A stretch of DNA of 64,000 bases from Alphaproteobacteria bacterium. GTDB lineage: Bacteria; Pseudomonadota; Alphaproteobacteria; UBA828. A program made the position numbers and the translations under genes. Below the pieces are notes generated by a model. That model was not told the DNA's origin, did not search any database, and was given only the letters and a program-made list of their open reading frames with translations. Positions 1 through 64,000 of the stretch are shown here, piece after piece (the first letter of the stretch is position 1; the number at the start of each line of letters is the position of its first letter). The stretch lies in contig OZ243972.1 in the NCBI GenBank assembly GCA_965214705.1, forward strand, positions 256,001 to 320,000. The letters run 5' to 3'.

Positions 1-51
1 GTTGTTGCGGCGCCCGCGCGCAGGGTCGCGCGCGGAGAGGAGGCGCGAGGC

Positions 52-1728
52 TCAGCCGATCGAGGTCGGCGCGAGGCGGGAGAGCTTGCGGGTCTCGGCG
101 GTGATCACGTCCACCACCGCCGGCTGGCCTTCGCGCGTGGCGCAGATCGCGCGCTCCAGAGCGGGCCTGAGCGCCTTGGGCTCGGTCACTGTCTCGGCGT
201 GGCAGCCGAGGCTCGCCGCAATGGTCGCGTAGTCGCCCTGCTGCCGGTTCGCCTCGAAGCGCGCCGAGGCCTCGGGGATGTTGCGGTCGTAGCCGGAGAA
301 GATCGAATCGTGCTTGATCACGGTGAGAATCGGGATGTCGTTGCGCGACGCGGTCTCCCAGTCCATGCCGGTCATGCCCACCGAGGCGTCGCCCATCACG
401 TTGACGACCAGCTTCTCGGGGTTTGCGAGCTTCGCGCCCATGGCAAGGCCGAGGGAGAAGCCGAGCTGCGAGGACTGGCCCCAGCCGAGATAGCTGCGCG
501 GCGGGCCTGATTCATAGAAGACGCTCTGGATGTCCCGCGAGGCGCCGGACTCGTGGGTGAGCATCGTCGTCTCTGGATCGAGGACGGACCAGAGCTCGCG
601 CATCATGCGGTAGCCGTTGATCGGCGCCGAATCGTCGGCGAAGAGCGGCTCGTACTCGGCGTGCCACTCGCCCTTGATGCGGGCGATGGTGTCGGCAGTC
701 TCGGCGCGCTGTTCGGCGCGGCCATCGCCCACGTGGCGCCTGAGCTCGGCGGCGAGCTGCGCGAGGAAGAGCTTCGCGTCGGCCACGATGCCGACGGCGG
801 CGGCATATTCCTTGTTGATGTCGATGGGGTCCACGGTCGCGTGGATGATGGTCTTGCCGTCAGGAAGCGCCGGCGTGAAGGGCGCGCGGGTCAGACTGGA
901 GCCCACGGCGAGCACGCAATCGCTCGCCTGCAGGTAGTGGGCGGCCATGGCGGTGGTGGAGAGCGCGCCCACGCCCGCAGCCAGCGGGTGCGCCTCGGGG
1001 ATCGCGCTCTTGCCCTGCAGTGTCGTCATCGCAGGCGCGCCGAGCAGCTCCGCGACCTCGCGTAGCTCGTCACTCGCCTCGGCCCAGAGCACGCCCTGGC
1101 CGGCCCAGATCAGCGGTGTCTCGGCGGCGAGCAGACGCTCGGCCGCCTCCCGCACCGCCCCCTCGTCGGCCGCGGAGCGCATGCGCCTGACCGGCGTGTA
1201 CTCGGGCGCACCATTCACCTCGCCCGCGCACGCATCGCCCAGCAGCTCCAGCATCACCGGCTGCGGCCGGCCGGAGCGGAGCGCCGTGAAGGCCTGACGC
1301 AGCTTGATCGGCATGTGGTCGGCGGCCAGCACCTTCTGCGCCATCTTCGTGGTGGCGGCGTAATTCGCCTTGCTGTCGAAGGTGGGGGGCTGATCCACAT
1401 AGGACGTGCCGGGGTGGCCGGGGAGGAACAGCACCGGCGACGAATCCGTGTGCGCCTGGGCAACGCCGGCAAACGCGTTCTCCGACCCCGCCAGCGCCTG
1501 AACCGTGAAGACGCCGATCTCGCGCCCGTTGGTGGAGCGCGAGACGCCATCCGCCATGTTGCCGGCGACGCGCTCCTGCCGCGTGGTGATGACGCGCAAG
1601 CCGGCGCGTGCCATGGCCTCGATGATCGGGGTCATGGGGAAGCAGAGGCACTGGCGGACGCCTTCCGCCTTCAGAATTTTCACCAAGAGATCGGCGCCGG
1701 TCATGCTGGCCTCCCCACTGTCCACCAT
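52..1728 (-). CDS. Thiamine pyrophosphate-dependent enzyme (acetolactate synthase-like superfamily)
   Basis: 558-aa ORF with N-terminal 'TRQERVAGNMADG' (catalytic Glu region) and C-terminal TPP motif 'VMGDASVG'. The start may be the second Met at 1704. Confidence 0.85.
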   Translation of the reverse strand: MVDSGEASMTGADLLVKILKAEGVRQCLCFPMTPIIEAMARAGLRVITTRQERVAGNMADGVSRSTNGREIGVFTVQALAGSENAFAGVAQAHTDSSPVLFLPGHPGTSYVDQPPTFDSKANYAATTKMAQKVLAADHMPIKLRQAFTALRSGRPQPVMLELLGDACAGEVNGAPEYTPVRRMRSAADEGAVREAAERLLAAETPLIWAGQGVLWAEASDELREVAELLGAPAMTTLQGKSAIPEAHPLAAGVGALSTTAMAAHYLQASDCVLAVGSSLTRAPFTPALPDGKTIIHATVDPIDINKEYAAAVGIVADAKLFLAQLAAELRRHVGDGRAEQRAETADTIARIKGEWHAEYEPLFADDSAPINGYRMMRELWSVLDPETTMLTHESGASRDIQSVFYESGPPRSYLGWGQSSQLGFSLGLAMGAKLANPEKLVVNVMGDASVGMTGMDWETASRNDIPILTVIKHDSIFSGYDRNIPEASARFEANRQQGDYATIAASLGCHAETVTEPKALRPALERAICATREGQPAVVDVITAETRKLSRLAPTSIG

Positions 1729-1786
1729 TCCGATTTAGGCGCGCGCCCGCCGCCCCGGCACGGGGCGTGGCGCTGAAGTCGAGCGT

Positions 1787-2656
1787 TCAGAGCGTGGCGA
1801 GGGCCTCGACTGCATTCAGGTCCGGCGCCGTGCTGCCGTCGGGATCGAGGGGCTGGATGCAGACGTGGCTTGCGCCCGCGTCGAAGTGCTCCCTGATCCG
1901 CGCGCGCACGGCCTCGGGCTTGCCCCAGGCGACCATGGCGTCGAGGAAGCGGTCGCTGCCCCGCTCGCCCAGCTCGTCCTCGCCGAAGCCGAGGCTGAGC
2001 CAGTTGTTGCGGTAGTTCGTGAGCGGCATGTAGATGCCGAGGGTCTGCGCCGCCACATTGCGGGCCGTCGATGCCTCGTTGGTGACGCAGACCTTCTGCT
2101 CGACGCAGAGCCAGGCGTCCGGCCCCACGATCTCGCGTGCCCGCGCGGTGTGCTCCGGCGTCACGTTGTAGGGATGCGCGCCCCGCGTGCGCTCGGTAGC
2201 CAGAGCCAGCATCCGGGGGCCAAGAGCGGCGAGCACGACGTTCCGCTCCTGCGCAGGGATGGCCACCTCGGCGGCATCCATGGCGTCGAGGTAGGCGCGC
2301 ATGGTCGCCACGGGCCTGTTGTAGGTATGCCCGCGGAAACCCTCCACCAGCGGCACGTGCGAGACGCCGAGCCCGAGCACGAAGCGGTCGCCATAGAAAT
2401 GGTTGAGGGTATCGTGGCCGGAAATGGCAGCCACCGCGTCGCGCGCATAGATGTTGGCGATGCCGCTCGCGGCGCAGAGCCGCTCCGTCTCCGACAGCAC
2501 GAAGGCGGCGAAGCTGAGGCTCTCGAAGCCCGTGCCCTCGGGATACCAGAGCGCGTCGTAGCCCAGGCCTTCCGCCGCCTGCGCAAAGGCCGCGACCTCG
2601 CGCGCCGATGGCGCATCCGGGAATATCCACACCCCACGCTTGCCCAACTCTTTCAT
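1787..2656 (-). CDS. LLM-class (luciferase-like) oxidoreductase, probably F420-dependent TIGR03620 type
   Basis: Motifs 'AEGLGYDALWYPE', 'SGIANIYARD', 'FVLGLGVSH', 'AALGPRML', 'HFDAGASHVCIQ'. Start set at ATG 2656 (MKELGKRGVW). Confidence 0.8.
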   Translation of the reverse strand: MKELGKRGVWIFPDAPSAREVAAFAQAAEGLGYDALWYPEGTGFESLSFAAFVLSETERLCAASGIANIYARDAVAAISGHDTLNHFYGDRFVLGLGVSHVPLVEGFRGHTYNRPVATMRAYLDAMDAAEVAIPAQERNVVLAALGPRMLALATERTRGAHPYNVTPEHTARAREIVGPDAWLCVEQKVCVTNEASTARNVAAQTLGIYMPLTNYRNNWLSLGFGEDELGERGSDRFLDAMVAWGKPEAVRARIREHFDAGASHVCIQPLDPDGSTAPDLNAVEALATL

Positions 2657-2780
2657 GCCGCGCCTCTCCCACTCCGTCCCTGGCCCGATGCGCCGGAACC
2701 TAGCACGGATCGGAGCCAGATGACCCGGACGCGAGACGGGGGTTATCCTGCCCACCCGTTCACGACCGGGAGCAGGAGGC

Positions 2781-3149
2781 ATGGCAGGCGAGACGGCCGC
2801 CCATCACGGCAGGGACAAGGTGTACCAGCGGCGCTTCGACAGGCAGCTGCGCGCGCATCTCAGGACCCTCATCACGCCGGCGCTCATCGAGGAGTACCGC
2901 GCGAGCCCGCTCGGCCAGCATTCGGGCGATCTGGAACGCGTACTCAACTACTTCCGGCGCGGGCCCTTCGAAGGCAAGTACGTGCTGTTCGAGCTTGAGG
3001 CCAATGCTAAGTACAAGATCGTGACCACCACGGCGCAGGAGGGCGGCCTGCCCCGGGACGTCGACGGGACCATCTACACCGACAAGAACGAGGCGCTCCA
3101 CGCGGTCTTCCTCATGCGGGTGGACGCGCTGATGGCAAGCGACGCCTGA
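2781..3149 (+). CDS. N,N-dimethylformamidase small (alpha) subunit-like protein
   Basis: 122 aa with 'EEYRASPLGQHSGDLERVLNYFRR' and 'EALHAVFLMR', directly upstream of the large subunit gene. Confidence 0.7.
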   Translation: MAGETAAHHGRDKVYQRRFDRQLRAHLRTLITPALIEEYRASPLGQHSGDLERVLNYFRRGPFEGKYVLFELEANAKYKIVTTTAQEGGLPRDVDGTIYTDKNEALHAVFLMRVDALMASDA

Positions 3150-3168
3150 AGGCCTGGGGGACAGAGCG

Positions 3169-5451
3169 ATGGCAGAGATTCACCTGGCGGGCTACTGCGA
3201 CCGCTTCAGCGCACGGCCGGGCGAGCGGCTCGACATCATGGTGAACGCCGAGGGCACGGACCGGGTCGAGCTTCAGCTGGTGCGCCTGATCCACGGCGAC
3301 GAGAACCCGGAGGGGCCCGGCTTCGTCGAGCGCGAGGTGGATGCGCCGGTGAACGGAACGCACGCCGTGGCTAAGCAACACACGCAGCTCGGGAGCTTCG
3401 TCCGCGTCGCGGACCCGGATGGCCGGCTTGCCACGAGCGGTCCCTTCACCCTCTGGGCCTACATCTGGCCCCGGACGCCTGACGATGGCCGCCAGGGCAT
3501 CCTCACCCGCTGGTCCATCGCCGACGGTCGTGGCTACGCGCTCAGCATCGCAGAGAGCGGTGCGCTCGAGTTCCAGTTGGGCAACGGCGACATCACGGGA
3601 GTGCTCGAGGCCGACATTCCGCTGATCGCGCGCCAGTGGTACCTGGTCGCCGCCTCCTACGACCCGGCGAGCGGCGAGGCCACGCTCTATCAGGAGCCCA
3701 TCGAGAACCGCTACAACAACCTCCTCTCCAAGATCGTGCCGCTGCCGCGCTCCTGCCACCTGAGCGCGCGGCTCGAAGTGAACCCCGCTGCGGCGGACGC
3801 TGACTTTTTCTGGGCGGCGACCCAAGACCGTTTCGGGGAGCGGGGCGCCTTCGCGAGCCAGCTCTACAACGGCAAGATCGACCGCGCGGGCGTCGCCGGT
3901 GCGGTGCTAAGCCGAGAGACACTCGACCGCGCACGGGAGGCCGGCGGCGCGCCGGCAACCGACGCGGTCATCGCGGCCTGGGACACCACGGCCGGCTACA
4001 GCGAGACCGGCATCGGCGACACGGTGGTCGACACCGGCCCCCACGGACTCCACGGCCAGGGCGTCAACCGGCCGGTGCGGGGCATGACCGGCTTCAACTG
4101 GAGCGGCCACGAGGATTGCTTCCGTTACGCGCCTCATCAGTTCGGCGGCATCGAGTTCCACGAGGATGCGCTGGCCGACTGCGGCTGGCAGCCCACCGTC
4201 TCCATGGAGGTGCCGGACGTGAAGAGCGGCGTCTACGCCGCGAGGCTCCGGGCGGGCGATGCGGAGGAGCACGTGGTCTTCTTCCTGCGGCCGAAGGAGC
4301 CCTCGGCGCCCATCGCGATGCTGATGCCCACCTGCAGCTACCTCGCCTACGCCAACGAGCGCATCGGCCTCGACACCGGCATGGCCCAGGTGCTGAGCAG
4401 CCAGGTGACGGTGATCCACGAATGGGACCTGGAGCTGCGCCAGCGGCGGGAATACGGCCTCTCCTGCTACGACAGCCACCGGGACGGCGCGGGCGTCTGC
4501 TACACCACCCGACTGCGGCCGATCTTCAACATGCGGCCCAAGCACCGCATGGCGCCCACGGTCGTGCCCTGGCAGTTCCCGGCCGACCTCTCGGTCATCT
4601 ACTGGCTCGAGACCATGGGCTACGACTACGACGTGATCACCGACGAGGACCTGCACCAGGAGGGCCTAGCCTGCCTCGAGCCCTACAACGTCGTCATCAA
4701 CGCCACCCATGCCGAGTACTACTCCGAGGCCATGATGGACGCGACCGAGGACTATCTCGCGTCCGGCGGCCGGCTCATGTACCTCTCCGGCAACGGCTAT
4801 TACTGGGTGGTCTCCTTCTGCGCAGGCGACATGGACGTGATGGAGGTCCGCCGCCTCGACTTGGGCACGCGGTCCTGGAACGCCGAGCCCGGCGAGCACT
4901 ACATGGTCAGCAACGGGGAGCGCGGCGGCCTCTGGCGCGGGCGCGGGAGGGCGCCCCAAAAACTCGTGGGCACCGGCTTCACCTCCGAGGGCATGGACGA
5001 ATCCAAGCCCTACCGCAAGATGCCGGATGCCGAGAACCCCGCCGCCGCCTGGATCTTCGAGGGCATCGACGGCGACATCATCGGCGATGAGGGGCTGGCC
5101 GTGGGCGGCGCCGCCGGCATCGAGTTCGACCGCTACGACCTGGCGCTCGGCACGCCGCCCCACACGCTGATCCTCGCCTCATCCGAGGGCCATTCGGACA
5201 ACTTCCCCCTGGTGGTGGAGGACATCCTCTGCAACTACCCCGGCATGGGCGGCACGCAGGATCATCGCATCCGCGCGGACATGACCTACTTCACGGCGCC
5301 GAACGAGGGCGCGGTGTGGTCCGCAAGCTCCATCGCCTGGGGCCAGGCGCTCCCCATCAACGGCTGCGACAACAGCGCATCGAAGGTGACCGCCAACGTC
5401 CTGAACGCGTTCATGAAGCCCGGCCCGTTGCCTGGGGGTGGAACGGGGTGA
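3169..5451 (+). CDS. N,N-dimethylformamidase large (beta) subunit family protein
   Basis: 760 aa with LamG-like N-terminal part and motifs 'PTCSYLAYANE', 'YGLSCYDSHRDG', 'HAEYYS', 'LSGNGYYW'. Confidence 0.85.
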   Translation: MAEIHLAGYCDRFSARPGERLDIMVNAEGTDRVELQLVRLIHGDENPEGPGFVEREVDAPVNGTHAVAKQHTQLGSFVRVADPDGRLATSGPFTLWAYIWPRTPDDGRQGILTRWSIADGRGYALSIAESGALEFQLGNGDITGVLEADIPLIARQWYLVAASYDPASGEATLYQEPIENRYNNLLSKIVPLPRSCHLSARLEVNPAAADADFFWAATQDRFGERGAFASQLYNGKIDRAGVAGAVLSRETLDRAREAGGAPATDAVIAAWDTTAGYSETGIGDTVVDTGPHGLHGQGVNRPVRGMTGFNWSGHEDCFRYAPHQFGGIEFHEDALADCGWQPTVSMEVPDVKSGVYAARLRAGDAEEHVVFFLRPKEPSAPIAMLMPTCSYLAYANERIGLDTGMAQVLSSQVTVIHEWDLELRQRREYGLSCYDSHRDGAGVCYTTRLRPIFNMRPKHRMAPTVVPWQFPADLSVIYWLETMGYDYDVITDEDLHQEGLACLEPYNVVINATHAEYYSEAMMDATEDYLASGGRLMYLSGNGYYWVVSFCAGDMDVMEVRRLDLGTRSWNAEPGEHYMVSNGERGGLWRGRGRAPQKLVGTGFTSEGMDESKPYRKMPDAENPAAAWIFEGIDGDIIGDEGLAVGGAAGIEFDRYDLALGTPPHTLILASSEGHSDNFPLVVEDILCNYPGMGGTQDHRIRADMTYFTAPNEGAVWSASSIAWGQALPINGCDNSASKVTANVLNAFMKPGPLPGGGTG

Positions 5452-5496
5452 GCTCGCGCCTTTCCCACTTCATTTGACTAGCGTCGGCCGTCATAC

Positions 5497-5521
5497 TTGA
5501 CATTAGTGCCCCATTGGGGCA
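5497..5521 (+). promoter_or_regulatory. Putative TA promoter -35 box and palindromic operator
   Basis: TTGACA at 5497-5502, followed by the 7-1-7 palindrome TGCCCCA-T-TGGGGCA (5507-5521) just before the toxin start. Confidence 0.5.
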
Positions 5522-5531
5522 TATATCTTTC

Positions 5532-5870
5532 ATGCGGACGGTGGTCGAAACTCCGACATTCTCCCGCCAGGCCGACAAACTATTCAACGAAGATGACAAG
5601 CGCGAACTTATTGACCTCCTTGCGGTGAGCCCATTGGCAGGAGACGAGATTCCGGGGACGGGCGGCGTTCGAAAGCTGCGGTTTGCAGCCTCAGGGCGTG
5701 GCAAGCGCGGTGGCGCGCGGGTGATCTACTACTATCTTGATGACGCGATACCGGTCTACGCGCTGCTCGCCTACGCAAAGGCCGCGAAGACAGATTTGAC
5801 GTCGAAAGAACGGCGCGCGGTCACGACCATCGCGGCTCAACTCAAAGCGGCAAGAAAGGGCATGAGATGA
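5532..5870 (+). CDS. RelE/HigB-family toxin
   Basis: 'GDEIPGTGGVRKLRF...GKRGGARVIYY' motif; toxin-first order and overlap with an HTH gene. Confidence 0.85.
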   Translation: MRTVVETPTFSRQADKLFNEDDKRELIDLLAVSPLAGDEIPGTGGVRKLRFAASGRGKRGGARVIYYYLDDAIPVYALLAYAKAAKTDLTSKERRAVTTIAAQLKAARKGMR

Positions 5871-6145
5871 GCACGTTTGGTGACGATCTGATCCAGTCCC
5901 TCAAGGAAGCCGTAGCCCACGCAAAGGGCGAAGGCCCCGGTATCGTGCATGAGCCCGTTAGCCCGCGCACAGTGCGCGAACAGGCGAAGCTCACCCAGGC
6001 ACAAATGGCGCCCCTGATGGGTATGAGCCTCTCCGGCTACCGAAAATGGGAGCAGGGAGCGCGCAGGATAAGCGGCCCGGCGGCCACGCTCTTGCGCGTA
6101 ATTGAGAGGGAGCCGGAAGCCGTCAAGCGCGCGCTGTCGAACTGA
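5867..6145 (+). CDS. HigA-type XRE HTH antitoxin
   Basis: 'LTQAQMAPLMGMSLSGYRKWEQG' HTH; ATGA overlap with the toxin gene. Confidence 0.85.
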   Translation: MSTFGDDLIQSLKEAVAHAKGEGPGIVHEPVSPRTVREQAKLTQAQMAPLMGMSLSGYRKWEQGARRISGPAATLLRVIEREPEAVKRALSN

Positions 6146-6196
6146 CGGATTTTGCGAGCGAAAAGGTGGGTTACGGAATCGGCTGACGCCCGCCCA

Positions 6197-7873
6197 TCAC
6201 CTGCTCCCCGCCCTTCCTTCGCCCAAACGTCTCAGGGCCTCGTTCATCAGGATCACCGGGCCGGTGCCGGCGAGCACGATGAGGAGTGCCGGCACCGCCG
6301 CCTGCTCCAGGAGCTCGTCCTTGGCGAACTGGTAGAGGTGGGTCGCGAGCGTATCGAAGCCGAAGGGGCGGAGCAGGAGCGTCATCGGCAGCTCCTTCAT
6401 CACGTCGACGAACACCAGGAGCCCGCCGGCGAGGAACGAGGTGCCGAGCAATGGCAGGATCACGCGGAAGATATTGGCCGGCAGGCTCAGGCCCAGAACC
6501 CGGCCGGCCGACACCGTATTGGGCGGCAGGCGGTTCATGCCCGACGTCAGCGCGCCGTAGCCGATCGCCTGGAAGCGCACCATGCAGGCGAACAGCACGA
6601 GCCCGATCCCGCCGGTAAGGAAACCATCGAACGAAAGCCCCATCACGCCCGAAATCAGGCCGTCGAGCCCGCGATCCACCGCGCCGGCGAAGGTGACAAC
6701 GCCGATGGCGAGGATCGTGCCGGGGAAGGCGTAGCCGGAGGACGCGATACCGGCCAGCGCCGTGAGCGGGCGGCTCGGCCGGTAGGCGACGGTTACCACC
6801 ATCAGCGCCGCAGCCGCCATCACCAGAGCCGCCACGGCGAGCGCCACAACCACCGAGTTGAGCGTGACCGTCAGCACGCCGCCGTAATCAGGCAGCGCGT
6901 AACCCTTGACCACGAAGCTGAGAAGCACGCCCACGGGAATGAGAAATCCCACCGTCACCGGCAGCAAGCACGCGGCGAGGCAGGCTGCCGCCTGCGCCGG
7001 CCCAGCGCGCAGCCGCGCGAGGCTCCGCATGCGTCGGCCGGTGTCCACGTAGCGCCGGCGGCGACGTGACATCAACTCCAGCACCAGCATCGCGATGACG
7101 AAGAGGAAGCCCAGCGAGGCGATCTGCGCGGCCGCCGGCAGGCTGTTCATGCCGAGCCAGACGTTGAAGATGCCGAGCGTCAGCGTCTCCAGCGCGAAGT
7201 AGTCCACGGTGCCGAAGTCGGAGACCGTCTCCATCAGCACGAGCGCGAGGCCAGCGGCGATGGCGGGCCTGGCCAGCGGCAGGCCGACAGTGCGGAAGAG
7301 GCCGCGGTCGTGTACCCGCGCGATCTCGAAGAGCGTGTGCGGCGTCAGTTTGAAGGCCGTCCGCGCCATCATGTAGACGTAGGGGTAGAGCACCGCCCCC
7401 ATCACCACGATAGCGCCGCCCATGGAGCGAATCTCGGGGAACCAGTAGTCCCGCCGCGTCTGCCAGCCGAAGGCATCGCGCAACGCGCCCTGCACCGGCC
7501 CGGCATAGTCGAGGAAGTCGGTGTAGACGTAGGCGATGAGGTAGGCCGGCACGGCGAAGGGCAGCACCAGCATCCATTCGAACACCCGGCGGCCGGGAAA
7601 TTCGTAGCGCGTCACCACCCAGGCGGTGCTCACCCCCAGCACCAGGCTGAGCCCGCCCACGCCTGCCATCAGCGCAATCGTGTTCGCGACATAGCGGGGC
7701 AGTACCGTTGAGAAGAGGTGCGCCCAGAGCCCGCCGCTATCCCCGGTCGCGGCAGCGAGCACCGAGAGGATCGGCGCCGCCATGATCAGCGCGACCACGA
7801 GCGCAGCAACGAACCAACGATTCGGCCGGGCGAGGTAAGCCCGGCGCGCCAGCGTAGCCGTAGGGCTTACCAC
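6197..7873 (-). CDS. fbpB: Fe3+ ABC transporter permease (FbpB/FutB type)
   Basis: Hydrophobic two-repeat permease with 'LPLARPAIAAG' and 'KELPMTLLLRPFGFDTLA'. GTG start overlaps the end of the upstream binding-protein gene. Confidence 0.85.
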   Translation of the reverse strand: MVSPTATLARRAYLARPNRWFVAALVVALIMAAPILSVLAAATGDSGGLWAHLFSTVLPRYVANTIALMAGVGGLSLVLGVSTAWVVTRYEFPGRRVFEWMLVLPFAVPAYLIAYVYTDFLDYAGPVQGALRDAFGWQTRRDYWFPEIRSMGGAIVVMGAVLYPYVYMMARTAFKLTPHTLFEIARVHDRGLFRTVGLPLARPAIAAGLALVLMETVSDFGTVDYFALETLTLGIFNVWLGMNSLPAAAQIASLGFLFVIAMLVLELMSRRRRRYVDTGRRMRSLARLRAGPAQAAACLAACLLPVTVGFLIPVGVLLSFVVKGYALPDYGGVLTVTLNSVVVALAVAALVMAAAALMVVTVAYRPSRPLTALAGIASSGYAFPGTILAIGVVTFAGAVDRGLDGLISGVMGLSFDGFLTGGIGLVLFACMVRFQAIGYGALTSGMNRLPPNTVSAGRVLGLSLPANIFRVILPLLGTSFLAGGLLVFVDVMKELPMTLLLRPFGFDTLATHLYQFAKDELLEQAAVPALLIVLAGTGPVILMNEALRRLGEGRAGSR

Positions 7874-8979
7874 CCGGTGCGGTCGATCACGCGTTGAGCA
7901 GCGGGTGCGAGTTCGGCAATGCGCACGATCGGCAGCGCGTCTTCCTTGAACGTGCCCCAGGCACGAACCGCCGGGGCGGCCTCGACGGCGAGATTCACGG
8001 GAAACTCGAAGTTGACGGTGCCGTAGAGCTCCTGTGCGTCCCTCTTGGTCAGGAATTCGAGGAACGCCACCGCCGTCTCCTTGTTCTTCGAGTGCTTGGC
8101 AACACCGCCGCCGGAGATGTTGATGTGCGTGCCACGGTCGTCCTGATTGGGAAAGATCATGGTCATGGACGCGGCCCACTCCCGCTGCGCCTCGATGTCC
8201 GAGGACGAGAGCTTGCCGTAATAATAGCTGTTAATCAGGGCGACGTCGCAGAGGCCCTCGTAGATTGCCTTGACCTGCGCCCGGTCGTTGCCTTGCGGCC
8301 TGCGAGCGAGGTTGGCCACGAGGCCAGTGGCCCACTCCTCCGCGCCTTCTTCCCCATGAGCGGCGATCATCGAGGCCATCATGGCCCTGTTGTAGACGTG
8401 GCTGCCGGGCCGCGAACAGACGAGCCCGGCCCATTCGGGGTCCGCCAGGTCTTCGTAGGTCGCGATCGCACCGGGTTCCACGCGACCCTTGGAGACCGCG
8501 ATCACCCGCGCCCGCTTGGACAGCGCAAACCAGCGCCCGCCGGGATCGCGCAGATGGGCCGGCACCGCCTCGGTCAGCACCGCGGACTCGACCGGCGCTA
8601 GCAGGTCCTTGTCCGCATAGATGGCGAGGCGCCCGATATCCACCGTCAGCACCACGTCGGCCGGGCTGTTCTTGCCCTCGGCCTGGAGCCGCTGGGCGAG
8701 ACCCTTGGAGGCGTAGACCACGTTGACCTTCACCCCGGTCTCGGCGGTGAAGGCCTCCAGAAAGGGCTCGATCAGGAAGGGCTGACGGTGGGAATAGAGG
8801 TTGAGCTCGTCCGCCGCCTGCGCGCCGTCAGCGGCCCAGGCGAGGCCGACAAGGCCTGCGAGCATTCCCAACAAACCGACGCGGGCCGGCGACCGCACTG
8901 CGGCCCCGACGCGCGCCAGCCTCCCACGCACCGCGCGGGCCGTGCGCTCGCCAGGAGCAGCGACCGCAATCCCACGCAT
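7867..8979 (-). CDS. futA: Fe3+ ABC transporter substrate-binding protein (FutA/FbpA type)
   Basis: 'LNLYSHRQ', 'SPADVVLTVD', 'GNDRAQVKAI', 'NSYYYG' (Tyr-Tyr iron ligands); GGAGG RBS before ATG 8979. Confidence 0.85.
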   Translation of the reverse strand: MRGIAVAAPGERTARAVRGRLARVGAAVRSPARVGLLGMLAGLVGLAWAADGAQAADELNLYSHRQPFLIEPFLEAFTAETGVKVNVVYASKGLAQRLQAEGKNSPADVVLTVDIGRLAIYADKDLLAPVESAVLTEAVPAHLRDPGGRWFALSKRARVIAVSKGRVEPGAIATYEDLADPEWAGLVCSRPGSHVYNRAMMASMIAAHGEEGAEEWATGLVANLARRPQGNDRAQVKAIYEGLCDVALINSYYYGKLSSSDIEAQREWAASMTMIFPNQDDRGTHINISGGGVAKHSKNKETAVAFLEFLTKRDAQELYGTVNFEFPVNLAVEAAPAVRAWGTFKEDALPIVRIAELAPAAQRVIDRTGW

Positions 8980-9011
8980 GGGCGTGCCTCCCTGTGGATC
9001 CATGCTGCAAA

Positions 9012-9026
9012 CGCAAACGAGTTGCA
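9012..9026. promoter_or_regulatory. Possible Fur/Mur-type iron box
   Basis: Imperfect palindrome CGCAAACGAGTTGCA about 35 bp upstream of the iron-binding protein start. Weak match only. Confidence 0.3.
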
Positions 9027-9378
9027 TGCGCATCGTAATCCGCCGCTCACCCCCTGACAACCCGGTTTGGACCAGTCCCGTACTTCGCGAGACGTCCCGA
9101 GTGCGCGGTCCACGCGGGGTGTGGAGAGTGAGATGGACCGGGCCGCTAGGCCCGGACGGCGCGACTGCGCCGCGCGCGTAGCGCGTAGACTAACGAGTGA
9201 TTGTATCGTTAGGCATGTTCGAAAGGACATAAGGTGACATTTTGTGGTATATTGCAATGGTTTAGGAGAACACTGCGAAGCATTTCACCTTTTCGAGGCG
9301 ACATGAGATGCCTTTCGGTTCCTTTCGCGTGTTGGGCTATGTGTTGACAGATGGCTGCCTCCATGATCCAATGACGCC

Positions 9379-10665
9379 ATGAAGACGAAGCTCGGAAAAC
9401 GCGTCGCCAAGACCAAGATTACCATCACCAAGCGCGCCGTCGACGCCCTCAAGCCCACCGACAAGCCCTGGATCGCATGGGATGACAGGCTCACAGGCTT
9501 CGGCGTCAGGGTGCACCCCACCGGCGCCAAGTCCTTCATCGTCAACTACCGTGCGGGCGACGGCGGCAGGAAAGCGCCGAACAAGCAGGTCGTGCTGGGC
9601 CGCTATGGCAAGATCGCGCCCGATCAGGCCAGGCGCCTGGCGCAGACCACACTCGGCAAGGTGGCCAGCGGCGAGGACCCGGCTGAGGAACGTGCGCAGG
9701 CGCGTGGGATGCCGACCCTGGCGGATGCGCTCAAGGACTACTTGGGTGCCAATCCCAACCGCTCCGAGAGCACCAACAAGCTCTACCGCTACGAGGCCGA
9801 GCGCTATCTCGGTGACTGGCTCAGCCGCCCACTCGATTCCATCACGCGGCGCGAGGTGGAGGCCCGCTTCAACCGTATTACCGTGGACCACGGCTGGTCA
9901 CCGGCCAACCACGCGATGTCTCTGCTGCGTTCCGTCTACCGCCGTCCCTGCGTCGATCTCGAAGGTCTGCGCAACCCGGTCGACCTCTGGCTTGTCGCAG
10001 GCGGGAAGTTCCATCGCAAGACGCGACGCAAGATCTCCACGCCCGCCGAGGTGCTGCCCTGTTGGCGAACCGGCATCGAGGCCGAGGTCAAGATGCCGGC
10101 CATGAGTGACGCGCTGTGGTTCGGGCTTTACACCGGCATGCGGCTGAGAGAAGTCCTGACACTGCGCTGGGAGCGAGTAGACATGGCGTCGCTCACCTTC
10201 CGCGTCGAGCAGACCAAGACCGGCGTCCCTCTCGAGCTTCCGATCACCCGGCAACTGCAACTCATCCTCGAGAGGCGTCGGGCGGCGAGGGCGGCGGTGC
10301 CGGGCACCGTCCAGGACTGGGTGTTCCCCTCTCCGGCCAGCAAGTCCGGGCACGTCGAGGATCCGCACTATCTCTACCCGCGCATCACGAAGACGGGCGG
10401 TGCGAAGTTCTGGTTCCATGCGTTCCGCAACTGCTTCATCACGGTGGCCGAACGGGACTTGATGCTTCCCTCGCCGTTGACCAAGCGCCTTGTGAACCAC
10501 GCCAGACCCAACGACGTGACGGAGGGCTATGCTGCGGACTGGACGATCGCCCAGCTCCGAGAGCCGGCTCAAAGGGTTGCCGATCGGATTGAGGCGCTGA
10601 TGGGCACCGCGCCGGAGGTCACCGCCGAACAGGATGATATTCAGGTCGGCGCCGGGTCTGGCTGA
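9379..10665 (+). CDS. Tyrosine integrase with N-terminal arm-binding (DUF4102-like) domain
   Basis: N-terminal 'WDDRLTGFGVRV..GAKSFIVNYR'; catalytic 'TGMRLREV', 'TKTG', 'HAFR', 'LVNHA', 'TEGY'. Confidence 0.9.
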   Translation: MKTKLGKRVAKTKITITKRAVDALKPTDKPWIAWDDRLTGFGVRVHPTGAKSFIVNYRAGDGGRKAPNKQVVLGRYGKIAPDQARRLAQTTLGKVASGEDPAEERAQARGMPTLADALKDYLGANPNRSESTNKLYRYEAERYLGDWLSRPLDSITRREVEARFNRITVDHGWSPANHAMSLLRSVYRRPCVDLEGLRNPVDLWLVAGGKFHRKTRRKISTPAEVLPCWRTGIEAEVKMPAMSDALWFGLYTGMRLREVLTLRWERVDMASLTFRVEQTKTGVPLELPITRQLQLILERRRAARAAVPGTVQDWVFPSPASKSGHVEDPHYLYPRITKTGGAKFWFHAFRNCFITVAERDLMLPSPLTKRLVNHARPNDVTEGYAADWTIAQLREPAQRVADRIEALMGTAPEVTAEQDDIQVGAGSG

Positions 10666-10852
10666 GACGAGGCACGGCGACGGTTTCGACCGAGAAGCGT
10701 TGACCGAGAGAGGCAAGCATCACGAGAGGGCCGGAGGCATTTCGCATCGGGTTGCGGCGTTCGGGCGGCAATGACGGCCTGGCGAGGACGAACGATGACA
10801 GTCGAACTCGATCTGCGCGAAGACACTGCCATCTTCCGTTACCCATCGGGAT

Positions 10853-13200
10853 CTCTCAACTACCCACTGTTGAGTCAGTTCCATGTTTGATCATGTCCAG
10901 GTCCTTCAAGGCACGGTAGGTGAGGGTGGCGTGTCGCAGGTAGACGTAGCCCTTCCAGAGCAGTTGGGTTCCCGGCAGGGGCTGCCGTTTTCGTGGATCG
11001 AAGCCGGCGAACCTGGCGACATCGATGACGAAGGTGCGGATGTCCGGGGGCTTGTCGGGCGGCGGACGGGCGCGAACCATGCCGTAGGCCATCAGCCTGA
11101 TGTAGAGGATGGCGATTTCGTCGTCCGAGACGACGTGGTTGGCCGGGGTGTCCGGCTTGTCGCGCGCGATGCGTTCGAGATCGAAGACGTGGCAGGCGGT
11201 GATGGCATCGAAGGCGACACACTTTCGCAGGTCGTCGGCGTGGTCGAGCTTTCGGTCCTCGACGCGGGTGCCGGTCTTCAGAACCTTGAAGTACTCCTCG
11301 ATGGTCCATCGGCGCTCGTACCAGGTGACGACGGTCTGGGCGGTCTCGGCGTCGGCGCTGCCCTCGGTGCTCAGCAGCAGCCAGTTGAGCGGGTCCTTGC
11401 CGGCGGGCGGGTCGGGTTCGGTCGCGGACACGACGAGCATGTCGACCGGCTCCCGGCTCTCGGCGTCGCGCGGTGGCGCCAGACTGACCCTGGCGGCGCG
11501 CAGCTCCAGCGTTGCCGTGCGCCTGGACCGCGCCCGCTTGCCGCCGCAGGCGCCGATCTCCACGGTCTTGCCGGCAAGGCGCGGGAGAGCGGCGACATGC
11601 TCCCACACGCTCTCCTCCTCGCCGCTCTCAAGGATCACCCGCCGCTGTGCCGACCGGCGCGCGCGCACCAGCAGCGCCGCGCCTTGCGATGCGGCCCTGG
11701 TGAGCAACGCCCAGATGTCGCCCTCCCGGTCGCAGACCGTGACCACCCGCGTCGCAGGGCAGGCGCGGGCCAACTCCTGCGCCCGCTCGTGCCCGCGCAG
11801 CCAGCGTTCACTCTCGATTTCCCTGTCGTCGCCGTCGCGGAAGCTCGCATCAAGGGCGAACACGCCGAGCGGCCGCCCGGCCGCGTTGAGCGCCAGACCC
11901 ACATGCGCCACCAGTCCGCACGTGCCCTTGCCGCCGCCGCCCACCCCGACGAGGCCTTCGGTCGCTTTGAGCCCGTCGTAGTTCAGCGTGGTGGTGTCCT
12001 GGATCGCGAGAACGATGTCCTCAAGCTGGCAGCGCTCCACCATCGTTGCCCGGTGCGGCTCCAGGATGTGCTCCATGCTCACCTTCCCGCTCGACAGCAG
12101 CCGGTAGGCCGCCTTGCGCTCCGGCCGGGCCGGAAAGATCGCCGGGATCGCGGCCCCCGGGCGCTCCAGCCACGCCCGTCCCATGCGCTCGATCCGATCG
12201 CGGACCCGGCCGTCAGGATGCGTGCTGCGCGCATATTCCCGCCCCGCCCAGTCCGTGTCCTCGTCCATGTGCAACGCCGGCGCCGCACGGATGTCCCGGG
12301 CCGGCTCGGCGCACAAGATGGCCTGCCAATCCGCCGCCAGCGGCTTCATCCACACCGTCCGCGCCGCCCCGGCGGCGGACCCCGGCGGCTGGCCCGAGGT
12401 GTGCTGGGAACAGCACCGCCAGCCCGCCGCCCGGTAGCAGGTGCCGGCATGCTCGGGGCCGACATAGCTGTAGGCCAGGACCGGCCGCGCCCTGTAGGCC
12501 GTCTCCCAGTCCGCCGCCACGCGCCCGGCCGCCAGCTCCAGCACCCGCGAGGCCAGACCGTGGACGCGCACGCCGGGCAGAAGCAGGAAGCGATGGTTGT
12601 TGATCAGGAGCGGCAGGTTCAAAGCCCGCGCGTCCGCCGACCAGCCGATAAAGTCGTCGCGCGCCTTCTGGTGCCAGCTCGCGGCGCAAAACCCGATGCC
12701 GCCGAGGCGGCCGTGAAGCGAGGAACGCACCCAGTAGCGCAGCTGCCCGCCCGGAGCCCGCGCCCAGCCTTGCGGGTGGTGCGTCGCAATCATCGCTTGC
12801 CACAGTTGCCGCTCGGCATCGCCGTCGACCGGCTCCAGTGTCACCGAGCCCAGATCCGCAAGCCGGCAGCGAAGCGAAAGGTCGGGGTAGGCTTCGATGG
12901 GCGCACTCTCGCGACGCCCCCGGCCGAACGCCGCCCGCGCCGCCGGCAGCGCGAGCCCGAGCTTGTCCGCCAGAACCGGCAGAGCCTTGCGCGCGGACGC
13001 AAGACAGTGCTCGCCCCGATCGCCGGTCCAGTCCTCAAGCGCGCAGAGATCGCGGGCAAGAGAACTGCGAGTGCGGCCCTCCTCCAGGACCGCCTTGCTC
13101 AACCACTCGATCGTGTCGGCGTGAAACTGGTGAAGGCCAACTTGCATGGCACGACATGTAGCCCACACCACTCATTGAGTCAACTGTGGACCGGTGTGAG
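10853..13200 (-). mobile_element. IS4-family (IS50/Tn5-like) insertion sequence, 2348 bp
   Basis: 9-bp target duplication CATCGGGAT (10844-10852 and 13201-13209); imperfect 25-bp terminal inverted repeats (18/25) starting CTC; splits a reconstructable gene. Confidence 0.9.
10856..13171 (-). CDS. DUF4338-like domain fused to an IS4/Tn5-type DDE transposase
   Basis: N-terminal half 'INNHRFLLLPGVRVHGLASRVL...GTCYRAAGW'; C-terminal half 'IQDTT', 'VCDREGD', 'YERRWTIEEYFKVLK' (YREK motif). Confidence 0.85.
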   Translation of the reverse strand: MVWATCRAMQVGLHQFHADTIEWLSKAVLEEGRTRSSLARDLCALEDWTGDRGEHCLASARKALPVLADKLGLALPAARAAFGRGRRESAPIEAYPDLSLRCRLADLGSVTLEPVDGDAERQLWQAMIATHHPQGWARAPGGQLRYWVRSSLHGRLGGIGFCAASWHQKARDDFIGWSADARALNLPLLINNHRFLLLPGVRVHGLASRVLELAAGRVAADWETAYRARPVLAYSYVGPEHAGTCYRAAGWRCCSQHTSGQPPGSAAGAARTVWMKPLAADWQAILCAEPARDIRAAPALHMDEDTDWAGREYARSTHPDGRVRDRIERMGRAWLERPGAAIPAIFPARPERKAAYRLLSSGKVSMEHILEPHRATMVERCQLEDIVLAIQDTTTLNYDGLKATEGLVGVGGGGKGTCGLVAHVGLALNAAGRPLGVFALDASFRDGDDREIESERWLRGHERAQELARACPATRVVTVCDREGDIWALLTRAASQGAALLVRARRSAQRRVILESGEEESVWEHVAALPRLAGKTVEIGACGGKRARSRRTATLELRAARVSLAPPRDAESREPVDMLVVSATEPDPPAGKDPLNWLLLSTEGSADAETAQTVVTWYERRWTIEEYFKVLKTGTRVEDRKLDHADDLRKCVAFDAITACHVFDLERIARDKPDTPANHVVSDDEIAILYIRLMAYGMVRARPPPDKPPDIRTFVIDVARFAGFDPRKRQPLPGTQLLWKGYVYLRHATLTYRALKDLDMIKHGTDSTVGS

Positions 13201-14491
13201 CATCGGGATACGACCGGATCGTCAATGAGCTGGACGGTCTACTGGACCGGCGGGACAGAGGAGAGCTCGCGGATGCCGGATACGTGAGCGGACTGGAGGA
13301 TCTCGTTGCGCGCCACCCCTGGTTCATCGATGGCCACGCACACCTGGGAAGCGCACTTTACCGGCAGGGCGAGACCGAAAGTGCGCTGGATGCCTGCATG
13401 CGGGGCTATTCGCTGGGCACGGAACTACTGACGCCGGACATGCAGGAGCTTGTCGAATGGAGCCACCTGGAGAACCGTCCGTTTCTGCGCGCGGCCCACG
13501 GCGCCGCTCTCTGTCATTTGCGGCTGGGCGGGCGGGGGGAAGCCATATCTGTCATGGAGCGGATCCTGCTGTGGAACCCCGACGACAATCAGGGCATCCG
13601 CTTTCTGATCGGCTCGGAATACATGCGTACGGGCCAGGAGGGCCGTGCCGAGACGTTCTTCGAGACGGAGGCGCCGGGCTATCCTCCGTACTGGTACGAG
13701 AAGGCGCTTCTGTTTCTGCGCCAGGACAGGCATGTGGCGGCGGCGACCAGCCTGCGCCGCGGGTTCGTGGAGAACGGCTACATCGCGGAGATTCTTTGCG
13801 GGAACCCCGACCCTCGCCCGATCGGGATCTGGCACGGATGGGTCTTTGCCGAGCCGGAACTGGCGAAGAAGTATGCGGATTCGTATGGCGGCCTGTGGCA
13901 CGAGACTGCGCACGCGATTTCCTTTCTGCGCTGGCTGCACATGCATCCCGTGATCATGTCCGAGCGCGCTGCCATCCTTGAGCTGAGCGAGCGTCTTCTC
14001 TGGGAGTTCGATGTCGAGCGGCGCGAGTCGATTTCGCGGATGCAGGATGAAGCATTGGCGCTGATCGACGACGAGCTGTCGGAGGAGATTGTGATCGATC
14101 GCGCCGACAGACGCGGGAGTGCGGTCTCTCCCTGGCTTTTTTCGTGAGGTTCCGGCAGACCGCGAGCCTGGGGCCGGCCGAGACAGGACGGGTTCGAGGC
14201 ACGGCAGCGTCCCGCCGACCGTCAGCAGTGCGGTTCGATTATTCCGGTCGGGAAGGTCGCGAGCGAACTGCTTGAACCGGAAGCGGAGCGCAGCGAGACG
14301 GTCTTGGCGCCGGCGCACCGGCGTGTTATCGGACCGCCTCGGCACAGGATCGGAGACCCGCACATGGCGACTTCCCAACCCGGCATGTTGTCAAGCGCGC
14401 CTTGACCCGCCGCAATGCAGCAAGATCAATGGATTTCCGCGCCGATCGGCACCGAACCTACGCGCCGAACAACAGGTGACGGGAGGCAGCA

Positions 14492-15586
14492 GTGGATAAC
14501 CTGGAAAGACTCGATTCTCTTCTTGGAGAATTCGACGAGTTGGGTCGGCATTCTGTGGGCTATCCCTGCAATCTGGATTTCGATTTCACAGCACTTCTGC
14601 CCTTCATGCAATACGCTCTCAACAACGTGGGCGATCCCTTCCACGACAGCAACTTCCAGAGCAACACACACGAGATCGAGCGCGAGGTCATCGGCATCTT
14701 CGCCGACTTGATGCACATTTCGCGCGAACAGGTGTGGGGCTATGTCACCTCGGGCGGCACCGAGGGCAACATGTACGGCCTCTATCTCGGGCGGGAACTC
14801 CATCCCGACGGCGTGGTCTATTTCTCCCAGGATACTCACTACAGCGTGGTCAAGATCATGAGCGTGCTGAAGGTGCGCAACATCATGATCAGGAGCCAGG
14901 ACAACGGCGAGATAGATTACGACGACCTCCGCGAGACGATTCGCATCAACCGGGACGTGCCCGCAATCGTGTTGGCCAACATCGGCACGACGATGAAGGG
15001 CGCGGTCGACGACGTGAGCAAGATCCGTGGCATCCTGAGCGACCTCGCGGTGACCAGGTCCTACCTGCACGCGGACGCAGCGCTCAGCGGCATGATACTG
15101 CCGTTCGTGGACGACCCGCAGCCCTATGGGTTCGATGTCGGGTTCGACAGCGTGTCCATCAGCGGACACAAGATGGTGGGCTCGCCACTGCCCTGCGGCG
15201 TCGCGCTGACCCGGCGCGAATACGTGTCGCGCATCGCGCGCGCCGTCGAGTACGTGGGCGTGCTGGACACCACGCTCACCGGCTCTCGCAACGCCATCAC
15301 GCCGCTGATGATGTGGTACGCGTTCGAGCAGAAGGGGCCGGACGGCTTCAGGCGCATCGTGAACGGATGCCTCGAGACGGCGGAATATGCGGTCACGCGC
15401 TTCAACGGCGGCGGCATCCCCGCGTGGCGCAACAGGAACTCGGTCACAGCCGTGTTTCCCAGGCCGCCGGCGGATGTCGTGCGCAAGTGGCAGCTCGCGC
15501 CCTACGAGGACATCGCGCACCTCATCGCCATGCCGCACGTAACGCGCGAGACCATCGACGCCGTGGTGGACGACTGCGTGGGGTAA
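14492..15586 (+). CDS. hdc: PLP-dependent histidine decarboxylase (group II decarboxylase)
   Basis: 'LNNVGDPF', 'WGYVTSGGTEGNMYG', 'HADAALSG', PLP lysine motif 'SISGHKMVGSP', 'GSRNA'. Confidence 0.8.
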   Translation: MDNLERLDSLLGEFDELGRHSVGYPCNLDFDFTALLPFMQYALNNVGDPFHDSNFQSNTHEIEREVIGIFADLMHISREQVWGYVTSGGTEGNMYGLYLGRELHPDGVVYFSQDTHYSVVKIMSVLKVRNIMIRSQDNGEIDYDDLRETIRINRDVPAIVLANIGTTMKGAVDDVSKIRGILSDLAVTRSYLHADAALSGMILPFVDDPQPYGFDVGFDSVSISGHKMVGSPLPCGVALTRREYVSRIARAVEYVGVLDTTLTGSRNAITPLMMWYAFEQKGPDGFRRIVNGCLETAEYAVTRFNGGGIPAWRNRNSVTAVFPRPPADVVRKWQLAPYEDIAHLIAMPHVTRETIDAVVDDCVG

Positions 15587-15617
15587 CAGCACTCCAAGAC
15601 GAAACGGGGACAACCGC

Positions 15618-16010
15618 ATGACCAGGATCGTCGTCATTGCAAACAACGAGGCGGGCGTTATCGCGGACATCGCCGGAGCCTTGGCCGAGCGCGACATCAA
15701 TATCGAAACCATCAGTGCAGAAGCACTCGGGGAAAAGGGCTCGATAACGCTCACCGCGGACGATCACGACGGCGCCTTGCGCGCGCTGACGGATGCGGGA
15801 TTCAAGACGGTATCCGACGAATCGCTGGTCCTGAGACTGCGCGACGAGCCGGGCGCGCTGGCCAAGCTGGCGGAGAAGTTCAAGCAGGCCGGCGTGAACA
15901 TCCGGAGCCTGCACATACTGGACCGCCGAAACGGCTACGCCACGGTCGCCATATCCGCCGACGACCGCGCCAGGGCGGAGTCGCTGGTGGAGCCGAAGAC
16001 GGCGGTGTAG
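15618..16010 (+). CDS. Tandem ACT-domain protein
   Basis: Two ACT repeats: 'NEAGVIADIAGALAERDINI' and 'DEPGALAKLAEKFKQAGVNI'. Confidence 0.8.
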   Translation: MTRIVVIANNEAGVIADIAGALAERDINIETISAEALGEKGSITLTADDHDGALRALTDAGFKTVSDESLVLRLRDEPGALAKLAEKFKQAGVNIRSLHILDRRNGYATVAISADDRARAESLVEPKTAV

Positions 16011-16067
16011 GAGGGAAGAGACGGGACGCAAGCTCTGTGGCGGTGAAGGCGCTCCGGTCGGCTCCCG

Positions 16068-17140
16068 CTACTCCCGGCACTCCCTGATCCATCCGTTCTC
16101 GAACACCAGGCCGTCGCAGCCGCAGAATCGGGCGATGCGGGCGAGTTCGCGCCCGATGCGCTCCAGCCGCCCCTTGCCGTGGCGCACGCGGCGCTCGGGC
16201 CAGAGCGCCCGCACGCTGAGGCGCTCACCCTCGCGCCGGCACATGTCGATACGTCCGACCTGCCGGTCGCCCTCCAGCAGCGGGAAGACGTAGTAGCCGT
16301 ATTCGCGCTTACCGCTTATGCACAATGCTCCGGTGAAACGCACATGTAGCGTCTGGCGAGCCTGGAACAGTCGACATTGGTGGCAGCATCGTGTGCCACC
16401 GGAGCCAAGTGCATAAGCGGTTCGCGCTTTTCCTCCGCCACATAGATCTCGATGCGATAGCGAAAGCCGAACAACCATTCGGCGCGCTTGCGGTCGCGCA
16501 GCAGCGGGTCGAAGGGGTTGAGCACACGCACGCCTGAGGCCGGCTCCGGCGCCCGTCCGGCCTGCTCGTATACGTCGGGACACGCGAACAGGCGGCGGGC
16601 TTCGCCGGGCCGCACACCTTCCACCGCCACCTCGACCAGTTCACCGGCGTCGCGGGCGGCACACCGGGACCGCGCCTCGTCGAGAGGGGCCGTGTCCCAG
16701 AAGGCCGCGATCTCTCGGGCGGATGCGAAGCCGAGCCCGTCGAGAGCGCTCGCGCATGCCCAATCCAGCGTTTCCCCGTCGTCCGGCACGGCAGTGCGAA
16801 AGGGGGCCGGGATCACGCGCTCGGCCAGGTCGTAAACCTTCTGGAACCCTTTGCGCCGGTCGATGGCGAGCGCGCCGGTGCGCCAGAGGAACTCCAGCGC
16901 CGTCTTCGACGGATGCCAGTCCCACCAGGCGGTTGCCTCACGCCGCCGGCCTCCGCCGAGCTCGCGCGCCATGACGGGCCCGCCCTCGCGAATGCGCTCC
17001 AGCACCTCGTCGAACCGCTCCTCGAACCCTCCCCCGCGCCATTTTCGCCAGCGCGCGCGCAGCATTTCGGCGTCGCGGCGGAACCGCAGCCGCCAATAGG
17101 GATAGAACGACATGGGGATGACCGACGCATCGTGGGCCCT
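16068..17140 (-). pseudogene. YcaQ/AlkZ-like (HTH_42) crosslink-repair DNA glycosylase, 5'-truncated and MITE-interrupted
   Basis: 'WWDWHPSKTALEFLW', 'LNPFDPLLRDRKRAEWLFGFRYRIEIY...KRE|YGYYVFPLL..GRID' rejoins after removing the MITE and one TSD copy; the N-terminus is missing. Confidence 0.85.
16311..16421. mobile_element. 111-bp MITE
   Basis: Perfect 13-bp TIR ACCGCTTATGCAC extending to 22/25; 8-bp TSD TCGCGCTT (16303-16310 and 16422-16429). Confidence 0.9.
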
Positions 17141-17308
17141 TGGGGGAGCCTTCCGATGATCGCGCGGCTGCTGGGCCACTCAGAGGTGCAGACGACGGCG
17201 CGGTACGCTCACCTGACGCGGGAGGCGATGAACGCGTCTGCGGCGCGGGTCTCGGCCAGCATCGGCGAGGATATCCTTCGCAGCGGCGCCCGGCCTTCAA
17301 CTCCCTGA
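17141..17308 (+). pseudogene. C-terminal remnant of a tyrosine integrase
   Basis: 'SLPMIARLLGHSEVQTTARYAH' (LLGH...Y box) with no N-terminus; abuts the truncated glycosylase. Confidence 0.8.
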
Positions 17309-17339
17309 GCGGCGGCGATTGCGGGGCCGCGCCCGCTCG

Positions 17340-19562
17340 TCACGACGCTCGCCGAGCGTCGGAACGAGCCGGGCGGCGGCCGAGCCATTCGTCGAGCTTC
17401 GACCAGCGCCGCCGGCCCGAGACGTTGCGCACCGCGATCGCCACCGCCTTCTTCTGGCCCACCAGCACCACCAGCCGCTTGCCCCGCGTGACCCCGGTGT
17501 AGAGTAGGTTGCGCCGCAGCATCGCGTAGTGCTGCGTCAGCACCGGGATGACCACGGCCGGGTACTCCGAGCCCTGGCTCTTATGCACGGTCGCGGCATA
17601 GGCCGGCACCAGCGTGTCGAGCTCGCCGAAGCCGTAGGCGTGATCGCTTCCCTCGAAGCGCGCGGTCAGCTCCCCCGCCCCGGGGTCCACGTCGACGACA
17701 TGGCCGATATCGCCGTTGTAGACCTCCTTGTCGTAGTCGTTCTCGATCTGCATCACCTTGTCGCCGGGCGCGAAGGTCCAGCAGAAGCGCTCCACCTTGC
17801 GCTCGCCGGCAGGGTTGAGGGCGGACTGGAGCTCGATGTTGAGTGAGCGAGCGCCCGCGCCGCCGCGGTTCATGGGGCACAGCACCTGGATGTCGCGCAC
17901 CGGGTCGAGGCCGAAGCGCTTCGGGATGCGCGTCTTCACCAGCTCGACGATCCTCGCGGCCGCGGTCTCCGGGTCGTCGGCCGGCACGAAATAGAAGTCG
18001 CTGTGGCTGTCGGGTCGCGAGAGATCGGGGATGGCGCCCCGGTTGATGCCGTGCGCGGTCGTGACGATCCGGATTCGCGCCGCCTGGCGGAACACCTCGG
18101 TCAGCCGCACCACCGGGACCGCGCCGGATGCGATGATGTCGGCGAGAACCTGGCCCGGTCCCACCGAGGGAAGCTGGTCGACGTCGCCCACGATCAGCAG
18201 CGCGGCCTCGTCGGGCACCGCCGTCAGCAGCGCCCGCATCAGCATGACGTCCACCATCGAGATCTCGTCGACCACCAGCAGGCTGCAGTCGAGAGGGTTG
18301 TCCCCGTCGCGTTTGAACCCGCCGTGCCGGGGATCGACCTCGAGCAGGCGGTGGACGGTCTTCGCCTCCAGCCCGGTGGCCTCGCTCATCCGCTTCGCGG
18401 CGCGCCCGGTCGGCGCGCACAGGAGAAGGTCGACGCCCTTGGCGGATAGGACCCGCAGGATGGCGTTGACGATCGTCGTCTTGCCGACGCCCGGACCCCC
18501 GGTGACGACCGTGACCTTGGACGTGAGCGCCAGACGGACCGCTTCGGCCTGACCGGCCGCCAGCGTGAGCCCCGTCTTCCGCTCGACCCACGGCAGCGCC
18601 TTCTCCGCGTCGATTGCGACCCAGGGCAGCTTGCCGGCCGCGATCCTGAGAAGCCGCTCCGCGATCGCCTGTTCCGCCCGGTAGAGGCCCCCGAGGAACA
18701 CGCAGGGGGTGTCCTCCACCGTGTCCGCGACCACGGCGCCGTCGGCCAGCTCCAGATCGAGCGCAGTCCGGATCAAATCGTTGGTCACCTCCAGGAGGCG
18801 GGACGCAAGCGGCCCCAGCTCCTCCGCCGGCAGCCCGCAATGCCCCTCGTCCATCGCCTCGGCCAGCGCATACGAGATGCCCGCGCGAACGCGGACCATG
18901 GCCGTCTTCTCGATGCCGAGCTTCATCGCGATCGCATCGGCGGTCTTGAACCCGATGCCGCGGATGTCGCGGGCGAGCCGGTAAGGGTTCTCCGTCATGA
19001 CCTCGACGGCGTCGGCGCCGTAGGTCCTGAAGATCCGCACCGCACGCGCCGTGCCCACGCCGTGGCTGTGCAGGAACACCATGATCTCGCGGACGACCTT
19101 CTGCTCCGCCCAGGCGTCGGTGATGCGCTTCGCCCGGACCTTGCCGATCCCCGTCACCTCGCGCAGCCGCTCGGGCGCCGCCTCGATCACGTCGAAGACC
19201 GTCTCGCCGAACGCCCGGACCAGCTTGCCGGCGTAGACCGGGCCGATGCCCCGGATCATGCCCGAGCCCAGGTACCTCTCGATGCCCTCGACGGAGGACG
19301 GCGTGGAGGTGCGCATGAAGCGCGCCTTGAACTGATGCCCGTGGGTGCGGTCGTTGATCCACTCGCCCGAAGCCGTGATCCATTCCCCGGCACCGACCAT
19401 GGCGGCGTGGCCCACGACCGTGACCAGGTCGCGATGGCCCCGCGCCTTGGTCCGGAGCACGCAGAAGCCGTTCTCGGGGTTGTGGAAGGTGACGCGCTCG
19501 ACCAGCCCGGCCAGGACCTCGCGATCCGAAGACTGCGCTTGCGGCCGGGCTCCCCGCGTCAC
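17340..19562 (-). CDS. recD2: ATP-dependent RecD2-type SF1B helicase
   Basis: 'LVERVTFHNPENGFCVLR', HhH 'GIGPVYA', Walker A 'GGPGVGKTT', 'DEISM', 'GDVDQLPSVGPG', '[10 protein letters not shown]'. GTG start at 19562 is inferred. Confidence 0.9.
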   Translation of the reverse strand: MTRGARPQAQSSDREVLAGLVERVTFHNPENGFCVLRTKARGHRDLVTVVGHAAMVGAGEWITASGEWINDRTHGHQFKARFMRTSTPSSVEGIERYLGSGMIRGIGPVYAGKLVRAFGETVFDVIEAAPERLREVTGIGKVRAKRITDAWAEQKVVREIMVFLHSHGVGTARAVRIFRTYGADAVEVMTENPYRLARDIRGIGFKTADAIAMKLGIEKTAMVRVRAGISYALAEAMDEGHCGLPAEELGPLASRLLEVTNDLIRTALDLELADGAVVADTVEDTPCVFLGGLYRAEQAIAERLLRIAAGKLPWVAIDAEKALPWVERKTGLTLAAGQAEAVRLALTSKVTVVTGGPGVGKTTIVNAILRVLSAKGVDLLLCAPTGRAAKRMSEATGLEAKTVHRLLEVDPRHGGFKRDGDNPLDCSLLVVDEISMVDVMLMRALLTAVPDEAALLIVGDVDQLPSVGPGQVLADIIASGAVPVVRLTEVFRQAARIRIVTTAHGINRGAIPDLSRPDSHSDFYFVPADDPETAAARIVELVKTRIPKRFGLDPVRDIQVLCPMNRGGAGARSLNIELQSALNPAGERKVERFCWTFAPGDKVMQIENDYDKEVYNGDIGHVVDVDPGAGELTARFEGSDHAYGFGELDTLVPAYAATVHKSQGSEYPAVVIPVLTQHYAMLRRNLLYTGVTRGKRLVVLVGQKKAVAIAVRNVSGRRRWSKLDEWLGRRPARSDARRAS

Positions 19563-19936
19563 GATGTCCCGAGCGCGGGAGCGAATAGCAACTCCCTGAG
19601 AAGACCCAGCTGCCGCGCCCGTTCGGCGATCGCCTTCGGATCCTCGATGCTCAACTCGGGGGCTTCCGCAGCAGCCTCTTCCTTGTCCCGCAACAGCCGC
19701 TCGAACCGGGTGAAATTGTCCTGCATCTCCTCCGCCGTGAACATGCGCCTCAGCCGCGACACGAAACCCGGCAAAGCCTGCGCGAACTCCGGGCGCTCCG
19801 CAGCCGCCTGCGCGAAGCTCACCAGCTTCTCGCCGACGATGTAGTCGAAGGCGGCCTCGACGCCGAAGCGGTGCATGACGGCCTCGGCGGCCTCGCACTG
19901 CTCCATCCAGATGTCCTGCCAGCGCCGCTCGGTCAT
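19559..19936 (-). CDS. Hypothetical protein (125 aa), coupled to recD2
   Basis: Protein-like 3' part of ORF 19559-21115 (MTERRWQDIWMEQCEAA...); its stop overlaps the recD2 start. Confidence 0.6.
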   Translation of the reverse strand: MTERRWQDIWMEQCEAAEAVMHRFGVEAAFDYIVGEKLVSFAQAAAERPEFAQALPGFVSRLRRMFTAEEMQDNFTRFERLLRDKEEAAAEAPELSIEDPKAIAERARQLGLLRELLFAPALGTS

Positions 19937-20200
19937 GCGCCCGGTTCCCTTTCGACGGTGCCGTCCCACGCGGTCCATGGAACGCTGCTTCCGCTTCGAA
20001 AGCCAATCGATTCTTCCGCTCATTCTGAGGCGTCGCTGCGCGCCCGGCAACGACCTGCCTCGCGCCCTCGCCAGCGGCCCGGCCCGGCGCGGCCTTTTCG
20101 CCGCCGGCACAAGAATGCCCCTTGTTCCCCATGCCGCGCATGCCATGATCGACCGGCGGCCCCACAGGGGAAATAGCCCACAGAAGAAAGGAGCGCGTCG

Positions 20201-21766
20201 GTGTCGGACGCTCGGCTTCGTTCCCTTCTCAAGCAGCTCGGCAAGGCAGACGGCCCCGACGCCGCGATGCGCCTGGCGCGGGACCGCAGCACGTTGCTCC
20301 TGGGGACACCCGGTTCGGCCTCGGCGCTGATCTCGGGCGGCAAGGCGGACGCGGAAGCGCGGTTGACCCTGTTCACGCTGCTGCTCGACCAGGCGCGTAT
20401 GAACAAGGAGAACCGGAGACGGCTGGGCGCCGGCTTTCTGTCGGAGGCGGAAGAGGCGATCGCCGCGCTGTGCGGGTCCGGCGGCCTGGATCTCGATGCG
20501 GGCGTTTCCCTGGCCCGGGCCTACGCCATTGCCGAGCTGGAGGTGCCGCAGGCCCTGGTGTCGGCTCTCATGACGGGCGCGGGGAGCGCAATCGAGGCTG
20601 AAGGGTTGCCGGACGACTTCGATGCACAAATCGACGGTCTCCGGCGCGAGGCGGACGGCGACGACTACATGCTGCACGGCTTTCTGAACGAGCTGCTGAG
20701 CGGGATGCCGCCGCCGTTGCGCCTGGCCTTCGTGCATCAGGTGGCGGGGCGTGACGAGGCGTGGTGCGGCCCCCTTGCGCTGTATTGGCTGCTGGATCCG
20801 GCGCCGGAGGTGCGCCGGGCGGCGGCGGCAGGCCTCGGGGAGCGGGCGGAACGGGGCAGCCTCGATGCTGCGGCCGCCTCGGCTCTGCCGTTGATCCGGA
20901 CCTGGGTTCCGGCGGACGACGCCCGCGCGGCGTTGGACGCGGCTCTTCGGGGCGCGCGGCGGCACGAGTTGGCCGGGCCGCTCGAGCGTCCTGCGCTTCG
21001 GCCTGCCGGGCTTCTCGGATCGTTGCCGGACGGCTCGGGCAGCCAGAGCTTCGCGGTCTCGCTCGAGGGCGCGGACGGGCCTGCGGCCGCCCTGGTGCTC
21101 TTGAAGATCGGTCATGGGGTGAAGGAGGCCTTCCTGGTTCGGGGGGAGGAGGCGGGAGCCATGCTGTCGGGCCAGTTGGCTCAGACATGCAACATGGAAC
21201 TGGCTTTGGAGGCGCTGGAGCCCGCGCTATCGGCGGCGCTTGCGGAGGGTCTGTCTGCCGGGAAGCCCGGTCCGCCGGGCCTGATCGACGTGGCCCGGGC
21301 CTGCGGCCTGGGCACGCTGAAGCCGCAGCCGATGACGGCGCAGGACTGGCTCTTGCACGTTGACCCTGCGGGCGAGATCGCGGGCTTGCGGCCTCGCGAG
21401 CGGGCGCGGCTAATCGAGCGGAGCGCCGAGTGGCCCTACGACCACAGTCTGGTGAAGACCTGGTACGAGGGCACGGCGATCGTGGACGAGGCAGTGAAGG
21501 GGATTGGCGGCCGGCGGCAAGCGACTGCGGCATTCCGGGCGGCGCTCGACAGGCGGCGCGACTACTGGTCGCTTCTCATTGCGAGAGCGGCACACGTGTT
21601 GAGTGCCGCAACGGGGGAGGGGGACTGGCGGTCCTTCGCCGCGACGGCGGCAGCGTTGATCGACGGCGCGGCGCTGCAGACGCTGCCGGTCATGGAGCAT
21701 GTTCTCGACTCGAGTCTGGCCGCCTGGCGGGCGGAGGAATACGCTCTGGACGGCAAAGGGCGCTGA
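20201..21766 (+). CDS. Hypothetical alpha-helical protein (521 aa)
   Basis: Long ORF with AAGGAG RBS upstream and normal amino-acid composition; no family recognised. Confidence 0.65.
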   Translation: MSDARLRSLLKQLGKADGPDAAMRLARDRSTLLLGTPGSASALISGGKADAEARLTLFTLLLDQARMNKENRRRLGAGFLSEAEEAIAALCGSGGLDLDAGVSLARAYAIAELEVPQALVSALMTGAGSAIEAEGLPDDFDAQIDGLRREADGDDYMLHGFLNELLSGMPPPLRLAFVHQVAGRDEAWCGPLALYWLLDPAPEVRRAAAAGLGERAERGSLDAAAASALPLIRTWVPADDARAALDAALRGARRHELAGPLERPALRPAGLLGSLPDGSGSQSFAVSLEGADGPAAALVLLKIGHGVKEAFLVRGEEAGAMLSGQLAQTCNMELALEALEPALSAALAEGLSAGKPGPPGLIDVARACGLGTLKPQPMTAQDWLLHVDPAGEIAGLRPRERARLIERSAEWPYDHSLVKTWYEGTAIVDEAVKGIGGRRQATAAFRAALDRRRDYWSLLIARAAHVLSAATGEGDWRSFAATAAALIDGAALQTLPVMEHVLDSSLAAWRAEEYALDGKGR

Positions 21767-21969
21767 CCGGAGCGGGCGGTCCGTTGGCGCGTGGCGAGGC
21801 CTCGGTTCTTTTCCCGATGCCGGCCGGGCGCGTACGTTTGCGCGCGGCCTTGGCACCGGCTTGCCGGCGTAGTATCCAGCCGCCCTCAGCCACACCATCG
21901 GAGGCTCAGGACATGGCGGTATCCCCTCCCCGCAAGGCCACCGCGCTCAAGAAGGCGATGACCAAGGTT

Positions 21970-22011
21970 AAGGGTTGGGCAGGCTCTCTCTCGAGAGCCT
22001 GCCCAACCCTT
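21970..22011. repeat. Perfect 19-bp stem hairpin at the end of the IS91-like element
   Basis: AAGGGTTGGGCAGGCTCTC-tctc-GAGAGCCTGCCCAACCCTT. Confidence 0.9.
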
Positions 22012-22273
22012 TTGAACGAAGCCGCGGGCCACGAGAGGCGAAGTTGAGCTATGTGGAAAGTGCGCTGATGTCAGCGTCAGGCGGCATCCACCGGCAGCAG
22101 AGTTGCGCATAAAATCGACGCTCGCGCCGGTCTTTCGGCAGGCATGCGGGCGCACGCTGCGAGGACTGAGCGGGGTGTGAGCCGAGGGCTGTCAGCCCGG
22201 CTCAAGCGGAGACAGGTTCGGTCGTGCGTCGGCGCTTTGGCGCCGTTGCGCGGGGCCGAAGCGAGCGGGCGTC

Positions 22274-23515
22274 TCACGGTTTCCCCCTGTGGGTCGGCGG
22301 CAGCGCCGGCGGGCCGCGCGTCGAGCGGGGCTCATGGCGGCGGCGGATTTCGCGGACGAGGCGCATGACGCCGCCGCAGTGGGGGCAGGCCACGGGCGCG
22401 GTGCCGATCTCGGGCTCTTCGTCGGGCTCGGCCCGAGCGCCGTCCACGCTTCCCTCGGGGGCGGCGCAGCCGAGGGCGCCGAGAGCCTGGCGTGCTCTCT
22501 CCAGCGTGCTGGCGCGGCAGCCGTTGGCGAGGATGCCGAAGTAGCGAATGCGGTGCATGCCGTCCGGCAGGACGTGCCTCAGGAAGCGGCGGATGAACTC
22601 GTCGGCGCTCACGGTGGCGATGCCGTAGCGCGGCTTTCTCTGCCCCGGCGCCTTGGGCTTTCGGTGGCGGAAGGAGACCGTCTCGCCGTCGAAGGAGACG
22701 ATGCGGCTGTCGGAGATGGCGATCCTGTGCGTGTAGTGCGAGAGGTACCGGAAGACCTGCTCAGGCCCGCGGAAGGGCCGCTTGGCGTAGACCACCCAGT
22801 CCCTGGCCCGGGCGGCGGCAAGCGTGGCGTGGAACTCGCCGGGATTGGCGAGGTGGGCGAGGGTGCCGTGGAACTCCAGGTCCCCCCGGCCGTGGGCGCG
22901 GGCGAGCTCCTCGAGGAAGAGGCGGCGGAACAGGCTGCCGAGGACCTTGACGGGGGCGAGGAAGGTGGTGCTCCCCGTCTTCCACTCGCCACTGTCTACG
23001 TCGAAGCCCGCGTTGGGCACGACCACGTGCAGGTGCGGGTGGAAGCGGAGCTTCTGATCCCAGGTATGGAGGACCGCGGTGCCGCCGATGCGCATGCCGC
23101 CGTGGCGGGGATCGGCGGCGATGGTGCGCAGGGTCTCGGCGACGGCCCGGAAGAGGATGTCGAACACCACCCTGCGGTTGCAGAAGGCAATGGCGGCAAC
23201 CTCCTTGGGCAGGGTGAAGACCACATGGAAGTAGGGCACCGGCAGGATGTCCCCGGCGCGCTCCTCGCTCCAGAGGTTGGCGGCGAGACCCTGGCAGGTG
23301 GGGCAGTGGCGGTTGCGGCAGGAGTTGAAGAGCGGATGCTCGCGCCCGCAGCCCTCGCAGGCGTACATGTGGCCGCCGAGCACGGCGGTGCGGCACGCCT
23401 CGATGGCGCCCATGACCTTGAGCCGGGCGGCGTCGATGCGCCCTTTGTGGCGCTCACGGAAAGCGGCGCCGGCGCGGCGGAAGATCTCCGCCACGCCCGC
23501 GCGTTCGGCCTCCAC
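22274..23515 (-). CDS. IS91-family (Y2 HUH) transposase with N-terminal Zn-binding domain
   Basis: 'CRT..LGGH..CEGCG...NSCRNRHCPTC', HUH 'HPHLH', Y2 motif 'YLSHY', 'HRIRYFG'. Confidence 0.9.
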   Translation of the reverse strand: MEAERAGVAEIFRRAGAAFRERHKGRIDAARLKVMGAIEACRTAVLGGHMYACEGCGREHPLFNSCRNRHCPTCQGLAANLWSEERAGDILPVPYFHVVFTLPKEVAAIAFCNRRVVFDILFRAVAETLRTIAADPRHGGMRIGGTAVLHTWDQKLRFHPHLHVVVPNAGFDVDSGEWKTGSTTFLAPVKVLGSLFRRLFLEELARAHGRGDLEFHGTLAHLANPGEFHATLAAARARDWVVYAKRPFRGPEQVFRYLSHYTHRIAISDSRIVSFDGETVSFRHRKPKAPGQRKPRYGIATVSADEFIRRFLRHVLPDGMHRIRYFGILANGCRASTLERARQALGALGCAAPEGSVDGARAEPDEEPEIGTAPVACPHCGGVMRLVREIRRRHEPRSTRGPPALPPTHRGKP

Positions 23516-23802
23516 GCGCCGTCAGTTGCGCAACGCTGCGAAGCCTGAGATCGGGTGGTCGAGGCCCTCGAACATCTTGCCGGTGACGCGGGCGTAGTGA
23601 CGGGTCGTGTTCGCGCTTCGATGGCCGAGCATGTCCCGGATCACCTCGATATCGCCGCCGCGCTCGAGGAGATGGGTCGCCGCCGAATGGCGCAGGCAAT
23701 GGAAGGTGTAGCGTAAGCGGTATCGGGCCCCCATACTTCCAGCGGATCTGATTTCGGGGCTGACTCTCCGCCTTGACCACGAGCCACACAGGAGAGATCG
23801 CG

Positions 23803-24228
23803 ATGACAGATTCGATTTTGGCATCTGGCGACGGTGTCGCTGTTGCTTCGGTTGAGATCCCAGCTTCTGAGGGAGCCGCCCCGGCTCCGTCTGAGCCGGC
23901 CCCCATGCGACGCTGGCCGGACGATGAGAAGGCGCGGATTGTCTCGGAGAGCTTTGAGCCGGGCTCTTCGGTTGCGGCGGTCGCGCGCCGCCATGGCGTC
24001 AGCGATACGACCCTGACCAAGTGGCGGCGGCGCGCGCGGGAGGGAACTCTTCCGGGCGCTCGGATTGGTGGCTCTGCACCGCCATTTGTTCCCGTGGTGG
24101 TTGATAGCGTGACGTCCGAGCGGACGGTGGCGATCGAGGCGCTAGGCGTGGTCGTTCGCCTTCCGGTGGAGAGCGCGGTCGATCGGATTGTTGCGGTGGC
24201 CTCGGGCCTGGGCCGGGCGTCGTCATGA
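23803..24228 (+). CDS. tnpA: IS66 TnpA (HTH)
   Basis: '[15 protein letters not shown]...[12 protein letters not shown]'. Confidence 0.85.
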
Positions 24229-24575
24229 TCGCGGCCCCCTCGCTTCGCATCGTGTTGGCGACGCGGCCGGTTGATTTTCGTCGCGGCCACGACGCGCTTG
24301 CGGCGACGGCGGCGGGGGAGCTGGACCTCGATATCTATTCCGGGGTGATCGTGATCTTCCGCTCGCGCCGCGGCGACAGGCTCAAGCTCCTTGCGTGGGA
24401 CGGCAGCGGTCTGGTGATGACCTACAAGCGTCTGGAGCAGGGCCGCTTCGCCTGGCCTCGGATCGAGGATGGTGTGATGCGCCTTACGAAGGGCCAGTTC
24501 GAGGCCCTCTTCGAGGGTCTGGACTGGCGCCGGGTGAAGGCCCGCCCGGTTCGCCGCCCGCTGGCGGCGGAGTGA
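24225..24575 (+). CDS. tnpB: IS66 accessory protein TnpB
   Basis: 'PVDFRRGHDAL', 'RLKLLAWDGSG..MTYKRLEQGRF'. Confidence 0.9.
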   Translation: MIAAPSLRIVLATRPVDFRRGHDALAATAAGELDLDIYSGVIVIFRSRRGDRLKLLAWDGSGLVMTYKRLEQGRFAWPRIEDGVMRLTKGQFEALFEGLDWRRVKARPVRRPLAAE

Positions 24576-24901
24576 GGCGGCACGCAGGCGGGGCCGCAGA
24601 TTTCGGTCGCGGTCCCGCCTGCACTTTTCCCTGGTCATGCATTGGCGAATCGGATTAAGGGGTGGCCCATGCCGAAGGTCACGCCCTCACCCCTCAGCAG
24701 CGCCGGTTCGCCGTCGCCTGCGGTGGTTTCGGCGGCGCTGGCGGCCCTGCATGCGGAGCTTGACGACGAGCGCGCGGCGCGCCGGGCGACGGAAGCAGCC
24801 CTATGCGAAGCGTAAGCGGTATCGAGGCCCCATACTTCCAACGCATCTGATTTCGCGGCTGACTCTTGGCCTTGGCAAGGAGCCTTGGAGGAGGCATCGC
24901 G

Positions 24902-25504
24902 ATGAAGGATTTGGATTTTCTGCGTGGCCACGAGTTCGGCGGTCACTCGGTCGAGGCGCGAGCGCCTGAAGAGGCCGCCCCATCTGCCGCAGCCCCATCT
25001 ACGGCAACTGTTCCGGCTGATCACACTCGGCGGTCATGGTCCGCCGAGGAGAAGGCACGGATCGTCGCGGAGAGCGACAGGCCGGGAGTTGTGCAGAAGG
25101 AGGTCGCGGCTCGCCACGGCATCAGCGCACAAACTCTTCGTCAGTGGCGCAGTCGGTCAGCGGCTTCCGGGAAGCGGCGTGGCCGGCCTTGGCCGGCTGA
25201 TGTGAAGGCGCGGATTGTTGCGGAGAGCGAGCGCCCGGATGCATCGATATCGGCAGTTGCCCGCCGTCACGGCATCAGCGAGAAGACGCTGCGCACCTGG
25301 CGTCGCCAGGCGGCGAGTGACGCTGGTGGCGATCGGCAGGGAGCCGGGTCTTCGCCCCCCTATATTCCGGTTGTAGTTGACGGGTCTGCGTCCGAGCGGA
25401 CGGTCGCGATTGAGGCGCTGGGCGTCGTCGTTCGCCTTCCGGTGGAGAGCGCGGTCGATCGGATCGTGGCTGTGGCCTCGGGCCTGGGTCGTGCGTCGTC
25501 ATGA
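24902..25504 (+). CDS. tnpA: IS66 TnpA with tandem HTH domains
   Basis: Two copies of 'W..(E/V)KARIVAES.RP......VA.RHGIS..TLR.WR'. Confidence 0.85.
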   Translation: MKDLDFLRGHEFGGHSVEARAPEEAAPSAAAPSTATVPADHTRRSWSAEEKARIVAESDRPGVVQKEVAARHGISAQTLRQWRSRSAASGKRRGRPWPADVKARIVAESERPDASISAVARRHGISEKTLRTWRRQAASDAGGDRQGAGSSPPYIPVVVDGSASERTVAIEALGVVVRLPVESAVDRIVAVASGLGRASS

Positions 25505-25851
25505 TCGCGGTGCCCTCGCTTCGCATCGTGTTGGCGACGCGTCCGGTTGATTTTCGTCGCGGCCACGACGCGCTTGCGGCGACGGCGGCGAGGGAGCTGG
25601 ACCTCGATATCTATTCCGGGGTGATCGTGATCTTCCGCTCGCGCCGCGGGGACAGGCTCAAGCTTCTCACCTGGGACGGGACCGGTCTGGTGATGACCTA
25701 CAAGCGTCTGGAGCAAGGCCGCTTCGCCTGGCCCCGGATCGAGGACGGTGTGATTCGCCTTACGAAGGGCCAGTTCGAGGCTCTCTTCGAGGGCCTCGAC
25801 TGGCGCCGGGTGAAGGCCCGCCCGGTTCGCCGCCCGCTGGCGGCGGAGTGA
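25501..25851 (+). CDS. tnpB: IS66 accessory protein TnpB
   Basis: Near-identical to 24225-24575. Confidence 0.9.
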   Translation: MIAVPSLRIVLATRPVDFRRGHDALAATAARELDLDIYSGVIVIFRSRRGDRLKLLTWDGTGLVMTYKRLEQGRFAWPRIEDGVIRLTKGQFEALFEGLDWRRVKARPVRRPLAAE

Positions 25852-25944
25852 GGCGAGACGCAGGCGGGTCCGCAGATTTTTGTCGAGGTCCCGCCTGCAC
25901 TTTTCCCTGGTCACGCATTGGCGAATCGGATTAAGGGATCGGCC

Positions 25945-27660
25945 ATGCCGAAGGTCACGCCCTCACCCCTCAGCAGCGCCGGTTCGCCGTCGCCTGCGGT
26001 GGTTTCGGCGGCGCTGGCGACCCTGCAGGCGGAGCTTGCCGAGGAGCGCGCGGCGCGCCGTGCGACCGAAGCAGCCCTATGCGAAGCGGAGCAGGCACGC
26101 GGCGCGGCGGAGGCGGCGAGGCAGACGGCGGAAGCGCGGGCGGCACGGCTGGAGGCCGAGAACGCGCACAGCGCGGAGCAGATCAGCCGGCTTGAGCATC
26201 TCAACAAGGAGCTCAGGAAGGCGCTGTTCGGTCCGCGCTCCGAGAAGCTCAACGAGGACGAGCGCCAGCTTACGTTCGAGGAGTTTTGGGCGGCGATCGC
26301 TGAAGCCGGCGGTCGGCCCGAGGCAGATGACCAGGAGCAGGACGAGGGGGCTGGCGGCAAGCGCCGGCGGCGCTCTTCCCGGGGGTCGCGCAGCGGGGTG
26401 CGCTTCGGGCCCCAGGTCGACCGGCGCGAGGAGGTGATCGAGCCGGACACGATCATGTGCCCCTGCGGCTGCGGCGAGATGACGAAGATCGGCGAGGACC
26501 GCAGCGAGCGGCTGGACTATGAGCCGGCGAAGTTCACCGTCATCGAGACCGTGCGCCCCCGCTACGCCTGCAACAAGTGCAAGGGCGGCGGGGTGGTGCA
26601 GGCGTCGGCGCCCGCCTCTCTGGTGGAGGGCGGCCTTCCCACCGAGGCTCTTCTGGCGCAGGTGCTGATCGCGAAGTACGGCGATCATTGCCCGCTCTAC
26701 CGTCAGTCGCAGATTTACGAGCGCTCGGGGATCGAGGTTCACCGTGCGACGCTGGCGACGTGGGTGGGGCAGGCGTCGTTTCACCTGCGCCCCGTGGTCG
26801 CTTGCCTGAAGGATGAGCTGAAGAAGTCGGATCACCTGGGTCTGGACGAGACCACGATCCGCGTTCTCGACCCGGGCCGGGGCAAGACGAAGACGGGCTA
26901 CATGTGGACCCTTGTGCGCGACGAGCGCCACTGGAGCGGCGCCGACCCGCCGGGCGTTGTCTATCGCTATGAGCCCGGTCGCGGCGGCAAGTATGGCGCC
27001 AGGCTCTTGAAGGGCTTTTCGGGGACGGTGCAGCTCGACGCCTACTCGGGCCACAACATCCTGGCGCGGCCGGACCGGCCCGGCGGCCCCGTGACGCGGG
27101 CTCTGTGCTGGGCGCACGTCAGGCGCAAGCTGAAAGAGGTGTACGACTCGAGCGCCTCGCCGATCGCGCTGGCTGGCCTGAAGCGGATCGCGACGCTCTA
27201 TGCGATCGAGGAGAAGATCCGGGGCGAGCCGCCGGCGACGCGTCAGGCGATCCGCTGGGAGGAGTCGGCGCCGATCGTGAACGCCTTCGGTGTCTGGCTC
27301 GACGAACAGCGCTCGCGGGTCTCACCGCGCTCGCGTCTCGGCGAGAAGCTCACCTATATCGCCAACCAGTGGGACGGGCTGCTGGAGTTCCTGCACGACG
27401 GCCGCGTCGAGATCGACTCGAACCTGGTGGAAAACCGAATCCGCCCGCTGAAGCTCACCGCCAAGAATGCGCTCTTCGCCGGCAACGACGAGGGTGCGCA
27501 AGCCTGGGCCCGCATCGCATCGCTGATCGAGACCTGCAAGATGAACGGCGTCGAGCCTTACGCCTGGATGCGGAGCACGCTCGAGAAGATCGCCAAGGGT
27601 CACCCGCAGTCCAAAATCCAGGAACTGCTGCCGTGGAACTTCGAGCCCGAGACAAATTGA
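25945..27660 (+). CDS. tnpC: IS66 DDE transposase TnpC
   Basis: Coiled coil 'LFGPRSEK', Zn finger 'CPCGCG...YACNKC', 'LDETT', 'CWAHVRRK', 'DSNLVENRIRP', 'LLPW'. Confidence 0.92.
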   Translation: MPKVTPSPLSSAGSPSPAVVSAALATLQAELAEERAARRATEAALCEAEQARGAAEAARQTAEARAARLEAENAHSAEQISRLEHLNKELRKALFGPRSEKLNEDERQLTFEEFWAAIAEAGGRPEADDQEQDEGAGGKRRRRSSRGSRSGVRFGPQVDRREEVIEPDTIMCPCGCGEMTKIGEDRSERLDYEPAKFTVIETVRPRYACNKCKGGGVVQASAPASLVEGGLPTEALLAQVLIAKYGDHCPLYRQSQIYERSGIEVHRATLATWVGQASFHLRPVVACLKDELKKSDHLGLDETTIRVLDPGRGKTKTGYMWTLVRDERHWSGADPPGVVYRYEPGRGGKYGARLLKGFSGTVQLDAYSGHNILARPDRPGGPVTRALCWAHVRRKLKEVYDSSASPIALAGLKRIATLYAIEEKIRGEPPATRQAIRWEESAPIVNAFGVWLDEQRSRVSPRSRLGEKLTYIANQWDGLLEFLHDGRVEIDSNLVENRIRPLKLTAKNALFAGNDEGAQAWARIASLIETCKMNGVEPYAWMRSTLEKIAKGHPQSKIQELLPWNFEPETN

Positions 27661-30600
27661 CTCGCGCGCTCACGGCGCTCCTCAACAAGTCCCCCTCGTA
27701 GTCAACCCAGATTCCGGCATGGGGTCTGCGTAACGCTTACTGCGAAGCGGAGCAGGCACGCGGCGCGGCGGAGGCGGCGAGGCAGACGGCGGAAGCGCGG
27801 GCGGCACGGCTGGAGGCCGAGAACGCGCAGAGCGCGGAGCAGATCAGCCGGCTTGAGCATCTCAACAAGGAGCTCAGGAAGGCGCTGTTCGGTCCGCGCT
27901 CCGAGAAGCTCGGCGAGGACGAGCGCCAGCTTACGTTCGAGGAGTTTTGGGCGGCGATCGCTGAAGCCGGCGGTCGGCCCGAGGCAGATGACCAGGAGCA
28001 GGACGAGGGGGCTGGCGGCAAGCGCCGGCGGCGCTCTTCCCGGGGGTCGCGCAGCGGGGTGCGCTTCGGGCCCCAGGTCGACCGGCGCGAGGAGGTGATC
28101 GAGCCGGACACGATCATGTGCCCCTGCGGCTGCGGCGAGATGACGAAGATCGGCGAGGACCGCAGCGAGCGGCTGGACTATGAGCCGGCGAAGTTCACCG
28201 TCATCGAGACCGTGCGCCCCCGCTACGCCTGCAACAAGTGCAAGGGGGGCGGGGTGGTGCAGTCGCCGGCGCCGGCCGCTCTGGTCGAGGGCGGCCTTCC
28301 CACCGAGGCTCTTCTGGCGCAGGTGCTGATCGCGAAGTACGGCGATCATTGCCCGCTCTATCGCCAGTCGCAGATCTACGAGCGCTCGGGGATCGAGGTT
28401 CACCGTGCGACGCTGGCGACGTGGGTGGGCCAGGCGTCGTTTCACCTGCGCCCCGTGGTCGCTTGCCTGGAGGATGAGCTGAAGAAGTCGGATCACCTGG
28501 GTCTGGACGAGACCACGATCCGCGTTCTCGACCCGGGCCGGGGCAAGACGAAGACGGGCTACATGTGGACCCTTGTGCGTGACGAGCGCCACTGGAGCGG
28601 CACGGACCCGCCGGGCGTCGTCTATCGCTATGCGCCCGGCCGCGGCGGCAAGTATGGCGCCGAGCTTATGGAGGGCTTTTCGGGGACGGTGCAGCTCGAC
28701 GGCTACTCGGGCCACAACATCCTGGCGCGGCCGGACCGGGCGGAAGGCCCTGTGACGCGGGCCCTCTGTTGGGCGCATGTAAGACGGAAGCTGAAAGAGG
28801 TATACGACTCGAGCGCATCGCCGATCGCGCTGGCCGGTCTGAATCGGATCGCGAAGCTCTATGCGATCGAGAAGAAGATCCGGGGCAAGCCGCCGGCGGA
28901 GCGCCGCGCGATCCGTTGGGAGGAGTCGGCGCCGATCGTGAACACCTTCGGTGTCTGGCTCGACGAGCAGCGCTCGCGCGTCTCACCGCGCTCGCGTCTC
29001 GGCGAGAAGCTGACCTATATCGCCAACCAGTGGGACGGGCTGCTGGAGTTCCTGCACGACGGTCGTGTCGAGATCGACTCGAACCTGGTGGAAAACCGAA
29101 TCCGGCCGCTGAAGCTCACCGCCAAGAACGCGCTCTTCGCCGGCAACGACGAGGGTGCGCAAGCCTGGGCCCGCATCGCCTCGCTGATCGAGACCTGCAA
29201 GATGAACGGCGTCGAGCCCTACGCCTGGATGCGGAGCACGCTCGAGAAGATCGCCAAGGGCCACCCGCAGTCGGGCATCCAGGAGCTTCTGCCGTGGAAC
29301 TTCCAGCCCGAGGCAAAATGACTCGCGCGCTCACGGCGCTCCTCAAGAAATCCCCGTCGTAGTCAAGCCAGATTCCGGTATGGGGTCTGCGTACCGCTTA
29401 CGGTGTAGCTGCGGTCGAGCTCGGCAATGTCGCGCGCCCTCCTGAAGGCGGCCTGCAAGGTCTCCGTTGCGATGGGCCTGTCGAGCGAGACGCCGTAGAA
29501 GAGCCAGCTCGTCGGACGCGGCCAGATGTTCCTGTAGTAGACGCGCAAGTAGTGGATGACGATGTCCGGCAACGGTGCCATTCTCTCGGTGCCGCCTTTG
29601 CCGGAGGGGATGTGCAGCAGCTTCTTCTCCGACAGGATGTCGCCGACCTTGATGGCCAAGGTCTCGGAGATGCGGAGCCCGCCGCCATAGCCGGTGACAA
29701 TGGCAGCACGGTGGCGGAGGTCGGGTGTCGCAAGGATGAGGTGCTCGACCTCCTGCTCCGACATGTAGCGCGGCAGCTTGCCGGGCTTCTTGCGGGAGCG
29801 CAGGCCGGCGACATGGTCAGGCCAGCCGAGTGTGTCGATGTAGAGGAAGTTCAGCGCGGCGAAGGAGACGTTGGTCGTGCCCGGACTGAGCCCCTTGTCG
29901 ATCCGCCCCAGGTACCACTGGCGCACCTGCTCGGCGTCGAGCTCGTCCGGCGAGGCGTCGTAGTACCTGGCCAGGTTCTTGATCTCGCAGATGTAGGCCT
30001 TGGACGTGCTCGCGGCCAGATTGGCGATGCGGAGCTGCTCCTCCATGCGCTGGCGAAGAGGGGTGACGGTGTTCGTGTCGCACGCGGTCCCGGTCATTAT
30101 CGATCTCCCTGGATCGCGACGGCGCGCCGCCGGACCGATCCGGCGACGGTCCGTCGCAGGGGTCGATACTAACCACTGGTGATCGGGAGGCTGCTGGGGA
30201 TCCGCCACCCGACGGGCGGAGCGCCACTGACGCAACCGGGAAGCGAACGCACAGAACAAACGGCACCCGCGACGCCTCGGAAATGAATGAACTCTACGCC
30301 GCTAACTCCGCGTAGCGGCTTCGTTCAAGACGCAATTGGTGGCTTCGCTTTCCGAATCGACGGGGCTTCCGAAGAGGGACGTCTCGGCGGTGCTCGACGA
30401 GTTGGGGCTTCTCATCGAGCGCCACATCAAGAAACGCGCCGTCGGCACCTTCACGCTTCCCGGCCTGTTGAGGATCACACGTGCGCGCAAGTCCGCCAGG
30501 AAGGCGCGGACGATGGTCTCGCCGCGCACGGGGGAGGAGATCCAGGTGCCCGCCAAGCCGGCCTCGACCGCGGTCAAGGTACGGCCGCTCGCGGGCCTCA

Positions 30601-30719
30601 AGCGGATGGTCGAATAGGGCGCTCCTCTCCACCGGGCCCGAACGGCGCCCGCATTGGGGGCGCGCTCTCCCTTGCGATAGATGCGATGCCGGCCGCCGTC
30701 GGCGCCGGTACTGCCGGGC

Positions 30720-30850
30720 GGATGCGCATCGCACCGCTCGGATCGGTTCGACATCCGTCGCCTGGGGCCCGCGCGCTCCCTGCTCCACCATGAGGTTCAC
30801 ACGCTGGCCGGGCTCCAGGGCGCCCAGGCCCGCCCGGCTCAACATAGCGA
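30720..30850 (-). pseudogene. 3' remnant of a cold-shock-domain protein
   Basis: 'LSRAGLGALEPGQRVNLMVEQGARGPQATDV' matches the C-terminus of 39394-40236. Confidence 0.75.
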
Positions 30851-30992
30851 CTGCCCATCGGGTCCAGCGTAGACAAGCCGGCTATTCACAGCGGGGACAA
30901 TTGCGGCTCTGTCGTTCAGATTGAGCCAAGACAATTCGACCTGACCTCGACGAGGGGGACCGACTCCGGCCCCCTGCCGAGCGGCGGAGACA

Positions 30993-31424
30993 CTAATACT
31001 GCATTGTCATCACGGCGACGGTGGACGTGCCGTCGACGGTGACGGCAGCGGAGTCGAAGCTCGGCGGCCCGAAGGCAGCGCTCGCGTCGTTCCCGAACGC
31101 ATATCCTTCCGAGGGGATCCCGCGTTCGTCCGTGTCGAGCTTGCCGTTGTCGTTTTCGTCATGGAACGCGGTCATCGCGTACCGTCCCGGAGCGAGGTCG
31201 TGCACCACGAATCGCACTGTCCCGGCGCGGGCGGGCTCGCGGAACCCTTCGACCGCATCGGTTGCGGCGGGGAAGGAGGCCTTCTTCTCCGGCCCGTGAA
31301 CGGCGAGGTAGAGCCGTCCGTCGTCGGAGCGGATCCCGTGCACCTCGATGGAAAGGTCGGCGGCAGCGGCTTCAACGCTGACGAGTGCGGCCACGGCGGC
31401 GGCGGCGAGCAATCCGATCATCAT
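30993..31424 (-). CDS. Secreted DUF2141-family protein
   Basis: Signal peptide; 'PGRYAMTAFHDENDNGKLD...GIPSEGYAFGND...GPPSF'. Confidence 0.8.
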   Translation of the reverse strand: MMIGLLAAAAVAALVSVEAAAADLSIEVHGIRSDDGRLYLAVHGPEKKASFPAATDAVEGFREPARAGTVRFVVHDLAPGRYAMTAFHDENDNGKLDTDERGIPSEGYAFGNDASAAFGPPSFDSAAVTVDGTSTVAVMTMQY

Positions 31425-31564
31425 GACAGCACCTCCTGTTTCGGGCGATCCGGCCGGCCGCACCCCTGTGCGGCCTCACAGCGCGTCCATGCTCGACGGC
31501 GAGGTCTGCCGCCCGCAATGGCAAGTTCGTGAAATTCAGGACTTCTTCGCGAACGGTTCCATGT

Positions 31565-31967
31565 GTGCGATTCGCGCTTCGCGAGTGGCGGGCGAATTCG
31601 CATGGGGACGAGCGGAAAAGATCTCCGCAGATGGGGCGGCGAGTTCGATGGGAAGGGAGCCATGAGGAGCGAAGACCCAGTGGCGAGCCTCGCGACACGG
31701 TCGGCGACGAACGGCCCGCAGGGTCAGGGGATGTGCACCCCTTGACGGCCAGATCGGAGAGCCCGATCACCTGCGCTCGTCGTCGCAGGCGCTGCCCGTG
31801 TGCAAGACGCATGATACCACTGGAGAGCCCGGTGCTCGAAATGGGCACGCCGGGTTCGCAGAGCGGGGACTGGAAACGCGGTCAGGGGAGCCGGAATGAG
31901 GCCCGGAGCGAAAGCAACGGACCAGCCACCGGACCCTACGGCTGGCGCGCCAGTCCTCGACTCTTAT
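31565..31967 (+). ncRNA. Group II intron remnant or ORF-less intron (domains V-VI clear)
   Basis: Domain V GAGAGCCCGGTGCTCGAAATGGGCACGCCGGGTTCG (31823-31858, AGC triad); domain VI GGGGACTGG...CCAGTCCTCGACTCTTAT ending at 31967. The candidate 5' GTGCG at 31565 is uncertain. Confidence 0.75.
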
Positions 31968-32641
31968 GAGGTGTTCAAAGTCAAGCCGGGAAGCCTGTTG
32001 CGTCTACCGCAGATCGTGTCCTCTCTGAGTTGGCGCGGTCGTCGGCTGGTCCTTCCGGGTCGGAACGCTTTTCGCATCGGTCGTGCGCCTGTGCCCGTAC
32101 CCAACTCTTATCCGGGTGGTTGCCAGCGGCGGGGCGCTAGCCCCATCCCACTTGCTGCGGGCACAGCATTCCGGAGGTGGGGCCCTACTCTACCCTTTCG
32201 CGGTGTCCTCATTCTTTCCACGCTCAAGCGCGACGAATTGATCCGCGAAGGGCGTCAGGACGAGGTCGAAAGCATGGTGCAGGCGGGTAAGGAGACCCAA
32301 TCGGAGCTGCTTTCCGCCGATTGAGCGACGGGTATGTGCCGGGCACCTCTCATATTGCCCGCTTCGCATCGGGGTCGGGGTTCCGGGATCGAGCGATTCG
32401 ACAGTTCTGTCGGCACAGTTTAATCGGCCAGAGAACCTTGGTTGAGCTGGCCAGCGCATCAGGACCGGCATGCCGGTCCTAATGCAAACAAGTCGGGATT
32501 CTCTCGGATCCGGTGGTCCAATATCAGGGGCAAGTCCGATCCACCTCGTTCCATGAACAGCGGTGGACCAATCCAATAGGGGAGGGTCTGTTCGCTGCCA
32601 CAGGATACGACCGCGCGTGATCAAGAAGCTCTGGGCGGCCC

Positions 32642-33526
32642 TCAGCCGCGAACGGTGACCGGATCGACGATGTTGAGGCGGGTGATGTAGCGTTGGAAGA
32701 TCAAGGCCATGATCACGGGCGGGATGATCGAGAGTGTGCTCGCAGCCGCGAATACCACCATCGGGGTGAGCCCGAGCGCACCGATCGGCGACACCCCGAT
32801 CAGCGCCGGCGACAAGGTTTGCCACTTGCCGCCGCCGGTCAGAATAATGGCGAACAGAAGCTCGTTCCAGGCGAACAGGAAAGCGATTATGAAGGCGGCG
32901 CTGATGCCGGGCGCCGCCATTGGCAGCATGACGTACCACAGCACTTTCAGTCTGCTGCAACCGTCCAATCGGGCAGCGCGCTCGACCTCGAGCGGCAGGG
33001 TCGCGAAGTATCCCATCAGCACCCACGCCAGGAGCGGGATGATGGCGGTCAGATAGGTGATGATCAGCGAGACCGGATTGCCGATCAAGCCGACTTGCCT
33101 GAACAGCGTGAAGTAAGGAATGAGGATCGCGACCGGCGGCAGGACGCGGGTCAGCAGCAACGCGAACAGGAAGCCGGTCTTGCCACGAAACTCAAACCGG
33201 CCAAACGCGTAGCCGGCCAGCGTCGCGATAGCCGTCGCGATGACCGCCGTCGGCACCGCCACAAGTAGGCTGTTGATGAAGCCAACGCCTACCGCCCTGG
33301 TTTGGGCGCCGAAGATCGCGTCGTACCCCTCATCGTCCCCGGCCAGCCCGACGACGCGACGGTAGTTTTGCAGCGTTGGATCCTCAAGCCACTTGACAAT
33401 GCCCTGGTTCAGTTCGGCCGTCTGCATGAACGAGGCCCACAACAGCCAGAAGAACGGGCCGACCGTCCAGATGCCGACGATGATCGCCGCGATAATGATC
33501 AAGCGCTTCTGGCGGCCGTAGTCCAT
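32642..33526 (-). CDS. Carbohydrate ABC transporter permease (MalG type)
   Basis: EAA loop 'EVERAARLDGCS', 'FAWNELLFA'. Confidence 0.9.
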   Translation of the reverse strand: MDYGRQKRLIIIAAIIVGIWTVGPFFWLLWASFMQTAELNQGIVKWLEDPTLQNYRRVVGLAGDDEGYDAIFGAQTRAVGVGFINSLLVAVPTAVIATAIATLAGYAFGRFEFRGKTGFLFALLLTRVLPPVAILIPYFTLFRQVGLIGNPVSLIITYLTAIIPLLAWVLMGYFATLPLEVERAARLDGCSRLKVLWYVMLPMAAPGISAAFIIAFLFAWNELLFAIILTGGGKWQTLSPALIGVSPIGALGLTPMVVFAAASTLSIIPPVIMALIFQRYITRLNIVDPVTVRG

Positions 33527-33533
33527 GCCGGAT

Positions 33534-34478
33534 TCAGACGGCGGGTGCCGCTTTGACCTCGTCGACGGCGCGAGTCACGTGGCGGCGCCGCGACAGCAGA
33601 AAGAAGTATGCGCACGCGAGAATCGTCGCGATGATGATGAGAATGAACGAGGTCGCGGAGGCCAACCCGTATTGTGAGAGGTTGAAGTTGAAACGGTAGA
33701 TCTGCATCGGCAGCACCAGAGTCACGGTCCCCGGCCCGCCGGCGGTGAAGGCGAACACCAGATCGAACTGGCGGAAGGCATCGACGGTCATCACCACCAG
33801 AACGATCAGCACCGCGTACCGGATATGCGGCAAGGTCACGTACCAGAAGCGCGCGATCGGACCCGCGCCGTCGATGCGGGCCGCCCCGTAAAGCGCTTTC
33901 GGGATGCTCTGAAGCGCCGCCAGGAAGAAGAAGGCGCCTAGCGGTGCGATGTGCCAAACGAAGGCGACGGCGACCCAGAACAGCGCCCAGTCCTCGTTGA
34001 GCCAAACGAAGCCCTCCTCGACGATGCCGAGCGGCACAAGGATGCCGTTGAACACGCCCCAACCGGGATCGATCATCATCGTCCACAGCCCAGCGGTCAC
34101 GATCTCCGAGATCGCCCAAGGCATCAGCACCAGGGCCCGCAACAACCCGCGCAGCGGAAAGTCCATGTCGAGGACCAGCGCGATCGCGAGCGAGAGTACG
34201 AACGAGAGCACCGTCACTATTGCTGCGAACCACAGGCTGCGCCACGTGGCGTCGATGACGTCCTCGTTCTCAAGCGCCTCCTGCCACAGATCGAACCCGA
34301 CGTATTCCTGAGACCGCAAGATGATGTTGGTCTCGTGCAGGCTGAGCCAGAAGGAATAGGCCAGCGGCGCTCCGATGATCAAGAGGTGGAAGGCCAGCAC
34401 CGCTGCCACGATGGCGAACGCGAACTGGCCATCGGTCATGTAGCCGCCCCGCAGCGTCATTTGCCTGATAGAGGCCAA
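33534..34478 (-). CDS. Carbohydrate ABC transporter permease (MalF type)
   Basis: 'LAALQSIPKALYGAARIDGA', 'TAGGPG'. Confidence 0.9.
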   Translation of the reverse strand: MASIRQMTLRGGYMTDGQFAFAIVAAVLAFHLLIIGAPLAYSFWLSLHETNIILRSQEYVGFDLWQEALENEDVIDATWRSLWFAAIVTVLSFVLSLAIALVLDMDFPLRGLLRALVLMPWAISEIVTAGLWTMMIDPGWGVFNGILVPLGIVEEGFVWLNEDWALFWVAVAFVWHIAPLGAFFFLAALQSIPKALYGAARIDGAGPIARFWYVTLPHIRYAVLIVLVVMTVDAFRQFDLVFAFTAGGPGTVTLVLPMQIYRFNFNLSQYGLASATSFILIIIATILACAYFFLLSRRRHVTRAVDEVKAAPAV

Positions 34479-34488
34479 GGCTTGCCAC

Positions 34489-35589
34489 CTACTGCGGATG
34501 GACCCGCCGTCCGACTGAATCGAACAGGTAGATCTTCTCCGCAGGCAGAACGAGCAGGATTGTTTCGCCGACCCTTACAACCCGGTCGGGCTGGGTACGG
34601 ACCTTGAACAGCGTCCGTGATTCCCCGCCCGACTGATCGAACGAAATATCGAGAAACAGATCCGAGCCCACTGGCTCGGTTGCGAACACGATACCGTTGA
34701 CCGCGCCATCGCCGCTCGGCGCCTCGATTTCCACGCTCTCCGCTCGGATGCCGAGAGTGACGGCCGGATCCGAGACCGCGTTGTAGAGGGATTCGGGCAG
34801 CGGCAAAAAGAACTCCGGAGCCTGGAACCCGTGGGCGCCATTGCACTCGGCCATTCGGCCCGCGATGAAGTTCATGCCGGGATCGCCAAGGAAGTTCGCC
34901 ACCAACCTGTTGGCCGGGCGGCGGTAGACATCATCGGGCGAGCCATATTGCTGAATGCGCCCTGCGTCCATGACGGCGATGCGATCCGCCATCGTCAGCG
35001 CTTCGACTTGATCGTGGGTCACATAGATGAAGGTGGCGCCAAGGCGCTCGTGCAACTTCTTCAGTTCGACGCGCATCTCGACCCTGAGTTTGGCATCGAG
35101 GCTCGACAGCGGCTCATCGAACAGGAACACCGCCGGGTCGCGAACGACGGCCCGTCCCAGCGCAATGCGCTGGCGCTGGCCGCCCGAGAGCTCGTGGACG
35201 CGCCGGTTCAGCAACTCACCGACATGCAGCAGTTCGCTTACCTCCTGCACGCGTCGAGCGATCTCCGGCCGTGGCATCCGCGCCATCTTGAGCGGGAAAC
35301 CGATATTCTGTGCGACCGTCATGTGGGGATAAAGCGCGATGCTTTGAAAAACCATCGCGATGTCGCGCTTGTCGGGCGGCACCCGTTCGACCGACCGCTC
35401 GGCGATGCGGATGGATCCCGCGGTCGGAATCTCCAGACCCGCGATCATGTTGAGCGTCGTGGTCTTGCCGCAACCCGAAGGCCCCAGCAAGACCACGAAC
35501 TCACCGTTTCCGACCCTCAGGTCGATGTTGTCGACGGCGAGGGTGTTACCAAAGCGTTTGGTAACACCCTCAAGCGCTACCTCCGCCAT
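34489..35589 (-). CDS. ABC transporter ATP-binding protein (MalK type)
   Basis: 'GPSGCGKTT', 'LSGGQRQR', 'FDEPLSSLD', 'YVTHDQVEA'. Confidence 0.92.
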   Translation of the reverse strand: MAEVALEGVTKRFGNTLAVDNIDLRVGNGEFVVLLGPSGCGKTTTLNMIAGLEIPTAGSIRIAERSVERVPPDKRDIAMVFQSIALYPHMTVAQNIGFPLKMARMPRPEIARRVQEVSELLHVGELLNRRVHELSGGQRQRIALGRAVVRDPAVFLFDEPLSSLDAKLRVEMRVELKKLHERLGATFIYVTHDQVEALTMADRIAVMDAGRIQQYGSPDDVYRRPANRLVANFLGDPGMNFIAGRMAECNGAHGFQAPEFFLPLPESLYNAVSDPAVTLGIRAESVEIEAPSGDGAVNGIVFATEPVGSDLFLDISFDQSGGESRTLFKVRTQPDRVVRVGETILLVLPAEKIYLFDSVGRRVHPQ

Positions 35590-35608
35590 TGCTGATCGCT
35601 GCGACGAT

Positions 35609-37003
35609 TCAGGTGTACTTGCTCTGCAGCTTATCCCAGAGCTTGCGCAGTTTACGCGCAACCTCTTTTGGCGTGGCGTCGCCTTTCAGCAGGAGATCGT
35701 TCGAGATCATGTCATGCATCGGCAACATCCACTCCTCGAACCATGCTGCCTTCAGCATATTGCAGGCCATGGCCCGCGCCCGGCCCTCGTTTTGCCACTG
35801 GTACTGTAGCTCGCCGAGTTCGGGGTGCATCCATTTCATGACGGCCGCCTTGGCCTCCGGATCCTCATAAATGGACTCGAACGGCACCTGGAGATTAGCC
35901 TTCATCACCCACTTCTTGTGGGTATGGTACACACCCTCATGGTTCTTGTAGCCGAAGAACTGCGCCAGCTTCCACACCCGCAACAGGTCCTCTTCACTGC
36001 GCTCGCGATTGCGAATGGCAACGAAGGCGTGCCCGACTAGAACAGTGTCCTGGGTAGCACCGGGCATGACCGGGTTCATATTGTTGTAGGGGCCGACGGC
36101 GCCCGACTTGTCCCCGTAAGAGAACACCTGATAGTCCTGGAACGGATGGAAGGCGTGTTTTCCCGAGACCCAGGCATCATTCATCGGGCCTTCCTGCATG
36201 GTCAGGATGCCGCGCGGCACCAGACCCTCGTCCCACCACTGCTTCCAGTCCGTCATGACCTTCACGAACATCGAGTTCTCGTCGAAGGTGGCGTTCAGCC
36301 CGTCGTCGACCAGGTACTCACCCTCGGAATAGCAGTGTGAGAACAGGTTCCAGGGGATGCCGCCCCAGGCATTGTTCCAGTTCATCAAAAGCGGTTCTTC
36401 GCTGATCCCCCTCTTCTTGAGGTCGCGGCAGATATCGGCGACCTCTTCCCACGTCTGAGGATAGTCCGCGGGGTTCGTGGTGCCGCCATAACCGCCGGCG
36501 GCCAGCACCTTCTCGTTACGATAGAGGCAGCAGGGCCCGCCGTTGTAATAGGTGAGCGCCATGAACTTGCCGTCCGGCGCGCGCGAATCGTCCGCTACGC
36601 CCTTCTGCATCTCGGATTCGATCTGATCGAATCCGGGTAGATCATCGATCGGCCGGATCCAGCCTGCGGCGTACCACCGCGAGGCCTGACCGCGCCCCGT
36701 ATAGAACATGTCGACCTGGGCGTTCGAAGCGAGCTGGGTCTCGACCACCGCCGGATAATCGCCGGTTATGACCCGCGCATCGACGTCCTCGCCGTAGGCC
36801 TCATTGAAGGCCTCGACGTTGCCAAGCACGATCTCGCTGCCGAACGGCCAGAACAGGAAAACCAGCCGATCACGGGCATGCGCGCGACGGATGAACGGTC
36901 CGGTGGACGCGGTGACCGCCGCCAGCCCTGCGGCACCTTTGAGAATACTGCGACGGGTCTTCCCAGCCGCCAGAATTTTGGTCTTGGGTTGTAAAATCTC
37001 CAT
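35609..37003 (-). CDS. Extracellular solute-binding protein (family 1) with Tat signal
   Basis: 'TRRSILKGAAG' twin-arginine motif; first gene of the ABC operon. Confidence 0.8.
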   Translation of the reverse strand: MEILQPKTKILAAGKTRRSILKGAAGLAAVTASTGPFIRRAHARDRLVFLFWPFGSEIVLGNVEAFNEAYGEDVDARVITGDYPAVVETQLASNAQVDMFYTGRGQASRWYAAGWIRPIDDLPGFDQIESEMQKGVADDSRAPDGKFMALTYYNGGPCCLYRNEKVLAAGGYGGTTNPADYPQTWEEVADICRDLKKRGISEEPLLMNWNNAWGGIPWNLFSHCYSEGEYLVDDGLNATFDENSMFVKVMTDWKQWWDEGLVPRGILTMQEGPMNDAWVSGKHAFHPFQDYQVFSYGDKSGAVGPYNNMNPVMPGATQDTVLVGHAFVAIRNRERSEEDLLRVWKLAQFFGYKNHEGVYHTHKKWVMKANLQVPFESIYEDPEAKAAVMKWMHPELGELQYQWQNEGRARAMACNMLKAAWFEEWMLPMHDMISNDLLLKGDATPKEVARKLRKLWDKLQSKYT

Positions 37004-37334
37004 CTGTGAGCCCTCCCGATTGCGCGCAGTATCCGGTGCGGTTCCCGCGCACGTCCCATAGTTCTTTGCGACCTTGCGCCGAGATTTTCAAGAAACCCTG
37101 CTCCCTTCGACTCGGGTTGTCAACGGCCCCTCGCGAGGCGTGCAGGACTATCCCACGCTCCAGAATTTGGGGCATGTGCCCCGATTTTCTCGCGCGTAGC
37201 GTTGCGCCCGTGCGGCCAGATATCGTCTGTTGGTCCGGGCGCGCGCGCTCTCACCAAGCAGATCGAGGCGCACGACCCAGCGCCGGTACCGCGCCCTCGC
37301 CGCTGGCCATGCGAAAGCTCAAGGAGGACGACTG

Positions 37335-37560
37335 ATGTACCTGCGACACTTCGCCTTCGCCCGCCTACCCTTCGAGACCCCGGCGGAGACCGACGAACTC
37401 TTTGAACTCCAGCACCCGCCGCGAGGCCGAGGCCAAGCGCGGCCACCTCGTCGAATTGCGCGGCATCGGCATGCTCACAGGCGAGGTGGTGAGAGGGCAA
37501 GACAACGGGCTGCCGCAACCTCACCGCCTAGTGCCACCAGGGCCTCTACAGCGTCCACTA
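37335..37560 (+). pseudogene. Frameshifted remnant of an ExeA-like AAA ATPase (transposon-associated type)
   Basis: 'MYLRHFAFARLPF' followed in another frame by 'HLVELRGIGMLTGEV' and a degenerate Walker A. Confidence 0.6.
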
Positions 37561-37579
37561 GGTCTCGCTTACCACACCC

Positions 37580-37920
37580 GGCAACTGGCCACCGCTCTCG
37601 AACGCCTTCGGGCGGAGGCGGGATACCCGGCGGAAGAACTCGAGGGCTGAGTGTTCCCGTCCCCGACGAGCGAACTGGGGTATATCGTGGAGCTTTTGCA
37701 TCCCTACACCCGCATCAGCCGGGCGGCCGGAACGAATTTCTGGTTCCATGGCCTGTGCAACTGCTTCATCACCGTGGCCGAGCGCGAGTTGATGCTGCCG
37801 CGCTCGCTGACCAAGCGATTGGTCAACCACGCTTGGCCTTCTGACGTGACCGAAGGCTACGCGGCGGACTGAACCTTGGAGCAACTCCGTGAGGCCGCGC
37901 AGCGCATCGCCGGTCGCTCC
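37580..37920 (+). pseudogene. C-terminal remnant of the same tyrosine integrase family as 9379 and 55599
   Basis: 'FWFHGLCNCFITVAERELMLPRSLTKRLVNHAWPSDVTEGYAAD*' with TGG->TGA stops and loss of the catalytic Arg. Confidence 0.85.
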
Positions 37921-38411
37921 GCAGAATCACGCCAGTGTCGAAAACCGGAGCGGAAATCCGTCGTCAAATAGCGTGCGAAACAACACTGGATCGGGCGTGA
38001 ACAAGCCGGCTCGCACAGCCGCACCGAGCGTTGGCCCCGGCGATGGCCCGCCCCCGCCGGGTGAGAGCCGGGACGCTACACGATGGGTGCAAGGCCGGGC
38101 GGAGAGGTTCCGGGCGCCAGCTGGGCCAATGTCGGCTCATCGCGGGCAAGGCGCAGGAGGTCGAGCCCGGCTCGCAGGAGGTCGAAACGGCCGAATGGCA
38201 GCCTCGCGCGGCTTGCGCCGGCAAGCGGCGGCGAACCGGTCCAGGATGCGCGATGACGGGGTGCTCGAAATGGAGCTTTGCCCCGTCCGCACGCGAGGGA
38301 GCCGATGGAAGACGCAGAGGCGGTGTCGCCTGCTCGGGCGCCCGTGCGCCGGCACAGGCGCCGCTCCGCGATCGGCCTGCCGGCCGCGCTTCGAGCATGT
38401 CGATGCAGCCC

Positions 38412-39236
38412 CTAATATTGCAGCGTTCCTGTCAGAACGGGGCGCACCTTCCCACCCACGCGGAGCCGCTCGGCGACGTCCAGATACAATCGCGACGGGC
38501 GAGCGATCTCGAAACCCTGCTCCACGACAACCCGGCCGCTCCGGCCGAGCGATCGCAGATGCGCCGCGAACGCAGCGTTCGCGCTCCCCGTCGCAGGGTC
38601 TTCGTGCCAGGTCCCGTGGAAGGTCAGCATGCGGGCCGCGAAGTGCGCATCGTCGTTGTAGGGATCTTCGGCGAAGACGAACAGGGAGAGCCAGCCCCCG
38701 GCCGCCACGTCTTCGTACACGGCAGAATCGACCGCCGTCCGGCGCAGGGCATCGAGCGAGCGGACGCCGGTCAGCAGGAACCATGGTCCCACCGTGGCGA
38801 ACCGGCACGGGTAGCGGCCGTCCAGGTCGGACACATCCAGACCGAGCAGCGCAGCGGCGCGCGGCCGGTCCAGCAACTCCCCCATCGCCACCGCCGGAGG
38901 TCGCATCCAGGCGATGCCGTCCTCGAAGGTCACCGGTACTCGCCCGGCGGCGAGGTCCAGCGTATAGGAACCTCGGTCGCGGCCCAGCACCCATGCGGTG
39001 CCCAGCGTCGGATGCCCGGCGAACGGCAATTCCCGGTCCTTCGTGAAGATGCGGACACTTGCCTCCCCGGGGCGCTCGTCGATGACAAAGGTCGTCTCCG
39101 AGAAATTCATCTCGCGGGCGACAGCCTGCATCGCCTCGGTGTCGAGGTGGGCGCAGCGGCGGATCACCGCCAGTTGGTTGCCCTCGAGCGGGCGCTCGGC
39201 GAATACGTCCACGATCGAGCAGTCCATCGCCGCCAT
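38412..39236 (-). CDS. PhzF-family isomerase/epimerase
   Basis: 'VDVFAE..LEGNQLAV', 'EMNFSETTFV', 'ELPFAGHPTLG', 'EDPATGSA'. Confidence 0.9.
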   Translation of the reverse strand: MAAMDCSIVDVFAERPLEGNQLAVIRRCAHLDTEAMQAVAREMNFSETTFVIDERPGEASVRIFTKDRELPFAGHPTLGTAWVLGRDRGSYTLDLAAGRVPVTFEDGIAWMRPPAVAMGELLDRPRAAALLGLDVSDLDGRYPCRFATVGPWFLLTGVRSLDALRRTAVDSAVYEDVAAGGWLSLFVFAEDPYNDDAHFAARMLTFHGTWHEDPATGSANAAFAAHLRSLGRSGRVVVEQGFEIARPSRLYLDVAERLRVGGKVRPVLTGTLQY

Positions 39237-39393
39237 TCCCCACTGCCCTGTCGGGACGGCGCTCCCGTTGCGGGCGCGTTCGCCCGTTTCGCAAGCCCTT
39301 CGCGCGCCCGAAGGCTCCGCGCCCGGCCCGGATCGCCGGCGGCCCGTCACCGGGATATCGTGCGCGCCCGCGCCCGCGCGGCGGTGCCCCGCC

Positions 39394-40236
39394 TCACAAG
39401 AGCTCTATGTCGATCGCCTGCGGGCCGCGCGCGCCCTGCGCCACCATCACACTCACCCGCTGGGCCGGCTCCAGAGCGCCCAGGCCCGCCCGGTTGAGCA
39501 CATTCCCGTGCACGAACACGTCCCGGCCGCCGCCGTCTGGAACGACGAAGCCGTAGCCCCTGGCGGCGTCGTAGAACTTGACGAAGCCGCGACGCTCCTC
39601 GGCCGGCCCTGCCGGCACGTCATGGCCAACCCCGCGTTCGCGCGAACCATGCCGTGGCTCATCGCGCCCCGCACGGGGAGCCGGCGCCGTCGATGCGTCC
39701 ACGGCCAGGATGGAGGACACGACCGGCCCCCTCCGTCCGTCCACCACCTCGCAGGTCACACTGGCGCCCTGCGGGAGCCTGTCGTAGCCCGCCCCTTCGA
39801 CGACCGAGACATGACAGAACGCATCCGGTGAGCCGTCGTCGGGAGCCAGGAACCCGAAACCCCTCGCCGCAACGAACCATTTCACCGTCGCCACGAGACG
39901 GCGCGCGGCAGCCGGCACCCGCTCGCCCTGCACATGGCCGTACTCCCCGCGTATCGGCCCACCGCTCCCTGCCGGCGCGGTGGATGGAACCGGAGCATCG
40001 ACGGCGTGGATCCGCCCGACCTGCGGACCTTGCCGGCCCTGCACCACCTCGCAGGTGACGCTCGCGCCCTCGGGGAGCGTGTCCCAGCCCGCCTGAGACA
40101 CTGCCGAGGCATGGCAGAAGAGATCGCGCGAGCCGTCGGCAGGGGCCAGGAAGCCGTATCCCCTCACCGAATCGTACCACTTGACCGACGCAACGACCGC
40201 AGCGCCGGGGACTGCCTCTGAAACGATCTCCTGCAT
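39394..40236 (-). CDS. Protein with three tandem cold-shock domains
   Basis: Three repeats: 'VKWYDSVRGYGFL', 'VKWFVAARGFGFL', 'VKFYDAARGYGFV', each followed by 'D.F.H'. Confidence 0.88.
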   Translation of the reverse strand: MQEIVSEAVPGAAVVASVKWYDSVRGYGFLAPADGSRDLFCHASAVSQAGWDTLPEGASVTCEVVQGRQGPQVGRIHAVDAPVPSTAPAGSGGPIRGEYGHVQGERVPAAARRLVATVKWFVAARGFGFLAPDDGSPDAFCHVSVVEGAGYDRLPQGASVTCEVVDGRRGPVVSSILAVDASTAPAPRAGRDEPRHGSRERGVGHDVPAGPAEERRGFVKFYDAARGYGFVVPDGGGRDVFVHGNVLNRAGLGALEPAQRVSVMVAQGARGPQAIDIELL

Positions 40237-40577
40237 TCCGACCGACCTGCTTTCCGTGAACTGCCGAGCCGACCCCGCCGAGGGGTCCGCGGCGCCATGA
40301 AGATTCCGGCGGCTGGCCGCCGCCGGGCGGGCGCGCATCATATCGACCGCGCGCGGAGGGCGACAGGCTCCATCTGCCGCTCCGTCTCCTGTTCCGGGCT
40401 TCCCCGGATGGCGGCGCAGCGGCGTCCGCCGGCCCGCCGGCCTTGCGCCCCGCCGCACCCTCCGGCGCCTTCCGCTGCCCGCACGCCGGCGAGAGCCAGA
40501 GCCTGGCCGGGAGCGGGCGGGCGTTCCGGCGAGGGGATGCCCGCCGCGCGCAATCTCTGACCGGAGGAGGCCGGACG

Positions 40578-40895
40578 ATGCAGACGGCTACAGCAACCGA
40601 TCGCACCGCCAACACCTATCTCGTCCACCTGTTCGGTGCCGGGCTCGAGGACGAGCGCTACGAGGTGCAGCGCTTCCAGACCGCAGCGGACGGCGAGATC
40701 AGGCCCTGGCGCGCGGGCGCGCGGGCGAAGAACGGACGCAAGCAGGCCCGCAAGATCATGAGCCTGCGCTCGGTCCAGCGCCTTCGCCCCGACCGCAACG
40801 AGATCATCATTGCCAAGGGTGTCAGTGTCGGCGGCGGCATCCAGTACTGGGGCGAGTGGACGGTCAACTTCTCTGTCGATCGCAAGCATCGGTGA
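40578..40895 (+). CDS. Hypothetical protein (105 aa), paralog of 53751
   Basis: GGAGG RBS; 'TYLVHLFGAGLEDERYEVQRFQTAADGEIRP' is conserved in the second copy. Confidence 0.75.
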   Translation: MQTATATDRTANTYLVHLFGAGLEDERYEVQRFQTAADGEIRPWRAGARAKNGRKQARKIMSLRSVQRLRPDRNEIIIAKGVSVGGGIQYWGEWTVNFSVDRKHR

Positions 40896-40973
40896 CGCGC
40901 CGCCCGGCGGGGCCGCGCTGCCGCCGGGCCGTCCGCCCGCTCGACCTCATCGCAGCCGGGGAGGAGTTCGACC

Positions 40974-41783
40974 ATGCCGCATCGGACCCGCGATGACCGG
41001 CGCGCCGGCGAGAGGCGCCGGTACGAGAGTTCGACCGCAGAACGGCGCGCGCACGGCTTGTGTGTCCGCTGCGGCAACGCCCCGCCTGCGTCCGGGCGCG
41101 CGAAGTGCGAGCCGTGCCTTGAGCAGCGTCGCCTCGCCGACCGGGCCAGATATGCCGCAGCCAAGGCTGAAGGCCGCCCATACGGCGGCAGAGACCCCGA
41201 GGCTCGCCGGGGCAATGCGCGTGCGAGGTCCAGGCGCCGCTACGAGGCGCGGCGCGCCGCCGGAACATGCACACACTGTGGCCAGCGCCCGCCTGTGGCG
41301 GGGCGCAGCAGATGCGAGCCATGCCTCGTCCGCCGCAACGCCAAGGAGCGGGATCAGTGGGCCAGGCGGTGCGCTCTCGGGCTATGCGGCAAGTGCGGCA
41401 GGCCGGCGGGCGGCGCCTCGCGATGCGGCGCATGCGCCGCCGCCCAGTCCTGCGATCCGAGGGTCAGGCGCGCCTCCGCGCAGCGCCGATACTGGCGTCG
41501 GCGCGCCCTCTCGCGCTGTACCGATTGCGGCGAGTACGCGGCCGGCGCATCGCGATGCGAGCCCTGTGCGCGCCGGTCATGGGCGCGCTCCGCCGAGCAT
41601 CGCGGGCTGCCCGCGGGCCCGACCCGCTATCGCGTGCTGGAGATCGCAACCGGGGCTGATCACGGCCAGTGGGACTCCCTGGCCGAAGTGGCGGCTTGTC
41701 TGGCGTTCGCGAACCTCTCGCCCGAGGACGTCGTCATCGAGAGCGACGCCTCGCTCATGGCCTCGTTGACGGCATGGGCGTAA
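40974..41783 (+). CDS. Arg-rich protein with 8 CxxC motifs (four putative C4 zinc fingers), paralog of 54153
   Basis: CVRC/CEPC, CTHC/CEPC, CGKC/CGAC, CTDC/CEPC; RBS present; conserved C-terminal 'AEVAACLAFANL'. Confidence 0.8.
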   Translation: MPHRTRDDRRAGERRRYESSTAERRAHGLCVRCGNAPPASGRAKCEPCLEQRRLADRARYAAAKAEGRPYGGRDPEARRGNARARSRRRYEARRAAGTCTHCGQRPPVAGRSRCEPCLVRRNAKERDQWARRCALGLCGKCGRPAGGASRCGACAAAQSCDPRVRRASAQRRYWRRRALSRCTDCGEYAAGASRCEPCARRSWARSAEHRGLPAGPTRYRVLEIATGADHGQWDSLAEVAACLAFANLSPEDVVIESDASLMASLTAWA

Positions 41784-41947
41784 GGGGCGGCGGGACGGCG
41801 ACGCCCCAGCCATCCCTCTGACGCCGGAGAGGCTGGCCAGGGAGAGTTGGAGAGTAGCTTGGAGGAGGGTGAACGGAGGAGATCAGGAGAGAGATCGATC
41901 CGTTCGACAACCTTCGTCAGCAACCTGGATGAACAGGAGACAAGACC

Positions 41948-41989
41948 ATGGCATTCGGACTGAACAGAGCCGAAGTGATCGGCCGTCTT
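41948..41989 (+). pseudogene. ssb: 5' stub of a single-stranded DNA-binding protein gene
   Basis: MAFGLNRAEVIGRL after an AGGAG RBS matches the start of 55208; the sequence then switches abruptly to AT-rich DNA. Confidence 0.7.
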
Positions 41990-42202
41990 CTCGTGAATCC
42001 CGTTTTCTCAATTTATGCATCTGTAACACACTTACATTAGGCGGATAATTAGAGAGCTTGCCTAAGCAATGCTTCTCTCCAAATCACAGTCAACACATGG
42101 TCAACACGAAGGAGCAGAATCGACAATTTTCGATTTCGGCACGATCCACTAATATGACCCTGCCCCGTTTGCGCCGTCGCAAACAACGCAGGTCGGATCA
42201 CA

Positions 42203-43393
42203 ATGTCGAGCAATCCAAGCCGCGCGCCCCACGGCCGCACGATCAGAGACAGCAACGGATATGCCGCCTTCGCACCGGCACCGCTGCCTCCGCCGGTCGC
42301 ATGGGACGACGACCTCGTGGCCGCTCTCTCCACGGCGGATCGGGCCATCGGCCGGCTCGCGGGCGAAGGCAGGCGACTTCGCAACCCCCATCTCTTCGTC
42401 AAGCCATTCGTGCACCGCGAGGCGGTGCTGTCCAGCCGCATCGAGGGCACGCGCACCACCCTAGGCGAACTGCTCGTGGCCACGGCTGGTGGGACCAGCG
42501 CTAGAGCCTCCGCAGATCTCGAAGAGGTCGCCAACTATGTCGCTGCCCTCGAGCATGGATTGGAGCGTCTGTCCTCGCTGCCGCTCTCCCTGCGCCTCAT
42601 CAGGGAACTCCACGAACGCCTCATGCGCGGTGTGCGCGGAGACGCGGCGTTGCCCGGTGAGTTTCGGCGCAGCCAGAACTGGATCGGTCCACCCGGATGC
42701 AGCCTGAGCGAGGCCACCTACGTGCCCCCGCCCCCGACCGAGTTGATGGCGTGCCTCGATCCGTTCGAGCGCTTTCTCCATGACGATACGCTGCCCCCGC
42801 TGATCCATGCCGGCCTCGTCCACGTCCAGTTCGAGGCCATACATCCCTTCCTTGACGGCAACGGCCGCGTCGGCCGTCTGCTTGTCACGCTTCTTCTGGT
42901 CGAACGTGCCGTTCTTCCGTCGCCGCTGCTTTACCTGAGCGCCTACTTCGAGGCGACACGGGAGTTGTACTACGAGCATCTTCTGGCCGTGACACGGGAT
43001 GGAGCGTGGGAGCGGTGGCTGTGCTACTTCCTGCGCGGCGTCAAAGTCCAGGCCGAGGACGCGGTCGAGCGCATGGAACAGATCGACGGCCTTCTCGAGG
43101 ACTGGCGGGAAGAGCTTGGCGGCGCCCACTTGGGTCGACCCGGGGAAGTGTTGCGCCTGTTCGCCGAGAACCCGTTCCGGACCGTGAGGGGCGTTGCCGA
43201 GGAGTTGGGTGTCGCCTACACGACGGCCCAGCGCGCCGTCGAACGACTGCAGGTGGCGGGTATCGTCTCGCCGGTCGGCTCGGCGAAACGGAACCGCGTT
43301 TATTGCGCCCGGGATATGCTGGCAGTGCTGGAGGCGCCCCGCGCGGCGGCACGGTCGCTCCCGGAAGCGCTTCCCCCTCCAGAGACAGCATGA
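42203..43393 (+). CDS. Fic-family protein with C-terminal HTH
   Basis: 'EAVLSSRIEG' and Fic motif 'HPFLDGNGRVGR'. Confidence 0.9.
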   Translation: MSSNPSRAPHGRTIRDSNGYAAFAPAPLPPPVAWDDDLVAALSTADRAIGRLAGEGRRLRNPHLFVKPFVHREAVLSSRIEGTRTTLGELLVATAGGTSARASADLEEVANYVAALEHGLERLSSLPLSLRLIRELHERLMRGVRGDAALPGEFRRSQNWIGPPGCSLSEATYVPPPPTELMACLDPFERFLHDDTLPPLIHAGLVHVQFEAIHPFLDGNGRVGRLLVTLLLVERAVLPSPLLYLSAYFEATRELYYEHLLAVTRDGAWERWLCYFLRGVKVQAEDAVERMEQIDGLLEDWREELGGAHLGRPGEVLRLFAENPFRTVRGVAEELGVAYTTAQRAVERLQVAGIVSPVGSAKRNRVYCARDMLAVLEAPRAAARSLPEALPPPETA

Positions 43394-43439
43394 GCGACAC
43401 ACACTTGCCCTCGCCGACGATCGGCTGCCCGGCGCTGAC

Positions 43440-46400
43440 CTACACGCTTGCATGCTCGTCTGGCTCGAACACGAGCTCCGGCACGACCACCTCCCAGGTC
43501 TCGCATCTCGCATTGTCCCGATACTTGGGCTCCGATGCCTCGCGGCTCCACTCGACGACGGCAAAAACCCCGGCCGATCGGCAGCCCGTGCCTGCCGGCG
43601 GCTCAAAGCCGCTGGCCATGCGGCCCACCAGCATGCCCGCCCCGTCCACCAACTCCATCCTTCCGCTCTGCGCCATGCGCGTTTCCAGCGGGTCTCCGGG
43701 CGAGAGCGCAGAGATCGCGCGGTGGACGGGATGACGGGCGCGGTGCCGTCCTGCGAACCCGAGGTCCACCTCGCCGAGACCGGCGCGCGCATGGCGGCGG
43801 TGGAGAGCCTCGGGCGCGGGAGGGAGCTCGACCCGCTCCCGCTGCACCACCGAGGGGTTGCCCGACAGCGCGTCCTGCAATCGATGAGGACCCTCGAGGC
43901 GGGCAAGCGTGAGAGTGTGCCGGGCACGGGTCATGGCGACGTAGTACAGGCGGCGCGCCTCGTCGGGGTCTTCGCCCTGTCCCAGCCGGTTCCAGCCGCC
44001 GTCCAGCACGGCGACATGGTCGAACTCCAGCCCCTTGGCGCGGTGCGCGCTCAGCAGCAGCAGGCCGTGCTGGCGGCGACGGACGTCGCGGCCCCACTCG
44101 GCGAGCCACTCGATGAAGCGGTCAACCGGCATCTCCCCGGCGCCGGCCTCCAGCGCAAGCTCCTCGACGGCCTGCCGAAGCAGGTCGTTCCATGGGTCGG
44201 CCGGCTGCGATGACATCCAATCCCGCAAAGCGCCGGCATCGATCAAGCGCGGCTGCCGGACGCGCGCCCAAGCGACCAGCGCCCGGGTCTCGCGCAGGCG
44301 CCAGAAGCTCGGGATGTCTTCGTTGCCCATCTGCGCCGGTATCCCGTGCAGCTCGCAGAAGGCCCGCAGCGGCGCGAGGTACTCCCATGTGCGGGCGATC
44401 GCAGCGCAGCGCGACCAGTCCCAGCCGGGCGCGAGCGCGGCGAGGCGCCGGAACTCCGCCATGACGCATTGCGCCTGCGAGACGGCGTCCCCTCCCGCCG
44501 GCAGGATCTGCACCCTGCCGCGGGTTACGGGGTCCATCCCTTCCCACGGACCGCCCGGCGGATCCTTGGCCCGTGCCCGGTCGATGCGGATGGGATGTCC
44601 CGCCTTCATCCTCTCCCGCGCCGGCGCGATCACCGCGTTGGCCGCCGCCACGATATGCCCGCTCGAGCGGTAGTTCGACGTGAGGTACTTCGGCCGGGGT
44701 CCGTAATCCGCCTCGAACCGGCGGATGAACTCGACGGACGCGCCGTTGAAGGCGTAGACGTTCTGATCGTCGTCGCCCACCGCGAACAGGGTGAGCCTGC
44801 CAGCATCGTCCCCGAGCGTGCGCCCAGCGAGCGCCGATATCAGCTCGTACTGCTCCGGCCCGATATCCTGGTACTCGTCCACCAGAATCCAGCGGAACCC
44901 CGCCAGCAGCCGCTCGCGGCGCTCGTCCGCTTCCTCCGGCGGCAGGCCCTCTCCGCGCAGGAGCTCGACTGCGCGGCGGATCACCTCGCTGAAGGTATCC
45001 TCGTCCGGAGGCTCCTCCCGTCCGCTGAAGCTGGCCCCGGTCAGCCGCATCGCCAGTCCATGGCAGGTCAGAACGGTCACGCCGCGCGCGTTGTCGCCGA
45101 TCAGCCCGGCGAGGCGCCGGCGGATGTCGACCGCCGCGTGACGGTTGTACGCCAGCGCCAGGATGCCGCGCGCACTCTCCCGTTTCGCGCGGACGAGCCA
45201 GGCAATGCGATGCACCAGCACTCGCGTCTTGCCGGAACCGGGACCGGCCAGCACCAGCACATGGGCCTGCTCACGGTCGTCGGCGACGATGTCCTGCTGG
45301 ACCGGGTTCTTCAGGCTCTCGACGATGGCGCGCCAGGATTCGGGCGTGGTCTCGCGGCCGATCTCCTCGTCCCGCCCGGGCAGCCAGCACTCGAGGAACT
45401 CGTCCTCGCTCAGCGCAAAGTAGTCCATGGCCAGGCGCAGCGCGTCGCCCATCGCGGCGAGGCCGCGCTGGGCGAACTCCACCATCACGTGGATCTGCAG
45501 CACCTGCCCCTTGTAGTGAAGCGCGAGCGGCTCGAAGTCGGTGCCGGCGAAGCCGCGCCGCTCCCGCTGCTCCAGGCGGATCGTCATCGCCGGGCGGAAC
45601 ACCGCCAGCCCCTTGTTGAGGCGGATCACGTCCAGCTCGTGTAGCCAGAGCAGCGCGCGGTCCAGCAGCCTGGCGGTGTCCTTGACGCCGCTCTTCAGCA
45701 CCAGGTCCCCCTCGATCGCCTGCAGCAGGTTGCCGAGGGTGGTCTCCGCCAGAAGGTCCGTGCCATGGACGCCGGAAGGCAGGCAGCCGATGAGATGCTC
45801 CAGCAGGCGCACGGCGCCCTCGCGCCGGCGCCGCGCCGTCTCCTCCAGGGCTCCCCAGTCACGCTGCAGGGCAACCCGCACGGTCTCGGCATCGAGCTTC
45901 CTCACCGCCAGGCTTCCGCCTGCACCGTCCTCGCCCCAGCCGTCGTGGGCGATGCCCCGCACGATGCGCCAGAGCCGCTCCGGCAGAGGCTCGGGCAGGC
46001 CCCGGTCGCGCAGCACCTGGGCGGCGATGCGCAGGTGCAGGGATGAGGCGTCGCCCTTGCCCAGGTCCGGCGCCGCTTCGCGCATGTGGGAGATCAGCGC
46101 GGTCTCCAGCGCCGCCGCCTCATTCAGGCGCGTCGGCGAGGACCGCTCGACGCCCGCGTGCACGAACGCGGTCAGCGCCGTGTCGTTGCTGGCGATGCCG
46201 AGCCGCTCGAGATCGTAGAGCGCGGCGCGCACACCATCGGGACCGAGACCCGATGCCGCCATCAGCTCGTCGGTGGTGACGCCTTCGTCGGACGGGGCCT
46301 CGATCAGCGTCTCGGCGATCCGCAGCAGCTGCCCGCGATAGGGGTCCGCGATGTTCGCCCGCGCGAGCCGTCCCGCGGCTTGTTCAACCGAGTTCACGCG

Positions 46401-48662
46401 CAGCGAGGAGGGGAAAACCTCGACGAAGTTCTCCTCCCGGCTCAGCAGCTCCGCCTCTTCCAGCCAGGAGACGGCGGTGCGCACGCGGGTGTCGTCGGTC
46501 GCGCTGTCGCGCGCGAACGCCATGTCCTCGTCCTCGCCCAGGATCTCGCCCGCCGTCGCCACCACGTCCCCGCCGGAGCGCTTCTTCCGGTCCAGGTTGC
46601 GCAGCGCCCGCAGGATGCCGTGAATCTCCGCCCTGGTGAGCCGCGAGCGCGCCGACATGCCGAACTGGCGCTCCACGTCGTCCGCCGCATACAGCAGCAC
46701 GCAGCGCGCCGACGCCCGGTCGCGCCCGGCGCGGCCCGCCTCCTGGAGGTAGTTCTCCAGGGACCCCGGAATGTCCGCGTGGATCACCAGCCGCACGTCC
46801 GGCTTGTCGATCCCCATGCCGAAGGCGTTGGTCGCGGCGATCGCGCGAAGCGCGCCGCCGATGAAGCGCCGCTGCACGTCCTTCTTGGTCTCCGGAGGCA
46901 GGCCGGCATGGAAGCGGTCCGCCGCCACCTCCTTCGATTGCAGGTATTCCGCGACCTCCTCGCTCTGCCGCCGCGTCGCGCAATAGACGATCGCGCCGCC
47001 GGGCGCCTCCGGCGGCAAATGCGTAATCAGCACGCGGTGGATGTCGGCAAACTTCTCGCCGGACGACGTCGGGATCACTTCGAAAGTCAGGTTGGTGCGC
47101 TCCGCCCCGCCGTCGAACACGGTGAGCTCGATTTCGAGCTCGTCCCGGAAGTAGCGCACGATATCGCCGGTGACGTCCGGCCTGGCCGTCGCGGTCAGGC
47201 AGAGCACGGGCGGGATCGGCCCCGGACCGGCCTTCTCCCGGATGAAGCGGCCCACGTAGCGGTAGTCCGGCCTGAAGTCGTGGCCCCAGCGCGACAGGCA
47301 GTGGGCCTCGTCCAGAACCCAGGCACCGATCTCGCGCTGGTCGAGCGCCCGGCGAAGCGTGCGGGCGCGAAGCTGCTCCGGCGAGATCAGCAATATTCCC
47401 GCGTCTCCCAGCCGTACCCGGTCCAACGCGTCGACACGTTCGGGCATCGACTGCAGGCCGTTCACGGTCACGCACGAGCCGATCCCGCGCGCCTCCAGAC
47501 CCGCCACTTGGTCCGCCATCAGCGCGACCAGGGGAGAGATCACGACCGTCAGAGCGCCGGTCTTGTCGTAGCGGGAGAGCGCAGGGATCTGGTAGCAGAG
47601 CGACTTGCCGGTGCCCGTGGGCAGGATGCCGAGCACGTGCCTGCCCGCCAGCGCCGCTTCGACGATGGCCCGCTGCATGGGGCGTCCCTCGTCGTCCGCA
47701 GGCTCGGGACGGAAGCCGTCGAAGCCGAACCAGCGCTTGAGCTCCTTCCCGGCATCGTGCCGCTCGCGGCACCAGCCGCACTCCGAATCGGCGCAGGCCG
47801 CGTCCCTGAGGCGGCGCACCAGGCGCCCGGTCTCGGGGAACTGGTGGCGCACCCAGGGCGGCATGACGGAGTTGCCGCCGGCCACCGACAGCCATGCCAG
47901 CGCATAGGCCAACGCCCAGCCATGCTGTCGCGCTCGCGCCACCGCGTCGCGTCCGTGGGTCAGGCACGCGGCGCCTTCCAGCCGCCGGTACACGGCCGCC
48001 CCGGCCTCCTCCTCCGTGGGGCGGGGCGATCGGCGGAGATCTGCGAACGTCTCGTCCAGGGCGCGGTCGACTCCGGCGTGCTCCGGCGTGCCCAGCCAGT
48101 GCCACACCGTCAGCAGGTCGGCCGGAGCCTGCCCGAGCGCCCGCACCTGGTCGCCGAACACCTCCAGGGCGAGGCGGGCATCCAGCTCCGGATCGTTGAC
48201 CCGGCCGCGCCTGAGCCCGCCGTCCTGATAGTGCTTGACCAGATGGTGATAGGGATTGCGCGGAAAGGCCAGGGGGCTGAGGCGCAAGGTGTCAACCGCC
48301 GGCAGCGTCAGCAGCTTCAGATCCGGCTTGGCCGCCGCGAGATGGGGCAGGTCGAAGGCGATCAGGTTATGACCCAGCACGAAGTCCGCCCCCTCGGCGA
48401 GGCCGTCGAGCTTCGCCAGCGCACGCGCCAGTCCCGCGCCCGAGTGGACCAGGCGTTGGCCGGTATCGGGGCGGACCGCCCCGAAGGCGCGGATGCGGCC
48501 GTGCCGCCTGCCGACCTCCAGGTCGAGGGAGACGCAGCGGGGCCGGAAGGTAGTGGCTTCGTTCGCCGCCGCATCCCGCTCGGCCTCGACCACGGGCGAC
48601 TCACCCGCCAGCTGCTTGATCGCCGGTCCGGCGATGCCCCGCGGTTTGTCCTGGCCGTGCAA
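43440..48662 (-). CDS. Large fusion: DEDD-like exonuclease + RecQ (SF2) helicase + UvrD (SF1) helicase
   Basis: 'SLDLEV..GHNLIAFD'; 'LPTGTGKS', 'DEAHC', 'QEAGRAGRD'; 'AGPGSGKT', 'DEYQD', 'GDDDQ', 'HRAKGLEF', 'YVAMTRA'. Start position uncertain. Confidence 0.88.
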   Translation of the reverse strand: MHGQDKPRGIAGPAIKQLAGESPVVEAERDAAANEATTFRPRCVSLDLEVGRRHGRIRAFGAVRPDTGQRLVHSGAGLARALAKLDGLAEGADFVLGHNLIAFDLPHLAAAKPDLKLLTLPAVDTLRLSPLAFPRNPYHHLVKHYQDGGLRRGRVNDPELDARLALEVFGDQVRALGQAPADLLTVWHWLGTPEHAGVDRALDETFADLRRSPRPTEEEAGAAVYRRLEGAACLTHGRDAVARARQHGWALAYALAWLSVAGGNSVMPPWVRHQFPETGRLVRRLRDAACADSECGWCRERHDAGKELKRWFGFDGFRPEPADDEGRPMQRAIVEAALAGRHVLGILPTGTGKSLCYQIPALSRYDKTGALTVVISPLVALMADQVAGLEARGIGSCVTVNGLQSMPERVDALDRVRLGDAGILLISPEQLRARTLRRALDQREIGAWVLDEAHCLSRWGHDFRPDYRYVGRFIREKAGPGPIPPVLCLTATARPDVTGDIVRYFRDELEIELTVFDGGAERTNLTFEVIPTSSGEKFADIHRVLITHLPPEAPGGAIVYCATRRQSEEVAEYLQSKEVAADRFHAGLPPETKKDVQRRFIGGALRAIAATNAFGMGIDKPDVRLVIHADIPGSLENYLQEAGRAGRDRASARCVLLYAADDVERQFGMSARSRLTRAEIHGILRALRNLDRKKRSGGDVVATAGEILGEDEDMAFARDSATDDTRVRTAVSWLEEAELLSREENFVEVFPSSLRVNSVEQAAGRLARANIADPYRGQLLRIAETLIEAPSDEGVTTDELMAASGLGPDGVRAALYDLERLGIASNDTALTAFVHAGVERSSPTRLNEAAALETALISHMREAAPDLGKGDASSLHLRIAAQVLRDRGLPEPLPERLWRIVRGIAHDGWGEDGAGGSLAVRKLDAETVRVALQRDWGALEETARRRREGAVRLLEHLIGCLPSGVHGTDLLAETTLGNLLQAIEGDLVLKSGVKDTARLLDRALLWLHELDVIRLNKGLAVFRPAMTIRLEQRERRGFAGTDFEPLALHYKGQVLQIHVMVEFAQRGLAAMGDALRLAMDYFALSEDEFLECWLPGRDEEIGRETTPESWRAIVESLKNPVQQDIVADDREQAHVLVLAGPGSGKTRVLVHRIAWLVRAKRESARGILALAYNRHAAVDIRRRLAGLIGDNARGVTVLTCHGLAMRLTGASFSGREEPPDEDTFSEVIRRAVELLRGEGLPPEEADERRERLLAGFRWILVDEYQDIGPEQYELISALAGRTLGDDAGRLTLFAVGDDDQNVYAFNGASVEFIRRFEADYGPRPKYLTSNYRSSGHIVAAANAVIAPARERMKAGHPIRIDRARAKDPPGGPWEGMDPVTRGRVQILPAGGDAVSQAQCVMAEFRRLAALAPGWDWSRCAAIARTWEYLAPLRAFCELHGIPAQMGNEDIPSFWRLRETRALVAWARVRQPRLIDAGALRDWMSSQPADPWNDLLRQAVEELALEAGAGEMPVDRFIEWLAEWGRDVRRRQHGLLLLSAHRAKGLEFDHVAVLDGGWNRLGQGEDPDEARRLYYVAMTRARHTLTLARLEGPHRLQDALSGNPSVVQRERVELPPAPEALHRRHARAGLGEVDLGFAGRHRARHPVHRAISALSPGDPLETRMAQSGRMELVDGAGMLVGRMASGFEPPAGTGCRSAGVFAVVEWSREASEPKYRDNARCETWEVVVPELVFEPDEHASV

Positions 48663-48681
48663 CGCCGACCCTCCGACTCAC

Positions 48682-50989
48682 CTAACAGGGCGCCCGGCGG
48701 CGCCGGCCGAGCCGGATCGAGCATCGCCCATGCCGGCCGGCCCCAAGGCCCGAACGCCGGGCCCGGCAGATCTCGCCGGCGTCGTCGGCCGTGCGGCGGG
48801 ATGCCGATCCGCCGAGCCATTCGTCGAGCTTCGACCAGCGCCGGCGTCCCGAGACGTTGCGCACCGCGATCGCCACCGCCTTCTTCTGTCCCACCAGCAC
48901 CACCAGCCGCTTGCCCCGCGTCACCCCGGTGTAGAGCAGACTACGCCGCAGCATCGCGTAGTGCTGCGTCAGCACCGGGATGACCACCGCCGGATACTCC
49001 GAGCCCTGGCTTTTGTGCACGGTCGCGGCATAGGCCGGCACCAGCGTGTCCAGCCCGCCGAAGCCGTAGACATGGTCGCGTCCGCTCGAAGCGTGCCGTG
49101 AGCTCCCCGGCCTCGGGGTCGACGTCGACAACCTGGCCGATGTCGCCGTTGTAGACCTCCTTGTCGTAGTCGTTCTCGATCTGCATCACCTTGTCGCCGG
49201 GCGCGAAGGTCCAGCCGAAGCGCTCCACCCTGCGCTCGCCGGCCGGGTTGAGGGCGGCCTGAAGCTCGATGTTGAGCGAACGCGCGCCCGCCCCGCCCCG
49301 GTTCATCGGACACAGCACCTGGATATCGCGTACCGGGTCGAGGCCGAAGCGCTTCGGGATGCGCGTCTTCACCAGCTCGACGATCCTGGCGGCGGCGGTC
49401 TCCGGGTCGTCCGCCGGCACGAAGTAGAAGTCGCTGTCGCCGTCGGGCCGTGACAGGTCGGGGATGGCGCCCCGGTTGATCCCGTGAGCCGAGGTCACGA
49501 TCCGGCTCCGCACCGCCTGGCGGAACACCTCGGTCAGCCGCGCCACAGGCACCGCGCCCGAGACGATGATGTCGGCGAGCACCTGGCCGGGTCCCACGGA
49601 GGGCAGCCGGTCGACATCGCCCACGATCAGCAGCGCGGCTTCGTCGGGCACCGCCGCCAGCAGCGAGCGCATCAGCGGGACATCCACCATCGAGGTCTCG
49701 TCGATTACCAGAAGGTCGCAGTCAAGCGGGTTGGCCGCATCGCGCCTGAAGCCGCCGTGCCCAGGGTCCACCTCCAGCAGGCGATGCACCGTCTTCGCCT
49801 CCATCCCGGTGGCCTCGCTCATCCGCTTCGCGGCGCGCCCGGTCGGCGCGCACAGGAGAATGTCCACGCCCTTGGCCGAGAGGATGCGCAGGATCGCGTT
49901 GACGATCGTCGTCTTGCCCACGCCAGGCCCGCCCGTGACCACGGTGGCCTTGGCGGTGAGCGCAATACGGACCGCGTCGGCCTGGCCCGCTGCCAGGGCA
50001 AGGCCGGTCTTCCGCTCGACCCAGGGCAGCGCCTTCCCGATATCGATGTCCGGCCAGGGCAGCGGGCCGGCCGCGATCCGCAGAATCCGGTCCGCGATCG
50101 CCTGCTCCGCCCGGTAGAGGCCCCCGAGGAACACGCAGGGGGTATCGGCCACCGTGTCCGCGACCACGCTGCCTTCGGCCAACTCAAGGTCGAGCGCGCT
50201 TCGGACCAGGTCGTCGGGAACCTCCAGAAACCGGGATGCGAGCGGCCCCAGCTCTTCCGCCGGCAGGCCGCAATGCCCCTCGTCCATCGCCTCGGTCAGC
50301 GCATAGGAGATGCCCGCTCTAACCCGAATCGTCGCCGTCTTCTCGATGCCGAGCTTCATCGCGATGGTGTCGGCGGTCCTGAAGCCGATCCCGCGTATGT
50401 CGCGGGCGAGGCGGTAGGGGTTCTCCGTCATCACCTCGATGGCGTCCGCACCGTAGGTCCTGAATATGCGCACCGCCCGCGCCGTGCCCACGCCATGGCC
50501 GTGCAGGAATACCATGATCTCGCGCGACGCCTTCTGCTCCGCCCACGCGCCGGTGATGCGCCCGGCCCGGACCTTCCCGATCCCGGTCACCTCGCGAAGC
50601 CGTTCCGGCTCCGCCTCGATCACGTCGAACATCTTCTCGCCGAAGGCCCGCACCAGCTTGCCGGCATAGACGGGGCCGATGCCCCGGATCATGCCCGAGC
50701 CCAGGTACTTCTCGATGCCCTCCACGGATGACGGTGTGGACGTGCGCACGAAGCGCGCCTTGAACTGGTGCCCGTGGGTGCGGTCGTTGACCCATTCGCC
50801 CGACGCCGTGATCCATTCCCCGGCTCCACCATCGCGGCTCGGCCCACCACCGTGACAAGGTCGCGATGGCCCCCTGGCCTTCGTCCTGAGAACGCAGAAG
50901 CCGTTCTCGGGGTTGTGGTAGGTGACGCGCTCCACCAGGCCGGCCAGGACCTCCCGCTCCTCGGACGGCCGCTGCCGGCCGGCGGTCAA
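48682..50989 (-). pseudogene. recD2: Second RecD2 helicase copy, frameshifted
   Basis: Closely similar to 17340-19562; mutually compensating frameshifts near 50830-50875 and an uncompensated one near 49080. Confidence 0.85.
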
Positions 50990-51080
50990 GCCGCGCCGGG
51001 CGCGGATTGCGCCGCCCGCTCCCCGTTGCGCGAGGCGGGCATGCGCGTGTCGTGCGCTGCCGCTCCGGCGTCCCTGCGGT

Positions 51081-51767
51081 TCAGCACGATGCCAGGGTCA
51101 CCATGACCTCGTTCCTGCGGAGCATCGGGATCGTCCAGGGCGGGTTGTAGCCTGCCATACGCCAGTCCCCCGCATGCTCCAGATCGCGCGCTTCGATCCA
51201 GCGCTCAAGCCGCTGCCGCTCCGCCTCGCCCGCCTCGTTGTCCAGCTTGTCGCTGAAGCGGATGCTCGCGACACAGCGCGCGCCTAGGTCCCTGACCGCA
51301 ACGCCGCCGTCCACCGGCGCCGTCGCGGCCGTGTACCCGTCCGGCAGGACGAAGCCGACCCGCCAGCCGCCGATGCCGGGGCCGGCCAGCGCCTCCGGAC
51401 TCTCCCCGTCATCGGCGCCGAGGTCCGGCTCCAAGACCGTCGTGCCCGTGTTCACTATCGCAGGCGCTGCCAGCACCGGCGCGGTCATCGCGATATCGGA
51501 GCCGCCCGCGTTGGCCCCCGTGATGTACTCGAACAGCCGCCGGAAGCCGGCGCCGACCGCCTCGTCGAACGAGCCCGCCGCAGCGGTCCACGCCATCGCA
51601 TGGCCGTCGTACTCGCGCATCTCGATGTCGCCGTCGGCAAGCACGATCCTGTACGGGGGTTCCTCGGCAGCCTTGCCGCCGAACACGGAACAGGCGCCCA
51701 GGAAGAACGGCCGTGCAATGGCGACCAATGCGCCTATCAACTTCGTTCGCATCGACATCGAACCCAA
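51081..51767 (-). CDS. SOUL-family heme-binding protein
   Basis: 'EEPPY', 'GFRRLFEYITGAN', 'IAMTAPV', 'YNPPWT.P.LRRNEV'. Confidence 0.85.
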   Translation of the reverse strand: MGSMSMRTKLIGALVAIARPFFLGACSVFGGKAAEEPPYRIVLADGDIEMREYDGHAMAWTAAAGSFDEAVGAGFRRLFEYITGANAGGSDIAMTAPVLAAPAIVNTGTTVLEPDLGADDGESPEALAGPGIGGWRVGFVLPDGYTAATAPVDGGVAVRDLGARCVASIRFSDKLDNEAGEAERQRLERWIEARDLEHAGDWRMAGYNPPWTIPMLRRNEVMVTLASC

Positions 51768-52039
51768 CCTCCGCTCGGTGCGACCTCTCGCGCCGCGGCG
51801 ATGCGCCTCAGTATATGGCCTCCCGGAAGCGTCGTCCTACCCGTGCGACTTCGGCAATAAACAGCCCCCGGTGCTCGGTCGAATCGCATGCCGCGGGGCG
51901 CGACCGCGCCCGGACAGGCAGGAGACCCGTTCCCGCGCGCATTCCTCATGTCGCAGCCGAGAGCTGGGCTCCTTCCGGCCCATGACGAACGTGCCATAAT
52001 CCACTTGCGGCTCCGCCGCGAGCAGCATCCGCACTCGAT

Positions 52040-52150
52040 GAGGCCGCGCGCCGTCGGCAGGTGTCAGGAAGCCGAACCCTTTCACCGGGTCGCATCACGT
52101 CAACCTCCTCATGAATGACCGAAGCGGCAGCCCCGACGACCTTGATGCCT
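52040..52150 (-). pseudogene. 5' remnant of a cold-shock-domain protein
   Basis: '*CDPVKGFGFLTPADGAR' matches 'WYDSVRGYGFLAPADGSR' of 39394-40236. Confidence 0.6.
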
Positions 52151-52343
52151 GGCGCCCCGTCGCCGTCGTCGGCGTCTTTTCGCTGCACGCGCGCCGGAAA
52201 GAGAAAGAGCCAGCCGGAACGGGGCGGCGGGCGGGGCGTCCCGGCGAGGGGCGCGTCGTTCCTCGCCGTTCGGGACGATGGCAGGCGGTTGCGCTGCGGA
52301 GAATAGCCCCTACATTCGCCGCTAATCATGCGGAGTATGGACC

Positions 52344-53450
52344 ATGTACATCTGGGAACACCCGCATTGGCCGCGCTTAGAGCAGGATCGGACCCGCCTC
52401 GCGGACGCTCTCGCCGAGACGCGCCACGCGCAGGGCAAGCTGCTCGGCCGCATGGAAGCCCTGGGTTTCGAGATGCGCAGCGAGGCCACCTTGCGCACCC
52501 TGACCGAGGACGTGGTGAAGACCAGCGAGATCGAGGGCGAGATCCTCGCCCCGGACCGGGTGCGCTCGTCCATCGCAAGCCGGCTCGGCCTCGATGCCGG
52601 CGGTCTGCCGGCTCCCGACCGCGCCGTCGACGGGGTCGTCGAGATGACGCTCGACGCCACGCGCAACTACGCCGAGCCCCTGACCGAAGAGAGGCTGTTC
52701 TCCTGGCACGCGGCGTTGTTCCCCACTGGGCGCAGCGGCATGCGTCGCATCCGCGTCGGCCGCTGGCGCGACGACGCGGACGGGCCGATGCAGGTCGTCT
52801 CGGGCCCGCTCGGGCGGCAGCGGGTCCACTACGCCGCGCCACCGGCCGAGCGCCTCGGCCGGGAGATATCCGCGTTTCTGAGGTGGTTCGAGGACATGCG
52901 CTCCACGGACCCGGTGCTCGCTGCCGGCGTGGCCCATCTCTGGTTCGTCTCGATCCATCCCTTCGAGGACGGCAACGGCCGTATCGCCCGGGCCGTCGCC
53001 GACATGGCGCTGGCGCGCTCCGAGGAGAGCCCCGAACGCTTCTACAGCATGTCGGCGCAGATACGCCTGGAGCGCAACGCCTACTACGACGTTCTCGAGG
53101 CGACCCAGAAGGGCGGGCTGGACATCACCGCATGGCAGCTCTGGTTTCTGGGCTGTCTCGGGCGCGCGATCGGAAACGCGCGCCGGACCCTCGCCTCGGT
53201 CCTCGCCAAGGCAGACTTCTGGGAGGCCCACGCCTCCGACGTACTGAACCCGCGCCAGGTGAAGGTGCTCAATCGTCTTCTTGACGGCTTCGAGGGCAGG
53301 CTCACGTCGTCGCGGTGGGCGCGGATGAACCACTGCTCCCAGGATACGGCGAACCGGGACATCCGCGATCTTGTCGAGCGCAGCATTCTTGTCCGCAGCC
53401 AGGCCGGAGGCCGCAGCACCAGCTACGAGCTTTCCGGCACGCGGGACTGA
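52344..53450 (+). CDS. Fic-family protein (DUF4172 type)
   Basis: 'YIWEHPHWP', 'TSEIEGE', 'HPFEDGNGRIAR', 'GGRSTSY'. Confidence 0.9.
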   Translation: MYIWEHPHWPRLEQDRTRLADALAETRHAQGKLLGRMEALGFEMRSEATLRTLTEDVVKTSEIEGEILAPDRVRSSIASRLGLDAGGLPAPDRAVDGVVEMTLDATRNYAEPLTEERLFSWHAALFPTGRSGMRRIRVGRWRDDADGPMQVVSGPLGRQRVHYAAPPAERLGREISAFLRWFEDMRSTDPVLAAGVAHLWFVSIHPFEDGNGRIARAVADMALARSEESPERFYSMSAQIRLERNAYYDVLEATQKGGLDITAWQLWFLGCLGRAIGNARRTLASVLAKADFWEAHASDVLNPRQVKVLNRLLDGFEGRLTSSRWARMNHCSQDTANRDIRDLVERSILVRSQAGGRSTSYELSGTRD

Positions 53451-53750
53451 CGACGAGCGGGGTGCGCACGGCGGTGCGACCGGCGCCTTGCCCGATCGCA
53501 TTCCGAGGCGCGGCCCGGGAGTTTCCCGCACCCGCGACCGGCAACCTGCTGCCCATGCCGCCGCTCGCCTATCGGCCTGGGGCGAGGCACTAATCGTATC
53601 TTCACCCCCGCTCATCCCGCCTGCCACAAACGTCTTCGCCGTCACGCCGCCTGGAGGGAGAGCCTGGCCGTGACCGGGCCGGCGGGGCGGGCGGCCTGGC
53701 GGAGAGGACGCGCCTGCCGCTCGCGATCACGAACCGCGGGAGGGCAAACG

Positions 53751-54074
53751 ATGAGCACGGCGAGAACGATCCAACGCGCTGCCAGCACCTACCTGGTGCA
53801 CTTCTTCGGCGGCGGCCTCCAGGAGGAAGGCCGCTACGTGGTCGAGAGATATGAGACTGCCGCTTCAGGTGAGATCCGCCCGCTCGCTGCCGACGAGGAG
53901 AAGGGTACGGGTGGGCGCAAGCGGCGCACGACCCTGTCGTGCCGCGCCGTCCGGCGCCTGCGACCGGTGTCCAACGAGATTATCGTCGCTACCAATGTCA
54001 GCCGCGACGCAGGCATGCAGCTGTTCGGTTCCGCGGCCGCCGGTATCGCGCTGCGCGGCAAGTGGCGCTGCTGA
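53751..54074 (+). CDS. Hypothetical protein (107 aa), paralog of 40578
   Basis: 'TYLVHFFGGGLQEEGRYVVERYETAASGEIRP...V.RLRP..NEII'. Confidence 0.75.
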   Translation: MSTARTIQRAASTYLVHFFGGGLQEEGRYVVERYETAASGEIRPLAADEEKGTGGRKRRTTLSCRAVRRLRPVSNEIIVATNVSRDAGMQLFGSAAAGIALRGKWRC

Positions 54075-54152
54075 CCGGCAGCCTGGCCGGGGGTGTCGCC
54101 GCCGCCGGCCGCTCTCCAGGCAGCCGGCTACACCCATGTCTTCGAGGATGCC

Positions 54153-54950
54153 ATGCCCGACAGTGACGAGAGCCCGCAGGAGCGCCAGCGCCGGCGTAAT
54201 GCCGACCGAGTCGCCCGTGGCATCTGCACCCGGTGCGGAGCGTTCCCGCCCGAGCCCGGCCTCAAGCTGTGCCGGCGTTGCGGCGAGAAGCGGCGCGCCG
54301 CCGAGAAGGTCCGTCGCGCCAGGGCCCGGGCGGAGGGCAGGATCTACGCCGGTCGAGATCCGGAAACGACACGGCGCGCCGCCCGTGCCGCCGACAAGCG
54401 GCGGCGGAAGGCGCGGCGGGACGCAGGCTTCTGCACGTCGTGCGGACACCGCCGGCCCGCCGATGGCCGTTCCATCTGCGAGCCGTGCCGCGACGGTCAG
54501 CGCGCGATCGAGCGCAAGCGATGCGCTACCCGCCGTGCTGCCGGGCGATGCGTACGGTGCGGGAAACCGGCATTCGGCGGCTCGTCCCGCTGCGGCCGGT
54601 GCGCCGTTCTCGAAGCGGAACGCGCGTCGCCCGAACGCAGGAAGGCGGCCAGCAGGAAACGCTACGCCAGACGCAGGGCGCGGAGGGCTTGCGTGGATTG
54701 CTCGATTCCTGTTGCCGGCACTGCGCGTTGCCCGGACTGCGCCCGGCGATCCAACTCGCGCGCCCTCGACCCTCACCGCCTGCCCGTGCCGTTCCCCGAG
54801 TACACCGTGGTCAGGCTCGACACCGGCGAGACGATCGAGAGCTTCGAGACCGAGGCGGAAGCCGCCGCCTGCCTGGTCTTCGCCAAGCTCCGCCCCGACC
54901 AGGTGGAGATACGCGCCAACGTCCCGTTGATCGCGCTCTCTCCGCCATGA
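54153..54950 (+). CDS. Arg-rich protein with 8 CxxC motifs, paralog of 40974
   Basis: CTRC/CRRC, CTSC/CEPC, CVRC/CGRC, CVDC/CPDC; 'AEGRIYAGRDPE'; 'AEAAACLVFAKL'. Confidence 0.8.
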   Translation: MPDSDESPQERQRRRNADRVARGICTRCGAFPPEPGLKLCRRCGEKRRAAEKVRRARARAEGRIYAGRDPETTRRAARAADKRRRKARRDAGFCTSCGHRRPADGRSICEPCRDGQRAIERKRCATRRAAGRCVRCGKPAFGGSSRCGRCAVLEAERASPERRKAASRKRYARRRARRACVDCSIPVAGTARCPDCARRSNSRALDPHRLPVPFPEYTVVRLDTGETIESFETEAEAAACLVFAKLRPDQVEIRANVPLIALSPP

Positions 54951-55207
54951 ACGCGGCATCGCCGCGTGCAGGCATCCCGCAGGTAAAGCCACCCTCAGCC
55001 CCGGCGATTCCACGCCGACGCATCCCGCAGCGCCAGCATACTGATCGAACGTGCGGTCCGCCCGGTGGTCGTCCTCCCGGCGGGCGTCAGGGCAGGCGGC
55101 AGCCGGGAGGAGGAGAAGAGCTTTGGAGGAGTGAACGGGAGGTGGATCGAGAGAGATCGCCCCGTTCGGCAACCATCGTCAGAACTCGCACGTGAAGGAG
55201 CACGATC

Positions 55208-55450
55208 ATGAGTTTCGGACTGAACCGCGCAGAAGTCATTGGCCGCCTGGGTGCGGACGTCACAATCAACAGCCTCGCCTCCGGCGGGCGCGTGGCCAAT
55301 TTGTCGGTGGCGACCGACGAGGGGTATCTGGATCGCCAATCAGGCCAGAGGGTGGATCGGACAGAGTGGCACCGGGTGGTCAGCTTCCAGAGCGGGCTGA
55401 TCGACATGCTTGAGAAACATACGGACAACGGATGGACACACATGCGCTAA
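55208..55450 (+). pseudogene. ssb: Truncated single-stranded DNA-binding protein
   Basis: 'LNRAEVIGRLGAD', 'VANLSVAT', 'TEWHRVV'; the OB fold breaks off at about 55420 and there is no acidic tail. Confidence 0.85.
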
Positions 55451-55598
55451 GCTGCGTTGGAAACGACAGAAATATCATATATTCATTGAGTTACTGGAAA
55501 CCTCGCCCGAAACCAGCTCGACATAAGACACGCTACTATGCGCACCGGTTTTCTTTCAGGTGTTGATAATCGTGTTGCTCGGCGCTATGCTCCGCACC

Positions 55599-56831
55599 AT
55601 GAAAAATCAGAACCCCGGAAAACGCATCGCCAGGGTCAGGACCCACCTGACCAAGCGCGCCGTCGAGGCGCTCGAGCCCGGCGAGAAGTCCTGGATCGCC
55701 TGGGACGACCGCCTCACCGGCTTCGGTGTCCGTGTCCAGCCCTCGGGCACCAAATCCTTCATCGTCAACTACCGCCCCGGCGACGGCGGGCGCAAGGCGC
55801 CCAACAAGCGCGTCGTCATCGGACGCTTTGGCCGCATGGCCCCCGACGAGGCCCGGCGCAAGGCCCAGGACCTGCTCGGGCGTGTCGCCCGGGGCGAAGA
55901 CCCGGCCGGCGAGCGGTCGGAGGCGCGCGGCGTGCCGACGCTGGCCGAGGCTTTCGAGACTTACATGAGGGCCAATCCAAACCGGGCGGTCAACACCGTC
56001 AGGCTCTACCGCCAGAACCTGAGGGTCAATCTCGGGGACTGGCTGAAGCGTCCCCTCGACGGCATCTCGCGGCAAGACGTGGAGGACCGGTTCAACTTCA
56101 TCACCCGCAAACATGGCTGGGCGGGGGCGAACCAGACGCTTTCGATGCTGCGTTCGATCTACCGCCGGCCCTGCGTCGACCACGAGGGGTTGCGCAATCC
56201 CGTGGAGTTGTGGCTCGCGGCCGGCGGCCGCTTCCACCGCATGCGGCGGCGGCGGATCTCCGGTCCGGTCGAGGTGCTGCCGCGCTGGCGCGCGGGAATT
56301 GACGCGGTCGACCTCGATCCCGCGATCCGCGACATCTTCCTGATCGGGCTCTACACGGGCATGCGCATGGGCGAGGTCGTGTCACTACGCTGGGAGAGGG
56401 TGGACCTTGAGCGGCGCATTCTCAGGGTCGAGGAGACCAAGACCGGGGAGCCTCTGGAGCTTCCGGTGACCCGGCAGCTCGCCGCGATCTTCGAGCGCCG
56501 CCGGGCGCACGGCGGCGAGCCAAGTTCGGAGGCGGAGGGCTGGCTCTTCCCGGCCCCCAGGAAGGCCGCGTCGGGCCATGTCTCGCACCTTTCGCAGTTC
56601 TACCCCGACATCACCAAGGCCGCCGGAACCCGTTTCTGGTTTCACGGGCTGCGCAACGCCTTCATCACGGTGGCCGAGCGCGAGCTGATGCTGCCGCGCT
56701 CGCTGACCAAGCGGCTGGTCAACCACGCCCGCCCCCCCGACGTGACCGAGGGCTACGCTGCGGACTGGACCGTCGAACAGCTTCGCGAACCGGCACAGCG
56801 CGTTGCGGATCGGATTGACGAACTGATCTGA
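55599..56831 (+). CDS. Tyrosine integrase with arm-binding domain, paralog of 9379
   Basis: 'TGMRMGEV', 'TKTG', 'HGLR', 'LVNHA', 'TEGY'. Confidence 0.9.
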   Translation: MKNQNPGKRIARVRTHLTKRAVEALEPGEKSWIAWDDRLTGFGVRVQPSGTKSFIVNYRPGDGGRKAPNKRVVIGRFGRMAPDEARRKAQDLLGRVARGEDPAGERSEARGVPTLAEAFETYMRANPNRAVNTVRLYRQNLRVNLGDWLKRPLDGISRQDVEDRFNFITRKHGWAGANQTLSMLRSIYRRPCVDHEGLRNPVELWLAAGGRFHRMRRRRISGPVEVLPRWRAGIDAVDLDPAIRDIFLIGLYTGMRMGEVVSLRWERVDLERRILRVEETKTGEPLELPVTRQLAAIFERRRAHGGEPSSEAEGWLFPAPRKAASGHVSHLSQFYPDITKAAGTRFWFHGLRNAFITVAERELMLPRSLTKRLVNHARPPDVTEGYAADWTVEQLREPAQRVADRIDELI

Positions 56832-57106
56832 ACGCGTCGTCAGCCGCCGCATGGGAGCGGATGGGATCGGCAAAGCACTGTATTCTCGACGTTCCTCCTC
56901 TTGGCGGGCACCCGCCTTTGGTGAGGGTCTGGCGAAGATCAGAAGGCAACTCGGCCGCTCGGGTGCTGGAATCACGCGGCTTGGTATGCGCGTCTCGGAG
57001 TCGATCCGCTAAAGTCTTCCACGAGCCGCACTGCCGATGTGGGGTCGGACAGGGGAAACAACCGTTGGGGCGGTGACCAGCAGATGGCGTCGTGACAAAC
57101 TTGCAT

Positions 57107-57122
57107 CGTACATATTTGTACG
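57107..57122. promoter_or_regulatory. Putative HicB operator palindrome
   Basis: CGTACA-TATT-TGTACG directly upstream of hicA, preceded by TTGCAT. Confidence 0.5.
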
Positions 57123-57128
57123 GTTACT

Positions 57129-57344
57129 ATGACCGGTGACGAGTTCGTTCGGCGCGTCCGTCGTGTCGGGCGCGAGCGCGATGTCGCGGTGCGCTTGGAG
57201 ACCCGCCCGGGCAAGGGAAGCCATGCACGGCTGTATTTTGGGGAGCGCTTTGCCACGATAAAGGACCGACGCAAGGAGATCGGCGCGGGGCTCTTGGCGG
57301 CAATGCTCCGGCAGCTCGGGCTCAACCACGAGGACTTGGGGTAA
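57129..57344 (+). CDS. hicA: HicA-family toxin
   Basis: 71 aa with 'GKGSH' motif and 'EIGAGLLAAMLRQLG'. Confidence 0.85.
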   Translation: MTGDEFVRRVRRVGRERDVAVRLETRPGKGSHARLYFGERFATIKDRRKEIGAGLLAAMLRQLGLNHEDLG

Positions 57345-57350
57345 CGGACG

Positions 57351-57797
57351 ATGAAGGAAGGTGGGATGACGCAAGGGCTAACTTGGCCCGCAGAACTGGA
57401 GCAGCAGGAGGATGGTTCGGTCCTGGTCTTCTTTCCGGACGTCCCGGAGGCGTTGACCGAAGGGGAGACGGAGGCGGAAGCGCTGGCGCAGGCCCAAGAC
57501 TGCCTTGTCGCCGCCCTTGGGGGATATGTAGGGGCGCGGCGCGCCATCCCCCGGCCGTCCCCGGCGCACGGGCGCGCCACGGTTCCGCTGCCGGCCCTCA
57601 CCGCCGCCAAGATTGCGCTCTACGGCGCGATGCGCACCCAAGGTGTCTGCAACACCGCGCTGGCTGAGCGGCTGGGCCTTTCCGAAGGGGCGGTGCGCCG
57701 GTTGATTGACCTCGACCACCGTTCGCACATCGGCCAGGTCGAAACGGCGCTGAATGTTCTGGGGCAGCGGCTCACGGTTGCGACCCGGGCGGCGTAG
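57351..57797 (+). CDS. hicB: HicB-family antitoxin with HTH
   Basis: 'VFFPDVPEALTEGETEAEAL' plus C-terminal HTH. Confidence 0.85.
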   Translation: MKEGGMTQGLTWPAELEQQEDGSVLVFFPDVPEALTEGETEAEALAQAQDCLVAALGGYVGARRAIPRPSPAHGRATVPLPALTAAKIALYGAMRTQGVCNTALAERLGLSEGAVRRLIDLDHRSHIGQVETALNVLGQRLTVATRAA

Positions 57798-57912
57798 AGT
57801 CTGCGTGATTAGGACAGCGAACCTGCGGGGAACGCACCCGTCCATGAGATGTGTGCATGGTGGATTTGGGAAAGGTGTCGATTCAATCGCACCGGGCAGC
57901 ATTCAAGAAGTC

Positions 57913-59073
57913 ATGAGATCGGTTTATCTCGACTATAACGGATCGACACCGCTTGATCCACGCGTGGCTGAAATCATGGTGCCGATTCTGATGGAGGGGA
58001 TCGGGAACGCATCGTCGATACACCGCTTCGGTCGCCAGCAGAGCGTTGCGGTCGATGAAGCCCGCGAACACGTTTGCGCCATGGTCGGGGGCCGCTCTGC
58101 CAACGTGGTGTTCACATCCGGCGCGACCGAGTCCAACAATCTGGCCCTCAGAGGGGCGGTGGAAGGCGCTCCTGTCGGCCGGCCCCGAATTCTGATTTCC
58201 GCAGTCGAACATGCATCGGTTCGACAGACTGCTCGGTGGCTCGAGGAGCGCGGAATGACGAACCTCGGGGTCATTCCCGTTACCCGAGGTGGCTTCGTCG
58301 ACCTTGATGCATTGGAATCTATAATCGGCACGGATGTGCTGCTGGTGTCGGTTATGGCGGCAAACAGCGAGACCGGTATACTGAATCCGGTGGAGAAGAT
58401 CGCCGAGCAGGCTCACGCCTTTGGCGCCCTGCTCCACTGCGATGCGACGCAGCTCGTAGGCCGATTGTCGTTCGATCTTGAACGGATCGGCGTTGACCTC
58501 GTATCGGTGAGCAGTCACAAGATATGTGGTCCGACCGGTGTCGGTGCACTCGTGGGCTCACGACGCGGCTTGCGGCGGCTGCAACCGATCATCCACGGTG
58601 GCGGGCACGAACACGGCTTGCGGTCGGGTTCGCTTAATGTTGCCGGCATCGCGGGTTTCGGCGCCGCCGCGCGGATAGCCACCGAAGAACGAACGCGTGA
58701 ATCGGCGCGAGTCGCGGAGGCGCGTGACCGATTGACCGCTGCGCTGAAGTCGCGGCTCACTGGTGTACACGAAGTCGGAGACGTCGCTCGGCGGCTCCCC
58801 AACACGGCCAACGTCCGATTTGAGGGTGCCGATGCGGAGGCAGTCGTAAGCAACATGGACCCTGTTGCCGTCTCGACAGGCAGTGCGTGCAGCTCTGGAT
58901 CGATTGAGCCCTCAGAGGTTCTACTCGCCATGGGCATCTCACGCGAATCAGCGTTCGAGACGGTCAGATTCAGTCTGGGCCGATTTACGACGACGGAAGA
59001 CATCAATCTCGCAGTGAATAAGACCGTCGACGCCGTGGAGCACGTTCGGAGCATGGCCAGGAGGAGTGCGTGA
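57913..59073 (+). CDS. sspA: IscS-like cysteine desulfurase (SspA/DndA role inferred from context)
   Basis: 'YLDYNGSTP', 'FTSGATESNN', 'SSHKICGP', 'STGSACSS'. Confidence 0.85.
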   Translation: MRSVYLDYNGSTPLDPRVAEIMVPILMEGIGNASSIHRFGRQQSVAVDEAREHVCAMVGGRSANVVFTSGATESNNLALRGAVEGAPVGRPRILISAVEHASVRQTARWLEERGMTNLGVIPVTRGGFVDLDALESIIGTDVLLVSVMAANSETGILNPVEKIAEQAHAFGALLHCDATQLVGRLSFDLERIGVDLVSVSSHKICGPTGVGALVGSRRGLRRLQPIIHGGGHEHGLRSGSLNVAGIAGFGAAARIATEERTRESARVAEARDRLTAALKSRLTGVHEVGDVARRLPNTANVRFEGADAEAVVSNMDPVAVSTGSACSSGSIEPSEVLLAMGISRESAFETVRFSLGRFTTTEDINLAVNKTVDAVEHVRSMARRSA

Positions 59074-60077
59074 TGCGTCCGCTCGACGCAGCCAAGCCGA
59101 TGTTCGCTCGGCACGAGACGTTTCATCCTCGCTATGGCTGGTTCAGGAAGGCCTACAGATTTGCAGCTGCAGATCCCCAAATCTTCAGCAGAGACGATGC
59201 ACCCGTGCGGATCGGGGTGGGCAAAAACATGGTCCGTGCGATTCGCTTTTGGGGGCTTGCTGCCAAGCTAATCGAGACGAAGGAGCGAACTTCCAACCTA
59301 CGGGTTTCCGAGTTGACTCCCACGTCCTTTGGCGAGGCGCTCTTCGGTAAGTCGGGGTGGGACCGATACATGGAGGATCCGGGGACACTTTGGCTCTTGC
59401 ACTGGTTGCTGCTGGCTCCTCCCTCGCTGTTGCCGGTGTGGTGGATTGCGTTCAACGACTTTCCCGCTGTGGAGTTCGACGACGACGATCTCGTGGCGGC
59501 AGTCACGACGCAGCTCGAGGCCATCGCGGAGTGGAATGTGCCCCATCCGTCGTCCGTGAAGAAGGATGTCGGCGCCATGCTGCGTACCTATGCACCGGCA
59601 GAGCGCGGCGGGCGCAACAGTATCGACGACATCCTGGATTGCCCGCTCCGCGAGCTGAACCTGATTGGCCGTTCGATCGGAACGAATCAATACCGGTTCG
59701 CGTTGGGAGCGAAGCCTAGCCTGCCGAGCGAGATCCTCGGTTATGCTGCCCTGGACTACTGTGTTCGTACTTCAACTGGAGGAAATACGGTCACGCTCGG
59801 TCGCCTTGCCCATGAGCCAGGCGCTCCTGGCAAGGTCTTCAAGTTGACCGAAGGCGAGTTTTATTCCGCAATCGAACCACTCGCGCGCGAAACGGATGCA
59901 ATTGCCCTGACGACGAGTACGGGAGGCGTTCAACTTTCCTGGTCAGGCAAGCCGAACGAAATCGCGACTGGGATTCTCGACCGGTACTATAGGTACTTCG
60001 TCTCTGACACCCGATCAGATCGTGCTGATCACGTCGACGCCCATTCGCCGCCGACCGTATCGGCGTTGGGGCCATAA
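59070..60077 (+). CDS. sspB: DUF4007-family protein (SspB-like)
   Basis: 'FARHETFHPRYGWFRK', 'GVGKNMVRAIRFW', 'TLWLLHW'. Confidence 0.85.
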   Translation: MMRPLDAAKPMFARHETFHPRYGWFRKAYRFAAADPQIFSRDDAPVRIGVGKNMVRAIRFWGLAAKLIETKERTSNLRVSELTPTSFGEALFGKSGWDRYMEDPGTLWLLHWLLLAPPSLLPVWWIAFNDFPAVEFDDDDLVAAVTTQLEAIAEWNVPHPSSVKKDVGAMLRTYAPAERGGRNSIDDILDCPLRELNLIGRSIGTNQYRFALGAKPSLPSEILGYAALDYCVRTSTGGNTVTLGRLAHEPGAPGKVFKLTEGEFYSAIEPLARETDAIALTTSTGGVQLSWSGKPNEIATGILDRYYRYFVSDTRSDRADHVDAHSPPTVSALGP

Positions 60078-63000
60078 ATGGCCGTGCTTGCCGACCATAT
60101 CTCGGTTCTCGACCGTTTCGCCCGTTCGACGAATCTGGAGCGGGACGTAGACCGGCTTGAACCGCTCGATGGATACATCGTCACTGCACGTGCATTGGAT
60201 GTTGTCGAGCGCGTCGCTGGTACTGCCGTAGCGGGCGCGGCTGGGGGCGCGTGGTCGCTGACGGGCCCCTATGGTTCGGGCAAATCCTCCCTCGCCCTGT
60301 TGCTCGACGGTGCGTTTGGTCCCGCCGGCCCGACGCGAACACGCGCCTTGAAGTTGATCGATGAAACGTCACCGGCAGTGGGGGAGTCCATTCGGTGTGC
60401 CCATGAACGTTACCGCACGATGGATTCCGGATTCCAGCGCGGTCTGATTACCGCTAGCCGAGAGCCGATCGGCGACACGTTGCTTCGGGCACTTCAATCC
60501 GCGGTCCTCCGGCGATACGGCAAGCTTTCATCATCCGAAAAATTGCCGGCGGCCAACACGCTCAGGCGAGGAATTGACGACGCGGTGGAAAACAACCCGC
60601 ACAGAACCGGGCCCTCTGCGGTCGAAATAGTCGAAATCGCACGGTGCTTGGCAGAGAATTCGCCGCTGCTTCTGATCATCGACGAATTCGGTAAGAACCT
60701 GGAAGCGATCGGAGACAGCTCTGAAGCCGATCCTTATCTGTTGCAAATGCTTGCCGAGGCGGGACAGGGCTCGGGATTGCCCATTTTTTTGCTGACCTTA
60801 CAGCATCTGTCATTCGAGAATCATCTGACTGGTGTTGCGGCTCCTCGACGCCGTGAGTGGGCGAAAGTGCAGGGTCGATTCGAAGACATTGCCTATGTTG
60901 ACTCGTCCCGACAGTCCCGCGCGCTGATTGGAACTGTCTTCGCAGTCAGCAACGAGAACTTGCGGAAGCGGATCACTCGCTGGGCCCGACCCCACGCAAG
61001 GGCGATGCGATCGCTCGGCATAGCCGAAATGGCGGATCCGGAGGTCGTGGCCTCATGCTATCCCCTGCATCCTCTGGCCGCCATGCTTCTGCCGGAGCTC
61101 TGCAATCGCTACGGACAGCACGAACGGACGTTGTTCTCGTTCCTGGCCGGGCCGCACTCGGCTGGCGTTGCGTCCTTCCTTGCGAGCACCAAGCTACCGA
61201 GCCGCGGGGCGCTTCCGTCCCTCGGACTCGGAACCGTCTACGACTATTTCGTCTCCGGCGATGCGCAGGTGGAAATTGCATCGGATCGTCTGCGCCGATG
61301 GAACGAGATTGCCCTTCGGCTCCGCGATCTCCACGGCCTCTCCCCGCGAGAGACCCGTTTGGCAAAAGCCATTGCTCTGCTGAATCTGGTATCGGTCGGC
61401 GGAACCGTTCGGGCGTCTTCCGAGGTCCTGTCTCTCGTTGATGCCGATTCGGCCAATCTATTGGTGCGTCTCGATGCAGCGGGAGTTGTCACCTACCGGG
61501 AGTTTGCCGACGAGTACCGGATCTGGCAGGGGACGGACGTTGATATTCGTCGCCTCATGGAGCTTGCACGGCGGAAGGCAGGGCGGCAGTCGCTCTCCGA
61601 AATTCTTTCCGGCCTGGATGTGCCCGCGCCGGTAGTGGCCGCGCGACACAGCGCGAAGCACGATGTTTTTCGGGTGTTCGCCAGACGCTATGCTGACAGT
61701 GGCGAAGATGTCGAACCTCTGGATGCATTCGCTCCCTGTGACGGCGAAGTGCTGCTCGTCGTCGGAGCGGATCGGAGATTGCCGAAACTGGTCAGTCCGA
61801 CGGCGGCTGCCAAGCCGACCGTGGCGGCAATTCCGGATGACTTGACCGCACTCGACAGAGCTGGCCGAGAAATCGCTGCGGTCACCGTTGTATTGAATGA
61901 TCCTGTCGTCGAGTCCGATTGGGTGGCTCGGTGCGAACTCGCTGAGCGACTGGCGGAGTCTCAGGCCGCTCTTCGAGATGCCATGACCGTCACGTTCGGC
62001 GCTGGCGCATGCCAATGGGTCCTTATTGACGATTCTGGGGTGAGGGAGTTGCGCGCAGGACGAGGCAGCGCGGCATTGTCGGAGGCAGCCGATTTCGCGT
62101 ATCCGTTCACTCCGGCGGTCGGCAACGAAATGCTAAACCGGACTGACCTCACCTCCCAGGGTGCCAAGGCCCGACGTCGCCTGCTCGAAGCCATGATCGA
62201 ACGCCGTTCCGAGGCAAATCTAGGGCTTGAGGGCTACGGCCCGGAAGTGGCCATGTATCGCGCATTCCTGGCCAGGACGGGGCTCCACCTCCGTGTCTCC
62301 AATGGCGAAACCTATGATTTTGGCACACCAACAGACACATCGGTGCTTCCTGCCTGGAAGGCGCTGGAACGCGAATTCGCACGCGCCAAGACACTTCGTG
62401 TCAACCTCAAGGACATCCATGCCGTCCTCCTCCTGCCGCCGTTCGGAATGAAAGCGGCGATTGTTCCGGTGTTCGTGACGGCGGCGCTGCTCGCATTCAG
62501 AGATGAAATCGCGATCTACGAGCACGGGACCTTCAAACCGCTGCTGACTCCCGATCTGTCAGAACGGATGGTCCGAAACCCTAGCCACTTCGAGATCAAG
62601 CACTTCGCGAATGCCGCCGGAGCCCGTCGGCAAGTTGTCGACGCACTGGCAGAACGCCTCGGGGGGGTGACGCGGTTCGGCAAGCACAGGGTGGGGAATG
62701 TCCTTTCCGTGGTAGGTCTTATGGTGCATCAGGTCAGGAACCTCGACGGTTACACGCGGCGTACCCGCAATTTGGGAGCCGCCGCGCGAATGGTGCGGGA
62801 TGCGATCGGGATGGCAGTTGAGCCAGACGAGTTGCTTTTCGATGCCCTCCCGAGTGCTTTGGGATTCCGGCCCGTGCCGACCGACACGAAGACATATGCG
62901 AAGGCTTGCGAGTACGCCGATGGCGTGGGTGTCGCGTTTGACGAGCTCGCTGGATGCCATGACGAACTTCTCGCCGATCTCTTTCAGTTTCTCCTCGACA

Positions 63001-63548
63001 CAAGTGCGGAAAGCAGCCGACTCGCAGTGACCGGACAGGCGGCTGCCCTCGATAACGAAGTTCTAAACCCGTCAGTTAGAGCGTTTGTCAGAACGTTGGC
63101 CAATGACAGAGTTGATACGGATGCCGACTGGATCAGCGCCGTCGCCACGGTCGTGGCCGGGAAGGCTCCAATGGAGTGGGACGACGACGACCTGTCTCGT
63201 TTTCGCGGCGAGCTCCCCTTGGAAATTGCCGCCTTTCAGCGCCTTGTCGCGCTCCACGCCGAGCGACGGGCCGACGGCGGAGGCCCCTTCGACGCGCTGC
63301 GAGTTACCATCACCCGCCCCGATGGTAGCGAGCATGTTGGCTTGGTCGACATCGACCGACGCGAACGTGGCGTCGTAGACAAGGCCATTGGTGAAGTGCT
63401 GAAGGAGTTGGGCGAGACCATTGGTTCGCCTCATCGAGTCCACAAGGCATTGCTCGCCGCGCTCGGTGATCGGATTCTGTCCGAGCAGGCCAGAAGGGAG
63501 GATGAAGCGGTTCTTGTCCTCCCGAAAAGGAAATCTCGAAATGGATGA
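60078..63548 (+). CDS. sspC: Large P-loop ATPase (SspC-like)
   Basis: 'RSTNLERD', 'GPYGSGKSS', 'IDEFGKNLE', 'EWAKVQGRF', 'YPLHP', 'GQHERTLFSFL'. Confidence 0.82.
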   Translation: MAVLADHISVLDRFARSTNLERDVDRLEPLDGYIVTARALDVVERVAGTAVAGAAGGAWSLTGPYGSGKSSLALLLDGAFGPAGPTRTRALKLIDETSPAVGESIRCAHERYRTMDSGFQRGLITASREPIGDTLLRALQSAVLRRYGKLSSSEKLPAANTLRRGIDDAVENNPHRTGPSAVEIVEIARCLAENSPLLLIIDEFGKNLEAIGDSSEADPYLLQMLAEAGQGSGLPIFLLTLQHLSFENHLTGVAAPRRREWAKVQGRFEDIAYVDSSRQSRALIGTVFAVSNENLRKRITRWARPHARAMRSLGIAEMADPEVVASCYPLHPLAAMLLPELCNRYGQHERTLFSFLAGPHSAGVASFLASTKLPSRGALPSLGLGTVYDYFVSGDAQVEIASDRLRRWNEIALRLRDLHGLSPRETRLAKAIALLNLVSVGGTVRASSEVLSLVDADSANLLVRLDAAGVVTYREFADEYRIWQGTDVDIRRLMELARRKAGRQSLSEILSGLDVPAPVVAARHSAKHDVFRVFARRYADSGEDVEPLDAFAPCDGEVLLVVGADRRLPKLVSPTAAAKPTVAAIPDDLTALDRAGREIAAVTVVLNDPVVESDWVARCELAERLAESQAALRDAMTVTFGAGACQWVLIDDSGVRELRAGRGSAALSEAADFAYPFTPAVGNEMLNRTDLTSQGAKARRRLLEAMIERRSEANLGLEGYGPEVAMYRAFLARTGLHLRVSNGETYDFGTPTDTSVLPAWKALEREFARAKTLRVNLKDIHAVLLLPPFGMKAAIVPVFVTAALLAFRDEIAIYEHGTFKPLLTPDLSERMVRNPSHFEIKHFANAAGARRQVVDALAERLGGVTRFGKHRVGNVLSVVGLMVHQVRNLDGYTRRTRNLGAAARMVRDAIGMAVEPDELLFDALPSALGFRPVPTDTKTYAKACEYADGVGVAFDELAGCHDELLADLFQFLLDTSAESSRLAVTGQAAALDNEVLNPSVRAFVRTLANDRVDTDADWISAVATVVAGKAPMEWDDDDLSRFRGELPLEIAAFQRLVALHAERRADGGGPFDALRVTITRPDGSEHVGLVDIDRRERGVVDKAIGEVLKELGETIGSPHRVHKALLAALGDRILSEQARREDEAVLVLPKRKSRNG

Positions 63549-64000
63549 TACGGTTCGCCACATCTGCGGTATCTCGGGAGGCAAGGACTCCAGCGCACTC
63601 GCCGTCTACCTGCGGGACAAGGTGCCAGGGATGGAGTATTTCTTCTGTGATACTGGCGCGGAACTTCCCGAGACGTATGAGTATCTGACCCGTCTCGAAG
63701 TGATTCTTGGCAAGCCAGTCATTCGACTGAACGCCCAGCGTGGCTTCGATCACTGGTTCGAGGTCTTTCGCGGGGCATTACCCTCTCCCCAGATGCGATG
63801 GTGTACCAAGAACATGAAGATCAAGCCGATCGAGGCGTGGATCGGCGACGCACTCGCTCTCTCCTATGTTGCGATCCGCGCCGACGAGTCGAATCGGAAG
63901 GGCTACATTTCTACGAAGCCAAATATCAGAACCCGCTTCCCTTTTATCGAGGACGGAATCGATCGCGATGGAGTAACCCAGATCCTCGAAGAAGCCGGTA
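63541..64000 (+). CDS. sspD: PAPS-reductase-family protein (SspD-like), partial; runs off the window
   Basis: Translated by hand: MDDTVRHICGISGGKDSSAL...CDTGAELPETY...RWCTKNMKIKP...IRADE (PP-loop SGGKDS). Confidence 0.85.
   Translation, partial: MDDTVRHICGISGGKDSSALAVYLRDKVPGMEYFFCDTGAELPETYEYLTRLEVILGKPVIRLNAQRGFDHWFEVFRGALPSPQMRWCTKNMKIKPIEAWIGDALALSYVAIRADESNRKGYISTKPNIRTRFPFIEDGIDRDGVTQILEEAG

Follow-up and report, generated by a model that had tools for sequence, protein, structure and literature searches.

The window, i.e. the whole 64,000-nucleotide stretch of DNA analysed here, comes from Alphaproteobacteria bacterium (UBA828; assembly GCA_965214705.1, contig OZ243972.1, positions 256,001 to 320,000), and all coordinates below are those of the window. 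It contains a complete insertion sequence (IS) whose neighbours are an integrase gene and the host gene that it interrupts. The features of the locus are the following:

10795..10852, plus strand: 5' piece of the interrupted host gene (from the empty-site rebuild; the start codon is uncertain, as there is an in-frame ATG also at 10771)
10844..10852: left copy of the 9-bp target-site duplication, CATCGGGAT (read from the sequence)
10853..13200, minus strand: complete insertion sequence of 2,348 bp, IS4 family, Tn5/IS50 type (ends set by the duplications)
10853..10877: terminal inverted repeat at the stop-codon end (18 of its 25 letters agree with 13176-13200 read in reverse complement)
10856..13171, minus strand: single open reading frame, 771 aa from GTG at 13171, probably 763 aa from the ATG of Met9 (13145-13147); stop codon at 10856-10858
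10859..12283, minus strand: complete Tn5-type transposase, residues 297-771 (from the 1muh profile match and NF033590)
12302..12874, minus strand: DUF4338/DruA domain with a predicted GNAT fold, residues 100-290 (R194 at 12590-12592, S208 at 12548-12550)
12959..13147, minus strand: small N-terminal domain, residues 9-71, a beta-hairpin and three helices, possibly HTH-like
13176..13200: terminal inverted repeat at the start-codon end (paired with 10853-10877)
13201..13209: right copy of the 9-bp target-site duplication, CATCGGGAT (read from the sequence)
13210..14147, plus strand: 3' piece of the host gene (from the ORF list and the empty-site rebuild)

The initial annotation had described a complete element with a 9-bp duplication and imperfect 25-bp inverted repeats, and had proposed a count of its copies in the genome. 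The host genome contains six copies that are 100% identical over 2,348 bp, plus one 94% copy and one split copy. The 9-bp duplications differ among all six identical copies, which fixes the ends at exactly 10853 and 13200 independently of the earlier guess. The terminal inverted repeats start with CT and agree at 18 of 25 positions, or at 19 of 30 over a longer span. The earlier view that the fusion moves as one mobile unit is likewise borne out. The IS is active, as seen from the six identical copies with their own duplications and from the preserved DDE and YREK residues, and it transposes by the ordinary IS4-family DDE cut-and-paste mechanism, making 9-bp duplications. The in-frame target gene also proved real: scripted removal of the IS and one repeat copy gives one open frame, from MTVELDL... 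to the stop at 14147, i.e. the IS interrupts the gene near its 5' end. A scan of 10750-13300 gave no sigma-70-like promoter site. By eye, the start-proximal end of the IS can be read as TTGACT, 17 nt, TACATG, an arrangement that fails the rules of the promoter scan.

The element is filled almost entirely by one open reading frame on the minus strand, as had been claimed, reaching to 3 bp from one IS end and to 29 bp from the other. Homologues begin at the position of Met9, which is nearly invariant, so the product is probably 763 rather than 771 aa long. The approximately 300 residues ahead of the transposase had been attributed to DUF4338, and a DUF4338/DruA module of about 296 residues does precede a complete Tn5-type transposase. 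The motifs that had been quoted are all present (NNHRFLLLP at 191-199, LASRVL within 205-211 and AYSYVG...GTCYRAAGW at 233-251). A linker separates the GNAT domain (100-290) from the small helical domain (9-71), which may possibly bind DNA. The transposase part is matched by the NCBIfam model for IS4 family transposases, NF033590, with 298.9 bits against a cut-off of 160 (residues 354-752, profile positions 1-405 of 405), and the family profile spans residues 10-461 of the Tn5 transposase 1muh with an E-value of 5.8e-69. Read against the Tn5 alignment, the catalytic triad is intact (D392, D481 and E625), and Y618, R621, E625 and K632 keep the YREK pattern, Y-(2)-R-(3)-E-(6)-K, the signature of the IS4 family.

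The N-terminal module belongs to Pfam family PF14236 (DruA/DUF4338), which matches residues 112-233 with 78.9 bits against a cut-off of 27 and is also found in 62 of the 63 aligned relatives. Its AF2 model has a pLDDT of 92.8 and is matched by Foldseek to solved GNAT structures; on this model the module is predicted to adopt the GNAT alpha/beta fold, in agreement with the GNAT fold suggested earlier. Of the known proteins, Mom of phage Mu comes nearest to the domain, both by structure and by conserved residues; this enzyme modifies double-stranded DNA by attaching glycine, taken from Gly-tRNA(Gly), to N6 of adenine (giving N6-carbamoylmethyl-adenine). In the structure comparison the Z score of Mom exceeds that of every acetyltransferase by 2 to 2.4 units; by Foldseek alone it takes rank 38 in the PDB (E 7.7e-4), and a row named Mom takes rank 19 in the viral library. 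At the level of profiles, the module aligns to a 112-sequence Mom profile over 140 columns with an E-value of 2.9e-4 and an hhalign probability of 40.7%; the hhalign probability against a single Mom sequence is 3%. The Pfam Mom family is matched at E<=1 by 17 of the 63 family members (best 0.0011) and a general GNAT family by 2. The IS protein itself has no match at E<=1 to Pfam Mom PF25680 (cut-off 27.1 bits), its paralogue L098 in the same genome reaches 16.7 bits with that family, and the PHROG family 'Mom-like' matches the IS protein with an E-value of 0.065. A sequence search of the PDB with the family profile returned the Tn5 transposase only, and the N-terminal module drew no match at E-values up to 10.

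The profile-profile alignment, and not superposed coordinates, is the basis for equating H132, R194, S208 and Y246 of the module with H58, R111, S124 and Y159 of Mom. All four are nearly invariant, being kept in at least 90% of the 63 diverse sequences, fused and free-standing alike, which suggests a conserved active-site pattern rather than a scaffold. R194 and S208 align to R111 and S124, which are essential in Mom (numbering of PMC13219725). The Mom stretch GVVYQASNF around Y159 aligns to GTCYRAAGW of the module, and to this extent the earlier comparison of the motif with Mom was right; the 'SY' part is specific to the clade of the IS, and the similarity lies below the family thresholds. 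There are also clear differences. The IS clade has no residues that correspond to D149 and R151 of Mom; these columns fall in the G238/E240 region (YSYVGPE), while the wider family reads ETFV[D/E]..R. D149 is important in Mom, and R151A abolishes its activity (PMC13219725). Mom activity also requires an HTH-like insertion (approximately 175-209), and the model of the module has no equivalent of it between strands 252-257 and 272-277, where there is a 14-residue loop, with one short helix at 282-286. According to the authors of the Mom study, the substrate and co-substrate could not be predicted from structure (PMC13219725).

The fusion noticed by the initial annotation is real; however, the pattern was understated, because the module turns up again and again with several transposase families and is not a one-off. 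Among the 80 best related loci, which form our partner census, it is fused to or translationally coupled with a transposase in 74. N-terminal fusions to Tn5-type transposases account for 39 of the 80, and in 7 the module gene directly follows a Tn5-type transposase gene (stop, one codon, ATG). In 26 the module adjoins a gene for an IS66 transposase, the two often overlapping by 4 bp, and 2 are fusions to IS4_1-type transposases. The host genome also encodes ISAs1 transposases with the GNAT part fused to them, and the ISAs1 fusions lack the small helical domain at the N-terminus. When a tree is built from the GNAT part, the arrangements separate into clades of their own, with the Tn5-downstream clade lying inside the IS66-linked rows; this points to independent recruitments. 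The module has thus been recruited repeatedly by transposases of the Tn5 type (in two separate ways), the IS4_1 type, ISAs1 and IS66. The protein P0255 is a fusion of the module with an ISAzo13 DDE domain; as it keeps part of a Tn5 transposase and may represent a nested insertion that is translated in a single frame, ISAzo13 was not counted as a further partner. Partners other than transposases also occur, namely ankyrin repeats in P0072 and HNH in P0059, and the domain also forms the N-terminus of some DndF proteins (PMC10853773). With 4,293 representative clusters matched at E<=0.001 among 1.84 billion library proteins, the family is large, and in some genomes it reaches dozens of copies; PF14236 has 55 matches in the host genome versus none in 14 control genomes.

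We propose, with a probability of about 40%, that the module is a working Mom-like transferase that acts on nucleic acid and is delivered by the transposase to its own DNA. The transposase acts on the DNA that encodes the module, and the module, because it is tethered to the transposase or made together with it, would reach the ends of the element, the donor site or the target DNA. There it might leave a covalent mark on bases, with an aminoacyl-tRNA or an acyl-CoA as candidate donor substrate, and the mark could adjust how the transposase binds or cuts from then on, or keep host nucleases away from the transposition intermediate. The logic would be comparable to that of Dam methylation, which gates IS10 and IS50.

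A competing view, possible but on the whole unlikely, is that the module is an ordinary acyl-CoA protein acetyltransferase which regulates transposition by acetylating lysines of the transposase or of a host DNA-binding protein. Apart from Mom, the high-scoring structural neighbours are all acyl-CoA N-acetyltransferases (SpeG, Naa60, RimI, AAC(6')), the links to several transposase families suit a regulatory role equally well, and the IS clade has R202-x-x-G205-x-A207 at the site of the pyrophosphate loop, which fits the usual CoA-binding pattern of GNAT proteins. However, the same loop reads V-x-V-x-N-L-A-S throughout the family, with N and not G in most members, and thereby resembles R-N-S-E-S of Mom; the structural lead of Mom over all acetyltransferases and the scarcity of Pfam acetyltransferase matches (2 of the 63 members, where Mom has 17) point in the same direction. 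It is also conceivable, if rather improbable, that the module has a host- or element-directed function of its own, such as defence, counter-defence or the marking of DNA, as is possible for DruA, and plays no role in transposition, the IS serving for its spread only. The family shares its name with DruA of Druantia type I, a true DruA is encoded in the host genome (648.8 bits with PADLOC), and the domain is also fused to ankyrin repeats, to HNH and, in some DndF proteins, to a non-transposase partner (PMC10853773). The module is nevertheless in frame or translationally coupled with the transposase and does not form an independent cargo gene that has signals of its own, and five transposase arrangements have been kept across deep divergence. 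Moreover, the IS protein scores a mere 13.3 bits with PADLOC DruA1 (E 0.0081, residues 141-186 only), and no druB-E genes, the DruE helicase included, were found beside the IS, which places the locus outside Druantia type I.

Somewhat less probable again is a non-catalytic role, in which the domain would bind DNA, a ligand or a protein and so target or multimerise the transposase. Transposases often have extra binding domains, and the missing counterparts of D149 and R151 in the IS clade would agree with such a role, but it does not explain why the residues lining the active site of Mom (H132, R194, S208 and Y246) are so widely kept. Finally, Mom binds aminoacyl-tRNA and superposes on FemX and TacT complexes (PMC13219725), and this brings to mind the GNAT toxins TacT and AtaT, i.e. 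a module that acts on charged tRNA and slows translation during transposition, or serves addiction. We consider this very unlikely, as the 2,348-bp element has a single open reading frame and no antitoxin-like partner gene, 55 family matches in one genome would be hard to bear for a toxin, and no GNAT-toxin structure is found near the top of the structural matches.

Insertion sequences are usually thought to encode a transposase alone, whereas here a conserved enzyme-like module accompanies several transposase families, and this association with unrelated transposases suggests an undescribed layer of transposition control. To our knowledge Mom is the only GNAT protein that modifies DNA with a charged tRNA. 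If the preferred reading of a Mom-like transferase holds and DNA is modified, transposons would have a new route to self-regulation or self-protection, there would be a testable function for the unexplained DruA, which is the first gene of Druantia type I, and the family could be a source of new DNA-modifying enzymes. A protein acetyltransferase, too, would be a regulator of transposition that is both widespread and unstudied. A more general statement, which we regard as doubtful, is that DUF4338/DruA modules are Mom-type DNA base modifiers recruited by DDE transposases of at least four families for their ends, donor sites or targets, and that DruA is the DNA-marking component of Druantia type I; in that case transposons would encode, in this family, a chemical layer that controls or protects transposition. 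Among the papers searched there was none on the module travelling with IS transposases, the papers on DUF4338 and transposases being on subjects other than IS elements, and none that joins Druantia, Mom and GNAT; for Mom-like proteins and transposases there was only a prophage survey. The accessible part of a preprint on YprA helicases (10.1101/2025.09.15.676423) contains no mention of DUF4338, GNAT, acetyltransferase or transposase and nothing on DruA function.

It is useful to compare the element with the systems that it resembles. With IS50/Tn5 (PDB 1MUH) it shares a transposase matched over its full length, including the N-terminal DNA-binding and C-terminal dimerisation parts, as well as the DDE triad, the YREK residues, the 9-bp duplication and the imperfect inverted repeats starting with CT. 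It differs from IS50 in the approximately 296 additional residues (helical domain and GNAT) before the transposase of the 2,348-bp element; the module is absent from Tn5 and from many Tn5-type IS elements, which transpose nonetheless. Domain-less Tn5-type transposases on plasmids are only about 30% identical to the IS protein, and none of the 639 matching records in the plasmid collection spans 80% of the query, the matches being to the transposase part alone. With DruA of Druantia type I (PF14236, PADLOC DruA1) the module has the Pfam family in common, but it covers only profile positions 52-176 of 297, and its partner is a transposase instead of a helicase system. As compared with Mom of phage Mu (PDB 8BV8; PF25680), the module stays below the family cut-off and lacks both the D149/R151 counterparts and the HTH-like insertion, while it has an extra N-terminal helical domain and is fused to a transposase. 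Further parallels are the other DUF4338-bearing insertion sequences (IS66-linked, ISAs1-fused, IS4_1-fused, and Tn5-type with a downstream gene): the transposase family, the gene order and the mode of coupling vary (fusion, 4-bp overlap, stop-codon-ATG, probable -1 frameshift), but the same module with the same conserved residues is always found in cis with a DDE transposase.

The insertion sequence (IS) at 10853-13200 is complete and active. When its 2,348 bases were searched against the window's own 7.92-Mb genome, six full-length copies at 100% identity were found, together with one copy at 94%, one split in two (92% and 96%) and one fragment of 173 bp. A script run on the flanks of the six identical copies found a separate 9-bp direct repeat at each, i.e. 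GCCTCGAGC, GCCGGGCGC, CCGCCGGGC, GCCCTGGGT, GTTCGGCAC and, at the window copy, CATCGGGAT. Since each identical copy has its own repeat, the ends of the IS are exact and its movement is recent. The inverted repeats at the two ends agree at 18 of 25 positions. Deleting the IS with one 9-bp repeat leaves a single open frame into the ORF ending at 14147, thus the IS broke a host gene near the start of that gene. The split copy (L008 and L009, G000:C3:2635200-2639647) contains a 2,096-bp insertion, with IS positions 1262-1265 on both sides.

Features of the IS and its surroundings (window positions)
637-730: tRNA-Ile gene, 8.6 kb upstream of the integrase-like ORF
9379-10665: phage-type integrase-like ORF of 428 aa (the size of a tyrosine integrase), ending 130 bp before the interrupted gene
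10853-13200, minus strand: complete IS
10856-13171, minus strand: single ORF of the IS, 771 aa from GTG

The integrase-like ORF and the tRNA-Ile gene upstream of it indicate that the IS may lie inside an integrated element. The initial annotation had described a complete IS with a 9-bp target duplication, imperfect 25-bp terminal inverted repeats and an in-frame target gene, and had proposed counting its genome copies; the six repeats, the 18 paired positions and the reconstructed empty site bear this description out. Its claim of one 771-aa ORF filling the element almost end to end also stands, though the relatives begin at the position of the nearly invariant Met9, and a product of 763 aa is therefore likelier.

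The C-terminal part of the protein is a full transposase, of the Tn5 type as claimed. It matches NCBIfam NF033590 with 298.9 bits (cut-off 160) and the Tn5 N-terminal DNA-binding model with 30.7 bits (cut-off 27), and the profile of 63 relatives aligns to Tn5 transposase 1MUH over Tn5 residues 10-461 (E 5.8e-69). In this alignment D392, D481 and E625 form the catalytic triad, with Y618, R621 and K632 as the other residues of the family signature.

The DUF4338 assignment of the N-terminal part was likewise sustained: the Pfam DruA/DUF4338 model (PF14236) scores 78.9 bits (cut-off 27), and the PADLOC model of DruA, the first component of Druantia type I, only 13.3 bits. Residues 1-300 were modelled with AlphaFold2 from the 63-sequence alignment (mean pLDDT 92.8). 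In the model a hairpin and three helices make up a small unit at residues 9-71, which a linker of low confidence connects to an alpha/beta domain (residues 100-290). Foldseek against the PDB returned GNAT acyltransferases for this predicted model, the best being SpeG (E 8.3e-5), with Mom, the DNA-modifying protein of phage Mu (8BV8), at rank 38 (E 7.7e-4); a GNAT fold had been anticipated. Among predicted viral proteins the top matches were uncharacterised GNAT-like proteins, and a protein named Mom was at rank 19. Among characterised proteins, Mom is the closest relative of this conserved GNAT domain. PMC10853773 describes DUF4338 as a GNAT domain that some DndF proteins carry as a fusion. 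We found no DUF4338 literature on insertion sequences, although named members or tables of architectures may exist in ISfinder, InterPro and paper supplements, and none combining Druantia, Mom and GNAT. For "Mom-like" with "transposase" only a prophage survey was found, by title and abstract, and for an IS66 accessory acetyltransferase the titles and abstracts of the matches listed held nothing relevant.

The association of this N-terminal module with transposases is tight, and it recurs in several families. A HMMER scan of residues 1-300 against 1.84 billion representative proteins gave 4,293 matches at E<=0.001, of which 2,035 reached E<=1e-10, and a word-based search returned many fusion proteins, about 760 aa long, annotated at NCBI simply as "IS4 family transposase". 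In a genome-collection scan 563 of 584 candidate stretches were confirmed. The 80 best, which span many bacterial phyla and include one ANME-2 archaeon, were classified with HMMs built for the purpose and checked by Pfam and NCBIfam; a DDE transposase is linked to the module at 74 of these 80, a sample biased towards high scores and several copies per genome.

Setting of the module at the 80 best loci
39: fused to the N-terminus of a Tn5-type transposase (28 of them intact, the other 11 broken or at the end of a contig; 24 assemblies by record names)
26: adjoining an IS66-family transposase gene (at 22 the module gene is downstream, frequently overlapping the transposase gene by 4 bp, and at 4 it is upstream)
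7: immediately downstream of a Tn5-type transposase gene, in its frame (stop, one codon, ATG)
2: fusion to an IS4_1-type transposase
6: no transposase seen adjoining

The layout of the seven Tn5-downstream loci (L038, L047, L048, L051, L056, L058, L080) looks like termination-reinitiation coupling. The 26 IS66-linked loci are among L041-L090. Downstream of one of the six module genes with no adjoining transposase (L065:4974-7592) lie genes for DUF192 and queuine tRNA-ribosyltransferase (Tgt), which may be a plain chromosomal context. Other fusion partners of the module among the relative proteins are ankyrin repeats (P0072) and an HNH_2 nuclease domain (P0059). P0255 joins it to an ISAzo13 DDE domain behind a partial Tn5 transposase, which may reflect a nested insertion.

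A quick maximum-likelihood tree was built for the GNAT part (76 rows; 16 fused loci, broken or nearly identical to other copies, were left out). In it, one clade each was formed by the Tn5-fused (24 rows, SH-aLRT 86), ISAs1-fused (6 rows, 99), IS4_1-fused (2 rows, 99) and Tn5-downstream forms (7 rows, 100); Mom and DruA have very long branches and their placement is unsure. The Tn5-downstream clade is nested in a set of 27 rows (support 98), all others of which are IS66-linked; Tn5-type transposases have therefore gained the module on at least two occasions and by different routes.

The window's own genome has 55 PF14236 matches, 54 of them above the cut-off, and 14 control genomes have none. 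They include IS66-linked module genes (L093-L095) and an element that joins only the GNAT part to an ISAs1-family transposase (NF033564), present in about 25 identical copies and also in variants. In one example (L092:4113-6031, within G000:C1:3141500-3150500) the first frame encodes the DUF4338 GNAT and DDE_Tnp_1_assoc (394 aa) and stops just past the slippery run C AAA AAA AC (L092:5281-5289), and the ISAs1 catalytic part goes on in the -1 frame, probably by programmed frameshifting; copy L101 is a single frame of 610 aa. One true DruA is present (L096:4165-5361, minus strand, at G000:C3:1267359-1268237; PADLOC DruA1 648.8 bits, E 9e-196; Pfam match over positions 3-295 of 297), and the 822-aa gene next to it has no Pfam or PADLOC match. 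Within the genus, 12 of 18 other genomes searched contain family members, at most 46 per genome. The counts run from 0 in the smaller genomes (3.5-4.3 Mb) to 33-46 in several of 5.8-6.3 Mb, a spread that suggests bursts of these elements inside the genus.

Because the active-site residues are conserved in fused and free forms, we propose that the GNAT domain may be an active transferase; a non-catalytic domain seems improbable to us. Kinship with Mom, together with the physical or translational coupling to the transposase, points to an action on nucleic acid in cis. Acetylation of a protein would be the rather unlikely alternative, and a toxin directed at tRNA a very remote one. The role of the domain may then be the control or protection of transposition, and we doubt that the module has a mere passenger function.

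The sequence signals towards Mom are consistent and weak. The PHROG "Mom-like DNA modification protein" matches residues 232-259 at E 0.065, and an own-genome paralogue matches Pfam Mom (PF25680) at E 0.006. Pfam Mom matches 17 of the 63 relatives at E<=1 (best 0.0011), against 2 of 63 for a generic GNAT family. With hhalign the module profile gave E 0.015 (probability 3%) against the single Mom sequence and E 2.9e-4 (40.7%, 140 columns) against a 112-homologue Mom profile. According to PMC13219725, whose numbering we read as the Mu record + 10, R111, S124 and R151 of Mom are essential, and H58, Y59, W48, Y159, W181 and D149 important. The profile alignment places H132, R194, S208 and Y246 of the IS protein on Mom H58, R111, S124 and Y159, each conserved in 90% or more of the 63 sequences, and many relatives read H-Y as Mom does. 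These four positions agree with the Mom resemblance proposed by the initial annotation. The D149 and R151 columns are unmatched in the IS clade (YSYVGPE); the wider DUF4338 family reads ETFV[D/E]..R. The essential HTH-like insertion of Mom is also absent from the predicted module, and all scores lie below the Mom family cut-off; therefore we name the domain Mom-like rather than a member of the Mom family.

Follow-up and report, generated by a model that had tools for sequence, protein, structure and literature searches.

A recombinase-carrying IS91-family element with unlike ends, inserted in an HU-family gene and interrupted by two IS66 copies

The window analysed here, 64 000 nucleotides of contig OZ243972.1 from an alphaproteobacterium of lineage UBA828, contains an 8363 bp insert (21966-30328) that splits an HU-family gene. 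The insert is a member of the known recombinase-carrying subgroup of the IS91 family, and its 2666 bp intact form has recently spread through the genome to about 90 near-identical copies. Our preferred reading, which we consider likely, is that an IS91-family element of this subgroup entered an HU paralogue, that its recombinase gene was later broken by two IS66 copies, and that such elements transpose by the steps proposed below. Positions are those of the window (Table 1); sense refers to the strand of the element's own genes, which lie on the minus strand.

Table 1. Features of the insert and of the gene that it interrupts.
Feature	Position	Strand	Details
Whole IS91-family element	21966..30328	-	alignment to intact copy; same ends in 79 distinct flank pairs
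HU-family gene, 5′ part	21913..21965	+	N-terminal 18 residues, contiguous with the rest in the intact paralogue
HU-family gene, 3′ part	30329..30617	+	C-terminal 95 residues; Pfam Bac_DNA_binding
3′ tail, sense-strand AACC	21966..21969	-	invariant in 79/79
Long 3′ hairpin, perfect 19-bp stem, 4-nt loop	21970..22011	-	arms 21970-21988 / 21993-22011
3′ subterminal copy of 14-nt inverted repeat	22012..22025	-	TTGAACGAAGCCGC on + strand; sense GCGGCTTCGTTCAA
Y2 HUH transposase, 413 aa, N-terminal zinc-binding domain, intact	22274..23515	-	Pfam
Tyrosine recombinase gene, C-terminal part, cut off by IS66-A	23522..23712	-	intact-copy ORF
IS66-A	23713..29401	+	2751 bp own sequence; 8-bp duplication GGTGTAGC at 23705-23712 and 29402-29409
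IS66-B	24811..27740	+	2930 bp, inside IS66-A; 8-bp duplication TGCGAAGC at 24803-24810 and 27741-27748
Tyrosine recombinase gene, N-terminal part	29402..30259	-	Pfam Phage_integrase + Phage_int_SAM_4
Short 5′ hairpin, 7 bp, ter side	30298..30319	-	arms 30298-30304 / 30313-30319
5′ terminal copy of 14-nt inverted repeat	30315..30328	-	GCGGCTTCGTTCAA on + strand; sense TTGAACGAAGCCGC

An intact HU paralogue in the same genome (G000:C1:879169-878695) matches the halves of the split gene at 98.2% and 99.4% identity, and its ORF shows the empty site AMTK|TQLV (...KKAMTKTQLVASL...). Both halves are contiguous there, which bears out the earlier proposal, made from the window alone, that removing the insert restores an HU frame. 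CAAG does lie at both junctions (21963-21966 and 30326-30329). The preliminary description had set the limits at 21967-30329; these yield the same joined sequence for this copy, but the true limits lie one base to the left. Comparison of copies shows that the plus strand of the element runs GGTTAAGG...GTTCAA. The G completing the left CAAG is assigned to the element because all 79 distinct flank pairs have it, as does one empty-site case; the plus-strand base that follows GTTCAA is not fixed, being G in 42, A in 23, T in 12 and C in 2 of 79.

The 8363 bp comprise 2666 bp of the element's own sequence (earlier put at about 2.7 kb), IS66-A with IS66-B nested inside it, and one 8-bp duplication. 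In the alignment, intact-copy positions 1-1747 correspond to window 21966-23712 and positions 1740-2666 to window 29402-30328. IS66-A entered at element nt 920-927, within the recombinase ORF (element nt 70-1110 in the intact copy; 346 aa, TTG start). The N-terminal recombinase ORF as read here has 298 aa and has lost the catalytic H-x-x-R, H and Y. Contigs of all four public runs contain the IS66-free form, with 23704 joined to 29402, and contigs of three of the four join 24803 to 27741.

The gene pair seen in the preliminary description, a recombinase followed by a zinc-finger Y2 HUH transposase, is borne out by profile matches, and so is IS91-family membership: the transposase matches Pfam Y2_Tnp (2.7e-54) and Zn_Tnp_IS91 (4.3e-30), and the intact copy scores 382.5 bits against NCBIfam transpos_IS91 (cut-off 125). 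Transposase residues H159/H161/H163 and Y257/Y261 are invariant across the four families of this genome described below. The recombinase gene lies directly upstream of the transposase gene, as it does in 73 of 80 loci in other genomes, with remnants in two of the other seven. The enzyme is nearest to Xer and integron integrases and retains R196, K221, H288, R291, H314 and Y323 in 69 of 69 sequences; judged by these residues, it is an accessory enzyme of Xer/integron-integrase type that is catalytically competent, and it may, as the preliminary description suggested, resolve circles or multimers.

Searches of the genome gave 94 5′ anchors and 92 3′ anchors. Among the 80 paired copies 54 measure exactly 2666 bp and share their termini, confirming one mobile unit with these ends; loop-independent anchors give 86 paired copies. 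No target duplication is made. Insertion falls 5′ of TT(G) on the sense strand (here ...TTAACC|TTG), the 3′ flank having T 58, T 68 and G 35 of 79 and the base preceding the element being C 42, T 23, A 12 and G 2 of 79. The 3′ flank therefore repeats the first bases of the element's own 5′ end (TTGAAC), a property common to IS91 and this family. The comparison with IS91 targeting that had been drawn from the CAAG junctions holds for the word but not for its orientation, since IS91 has CAAG/GAAC on the gene-sense strand after ori. For 16 of the 80 copies an empty site with the exact flanks exists in the same genome; 13 are precise, one has an extra TT, one an extra T, and one has TC changed to TT. 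Copy orientation is biased on contig C1 (32 versus 14), and this is not repeated on C3 (13 versus 17) or C2 (11 versus 7).

The two ends are unlike. At the 5′ end the 14-nt repeat is terminal and overlaps a short hairpin, whose outer arm is nested inside it, while the order at the 3′ end is repeat copy, long hairpin and 4-nt tail, the ori nick site presumably lying at the outer edge of this tail. The perfect repeat and both hairpins were found where they had first been described. Folded as DNA, the long hairpin has -27.3 kcal/mol (z = -7.4; 0 of 200 shuffles as good), and the short one is weaker (z = -2.5 to -2.8; 1-2 of 200). Homology with IS1294 and IS91 would place the long hairpin on the ori side.

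The layout is conserved and covaries in relatives, the two properties that the preliminary description had proposed to test. It also occurs in three further families of this genome, B, C and E, whose transposases are 81%, 80% and 40% identical; the hairpin of family E is an unrelated 13-bp stem. In other genomes a motif pair with at most two repeat mismatches was found at 48 of 80 loci, against two of 80 control windows inside genes. Search windows shorter than 400 nt, on one side or both, affected 27 of the 80 loci; among the 53 with at least 400 nt on both sides, 39 have the pair and the fixed motif gave none in 14. A free search revealed the layout at five loci that the fixed motif had missed, some of them with shorter windows. 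All 48 motif-pair relatives have a hairpin after the 3′ repeat, the 3′ copy never being more than 14 nt from its foot, and the hairpin score is at least 8 in 30 of 48 (control windows 18 of 240). The tail beyond the hairpin is likewise conserved as CCCTTCACA, CCCTCAACA or CTCTAAAC. Many relatives of about 50% identity have a conserved TGGGCCAAT-like stretch upstream of the repeat, which is thus subterminal in them. The same layout as here is present in an element of the recombinase-carrying subgroup on a Myroides plasmid (Bacteroidota).

Motif pairs were chosen for best complementarity, which biases towards paired columns. Repeat position 2 is A:T 20, G:C 19 and C:G 8, and position 8 is C:G 20, A:T 16 and G:C 11, each paired in 47 of 48. 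Among 38 aligned 5′ ends the short stem reads NCCGC/GCGGN′, with N:N′ being C:G 15, A:T 13, G:C 8 and broken in 2; the long hairpin has compensatory changes at six of 13 predicted pairs (seven close relatives). The layout with covariation is retained from 79% down to 36-40% transposase identity.

The mechanism that we propose follows the IS91 family. The transposase would nick a single strand at ori, the hairpin end; if IS91 is followed, this would be the antisense strand, between CAA and GGTTAA, the moving strand being taken by homology. Replication would displace the nicked strand, a second transposase cut after GTTCAA at the 5′ (ter) end would close a single-stranded circle, and the circle would insert adjoining AA in the target. 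The anatomy of the ends suggests a role for the repeats in these steps. In the moving strand the last 14 nt at the 3′ end are able to base-pair with the repeat copy at the base of the ori hairpin. The resulting three-way fold would bring both cut sites next to each other and leave the nick site in a 4-nt bulge; the ter bases could instead pair locally in the ter hairpin, making a possible switch between two folds. IS200/IS605 elements (IS608, ISDra2) select their cleavage sites through base-pairing at the foot of a hairpin, and on this model the 3′ repeat may act as a guide for the ter end and target AA. They also have subterminal hairpins and a single-stranded circle; they differ in having a Y1 transposase of another family, peel-and-paste rather than rolling-circle movement, and no 14-nt end-to-end repeat.

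The strongest alternative, which we rate as possible but clearly less probable, is that the 14-nt repeats never pair and are double-strand sites for one protein, placed in opposite orientation at the two ends like TIRs and bound by the transposase zinc-binding domain or the recombinase, with the hairpins as the sole single-strand signals. The covariation of the repeats fits one protein binding both ends in opposite orientation equally well. Conserved C.C and T.C mismatches leave positions 4 and 5 unpaired in 24 and 14 of the 48 relatives, the C.C in about half of relatives, so the copies are not simply kept complementary. The repeat sequence itself is highly conserved (GAAC.AA.CCGC in the 48 loci, several columns invariant), which suits recognition by a protein better than a simple stem; families B and C have, some 35 nt in from the 5′ end, a third, local TTCGTTCA copy, and the conserved N-terminal zinc domain of the transposase is a putative DNA binder. 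HUH transposases, however, act on one strand, where the repeat copies are complementary and not identical; three pair types are maintained at positions 2 and 8; and the abutment of the 3′ copy on the hairpin foot in 48 of 48 is a geometry that a coaxial fold would need and a binding site would not.

It is improbable, in our judgement, that the recombinase and not the transposase does the insertion or circle closure, with the HUH enzyme only peeling off a single strand. The folded junction of repeat stem and hairpin would then be a single-stranded recombination site exchanged with the target next to TT, in the manner of attC with integron integrases or of the folded CTX phage site with XerCD. 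The inverse core pattern of attC is RYYYAA and cassettes insert at G|TT; the cut after GTTCAA matches the former and insertion before TT resembles the latter. RYYYAA, however, matches by chance about once per 256 positions, and G precedes the insertion point in only two of 79 cases where integrons have G. The relationship to Xer and integron integrases, the catalytic residues retained throughout and the retention of the gene by all close relatives speak for such a role, and a preprint places recombinases of IS91 elements next to integron integrases, in an ‘integron-like’ subgroup. Against this, IS91, IS801 and IS1294 have a similar ter site (GTTC) and short-word targeting without a recombinase, and no conserved pair of recombinase arms with a 6-8 bp spacer was found, the 5′ hairpin loop being 3-8 nt.

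That the terminal 45 bp and 40 bp are another small element, a possibility raised in the preliminary description, or a repeated palindrome, and host an inserted gene pair, is refuted, and we give it almost no credence. No end pair among the 80 is less than 2663 bp apart, so that shorter, gene-free pairs of ends are absent; 13 of the 16 empty sites correspond exactly to the complete unit; and the ends have diverged in parallel with the genes, both in families B, C and E and in the 48 other loci. Such repeated palindromes do exist in this genome, as ATGTTGAGCTCAACAT beside family E shows.

Classical IS91-family elements (IS91, IS801, IS1294/IS1294b) share with ours the zinc-finger Y2 HUH transposase, the short target word without target duplication, two unlike ends, palindrome(s) near the 3′ (ori) end, a 3′ flank that repeats the 5′ start, and a short GC-rich hairpin that adjoins GAAC and lies a few bases in from the 5′ (ter) end. 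The ter ends read ATGAAC-CACG-GCAGCC..GGCTGC in an IS1294-like element and TTGAAC-GAA-GCCGCTA..TAGCGGC here, and this common plan of (AT)GAAC, 4 nt and a short GC hairpin points to homology. The classical transposases are only 23-28% identical to ours, and these elements carry no recombinase, IS91 having the small orf121 instead. Target words differ too, being TT(G) on the sense strand here, CAAG/GAAC in IS91 and GAAC/GGAC in the IS1294-like element. A 5′-terminal repeat mirrored beside the 3′ hairpin was absent from the two classical elements examined, IS91 and an IS1294-like element; their best inverted end matches are 8 nt in IS91 and 10 nt (AAATTGAAAA), differently placed, in the IS1294-like one.

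We take the ISfinder entry ISWz1 to belong to the recombinase-carrying subgroup; a paper describes it only as IS91-family. The ‘IS91 - XerD’ couples of this subgroup share gene pair and order with our element, with no defining difference, and a survey counts 245 of them across 15 phyla. In the literature searched (ISfinder and TnPedia lay outside the search) we found no description of the ends, target or mechanism of this subgroup; IS91-family ends and targets are treated in the introduction to bioRxiv 10.1101/2025.01.24.634351.

The ends had also been called Helentron-like, and in geometry they are. Helentron/Helitron2 elements, as published, have subterminal inverted repeats of 12-15 bp that lie 2-4 nt inside the 5′ terminus and 38-60 nt inside the 3′ terminus, and the repeats here lie 0 nt and 47 nt from the ends. 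Further features shared with them are a palindrome that separates the 3′ repeat from the 3′ end, a short inverted repeat on the 5′ side with its outer arm nested in the 5′ repeat, and insertion next to T. The likeness stops at geometry: our 413-aa protein has neither a helicase nor an endonuclease domain, C precedes the insertion point more often than T does (42 versus 23 of 79), and the hairpin end would by homology be ori, whereas the 3′ hairpin of the reconstructed Helitron Helraiser terminates transposition. Rep domains of Helitrons and IS91 have separate origins according to published work, and the likeness is best read as convergence.

The loop of the long hairpin is inverted in 6 of the 86 copies, over at least three haplotypes, which fits fold-back or cruciform events at this palindrome.

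The 8363 bp that split the HU-family gene arrived as a single unit. The two halves of the gene, MAVSPPRKATALKKAMTK and TQLVASL...RMVE (the latter matching Pfam Bac_DNA_binding), are contiguous in a paralogue of the source genome at C1:879169-878695, with identities of 98.2% and 99.4%, and the paralogue ORF reads ...KKAMTKTQLVASL...; the entire insertion therefore came in at once. This uninterrupted paralogue supplies the empty site for the insert that the preliminary description had recognized from the broken HU frame. Further paralogues of the gene, 76-87% identical, occur in at least eight places on contigs C1 and C3.

Alignment to an intact genomic copy matched two blocks, 21966-23712 and 29402-30328, with 8 bases in common. 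It gives the element a length of its own of 2666 bp once IS66 sequence is excluded, and it is the basis for the insertion sites of the two nested IS66 copies (see table). In the intact copy the recombinase ORF (nt 70-1110) and the transposase ORF (nt 1117-2358) lie in the same orientation; in the window two IS66 gene sets separate them. The IS66-free join 23704-29402 was found in contigs of all four public runs, which come from four studies, and the join 24803-27741, where IS66-B is absent, in contigs of three of the four; related strains therefore hold both the IS66-free element and IS66-A free of IS66-B. In two of the four runs the contigs were many times deeper over the element than over its flanks. 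A loose end in one run (X1) resembles the empty HU site and is possibly just the intact paralogue; it was rejected as uninformative on relatives.

Features of the interrupted HU locus and the element inserted in it (window coordinates)
Feature	Position	Strand	Remarks
HU-family gene, regions with its two halves	21800-21966, 30330-30640		split by the element
Element	21966-30328	(-)	IS91 family
Transposase ORF	22274-23515	(-)	413 aa; Pfam Y2_Tnp 2.7e-54 and Zn_Tnp_IS91 4.3e-30
IS66-A	23713-29401		inside recombinase gene; duplication GGTGTAGC
IS66-B	24811-27740		inside IS66-A; duplication TGCGAAGC
Tyrosine recombinase ORF	29363-30259	(-)	prematurely ended; upstream of transposase ORF

The element has undergone a recent, massive expansion in its genome, assembled as 7.92 Mb in three contigs. 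Exact anchors found 94 5′ ends and 92 3′ ends. Eighty end pairs lie no more than 9 kb apart, of which 54 span exactly 2666 bp and four more come within 3 bp of this, the remainder carrying other insertions; anchors that disregard the hairpin loop gave 86 pairs. One of the intact copies lies at G000:C1:4830-7495. The copies show 55 sites variable in at least two of 80; the reticulate pattern of their haplotypes suggests that gene conversion has occurred among them. Six or seven copies form a subfamily about 2% diverged, and in one copy of 2867 bp a stretch of about 200 bp is duplicated internally.

With so many copies the ends can be placed to the base. The sense strand of the element reads TTGAAC...CCCTTAACC. 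All 79 distinct flank pairs have the final C, and 77 have the initial TT. The 3′ flank begins with T (58 of 79), T (68) and G (35), while the base preceding the element is C in 42, T in 23, A in 12 and G in 2. Read on the opposite strand, the preferred site is CAA|G, the word that had already been noticed at both junctions of the window copy. An empty site with identical flanks exists elsewhere in the genome for 16 of the 80 copies, mostly because those copies sit in other repeated sequence; 13 of the 16 are exact, one has an added TT at the 3′ end, one an added T, and in the last TC has become TT. No target-site duplication was found in these 16 empty sites, nor any repeat in the flanks of the 79 copies. 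For a copy with the 3′ flank CTT, paralogous empty sites read ...GCGTCT|CTTCCC, and therefore the invariant C belongs to the element. We rejected a 2-bp TT duplication and an element offset by 1-2 bases, since copies without TT in the 3′ flank and one of the empty sites (case 1) favour TTGAAC...TTAACC.

The repeats and hairpins named in the preliminary description are all present where it placed them: a 14-nt repeat in inverted copies at the two ends, a short hairpin at the 5′ end and a long one at the 3′ end. The 19-bp stem of the long hairpin has z = -7.4, with none of 200 shuffles as good; the 7-bp stem by itself is marginal (z about -2.6). A transcription terminator was dismissed as the role of the long hairpin because the sense strand has no T-run after it, either in the element or in its relatives.

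The same genome holds three further families of this kind, B, C and E, with transposases 81%, 80% and 40% identical to that of the element (family A), and their ends were set by copy-to-copy comparison. All three begin with TTGAAC(G/T)(A/G)AGCCGC and a short hairpin; near the 3′ end the inverted copy of the repeat leads directly into a long hairpin, after which comes a short tail. In family C the stem bases are altered in pairs. Family E, with about 11 copies, has a 13-bp stem of unrelated sequence and a repeat that reads TGAGCCGC / GCGGCTCA against GAAGCCGC / GCGGCTTC. Copies of this last family, such as L003 (G000:C1:1594000-1598000), tend to adjoin a repeated palindrome, ATGTTGAGCTCAACAT.

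Scanning one genome per species yielded 80 loci with transposases 47-79% identical, labelled mostly as Alpha-, Beta- and Gammaproteobacteria, with single bins of Actinomycetota and Acidobacteriaceae. The recombinase lies directly upstream of the transposase in 73 of them; of the other seven, three are cut by contig ends, two retain remnants of the recombinase, another is rearranged, and the last lacks a recombinase within 3 kb. We searched for the end layout with a fixed motif of 12 nt, placed upstream of the recombinase gene, and its complement downstream of the transposase gene, allowing up to two repeat mismatches. The motif pair was found in 48 of the 80 loci, and in 39 of the 53 where each side had 400 nt or more, against 2 of 80 for equal-sized control windows inside the genes. 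In all 48 motif loci a hairpin starts no more than 14 nt past the 3′ repeat. Hairpin scores reach at least 8 in 30 of the 48 (18 of 240 control windows) and at least 10 in 21 (3 of 240), and the stems are unrelated in sequence from group to group. The fixed motif overlooks diverged ends; a free inverted-repeat search added the layout in five loci (L007, L010, L024, L067 and L083) and elsewhere gave mostly chance matches. A more distant example is an element on a Myroides plasmid (Bacteroidota), whose transposase is 36% identical and has an annotated recombinase upstream; its 5′ side reads TTGAACTAAACC and its 3′ side GGTTCCGTTCAA, followed by a hairpin and tail.

Paired positions also covary. 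Position 2 of the repeat is A:T in 20, G:C in 19 and C:G in 8 of the 48, and position 8 is C:G in 20, A:T in 16 and G:C in 11, each being paired in 47. The outer pair of the 5′ hairpin, over 38 aligned ends, is C:G in 15, A:T in 13 and G:C in 8, and broken in 2. From these counts the variable base matches both its local partner and the distant 3′ repeat. Position 4 of the repeat is unpaired in 24 of 48 and position 5 in 14, through conserved C.C and T.C mismatches. Compensatory change was seen in 6 of 13 predicted pairs of the long hairpin among seven close relatives, a count that is a lower bound; the seven-sequence alignment of 3′ ends mis-registers L007 and L008. As judged from these alignments, the repeat-plus-hairpin end module is a family trait. 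The preliminary description had taken the end layout to be meaningful, and proposed homologous recombinase-Y2 pairs as the place to look for its conservation and covariation; recurrence in the three sister families and the relatives bears it out.

The preliminary description also identified the element correctly: the transposase scores 382.5 bits against the NCBIfam equivalog transpos_IS91 (cut-off 125), and a recombinase gene lies upstream. The histidine cluster and Y257/Y261 of the transposase are invariant across the four families, and sequence comparison found it no solved structural relative. The recombinase matches the NCBIfam models XerA, XerC and integron-integrase best, and XerD as well, all below their cut-offs, with the integron model matching in two stretches; the nearest solved chains are an XerC-like protein, XerD and IntI4. 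We aligned 69 recombinases, from families A, B, C and E and 65 of the 73 loci, dropping eight loci whose match fell short of 230 residues or contained an in-frame stop. All 69 keep R196, K221, H288, R291, H314 and Y323, and this retention argues for selection on the catalytic activity of the recombinase.

The element shows all the testable features that define the IS91 family, including two unlike ends with subterminal palindromes, one of them beside the ter cleavage site, and a short target word beside the ori end that resembles that cleavage site. A recombinase-carrying IS91 subgroup is recorded in ISfinder. The element belongs to this subgroup, which also figures in a survey of recombinases and, in another study, as 245 'IS91 - XerD' couples in 15 phyla. 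Our literature search found no paper on the ends, target or mechanism of the subgroup; ISfinder, TnPedia and supplements lay outside the search and may describe them. An IS91-family element, ISWz1, is located in tet(X) resistance islands. One account (bioRxiv 10.1101/2025.01.24.634351) states that the target word of IS801 and IS1294 resembles the ter cleavage site, that for IS91 only single-stranded circles are inserted, and that transposition has been demonstrated for only four elements of the family, IS91, IS801, IS1294 and IS1294b. None of these four is described there with a recombinase, although pairs of IS91 and recombinase genes are recorded from at least 15 phyla.

We took IS91 and IS1294-like sequences from plasmid records for comparison. 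IS91 (two plasmid copies, 1833 bp in common) has the sense strand ...CCTATCGAT, then GAAC or CAAG; the IS1294-like element has ...CCTATACGT, then GAAC or GGAC, and its 5′ end is ATGAAC. In both, as in the element, the opening bases of the 5′ end recur in the 3′ flank; the word and its orientation differ. The ter end of the IS1294-like element consists of GAAC, a few bases and a short GC hairpin, and the 5′ end of our element is alike. By this homology and the published account of the IS91 family, the 5′ end is most likely ter and the hairpin end ori.

The ends had also been called Helentron-like. As geometry this stands, as the asymmetric subterminal inverted repeats and 3′ palindrome match the published plan point by point. 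As membership it does not: Helentron and Helitron2 proteins are fusions of Rep with a Pif1-like helicase, plus an endonuclease in Helentrons, whereas the 413-aa protein of the element has only Y2_Tnp and Zn_Tnp_IS91, and no helicase. The hairpin end probably works with the opposite polarity, and according to published work the Rep domains of Helitrons and IS91 have separate origins. We read the likeness as convergence; the match suggests one general solution for rolling-circle transposons, whether or not they carry a helicase.

These observations can be assembled into a working scheme. The antisense strand would be nicked between CAA and GGTTAA and displaced through replication, and a second cut past GTTCAA would give a single-stranded circle, to be inserted beside AA. 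The last 14 nt of the strand taken to move are complementary to the repeat at the foot of the hairpin. If the two paired, the 3′ end would come to lie beside the base of the hairpin, and the joint would fall in a three-way fold, within a bulge of 4 nt (GGTT/AACC). Two or three bases at the start of the repeat (TTG) could pair with the target AA or CAA in a manner reminiscent of the guide bases of IS608. That the 14-nt repeats pair within the single strand we infer from the anatomy of the ends. They could instead be double-strand protein sites, as the conserved mismatches and the strong sequence conservation of the repeat would favour; we think this rather unlikely.

There is also a bolder reading, which we consider a long shot: the repeat-plus-hairpin module might be a folded single-stranded recombination site used by both enzymes. 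The HUH enzyme would make the single-stranded circle, and the integron-integrase-like recombinase would act on the folded junction (14-bp repeat stem, 4-nt bulge with the joint, and long hairpin), inserting it next to TT, flipping it or resolving it, much as IntI acts on attC and XerCD on the CTX phage genome. Integron core sites are RYYYAAC / G|TTRRRY, with exchange after G. The element departs from this pattern: GTTCAA/TTGAAC fit RYYYAA/TTRRRY, yet a G precedes TT in only 2 of 79 flank pairs. If the folded site were real, this widespread IS91 subgroup would combine rolling-circle and folded-site tyrosine recombination in one natural hybrid, and there would be a reason for a Helentron-like end layout to have arisen twice.

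Two kinds of rearrangement occur at the hairpin. Its 4-nt loop is GAGA in 80 and TCTC in 6 of the 86 paired copies on C1, C2 and C3, the rarer orientation being spread over at least three haplotypes. The single head-to-tail tandem (L093, G000:C2:646530-646700) has the junction repeat-GGTT-hairpin(loop inverted)-AACC-repeat. Its 37-nt arms form a perfect palindrome, and it is 4 nt above expectation, GGTT having been added opposite AACC. The inverted loop and tandem palindrome fit fold-back or cruciform events at the hairpin site. They could also come from template switching, which is possible at any perfect palindrome, and a head-to-tail tandem can also be produced by insertion at the preferred TTG.

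The conserved end module bears on two questions, how the ends of a rolling-circle transposon meet and what the second enzyme does. In the genome described here there is a member whose activity has been recent and massive, whose ends are known exactly and whose target is defined, along with 16 empty sites and three sister families to compare it with.

The copies carry other insertions of their own. An IS110-family insert of 1649 bp (Pfam Transposase_20 and DEDD_Tnp_IS110) lies at nt 1306 of the element in 15 of the 80 copies, for example G000:C1:1661344-1662992 (L089); the window copy is free of it. The insertion point is in the zinc-finger coding part of the transposase gene (HPLFN|SCRNRHCP). 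The insert also occurs at the homologous word in the sister families and at two similar words elsewhere, and its carriers fall in several haplotypes. We rejected movement of element and insert as a composite, which is unproven; repeated site-specific insertion explains the pattern, and the IS110-family element looks to be one that targets the transposase gene of another IS.

The antisense strand of the element is in the presumed lagging-strand template for 32 of 46 copies on C1, 13 of 30 on C3 and 11 of 18 on C2, as read from weak skew curves. We rejected a replication-strand bias because the excess on C1 (32 vs 14) is not repeated on C3 (13 vs 17) or C2 (11 vs 7). Eight insertions of a 2090-bp IS, which has a DDE_Tnp_1 transposase and ends CCGAACTTCC..., lie in the CTTAAC of the element's 3′ tail, for example G000:C1:3171632-3173722 (L090); they occur in both orientations and duplicate CTTAAC.

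What the first reader, a model, noticed from the sequence alone, without database searches (positions are those of the whole stretch)
40578..41989. Uncharacterised three-gene module (small protein - four-zinc-finger protein - ssb) present in two diverged copies
Seen: the order [~105-aa hypothetical][~267-aa protein with exactly 8 CxxC motifs as four CxxC-x8-11-CxxC pairs joined by Arg-rich helices, plus a ~50-aa C-terminal domain 'Y.V....TG......AE.AACL.FA.L.P..V.I'][ssb] occurs here and at 53751-55450. The copies are clearly diverged but keep all 16 cysteines, which implies selection. I recognise no family for either protein. Established: ssb marks the early-expressed leading or establishment region of conjugative elements, where anti-defence genes cluster. 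Inference: this is a tandem-zinc-finger nucleic-acid-binding protein with a partner, acting as a regulator or an establishment/anti-defence system of an integrative element family.
Basis: partly seen in the sequence, partly recalled or inferred. Interest (0 to 1): 0.75.

Follow-up and report, generated by a model that had tools for sequence, protein, structure and literature searches.

The report
Zinc-ribbon array gene pair heading ssb operon
Two diverged copies of an unannotated gene pair (a small all-beta protein and a protein made of four zinc ribbons) sit in front of broken ssb genes in decayed mobile elements, and the same pair heads the ssb operon of a large family of integrative mobile elements in mostly uncultured marine Alphaproteobacteria.

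Summary
Both copies of [small ORF][four-zinc-ribbon ORF] are real genes, 46-48% identical as proteins, and keep all 16 ribbon cysteines. The "ssb" after each is only a 5' remnant (14 and about 75 codons). Neither protein matches a curated family (Pfam, NCBIfam, PHROGs, PADLOC), a PDB sequence or a PDB fold. The pair is not orphan. In 80 related genome loci the small ORF lies within 700 nt upstream of the zinc-ribbon gene in 61 of 69 testable loci, and a full-length ssb lies downstream in 57 of 67. Next come a toprim protein, a DUF2493/YAcAr protein, a NikA-like protein, integrases and sometimes a coupling protein. This is the backbone of an integrative mobilisable or conjugative element, often multi-copy per genome. 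The zinc-ribbon number varies from 4 to 8. Two conserved structured leaders were found, one before the small ORF and one before ssb. Their G.U bias places them on the sense strand, so they are RNA. Best reading (about 0.4): a basic RNA/ssDNA-binding pair that sets expression of the ssb establishment operon through these leaders. Direct ssDNA handling and anti-defence remain open. Function is untested, and the complex prediction could not be run.

The parts
40467..40580 (+). Conserved structured leader 1, directly upstream of small ORF 1. The GC-rich hairpin lies at about 40513-40549.
   Evidence: Covariance model R1 match, 58.1 bits, E 5e-9. Hairpin in the single-sequence fold, z -2.85. Covariation on 71 distinct sequences. 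Sense-strand G.U bias.
40578..40895 (+). Small ORF 1, 105 aa, basic (pI 10.6), predicted all-beta, no known family.
40974..41783 (+). Zinc-ribbon array protein 1, 269 aa. It has four CxxC-x9/11-CxxC ribbons separated by Arg-rich helices, plus an acidic C-terminal domain of about 64 aa.
41829..41948 (+). Conserved ssb leader 1 (outer stem enclosing a variable inner hairpin).
41949..41990 (+). ssb remnant 1. Only the first 14 codons remain, then unrelated lower-GC DNA.
   Evidence: 13 of 14 residues identical to copy 2.
53628..53753 (+). Conserved structured leader 2, upstream of small ORF 2. The hairpin lies at about 53687-53724.
   Evidence: R1 match, 55.1 bits, E 2e-8. Fold (z -0.42, so weak taken alone).
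53751..54074 (+). Small ORF 2, 107 aa.
54153..54950 (+). Zinc-ribbon array protein 2, 265 aa from ATG 54153. The frame is open from GTG 54093.
   Evidence: A GAGGA Shine-Dalgarno-like box lies before ATG 54153 (read from the alignment).
55088..55207 (+). Conserved ssb leader 2.
55208..55450 (+). ssb remnant 2, an 80-aa ORF. SSB homology ends near 55432.
55560..56831 (+). P4-type tyrosine integrase of the next element, which abuts the broken ssb 2.
   Evidence: Arm-DNA-bind_3 plus Phage_integrase. (71% nt identity to the integrase at 9387-10601).
37640..37916 (+). Integrase 3' remnant that probably marks the left end of the element carrying copy 1.
   Evidence: 71-76% nt identity to the 3' ends of both intact integrases.

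Best explanation
The small ORF and the zinc-ribbon array gene are the first two genes of the ssb-led operon in the conserved backbone of a family of integrative mobilisable or conjugative elements. These elements occur mainly in uncultured marine Alphaproteobacteria.

Shown:
- Both genes are real, conserved and syntenic.
- The array has 4-8 zinc ribbons joined by Arg-rich helices (net charge +34) and ends in a small acidic domain found nowhere else.
- The small protein is a basic beta protein with no detectable fold relative.
- A conserved hairpin-containing leader precedes the small ORF and a second conserved leader precedes ssb. Both carry a G.U bias that places the structure on the sense strand, so they are mRNA structures.

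Inferred: the array protein binds single-stranded nucleic acid multivalently through its ribbon-plus-Arg-helix units.

Proposed, not shown: with or without the small protein it binds the structured mRNA leaders and so sets the output of the ssb / toprim / DUF2493 establishment operon. This could be feedback repression, as ssDNA-binding proteins such as T4 gp32 or M13 gpV do on their own messages (recalled), or read-through control of the nut/N kind (recalled).

In this window both copies sit in truncated elements that have lost everything downstream of the start of ssb.
For: - Real genes: GC3 0.81-0.85 in frame. Median dN/dS is 0.59 (small) and 0.43-0.45 (array), against 0.38 for the ssb OB domain over the same 561 locus pairs. 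There are 16+1 invariant cysteines in 32 sequences.
- Family size: 557 array proteins and 1,496 small proteins at E<=1e-3.
- Synteny: small ORF within 700 nt upstream in 61 of 69 testable loci; ssb downstream in 57 of 67.
- Backbone: ssb, DUF7146+Toprim, YAcAr/DUF2493, NikA-like, AAA_30/UvrD_C_2 helicase, T4 coupling protein, integrases.
- Annotated plasmid relatives carry toprim and DUF2493 co-oriented with a downstream relaxase.
- Charge.
- Leader: model R1 hits 73 places (E<=1e-3), and 67 of them end at a small-ORF start. 91.4% of cells are paired against 84.9% in shuffles, 10 of 14 pairs show double changes, 0 of 500 shuffles reach the observed values, and the slid controls score 0.04-0.09 against 0.25.
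- Strand test: 91.4% paired on the sense strand against 79.3% on the antisense strand, with 124 G.U against 14 A.C. For the ssb leader stem the figures are 97.1% against 74.2%.
- The weak best PDB profile hit is ribosomal protein L37e, a basic RNA-binding zinc ribbon (E 0.015, not significant).
Against: - No binding was tested or predicted, because the complex job never ran.
- The leaders could be bound by SSB, a host factor or the ribosome instead.
- The hairpin loop and 5' box are conserved while the protein's repeat number varies from 4 to 8 and its sequence diverges about twice as fast as ssb. That is odd for a sequence-specific regulator.
- The second copy of the 5' box, after ssb, lacks the hairpin.
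- The covariation alignment was fitted to the model on the + strand, which favours that strand.
- No oriT was located, so 'establishment operon' rests on gene content and orientation only.
Confidence: 0.4

Rival explanations
1. Direct ssDNA handling at establishment. The array protein coats or organises the incoming transferred strand together with SSB, toprim and the DUF2493 protein (protection, priming or recircularisation). The small protein is a cofactor, and the leaders are regulated by something else.
For: It lies in an operon with ssb and, in relatives, with toprim and a DprA-like SLOG (YAcAr) protein. The repeat region is extremely basic. A variable repeat number (4-8) is easier to tolerate in a non-specific multivalent binder than in a specific regulator. 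The operon is co-oriented with the NikA-like or relaxase genes, as expected of leading-region genes (passages of PMC11541004 read).
Against: No similarity to any known ssDNA-binding fold. No oriT was located. No homologue was found in 72,556 plasmid records, although DUF2493 relatives are in 718 of them. The function is therefore not generally required by this backbone.
Confidence: 0.25
2. Anti-defence effector pair expressed early in the recipient, for example by sequestering a nucleic-acid-like or nucleic-acid-bound defence component.
For: Its position next to ssb fits an operon oriented like leading-region genes, and such regions are enriched in anti-defence genes (PMC11541004, passages read). 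Both proteins diverge about twice as fast as ssb: mean protein distance is 0.45-0.46 against 0.23, and dN is 0.25-0.27 against 0.10 in 45 close pairs. The cargo next to the pair is rich in defence-type genes (RM, Fic, TA, DruA-like).
Against: No similarity to any known anti-defence or defence protein was found in the libraries on hand. No anti-defence library was available. dN/dS stays well below 1. Known DNA-mimic anti-restriction proteins are acidic (recalled), whereas these are strongly basic.
Confidence: 0.12
3. Element-specific immunity, exclusion or addiction. A diverging two-protein specificity module lets co-resident related elements tell self from non-self, or stabilises the element in the manner of a toxin-antitoxin pair.
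For: The family is typically multi-copy per genome. Five loci come from one chromosome and six from each of two MAGs, and this window holds two copies 13 kb apart. The copies are strongly diverged. The small protein has invariant polar residues (His17, Glu75, Gln89) that could form an active or binding site.
Against: No TA-family domain was found in any of the 54 small-protein members or in the array protein. Both proteins are basic, unlike most toxin/antitoxin pairs with an acidic neutraliser. The gap between the two genes is 78 nt in both window copies, so the genes do not overlap.
Confidence: 0.08

Closest known systems
Double zinc ribbon / zinc-ribbon nucleic-acid-binding proteins (Pfam DZR PF12773, DZR_2 PF18912; ribosomal protein L37e)
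   Same: C4 ribbons of the CxxC-x(9-11)-CxxC type in a very basic context. There are sub-threshold DZR_2/DZR hits for copy 2, DZR leads from the ESM Atlas, and the best though non-significant PDB profile hit is L37e.
   Different: Scores are below the curated cut-offs (21.9 against 27 bits), and copy 1 has no hit. Here 4-8 ribbons are strung together by long Arg-rich helices and end in a unique acidic beta-beta-alpha-beta domain. No PDB fold match at E<=0.001.
Leading-region gene sets of conjugative plasmids (ssb, psiB, ardA, Frpo promoters; Samuel et al. 2024, PMC11541004, passages read)
   Same: A gene block with ssb, uniformly oriented and pointing towards the mobilisation genes in relatives. 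It contains uncharacterised small genes.
   Different: No oriT was located. The structured elements here are on the sense strand and lack sigma-70 hexamers, so they are not Frpo-type template-strand promoters. The pair is absent from 72,556 plasmid records.
Alphaproteobacterial plasmid block ParB - DUF3768 - strawberry-notch helicase - toprim - DUF2493 - ... - relaxase
   Same: The same downstream genes (toprim, DUF2493/YAcAr at about 47-48% protein identity), and in the Mesorhizobium record the same orientation towards a relaxase gene downstream.
   Different: In the family studied here the upstream part of the block is replaced by leader - small ORF - zinc-ribbon array - ssb.
Autoregulating ssDNA-binding proteins (T4 gp32, M13 gene V protein) and lambda N/nut antitermination (recalled, not tested)
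   Same: The logic only. A basic nucleic-acid-binding protein is encoded behind a conserved structured mRNA leader made of a linear box plus a hairpin with a conserved purine-rich loop, and a second copy of the box lies further down the operon.
   Different: No sequence or fold relation, and no evidence of binding. This is an analogy for how it may work, not a membership claim.

Membership tests
Pfam DZR_2 / DZR / Zn_ribbon_3 (zinc-ribbon families) | HMM score at or above the curated gathering cut-off | tested here: not met
   Copy 2: DZR_2 21.9 bits (cut-off 27), DZR 17.2 (27.3), Zn_ribbon_3 16.3 (27). Copy 1: no zinc-ribbon family listed.
Zinc-ribbon fold in general | Two CxxC knuckles 9-11 residues apart, conserved across the family | tested here: met
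   Eight CxxC in four pairs in both copies. All 16 Cys are invariant in 32 sequences. Zinc binding itself was not tested.
SSB (PF00436), third gene of the module | Complete OB domain and acidic C-terminal tip | tested here: not met
   Copy 2 covers model positions 1-69 of 104. Copy 1 has 14 codons. There is no tail motif in the window. Relatives have full-length ssb of 135-160 aa.
Integrative conjugative / mobilisable element | Integrase plus relaxase or mobilisation genes, with or without a T4 coupling protein and T4SS | tested here: inconclusive
   Among relatives, integrases occur in 18 loci, NikA-like in 10, AAA_30/UvrD_C_2 helicase in 15 and a coupling protein in 4. No relaxase catalytic domain or T4SS was seen within the 6-kb flanks. 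In the window there are integrases only.
Leading region of a conjugative element | Located next to oriT on the side that enters first, with genes oriented so that the T-strand is the template | not testable with these tools
   oriT and the nick site are unknown. Only co-orientation with the NikA-like or relaxase genes in relatives was seen.
Frpo-type ssDNA promoter | Long hairpin on the transferred (template) strand carrying -35 and -10 hexamers | tested here: not met
   No sigma-70-like site in either module. Stems vary by compensatory change rather than keeping hexamers. The G.U excess puts the structure on the sense strand.
Known defence systems (PADLOC) and phage protein families (PHROGs) | Significant profile match | tested here: not met
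   PADLOC gave 0 hits for 6 proteins. The best PHROGs hit is E 0.0096, DksA-like, for one longer relative only.
Rfam RNA families (for the two leaders) | Score at or above the gathering threshold | tested here: not met
   0 matches in the whole window.

The most novel reading that the evidence does not exclude
The zinc-ribbon/Arg-helix unit is a new modular reader of single-stranded RNA or DNA. Its copy number (4-8) sets the length or valency of the site it recognises. With the new-fold small protein and two new structured mRNA leaders, it forms a previously undescribed post-transcriptional switch that times the establishment genes (ssb, primase-like toprim, DprA-like SLOG protein) of a whole family of integrative conjugative elements.
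Probability: 0.12. Interest if true: 0.8.

Novelty: new variant of a known kind. Interest (0 to 1): 0.55.

Why it matters
The pair marks the boundary between variable cargo and the conserved backbone of a mobile-element family. This family is abundant and multi-copy in uncultured marine Alphaproteobacteria and is also found in Gammaproteobacteria, Binatia and Acidobacteriota bins. Neither protein has a name, a family or a solved relative, yet hundreds to more than a thousand sequence clusters exist. If the array is a modular binder of single-stranded nucleic acid with a cognate RNA leader, it would add a new protein-RNA recognition scaffold. It would also add a new way in which conjugative elements control their early genes. 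If it is only an accessory nucleic-acid-binding protein, the result is still a usable annotation for about 2,000 hypothetical protein clusters, plus two candidate cis-regulatory RNA motifs.

Tried and rejected
There is no result either way.
2. Triple cold-shock-domain gene (39394-40458, minus strand). I first took it for backbone because it is 76% identical to the L003 neighbour. It occurs in only 4 of 80 loci, so it is cargo.
3. ssb as an attachment site. The three breakpoints seen differ: codon 14 and about codon 75 here, and about codon 40-47 in L014, L057 and L072. The two intact integrases share no similarity upstream of their genes. Not supported.
4. Fusion of the C-terminal domain to a strawberry-notch helicase (P0303). 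The sequence shows an out-of-frame, low-complexity linker, so this is a chimeric ORF call and not a true fusion.
5. C-terminal-domain profile search. It gave 226 hits at E<=1e-3 in 1.84 billion representatives. I scanned 15 of the 150 listed against Pfam: 13 had no family, 1 had a sub-threshold DZR_2, and 1 was the chimera above. No new architecture was found.
6. Frpo-type promoter: rejected.
7. RNAalifold on plain MAFFT alignments found almost nothing (3 and 5 pairs). The hairpin needed a hand-set structure and a covariance model.
8. dN/dS between the two window copies (0.43 and 0.48) is at saturated dS of about 1.2. A first, unaligned pass over small ORFs gave a median of 0.91. It was replaced by the codon-aligned analysis with ssb as control. 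High GC3 compresses dS, so only the comparison with ssb is meaningful.
9. Distance correlation gave small-array r 0.50, small-ssb 0.39 and array-ssb 0.28. Linked genes share history, so this is no evidence of co-evolution.
10. Foldseek against BFVD was run for the small protein only. The array model was not compared with BFVD.
11. Literature searches returned no paper on this family, judged from listings and abstracts only.
Full report
**What is in the window**

The window is about 70% G+C. At 40578-40895 and 53751-54074 there are two small ORFs of 105 and 107 aa. Each is followed by a Cys- and Arg-rich ORF, at 40974-41783 (269 aa) and at 54093-54950. In the second, ATG 54153 follows a GAGGA box and gives 265 aa.

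In the proposed frames GC3 is 0.81-0.85. In the other two + frames it is 0.50-0.70, as expected of real genes in a high-GC genome.

The copies are 46% (49/106, E 2e-30) and 48% (117/246, E 2e-41) identical as proteins. Each long protein has exactly eight CxxC motifs in four pairs, with spacers 11/11/9/9 and 11/11/10/9.

**The correction: ssb is broken in both copies**

In copy 1 an ssb start codon at 41949 is followed by 14 ssb-like codons. Lower-GC DNA unlike ssb or copy 2 and a Fic gene follow.

In copy 2 the 80-aa ORF 55208-55450 matches Pfam SSB over model positions 1-69 of 104. It matches a full-length relative only to residue 74. A P4-type integrase gene starts 110 nt later. No SSB C-terminal tail motif occurs in any frame of the window.

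A self-comparison shows:
- two related integrases (9387-10601 and 55610-56827, 71% nt identity);
- an integrase 3' remnant at 37640-37916;
- two RecD2 genes (88% nt identity);
- a cold-shock-gene fragment at 30758-30837.

The window is best read as an array of at least four related, partly deleted integrative elements. Two of them end inside ssb.

**Not a known family**

Neither protein reaches a curated threshold in any library:
- Pfam: the best hit is DZR_2 at 21.9 bits against a cut-off of 27, for copy 2 only.
- NCBIfam, PHROGs and PADLOC: nothing significant.
- None of the 54 aligned small-protein homologues has a Pfam hit better than E 0.028.
- Profile searches of PDB sequences give only non-significant hits: ribosomal protein L37e at E 0.015 for the array, and E 0.19 for the small protein.

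AlphaFold2 models are confident locally. The small protein has pLDDT 79 and pTM 0.72, with six strands and one short helix. The array has pLDDT 88 and pTM 0.44. Its secondary-structure elements are mostly helices flanking the zinc-knuckle segments, with strands and one helix (beta-beta-alpha-beta) in the C-terminal domain. The low pTM means the relative placement of the repeats is not predicted.

Foldseek found no match at E<=0.001 in the PDB for either model, nor in BFVD for the small protein. The ESM Atlas returned only a 'hypothetical protein' cluster and double-zinc-ribbon leads for the array, and nothing for the small protein.

**A large, linked family**

The word-indexed protein search found 557 array proteins at E<=1e-3 among 7,422 candidates. 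With a 54-sequence profile it found 1,496 small proteins among 4,115 candidates. Where a source gives a name, it is 'hypothetical protein'.

Array lengths fall into classes (about 269, 338, 382, 421 and 467 aa). In 73 distinct genomic ORFs the CxxC count is 8, 10, 12, 14 or 16 in 63 cases: 11, 27, 11, 9 and 5 respectively. The other 10 are odd or low counts, consistent with fragments, frameshifts or stop-to-stop over-extension. The protein is therefore an array of 4-8 ribbons.

All 16 ribbon cysteines of the 4-ribbon form, plus one Cys in the C-terminal domain, are invariant in 32 sequences.

A profile of the 66-residue C-terminal domain found 226 proteins at E<=1e-3 among 1.84 billion representatives. 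Of the 15 I checked, none showed a different true architecture.

**Genomic context in relatives**

One scan of species-representative genomes gave 115 relatives, of which 80 loci were kept. Of these, 75 come from records labelled Alphaproteobacteria, mostly MAGs of Rhodospirillales and unclassified lineages, plus Paracoccaceae. The other 5 come from Gammaproteobacteria (Rariloculus twice; Ectothiorhodospiraceae), Binatia and Acidobacteriota bins.

Several genomes hold many copies. Five loci come from one chromosome, and six come from each of two MAGs.

By tblastn:
- The small ORF lies within 700 nt upstream of the array gene in 61 of 69 loci with enough flank. It lies further upstream in 3 and is absent in 5.
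- ssb lies downstream in 57 of 67 loci, within 1.5 kb in 50, and is absent in 10.

In relatives ssb is full length, 135-160 aa.

Clustering of ORFs and Pfam scans give the usual order:
- variable cargo (integrase, restriction-modification, Fic, toxin-antitoxin, DruA-like, IS elements);
- leader, small ORF, array gene;
- 0-2 small ORFs;
- ssb;
- a 101-aa ORF (19 loci);
- DUF7146+Toprim (10 loci);
- a YAcAr/DUF2493 SLOG protein (41 loci);
- a small ORF;
- a NikA-like protein (10 loci).

An AAA_30/UvrD_C_2 helicase occurs in 15 loci and a T4 coupling protein in 4.

The DUF2493 protein has relatives in 718 plasmid records, 460 of them typed conjugative. In two annotated examples it follows strawberry-notch and toprim genes. 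In the Mesorhizobium record the block points towards a relaxase gene downstream; in the Sulfitobacter record a ParB gene lies upstream.

The array and small proteins themselves have no tblastn match in 72,556 plasmid records, and the array has none in 50,697 phage records. The pair is therefore a lineage-specific head of a widespread conjugative-backbone operon.

**Selection**

Between the window copies dS is saturated at about 1.2, with dN/dS of 0.43 and 0.48.

Over 561 pairs of 34 loci, median dN/dS values are:

| Region | Median dN/dS |
|---|---|
| Small protein | 0.59 |
| Array C-terminal domain | 0.45 |
| Last 200 array codons | 0.43 |
| ssb OB domain (control) | 0.38 |

High GC3 compresses dS, so only the comparison with ssb is informative. 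The pair is constrained to a similar degree. Its proteins nevertheless diverge about twice as fast as ssb, with mean distances of 0.46 and 0.45 against 0.23.

**Two structured leaders (new observation)**

The 120 nt before the small ORF are conserved across the family. They contain a linear 5' box and a GC-rich hairpin of about 14 bp with a purine-rich hexaloop. The hairpin is predicted in 7 of 8 single-sequence folds.

A covariance model built from a hand-set structure finds 73 matches at E<=1e-3 in 907 kb. Of these, 67 end at a small-ORF start, including both window copies.

On 71 distinct sequences:
- 91.4% of cells pair, against 84.9% in shuffles;
- 10 of 14 pairs show changes on both sides;
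- 0 of 500 shuffles reach any observed measure;
- sliding the partner by 1-3 columns drops the covariation score from 0.25 to 0.04-0.09.

The caveat is that this alignment was fitted to the model.

The 15-nt core of the 5' box occurs 50 times on the + strand and 4 times on the - strand of the loci. Of the 50, 39 lie within 130 nt before a small ORF, 7 within 400 nt after the ssb stop, and 4 elsewhere.

A second conserved leader of about 110 nt precedes ssb, in the window as well (41829-41948 and 55088-55207). One of its stem pairs switches cleanly between A-U (22), G-C (14) and G-U (12).

Both structures are strand-specific:

| Structure | Paired, sense strand | Paired, antisense strand | G.U cells | A.C cells |
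|---|---|---|---|---|
| Small-ORF leader hairpin | 91.4% | 79.3% | 124 | 14 |
| ssb leader stem | 97.1% | 74.2% | 55 | 0 |

They are therefore mRNA structures, or sense-strand structures. They are not template-strand ssDNA promoters of the Frpo type.

No sigma-70-like promoter or intrinsic terminator lies within either module. Rfam has no match in the window.

**How it most likely works**

Shown: gene reality, conservation, synteny, the repeat architecture, the charge distribution (repeat region net +34 and pI 11.1; C-terminal domain pI 4.4; small protein pI 10.6), and the sense-strand leaders.

Inferred: the ribbon-plus-Arg-helix units bind single-stranded nucleic acid.

Proposed: the array protein, perhaps with the small protein docked on its acidic C-terminal domain, binds the leaders and sets expression of the ssb/toprim/DUF2493 genes. 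Those genes plausibly serve complementary-strand synthesis and establishment after transfer. I put this at about 0.4.

The main rival, at 0.25, is that the pair acts directly on the incoming single strand. Anti-defence (0.12) and element-specific immunity or addiction (0.08) are not excluded.

The published leading-region picture has SSB and anti-defence genes uniformly oriented and ssDNA promoters before ssb (PMC11541004; I read passages only). It fits the orientation seen here but not the nature of the leaders.

**Novelty and limits**

Six full-text searches gave no paper on this family (judged from listings and abstracts only). I rate it a new variant of a known kind. It is an accessory nucleic-acid-binding module of a conjugative-element operon, but with a new domain architecture, a partner of unrecognised fold and two candidate RNA motifs.

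Left open:
- whether the two proteins bind each other (the complex job never ran);
- any direct evidence of zinc, RNA or DNA binding.

Noticed in passing
window 40467-40580 and 53628-53753 (+); 65 further places in loci L002-L080: Conserved leader of about 120 nt before the small ORF. It has a linear 5' box and a covarying GC-rich hairpin with a purine-rich hexaloop, on the sense strand. No Rfam family matches it. It is a candidate new cis-regulatory RNA.
   Followed up: yes
window 41829-41948 and 55088-55207 (+); upstream of ssb in 46 further loci aligned: Second conserved leader of about 110 nt, before ssb. An outer stem encloses a variable inner hairpin. One pair switches between A-U, G-C and G-U. 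The G.U excess places it on the sense strand.
   Followed up: partly
L003 7585, L034 7862, L040 8511, L055 8171, L066 8691, L068 7964, L074 8711 (+): The 15-nt core of the small-ORF leader box recurs 150-270 nt after the ssb stop codon, without the hairpin, in 7 loci. Overall it occurs 50 times on the + strand against 4 on the - strand. It may be a second regulatory site within the operon.
   Followed up: partly
window 9367-10665, 37640-37916, 55560-56831; 17340-20228 and 48941-51097; 30306-30842: The window looks like an array of at least four related, truncated integrative elements. It holds two P4-type integrases (71% nt identity) plus an integrase remnant, two RecD2 genes (88% nt identity), and an HU-like gene next to a cold-shock-gene fragment where a third small/array/ssb module would be expected.
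   Followed up: partly
L014 7148-7291, L057 7668-7814, L072 7990-8133: Three related loci carry a 47-48-aa ssb 5' fragment a few hundred bases before an intact ssb. With the two breakpoints in the window, ssb seems a recurrent site of rearrangement in this element family. The breakpoints differ, so a fixed attachment site is unlikely.
   Followed up: partly
window 43440-48662 (-): A 1,740-aa protein combines a RecQ-like DEAD/Helicase_C core with a UvrD/REP helicase module. It lies between the broken ssb 1 and RecD2. It is an unusual double-helicase fusion, probably cargo.
   Followed up: no
window 42203-43393 (+) and 52344-53450 (+); L069 4539-5177: Two different Fic-domain genes (Fic_N+Fic+wHTH, and DUF4172+Fic) flank the modules. 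A third Fic gene sits directly upstream of the small ORF in L069. Fic genes seem to be recurrent cargo at this position.
   Followed up: no
window 10856-13171 (-); L061 3338-5665 (-): There is a DruA-like (Druantia) domain protein next to the first integrase. In L061 a DruA-like protein that also carries Tn5-type transposase domains is inserted between the small ORF and the array gene.
   Followed up: no
window 22274-29409: An IS91-family transposase gene is followed by IS66-family copies (TnpB at 24108-24575 and 25414-25851). Two IS66 transposase genes in tandem are 95% identical at nucleotide level (26080-27748 against 27741-29409).
   Followed up: no
window 637-730 (+): ARAGORN calls a 94-nt tRNA-Ile(GAT) inside, and antisense to, a thiamine-pyrophosphate enzyme ORF (52-1734, minus strand) with GC3 of 0.91. 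It is probably a false positive.
   Followed up: no
window 57129-57344 and 57351-57797 (+): Two small adjacent ORFs just after the last integrase look like a HicA/HicB-type toxin-antitoxin pair. That resemblance is recalled. Pfam gave no hit at E<=1e-5.
   Followed up: no
window 39394-40458 (-); L003 4414-5256: A protein with three cold-shock domains is transcribed divergently from small ORF 1. It is 76% identical to the neighbour in L003 but present in only 4 of 80 loci, so it is cargo and not backbone.
   Followed up: yes
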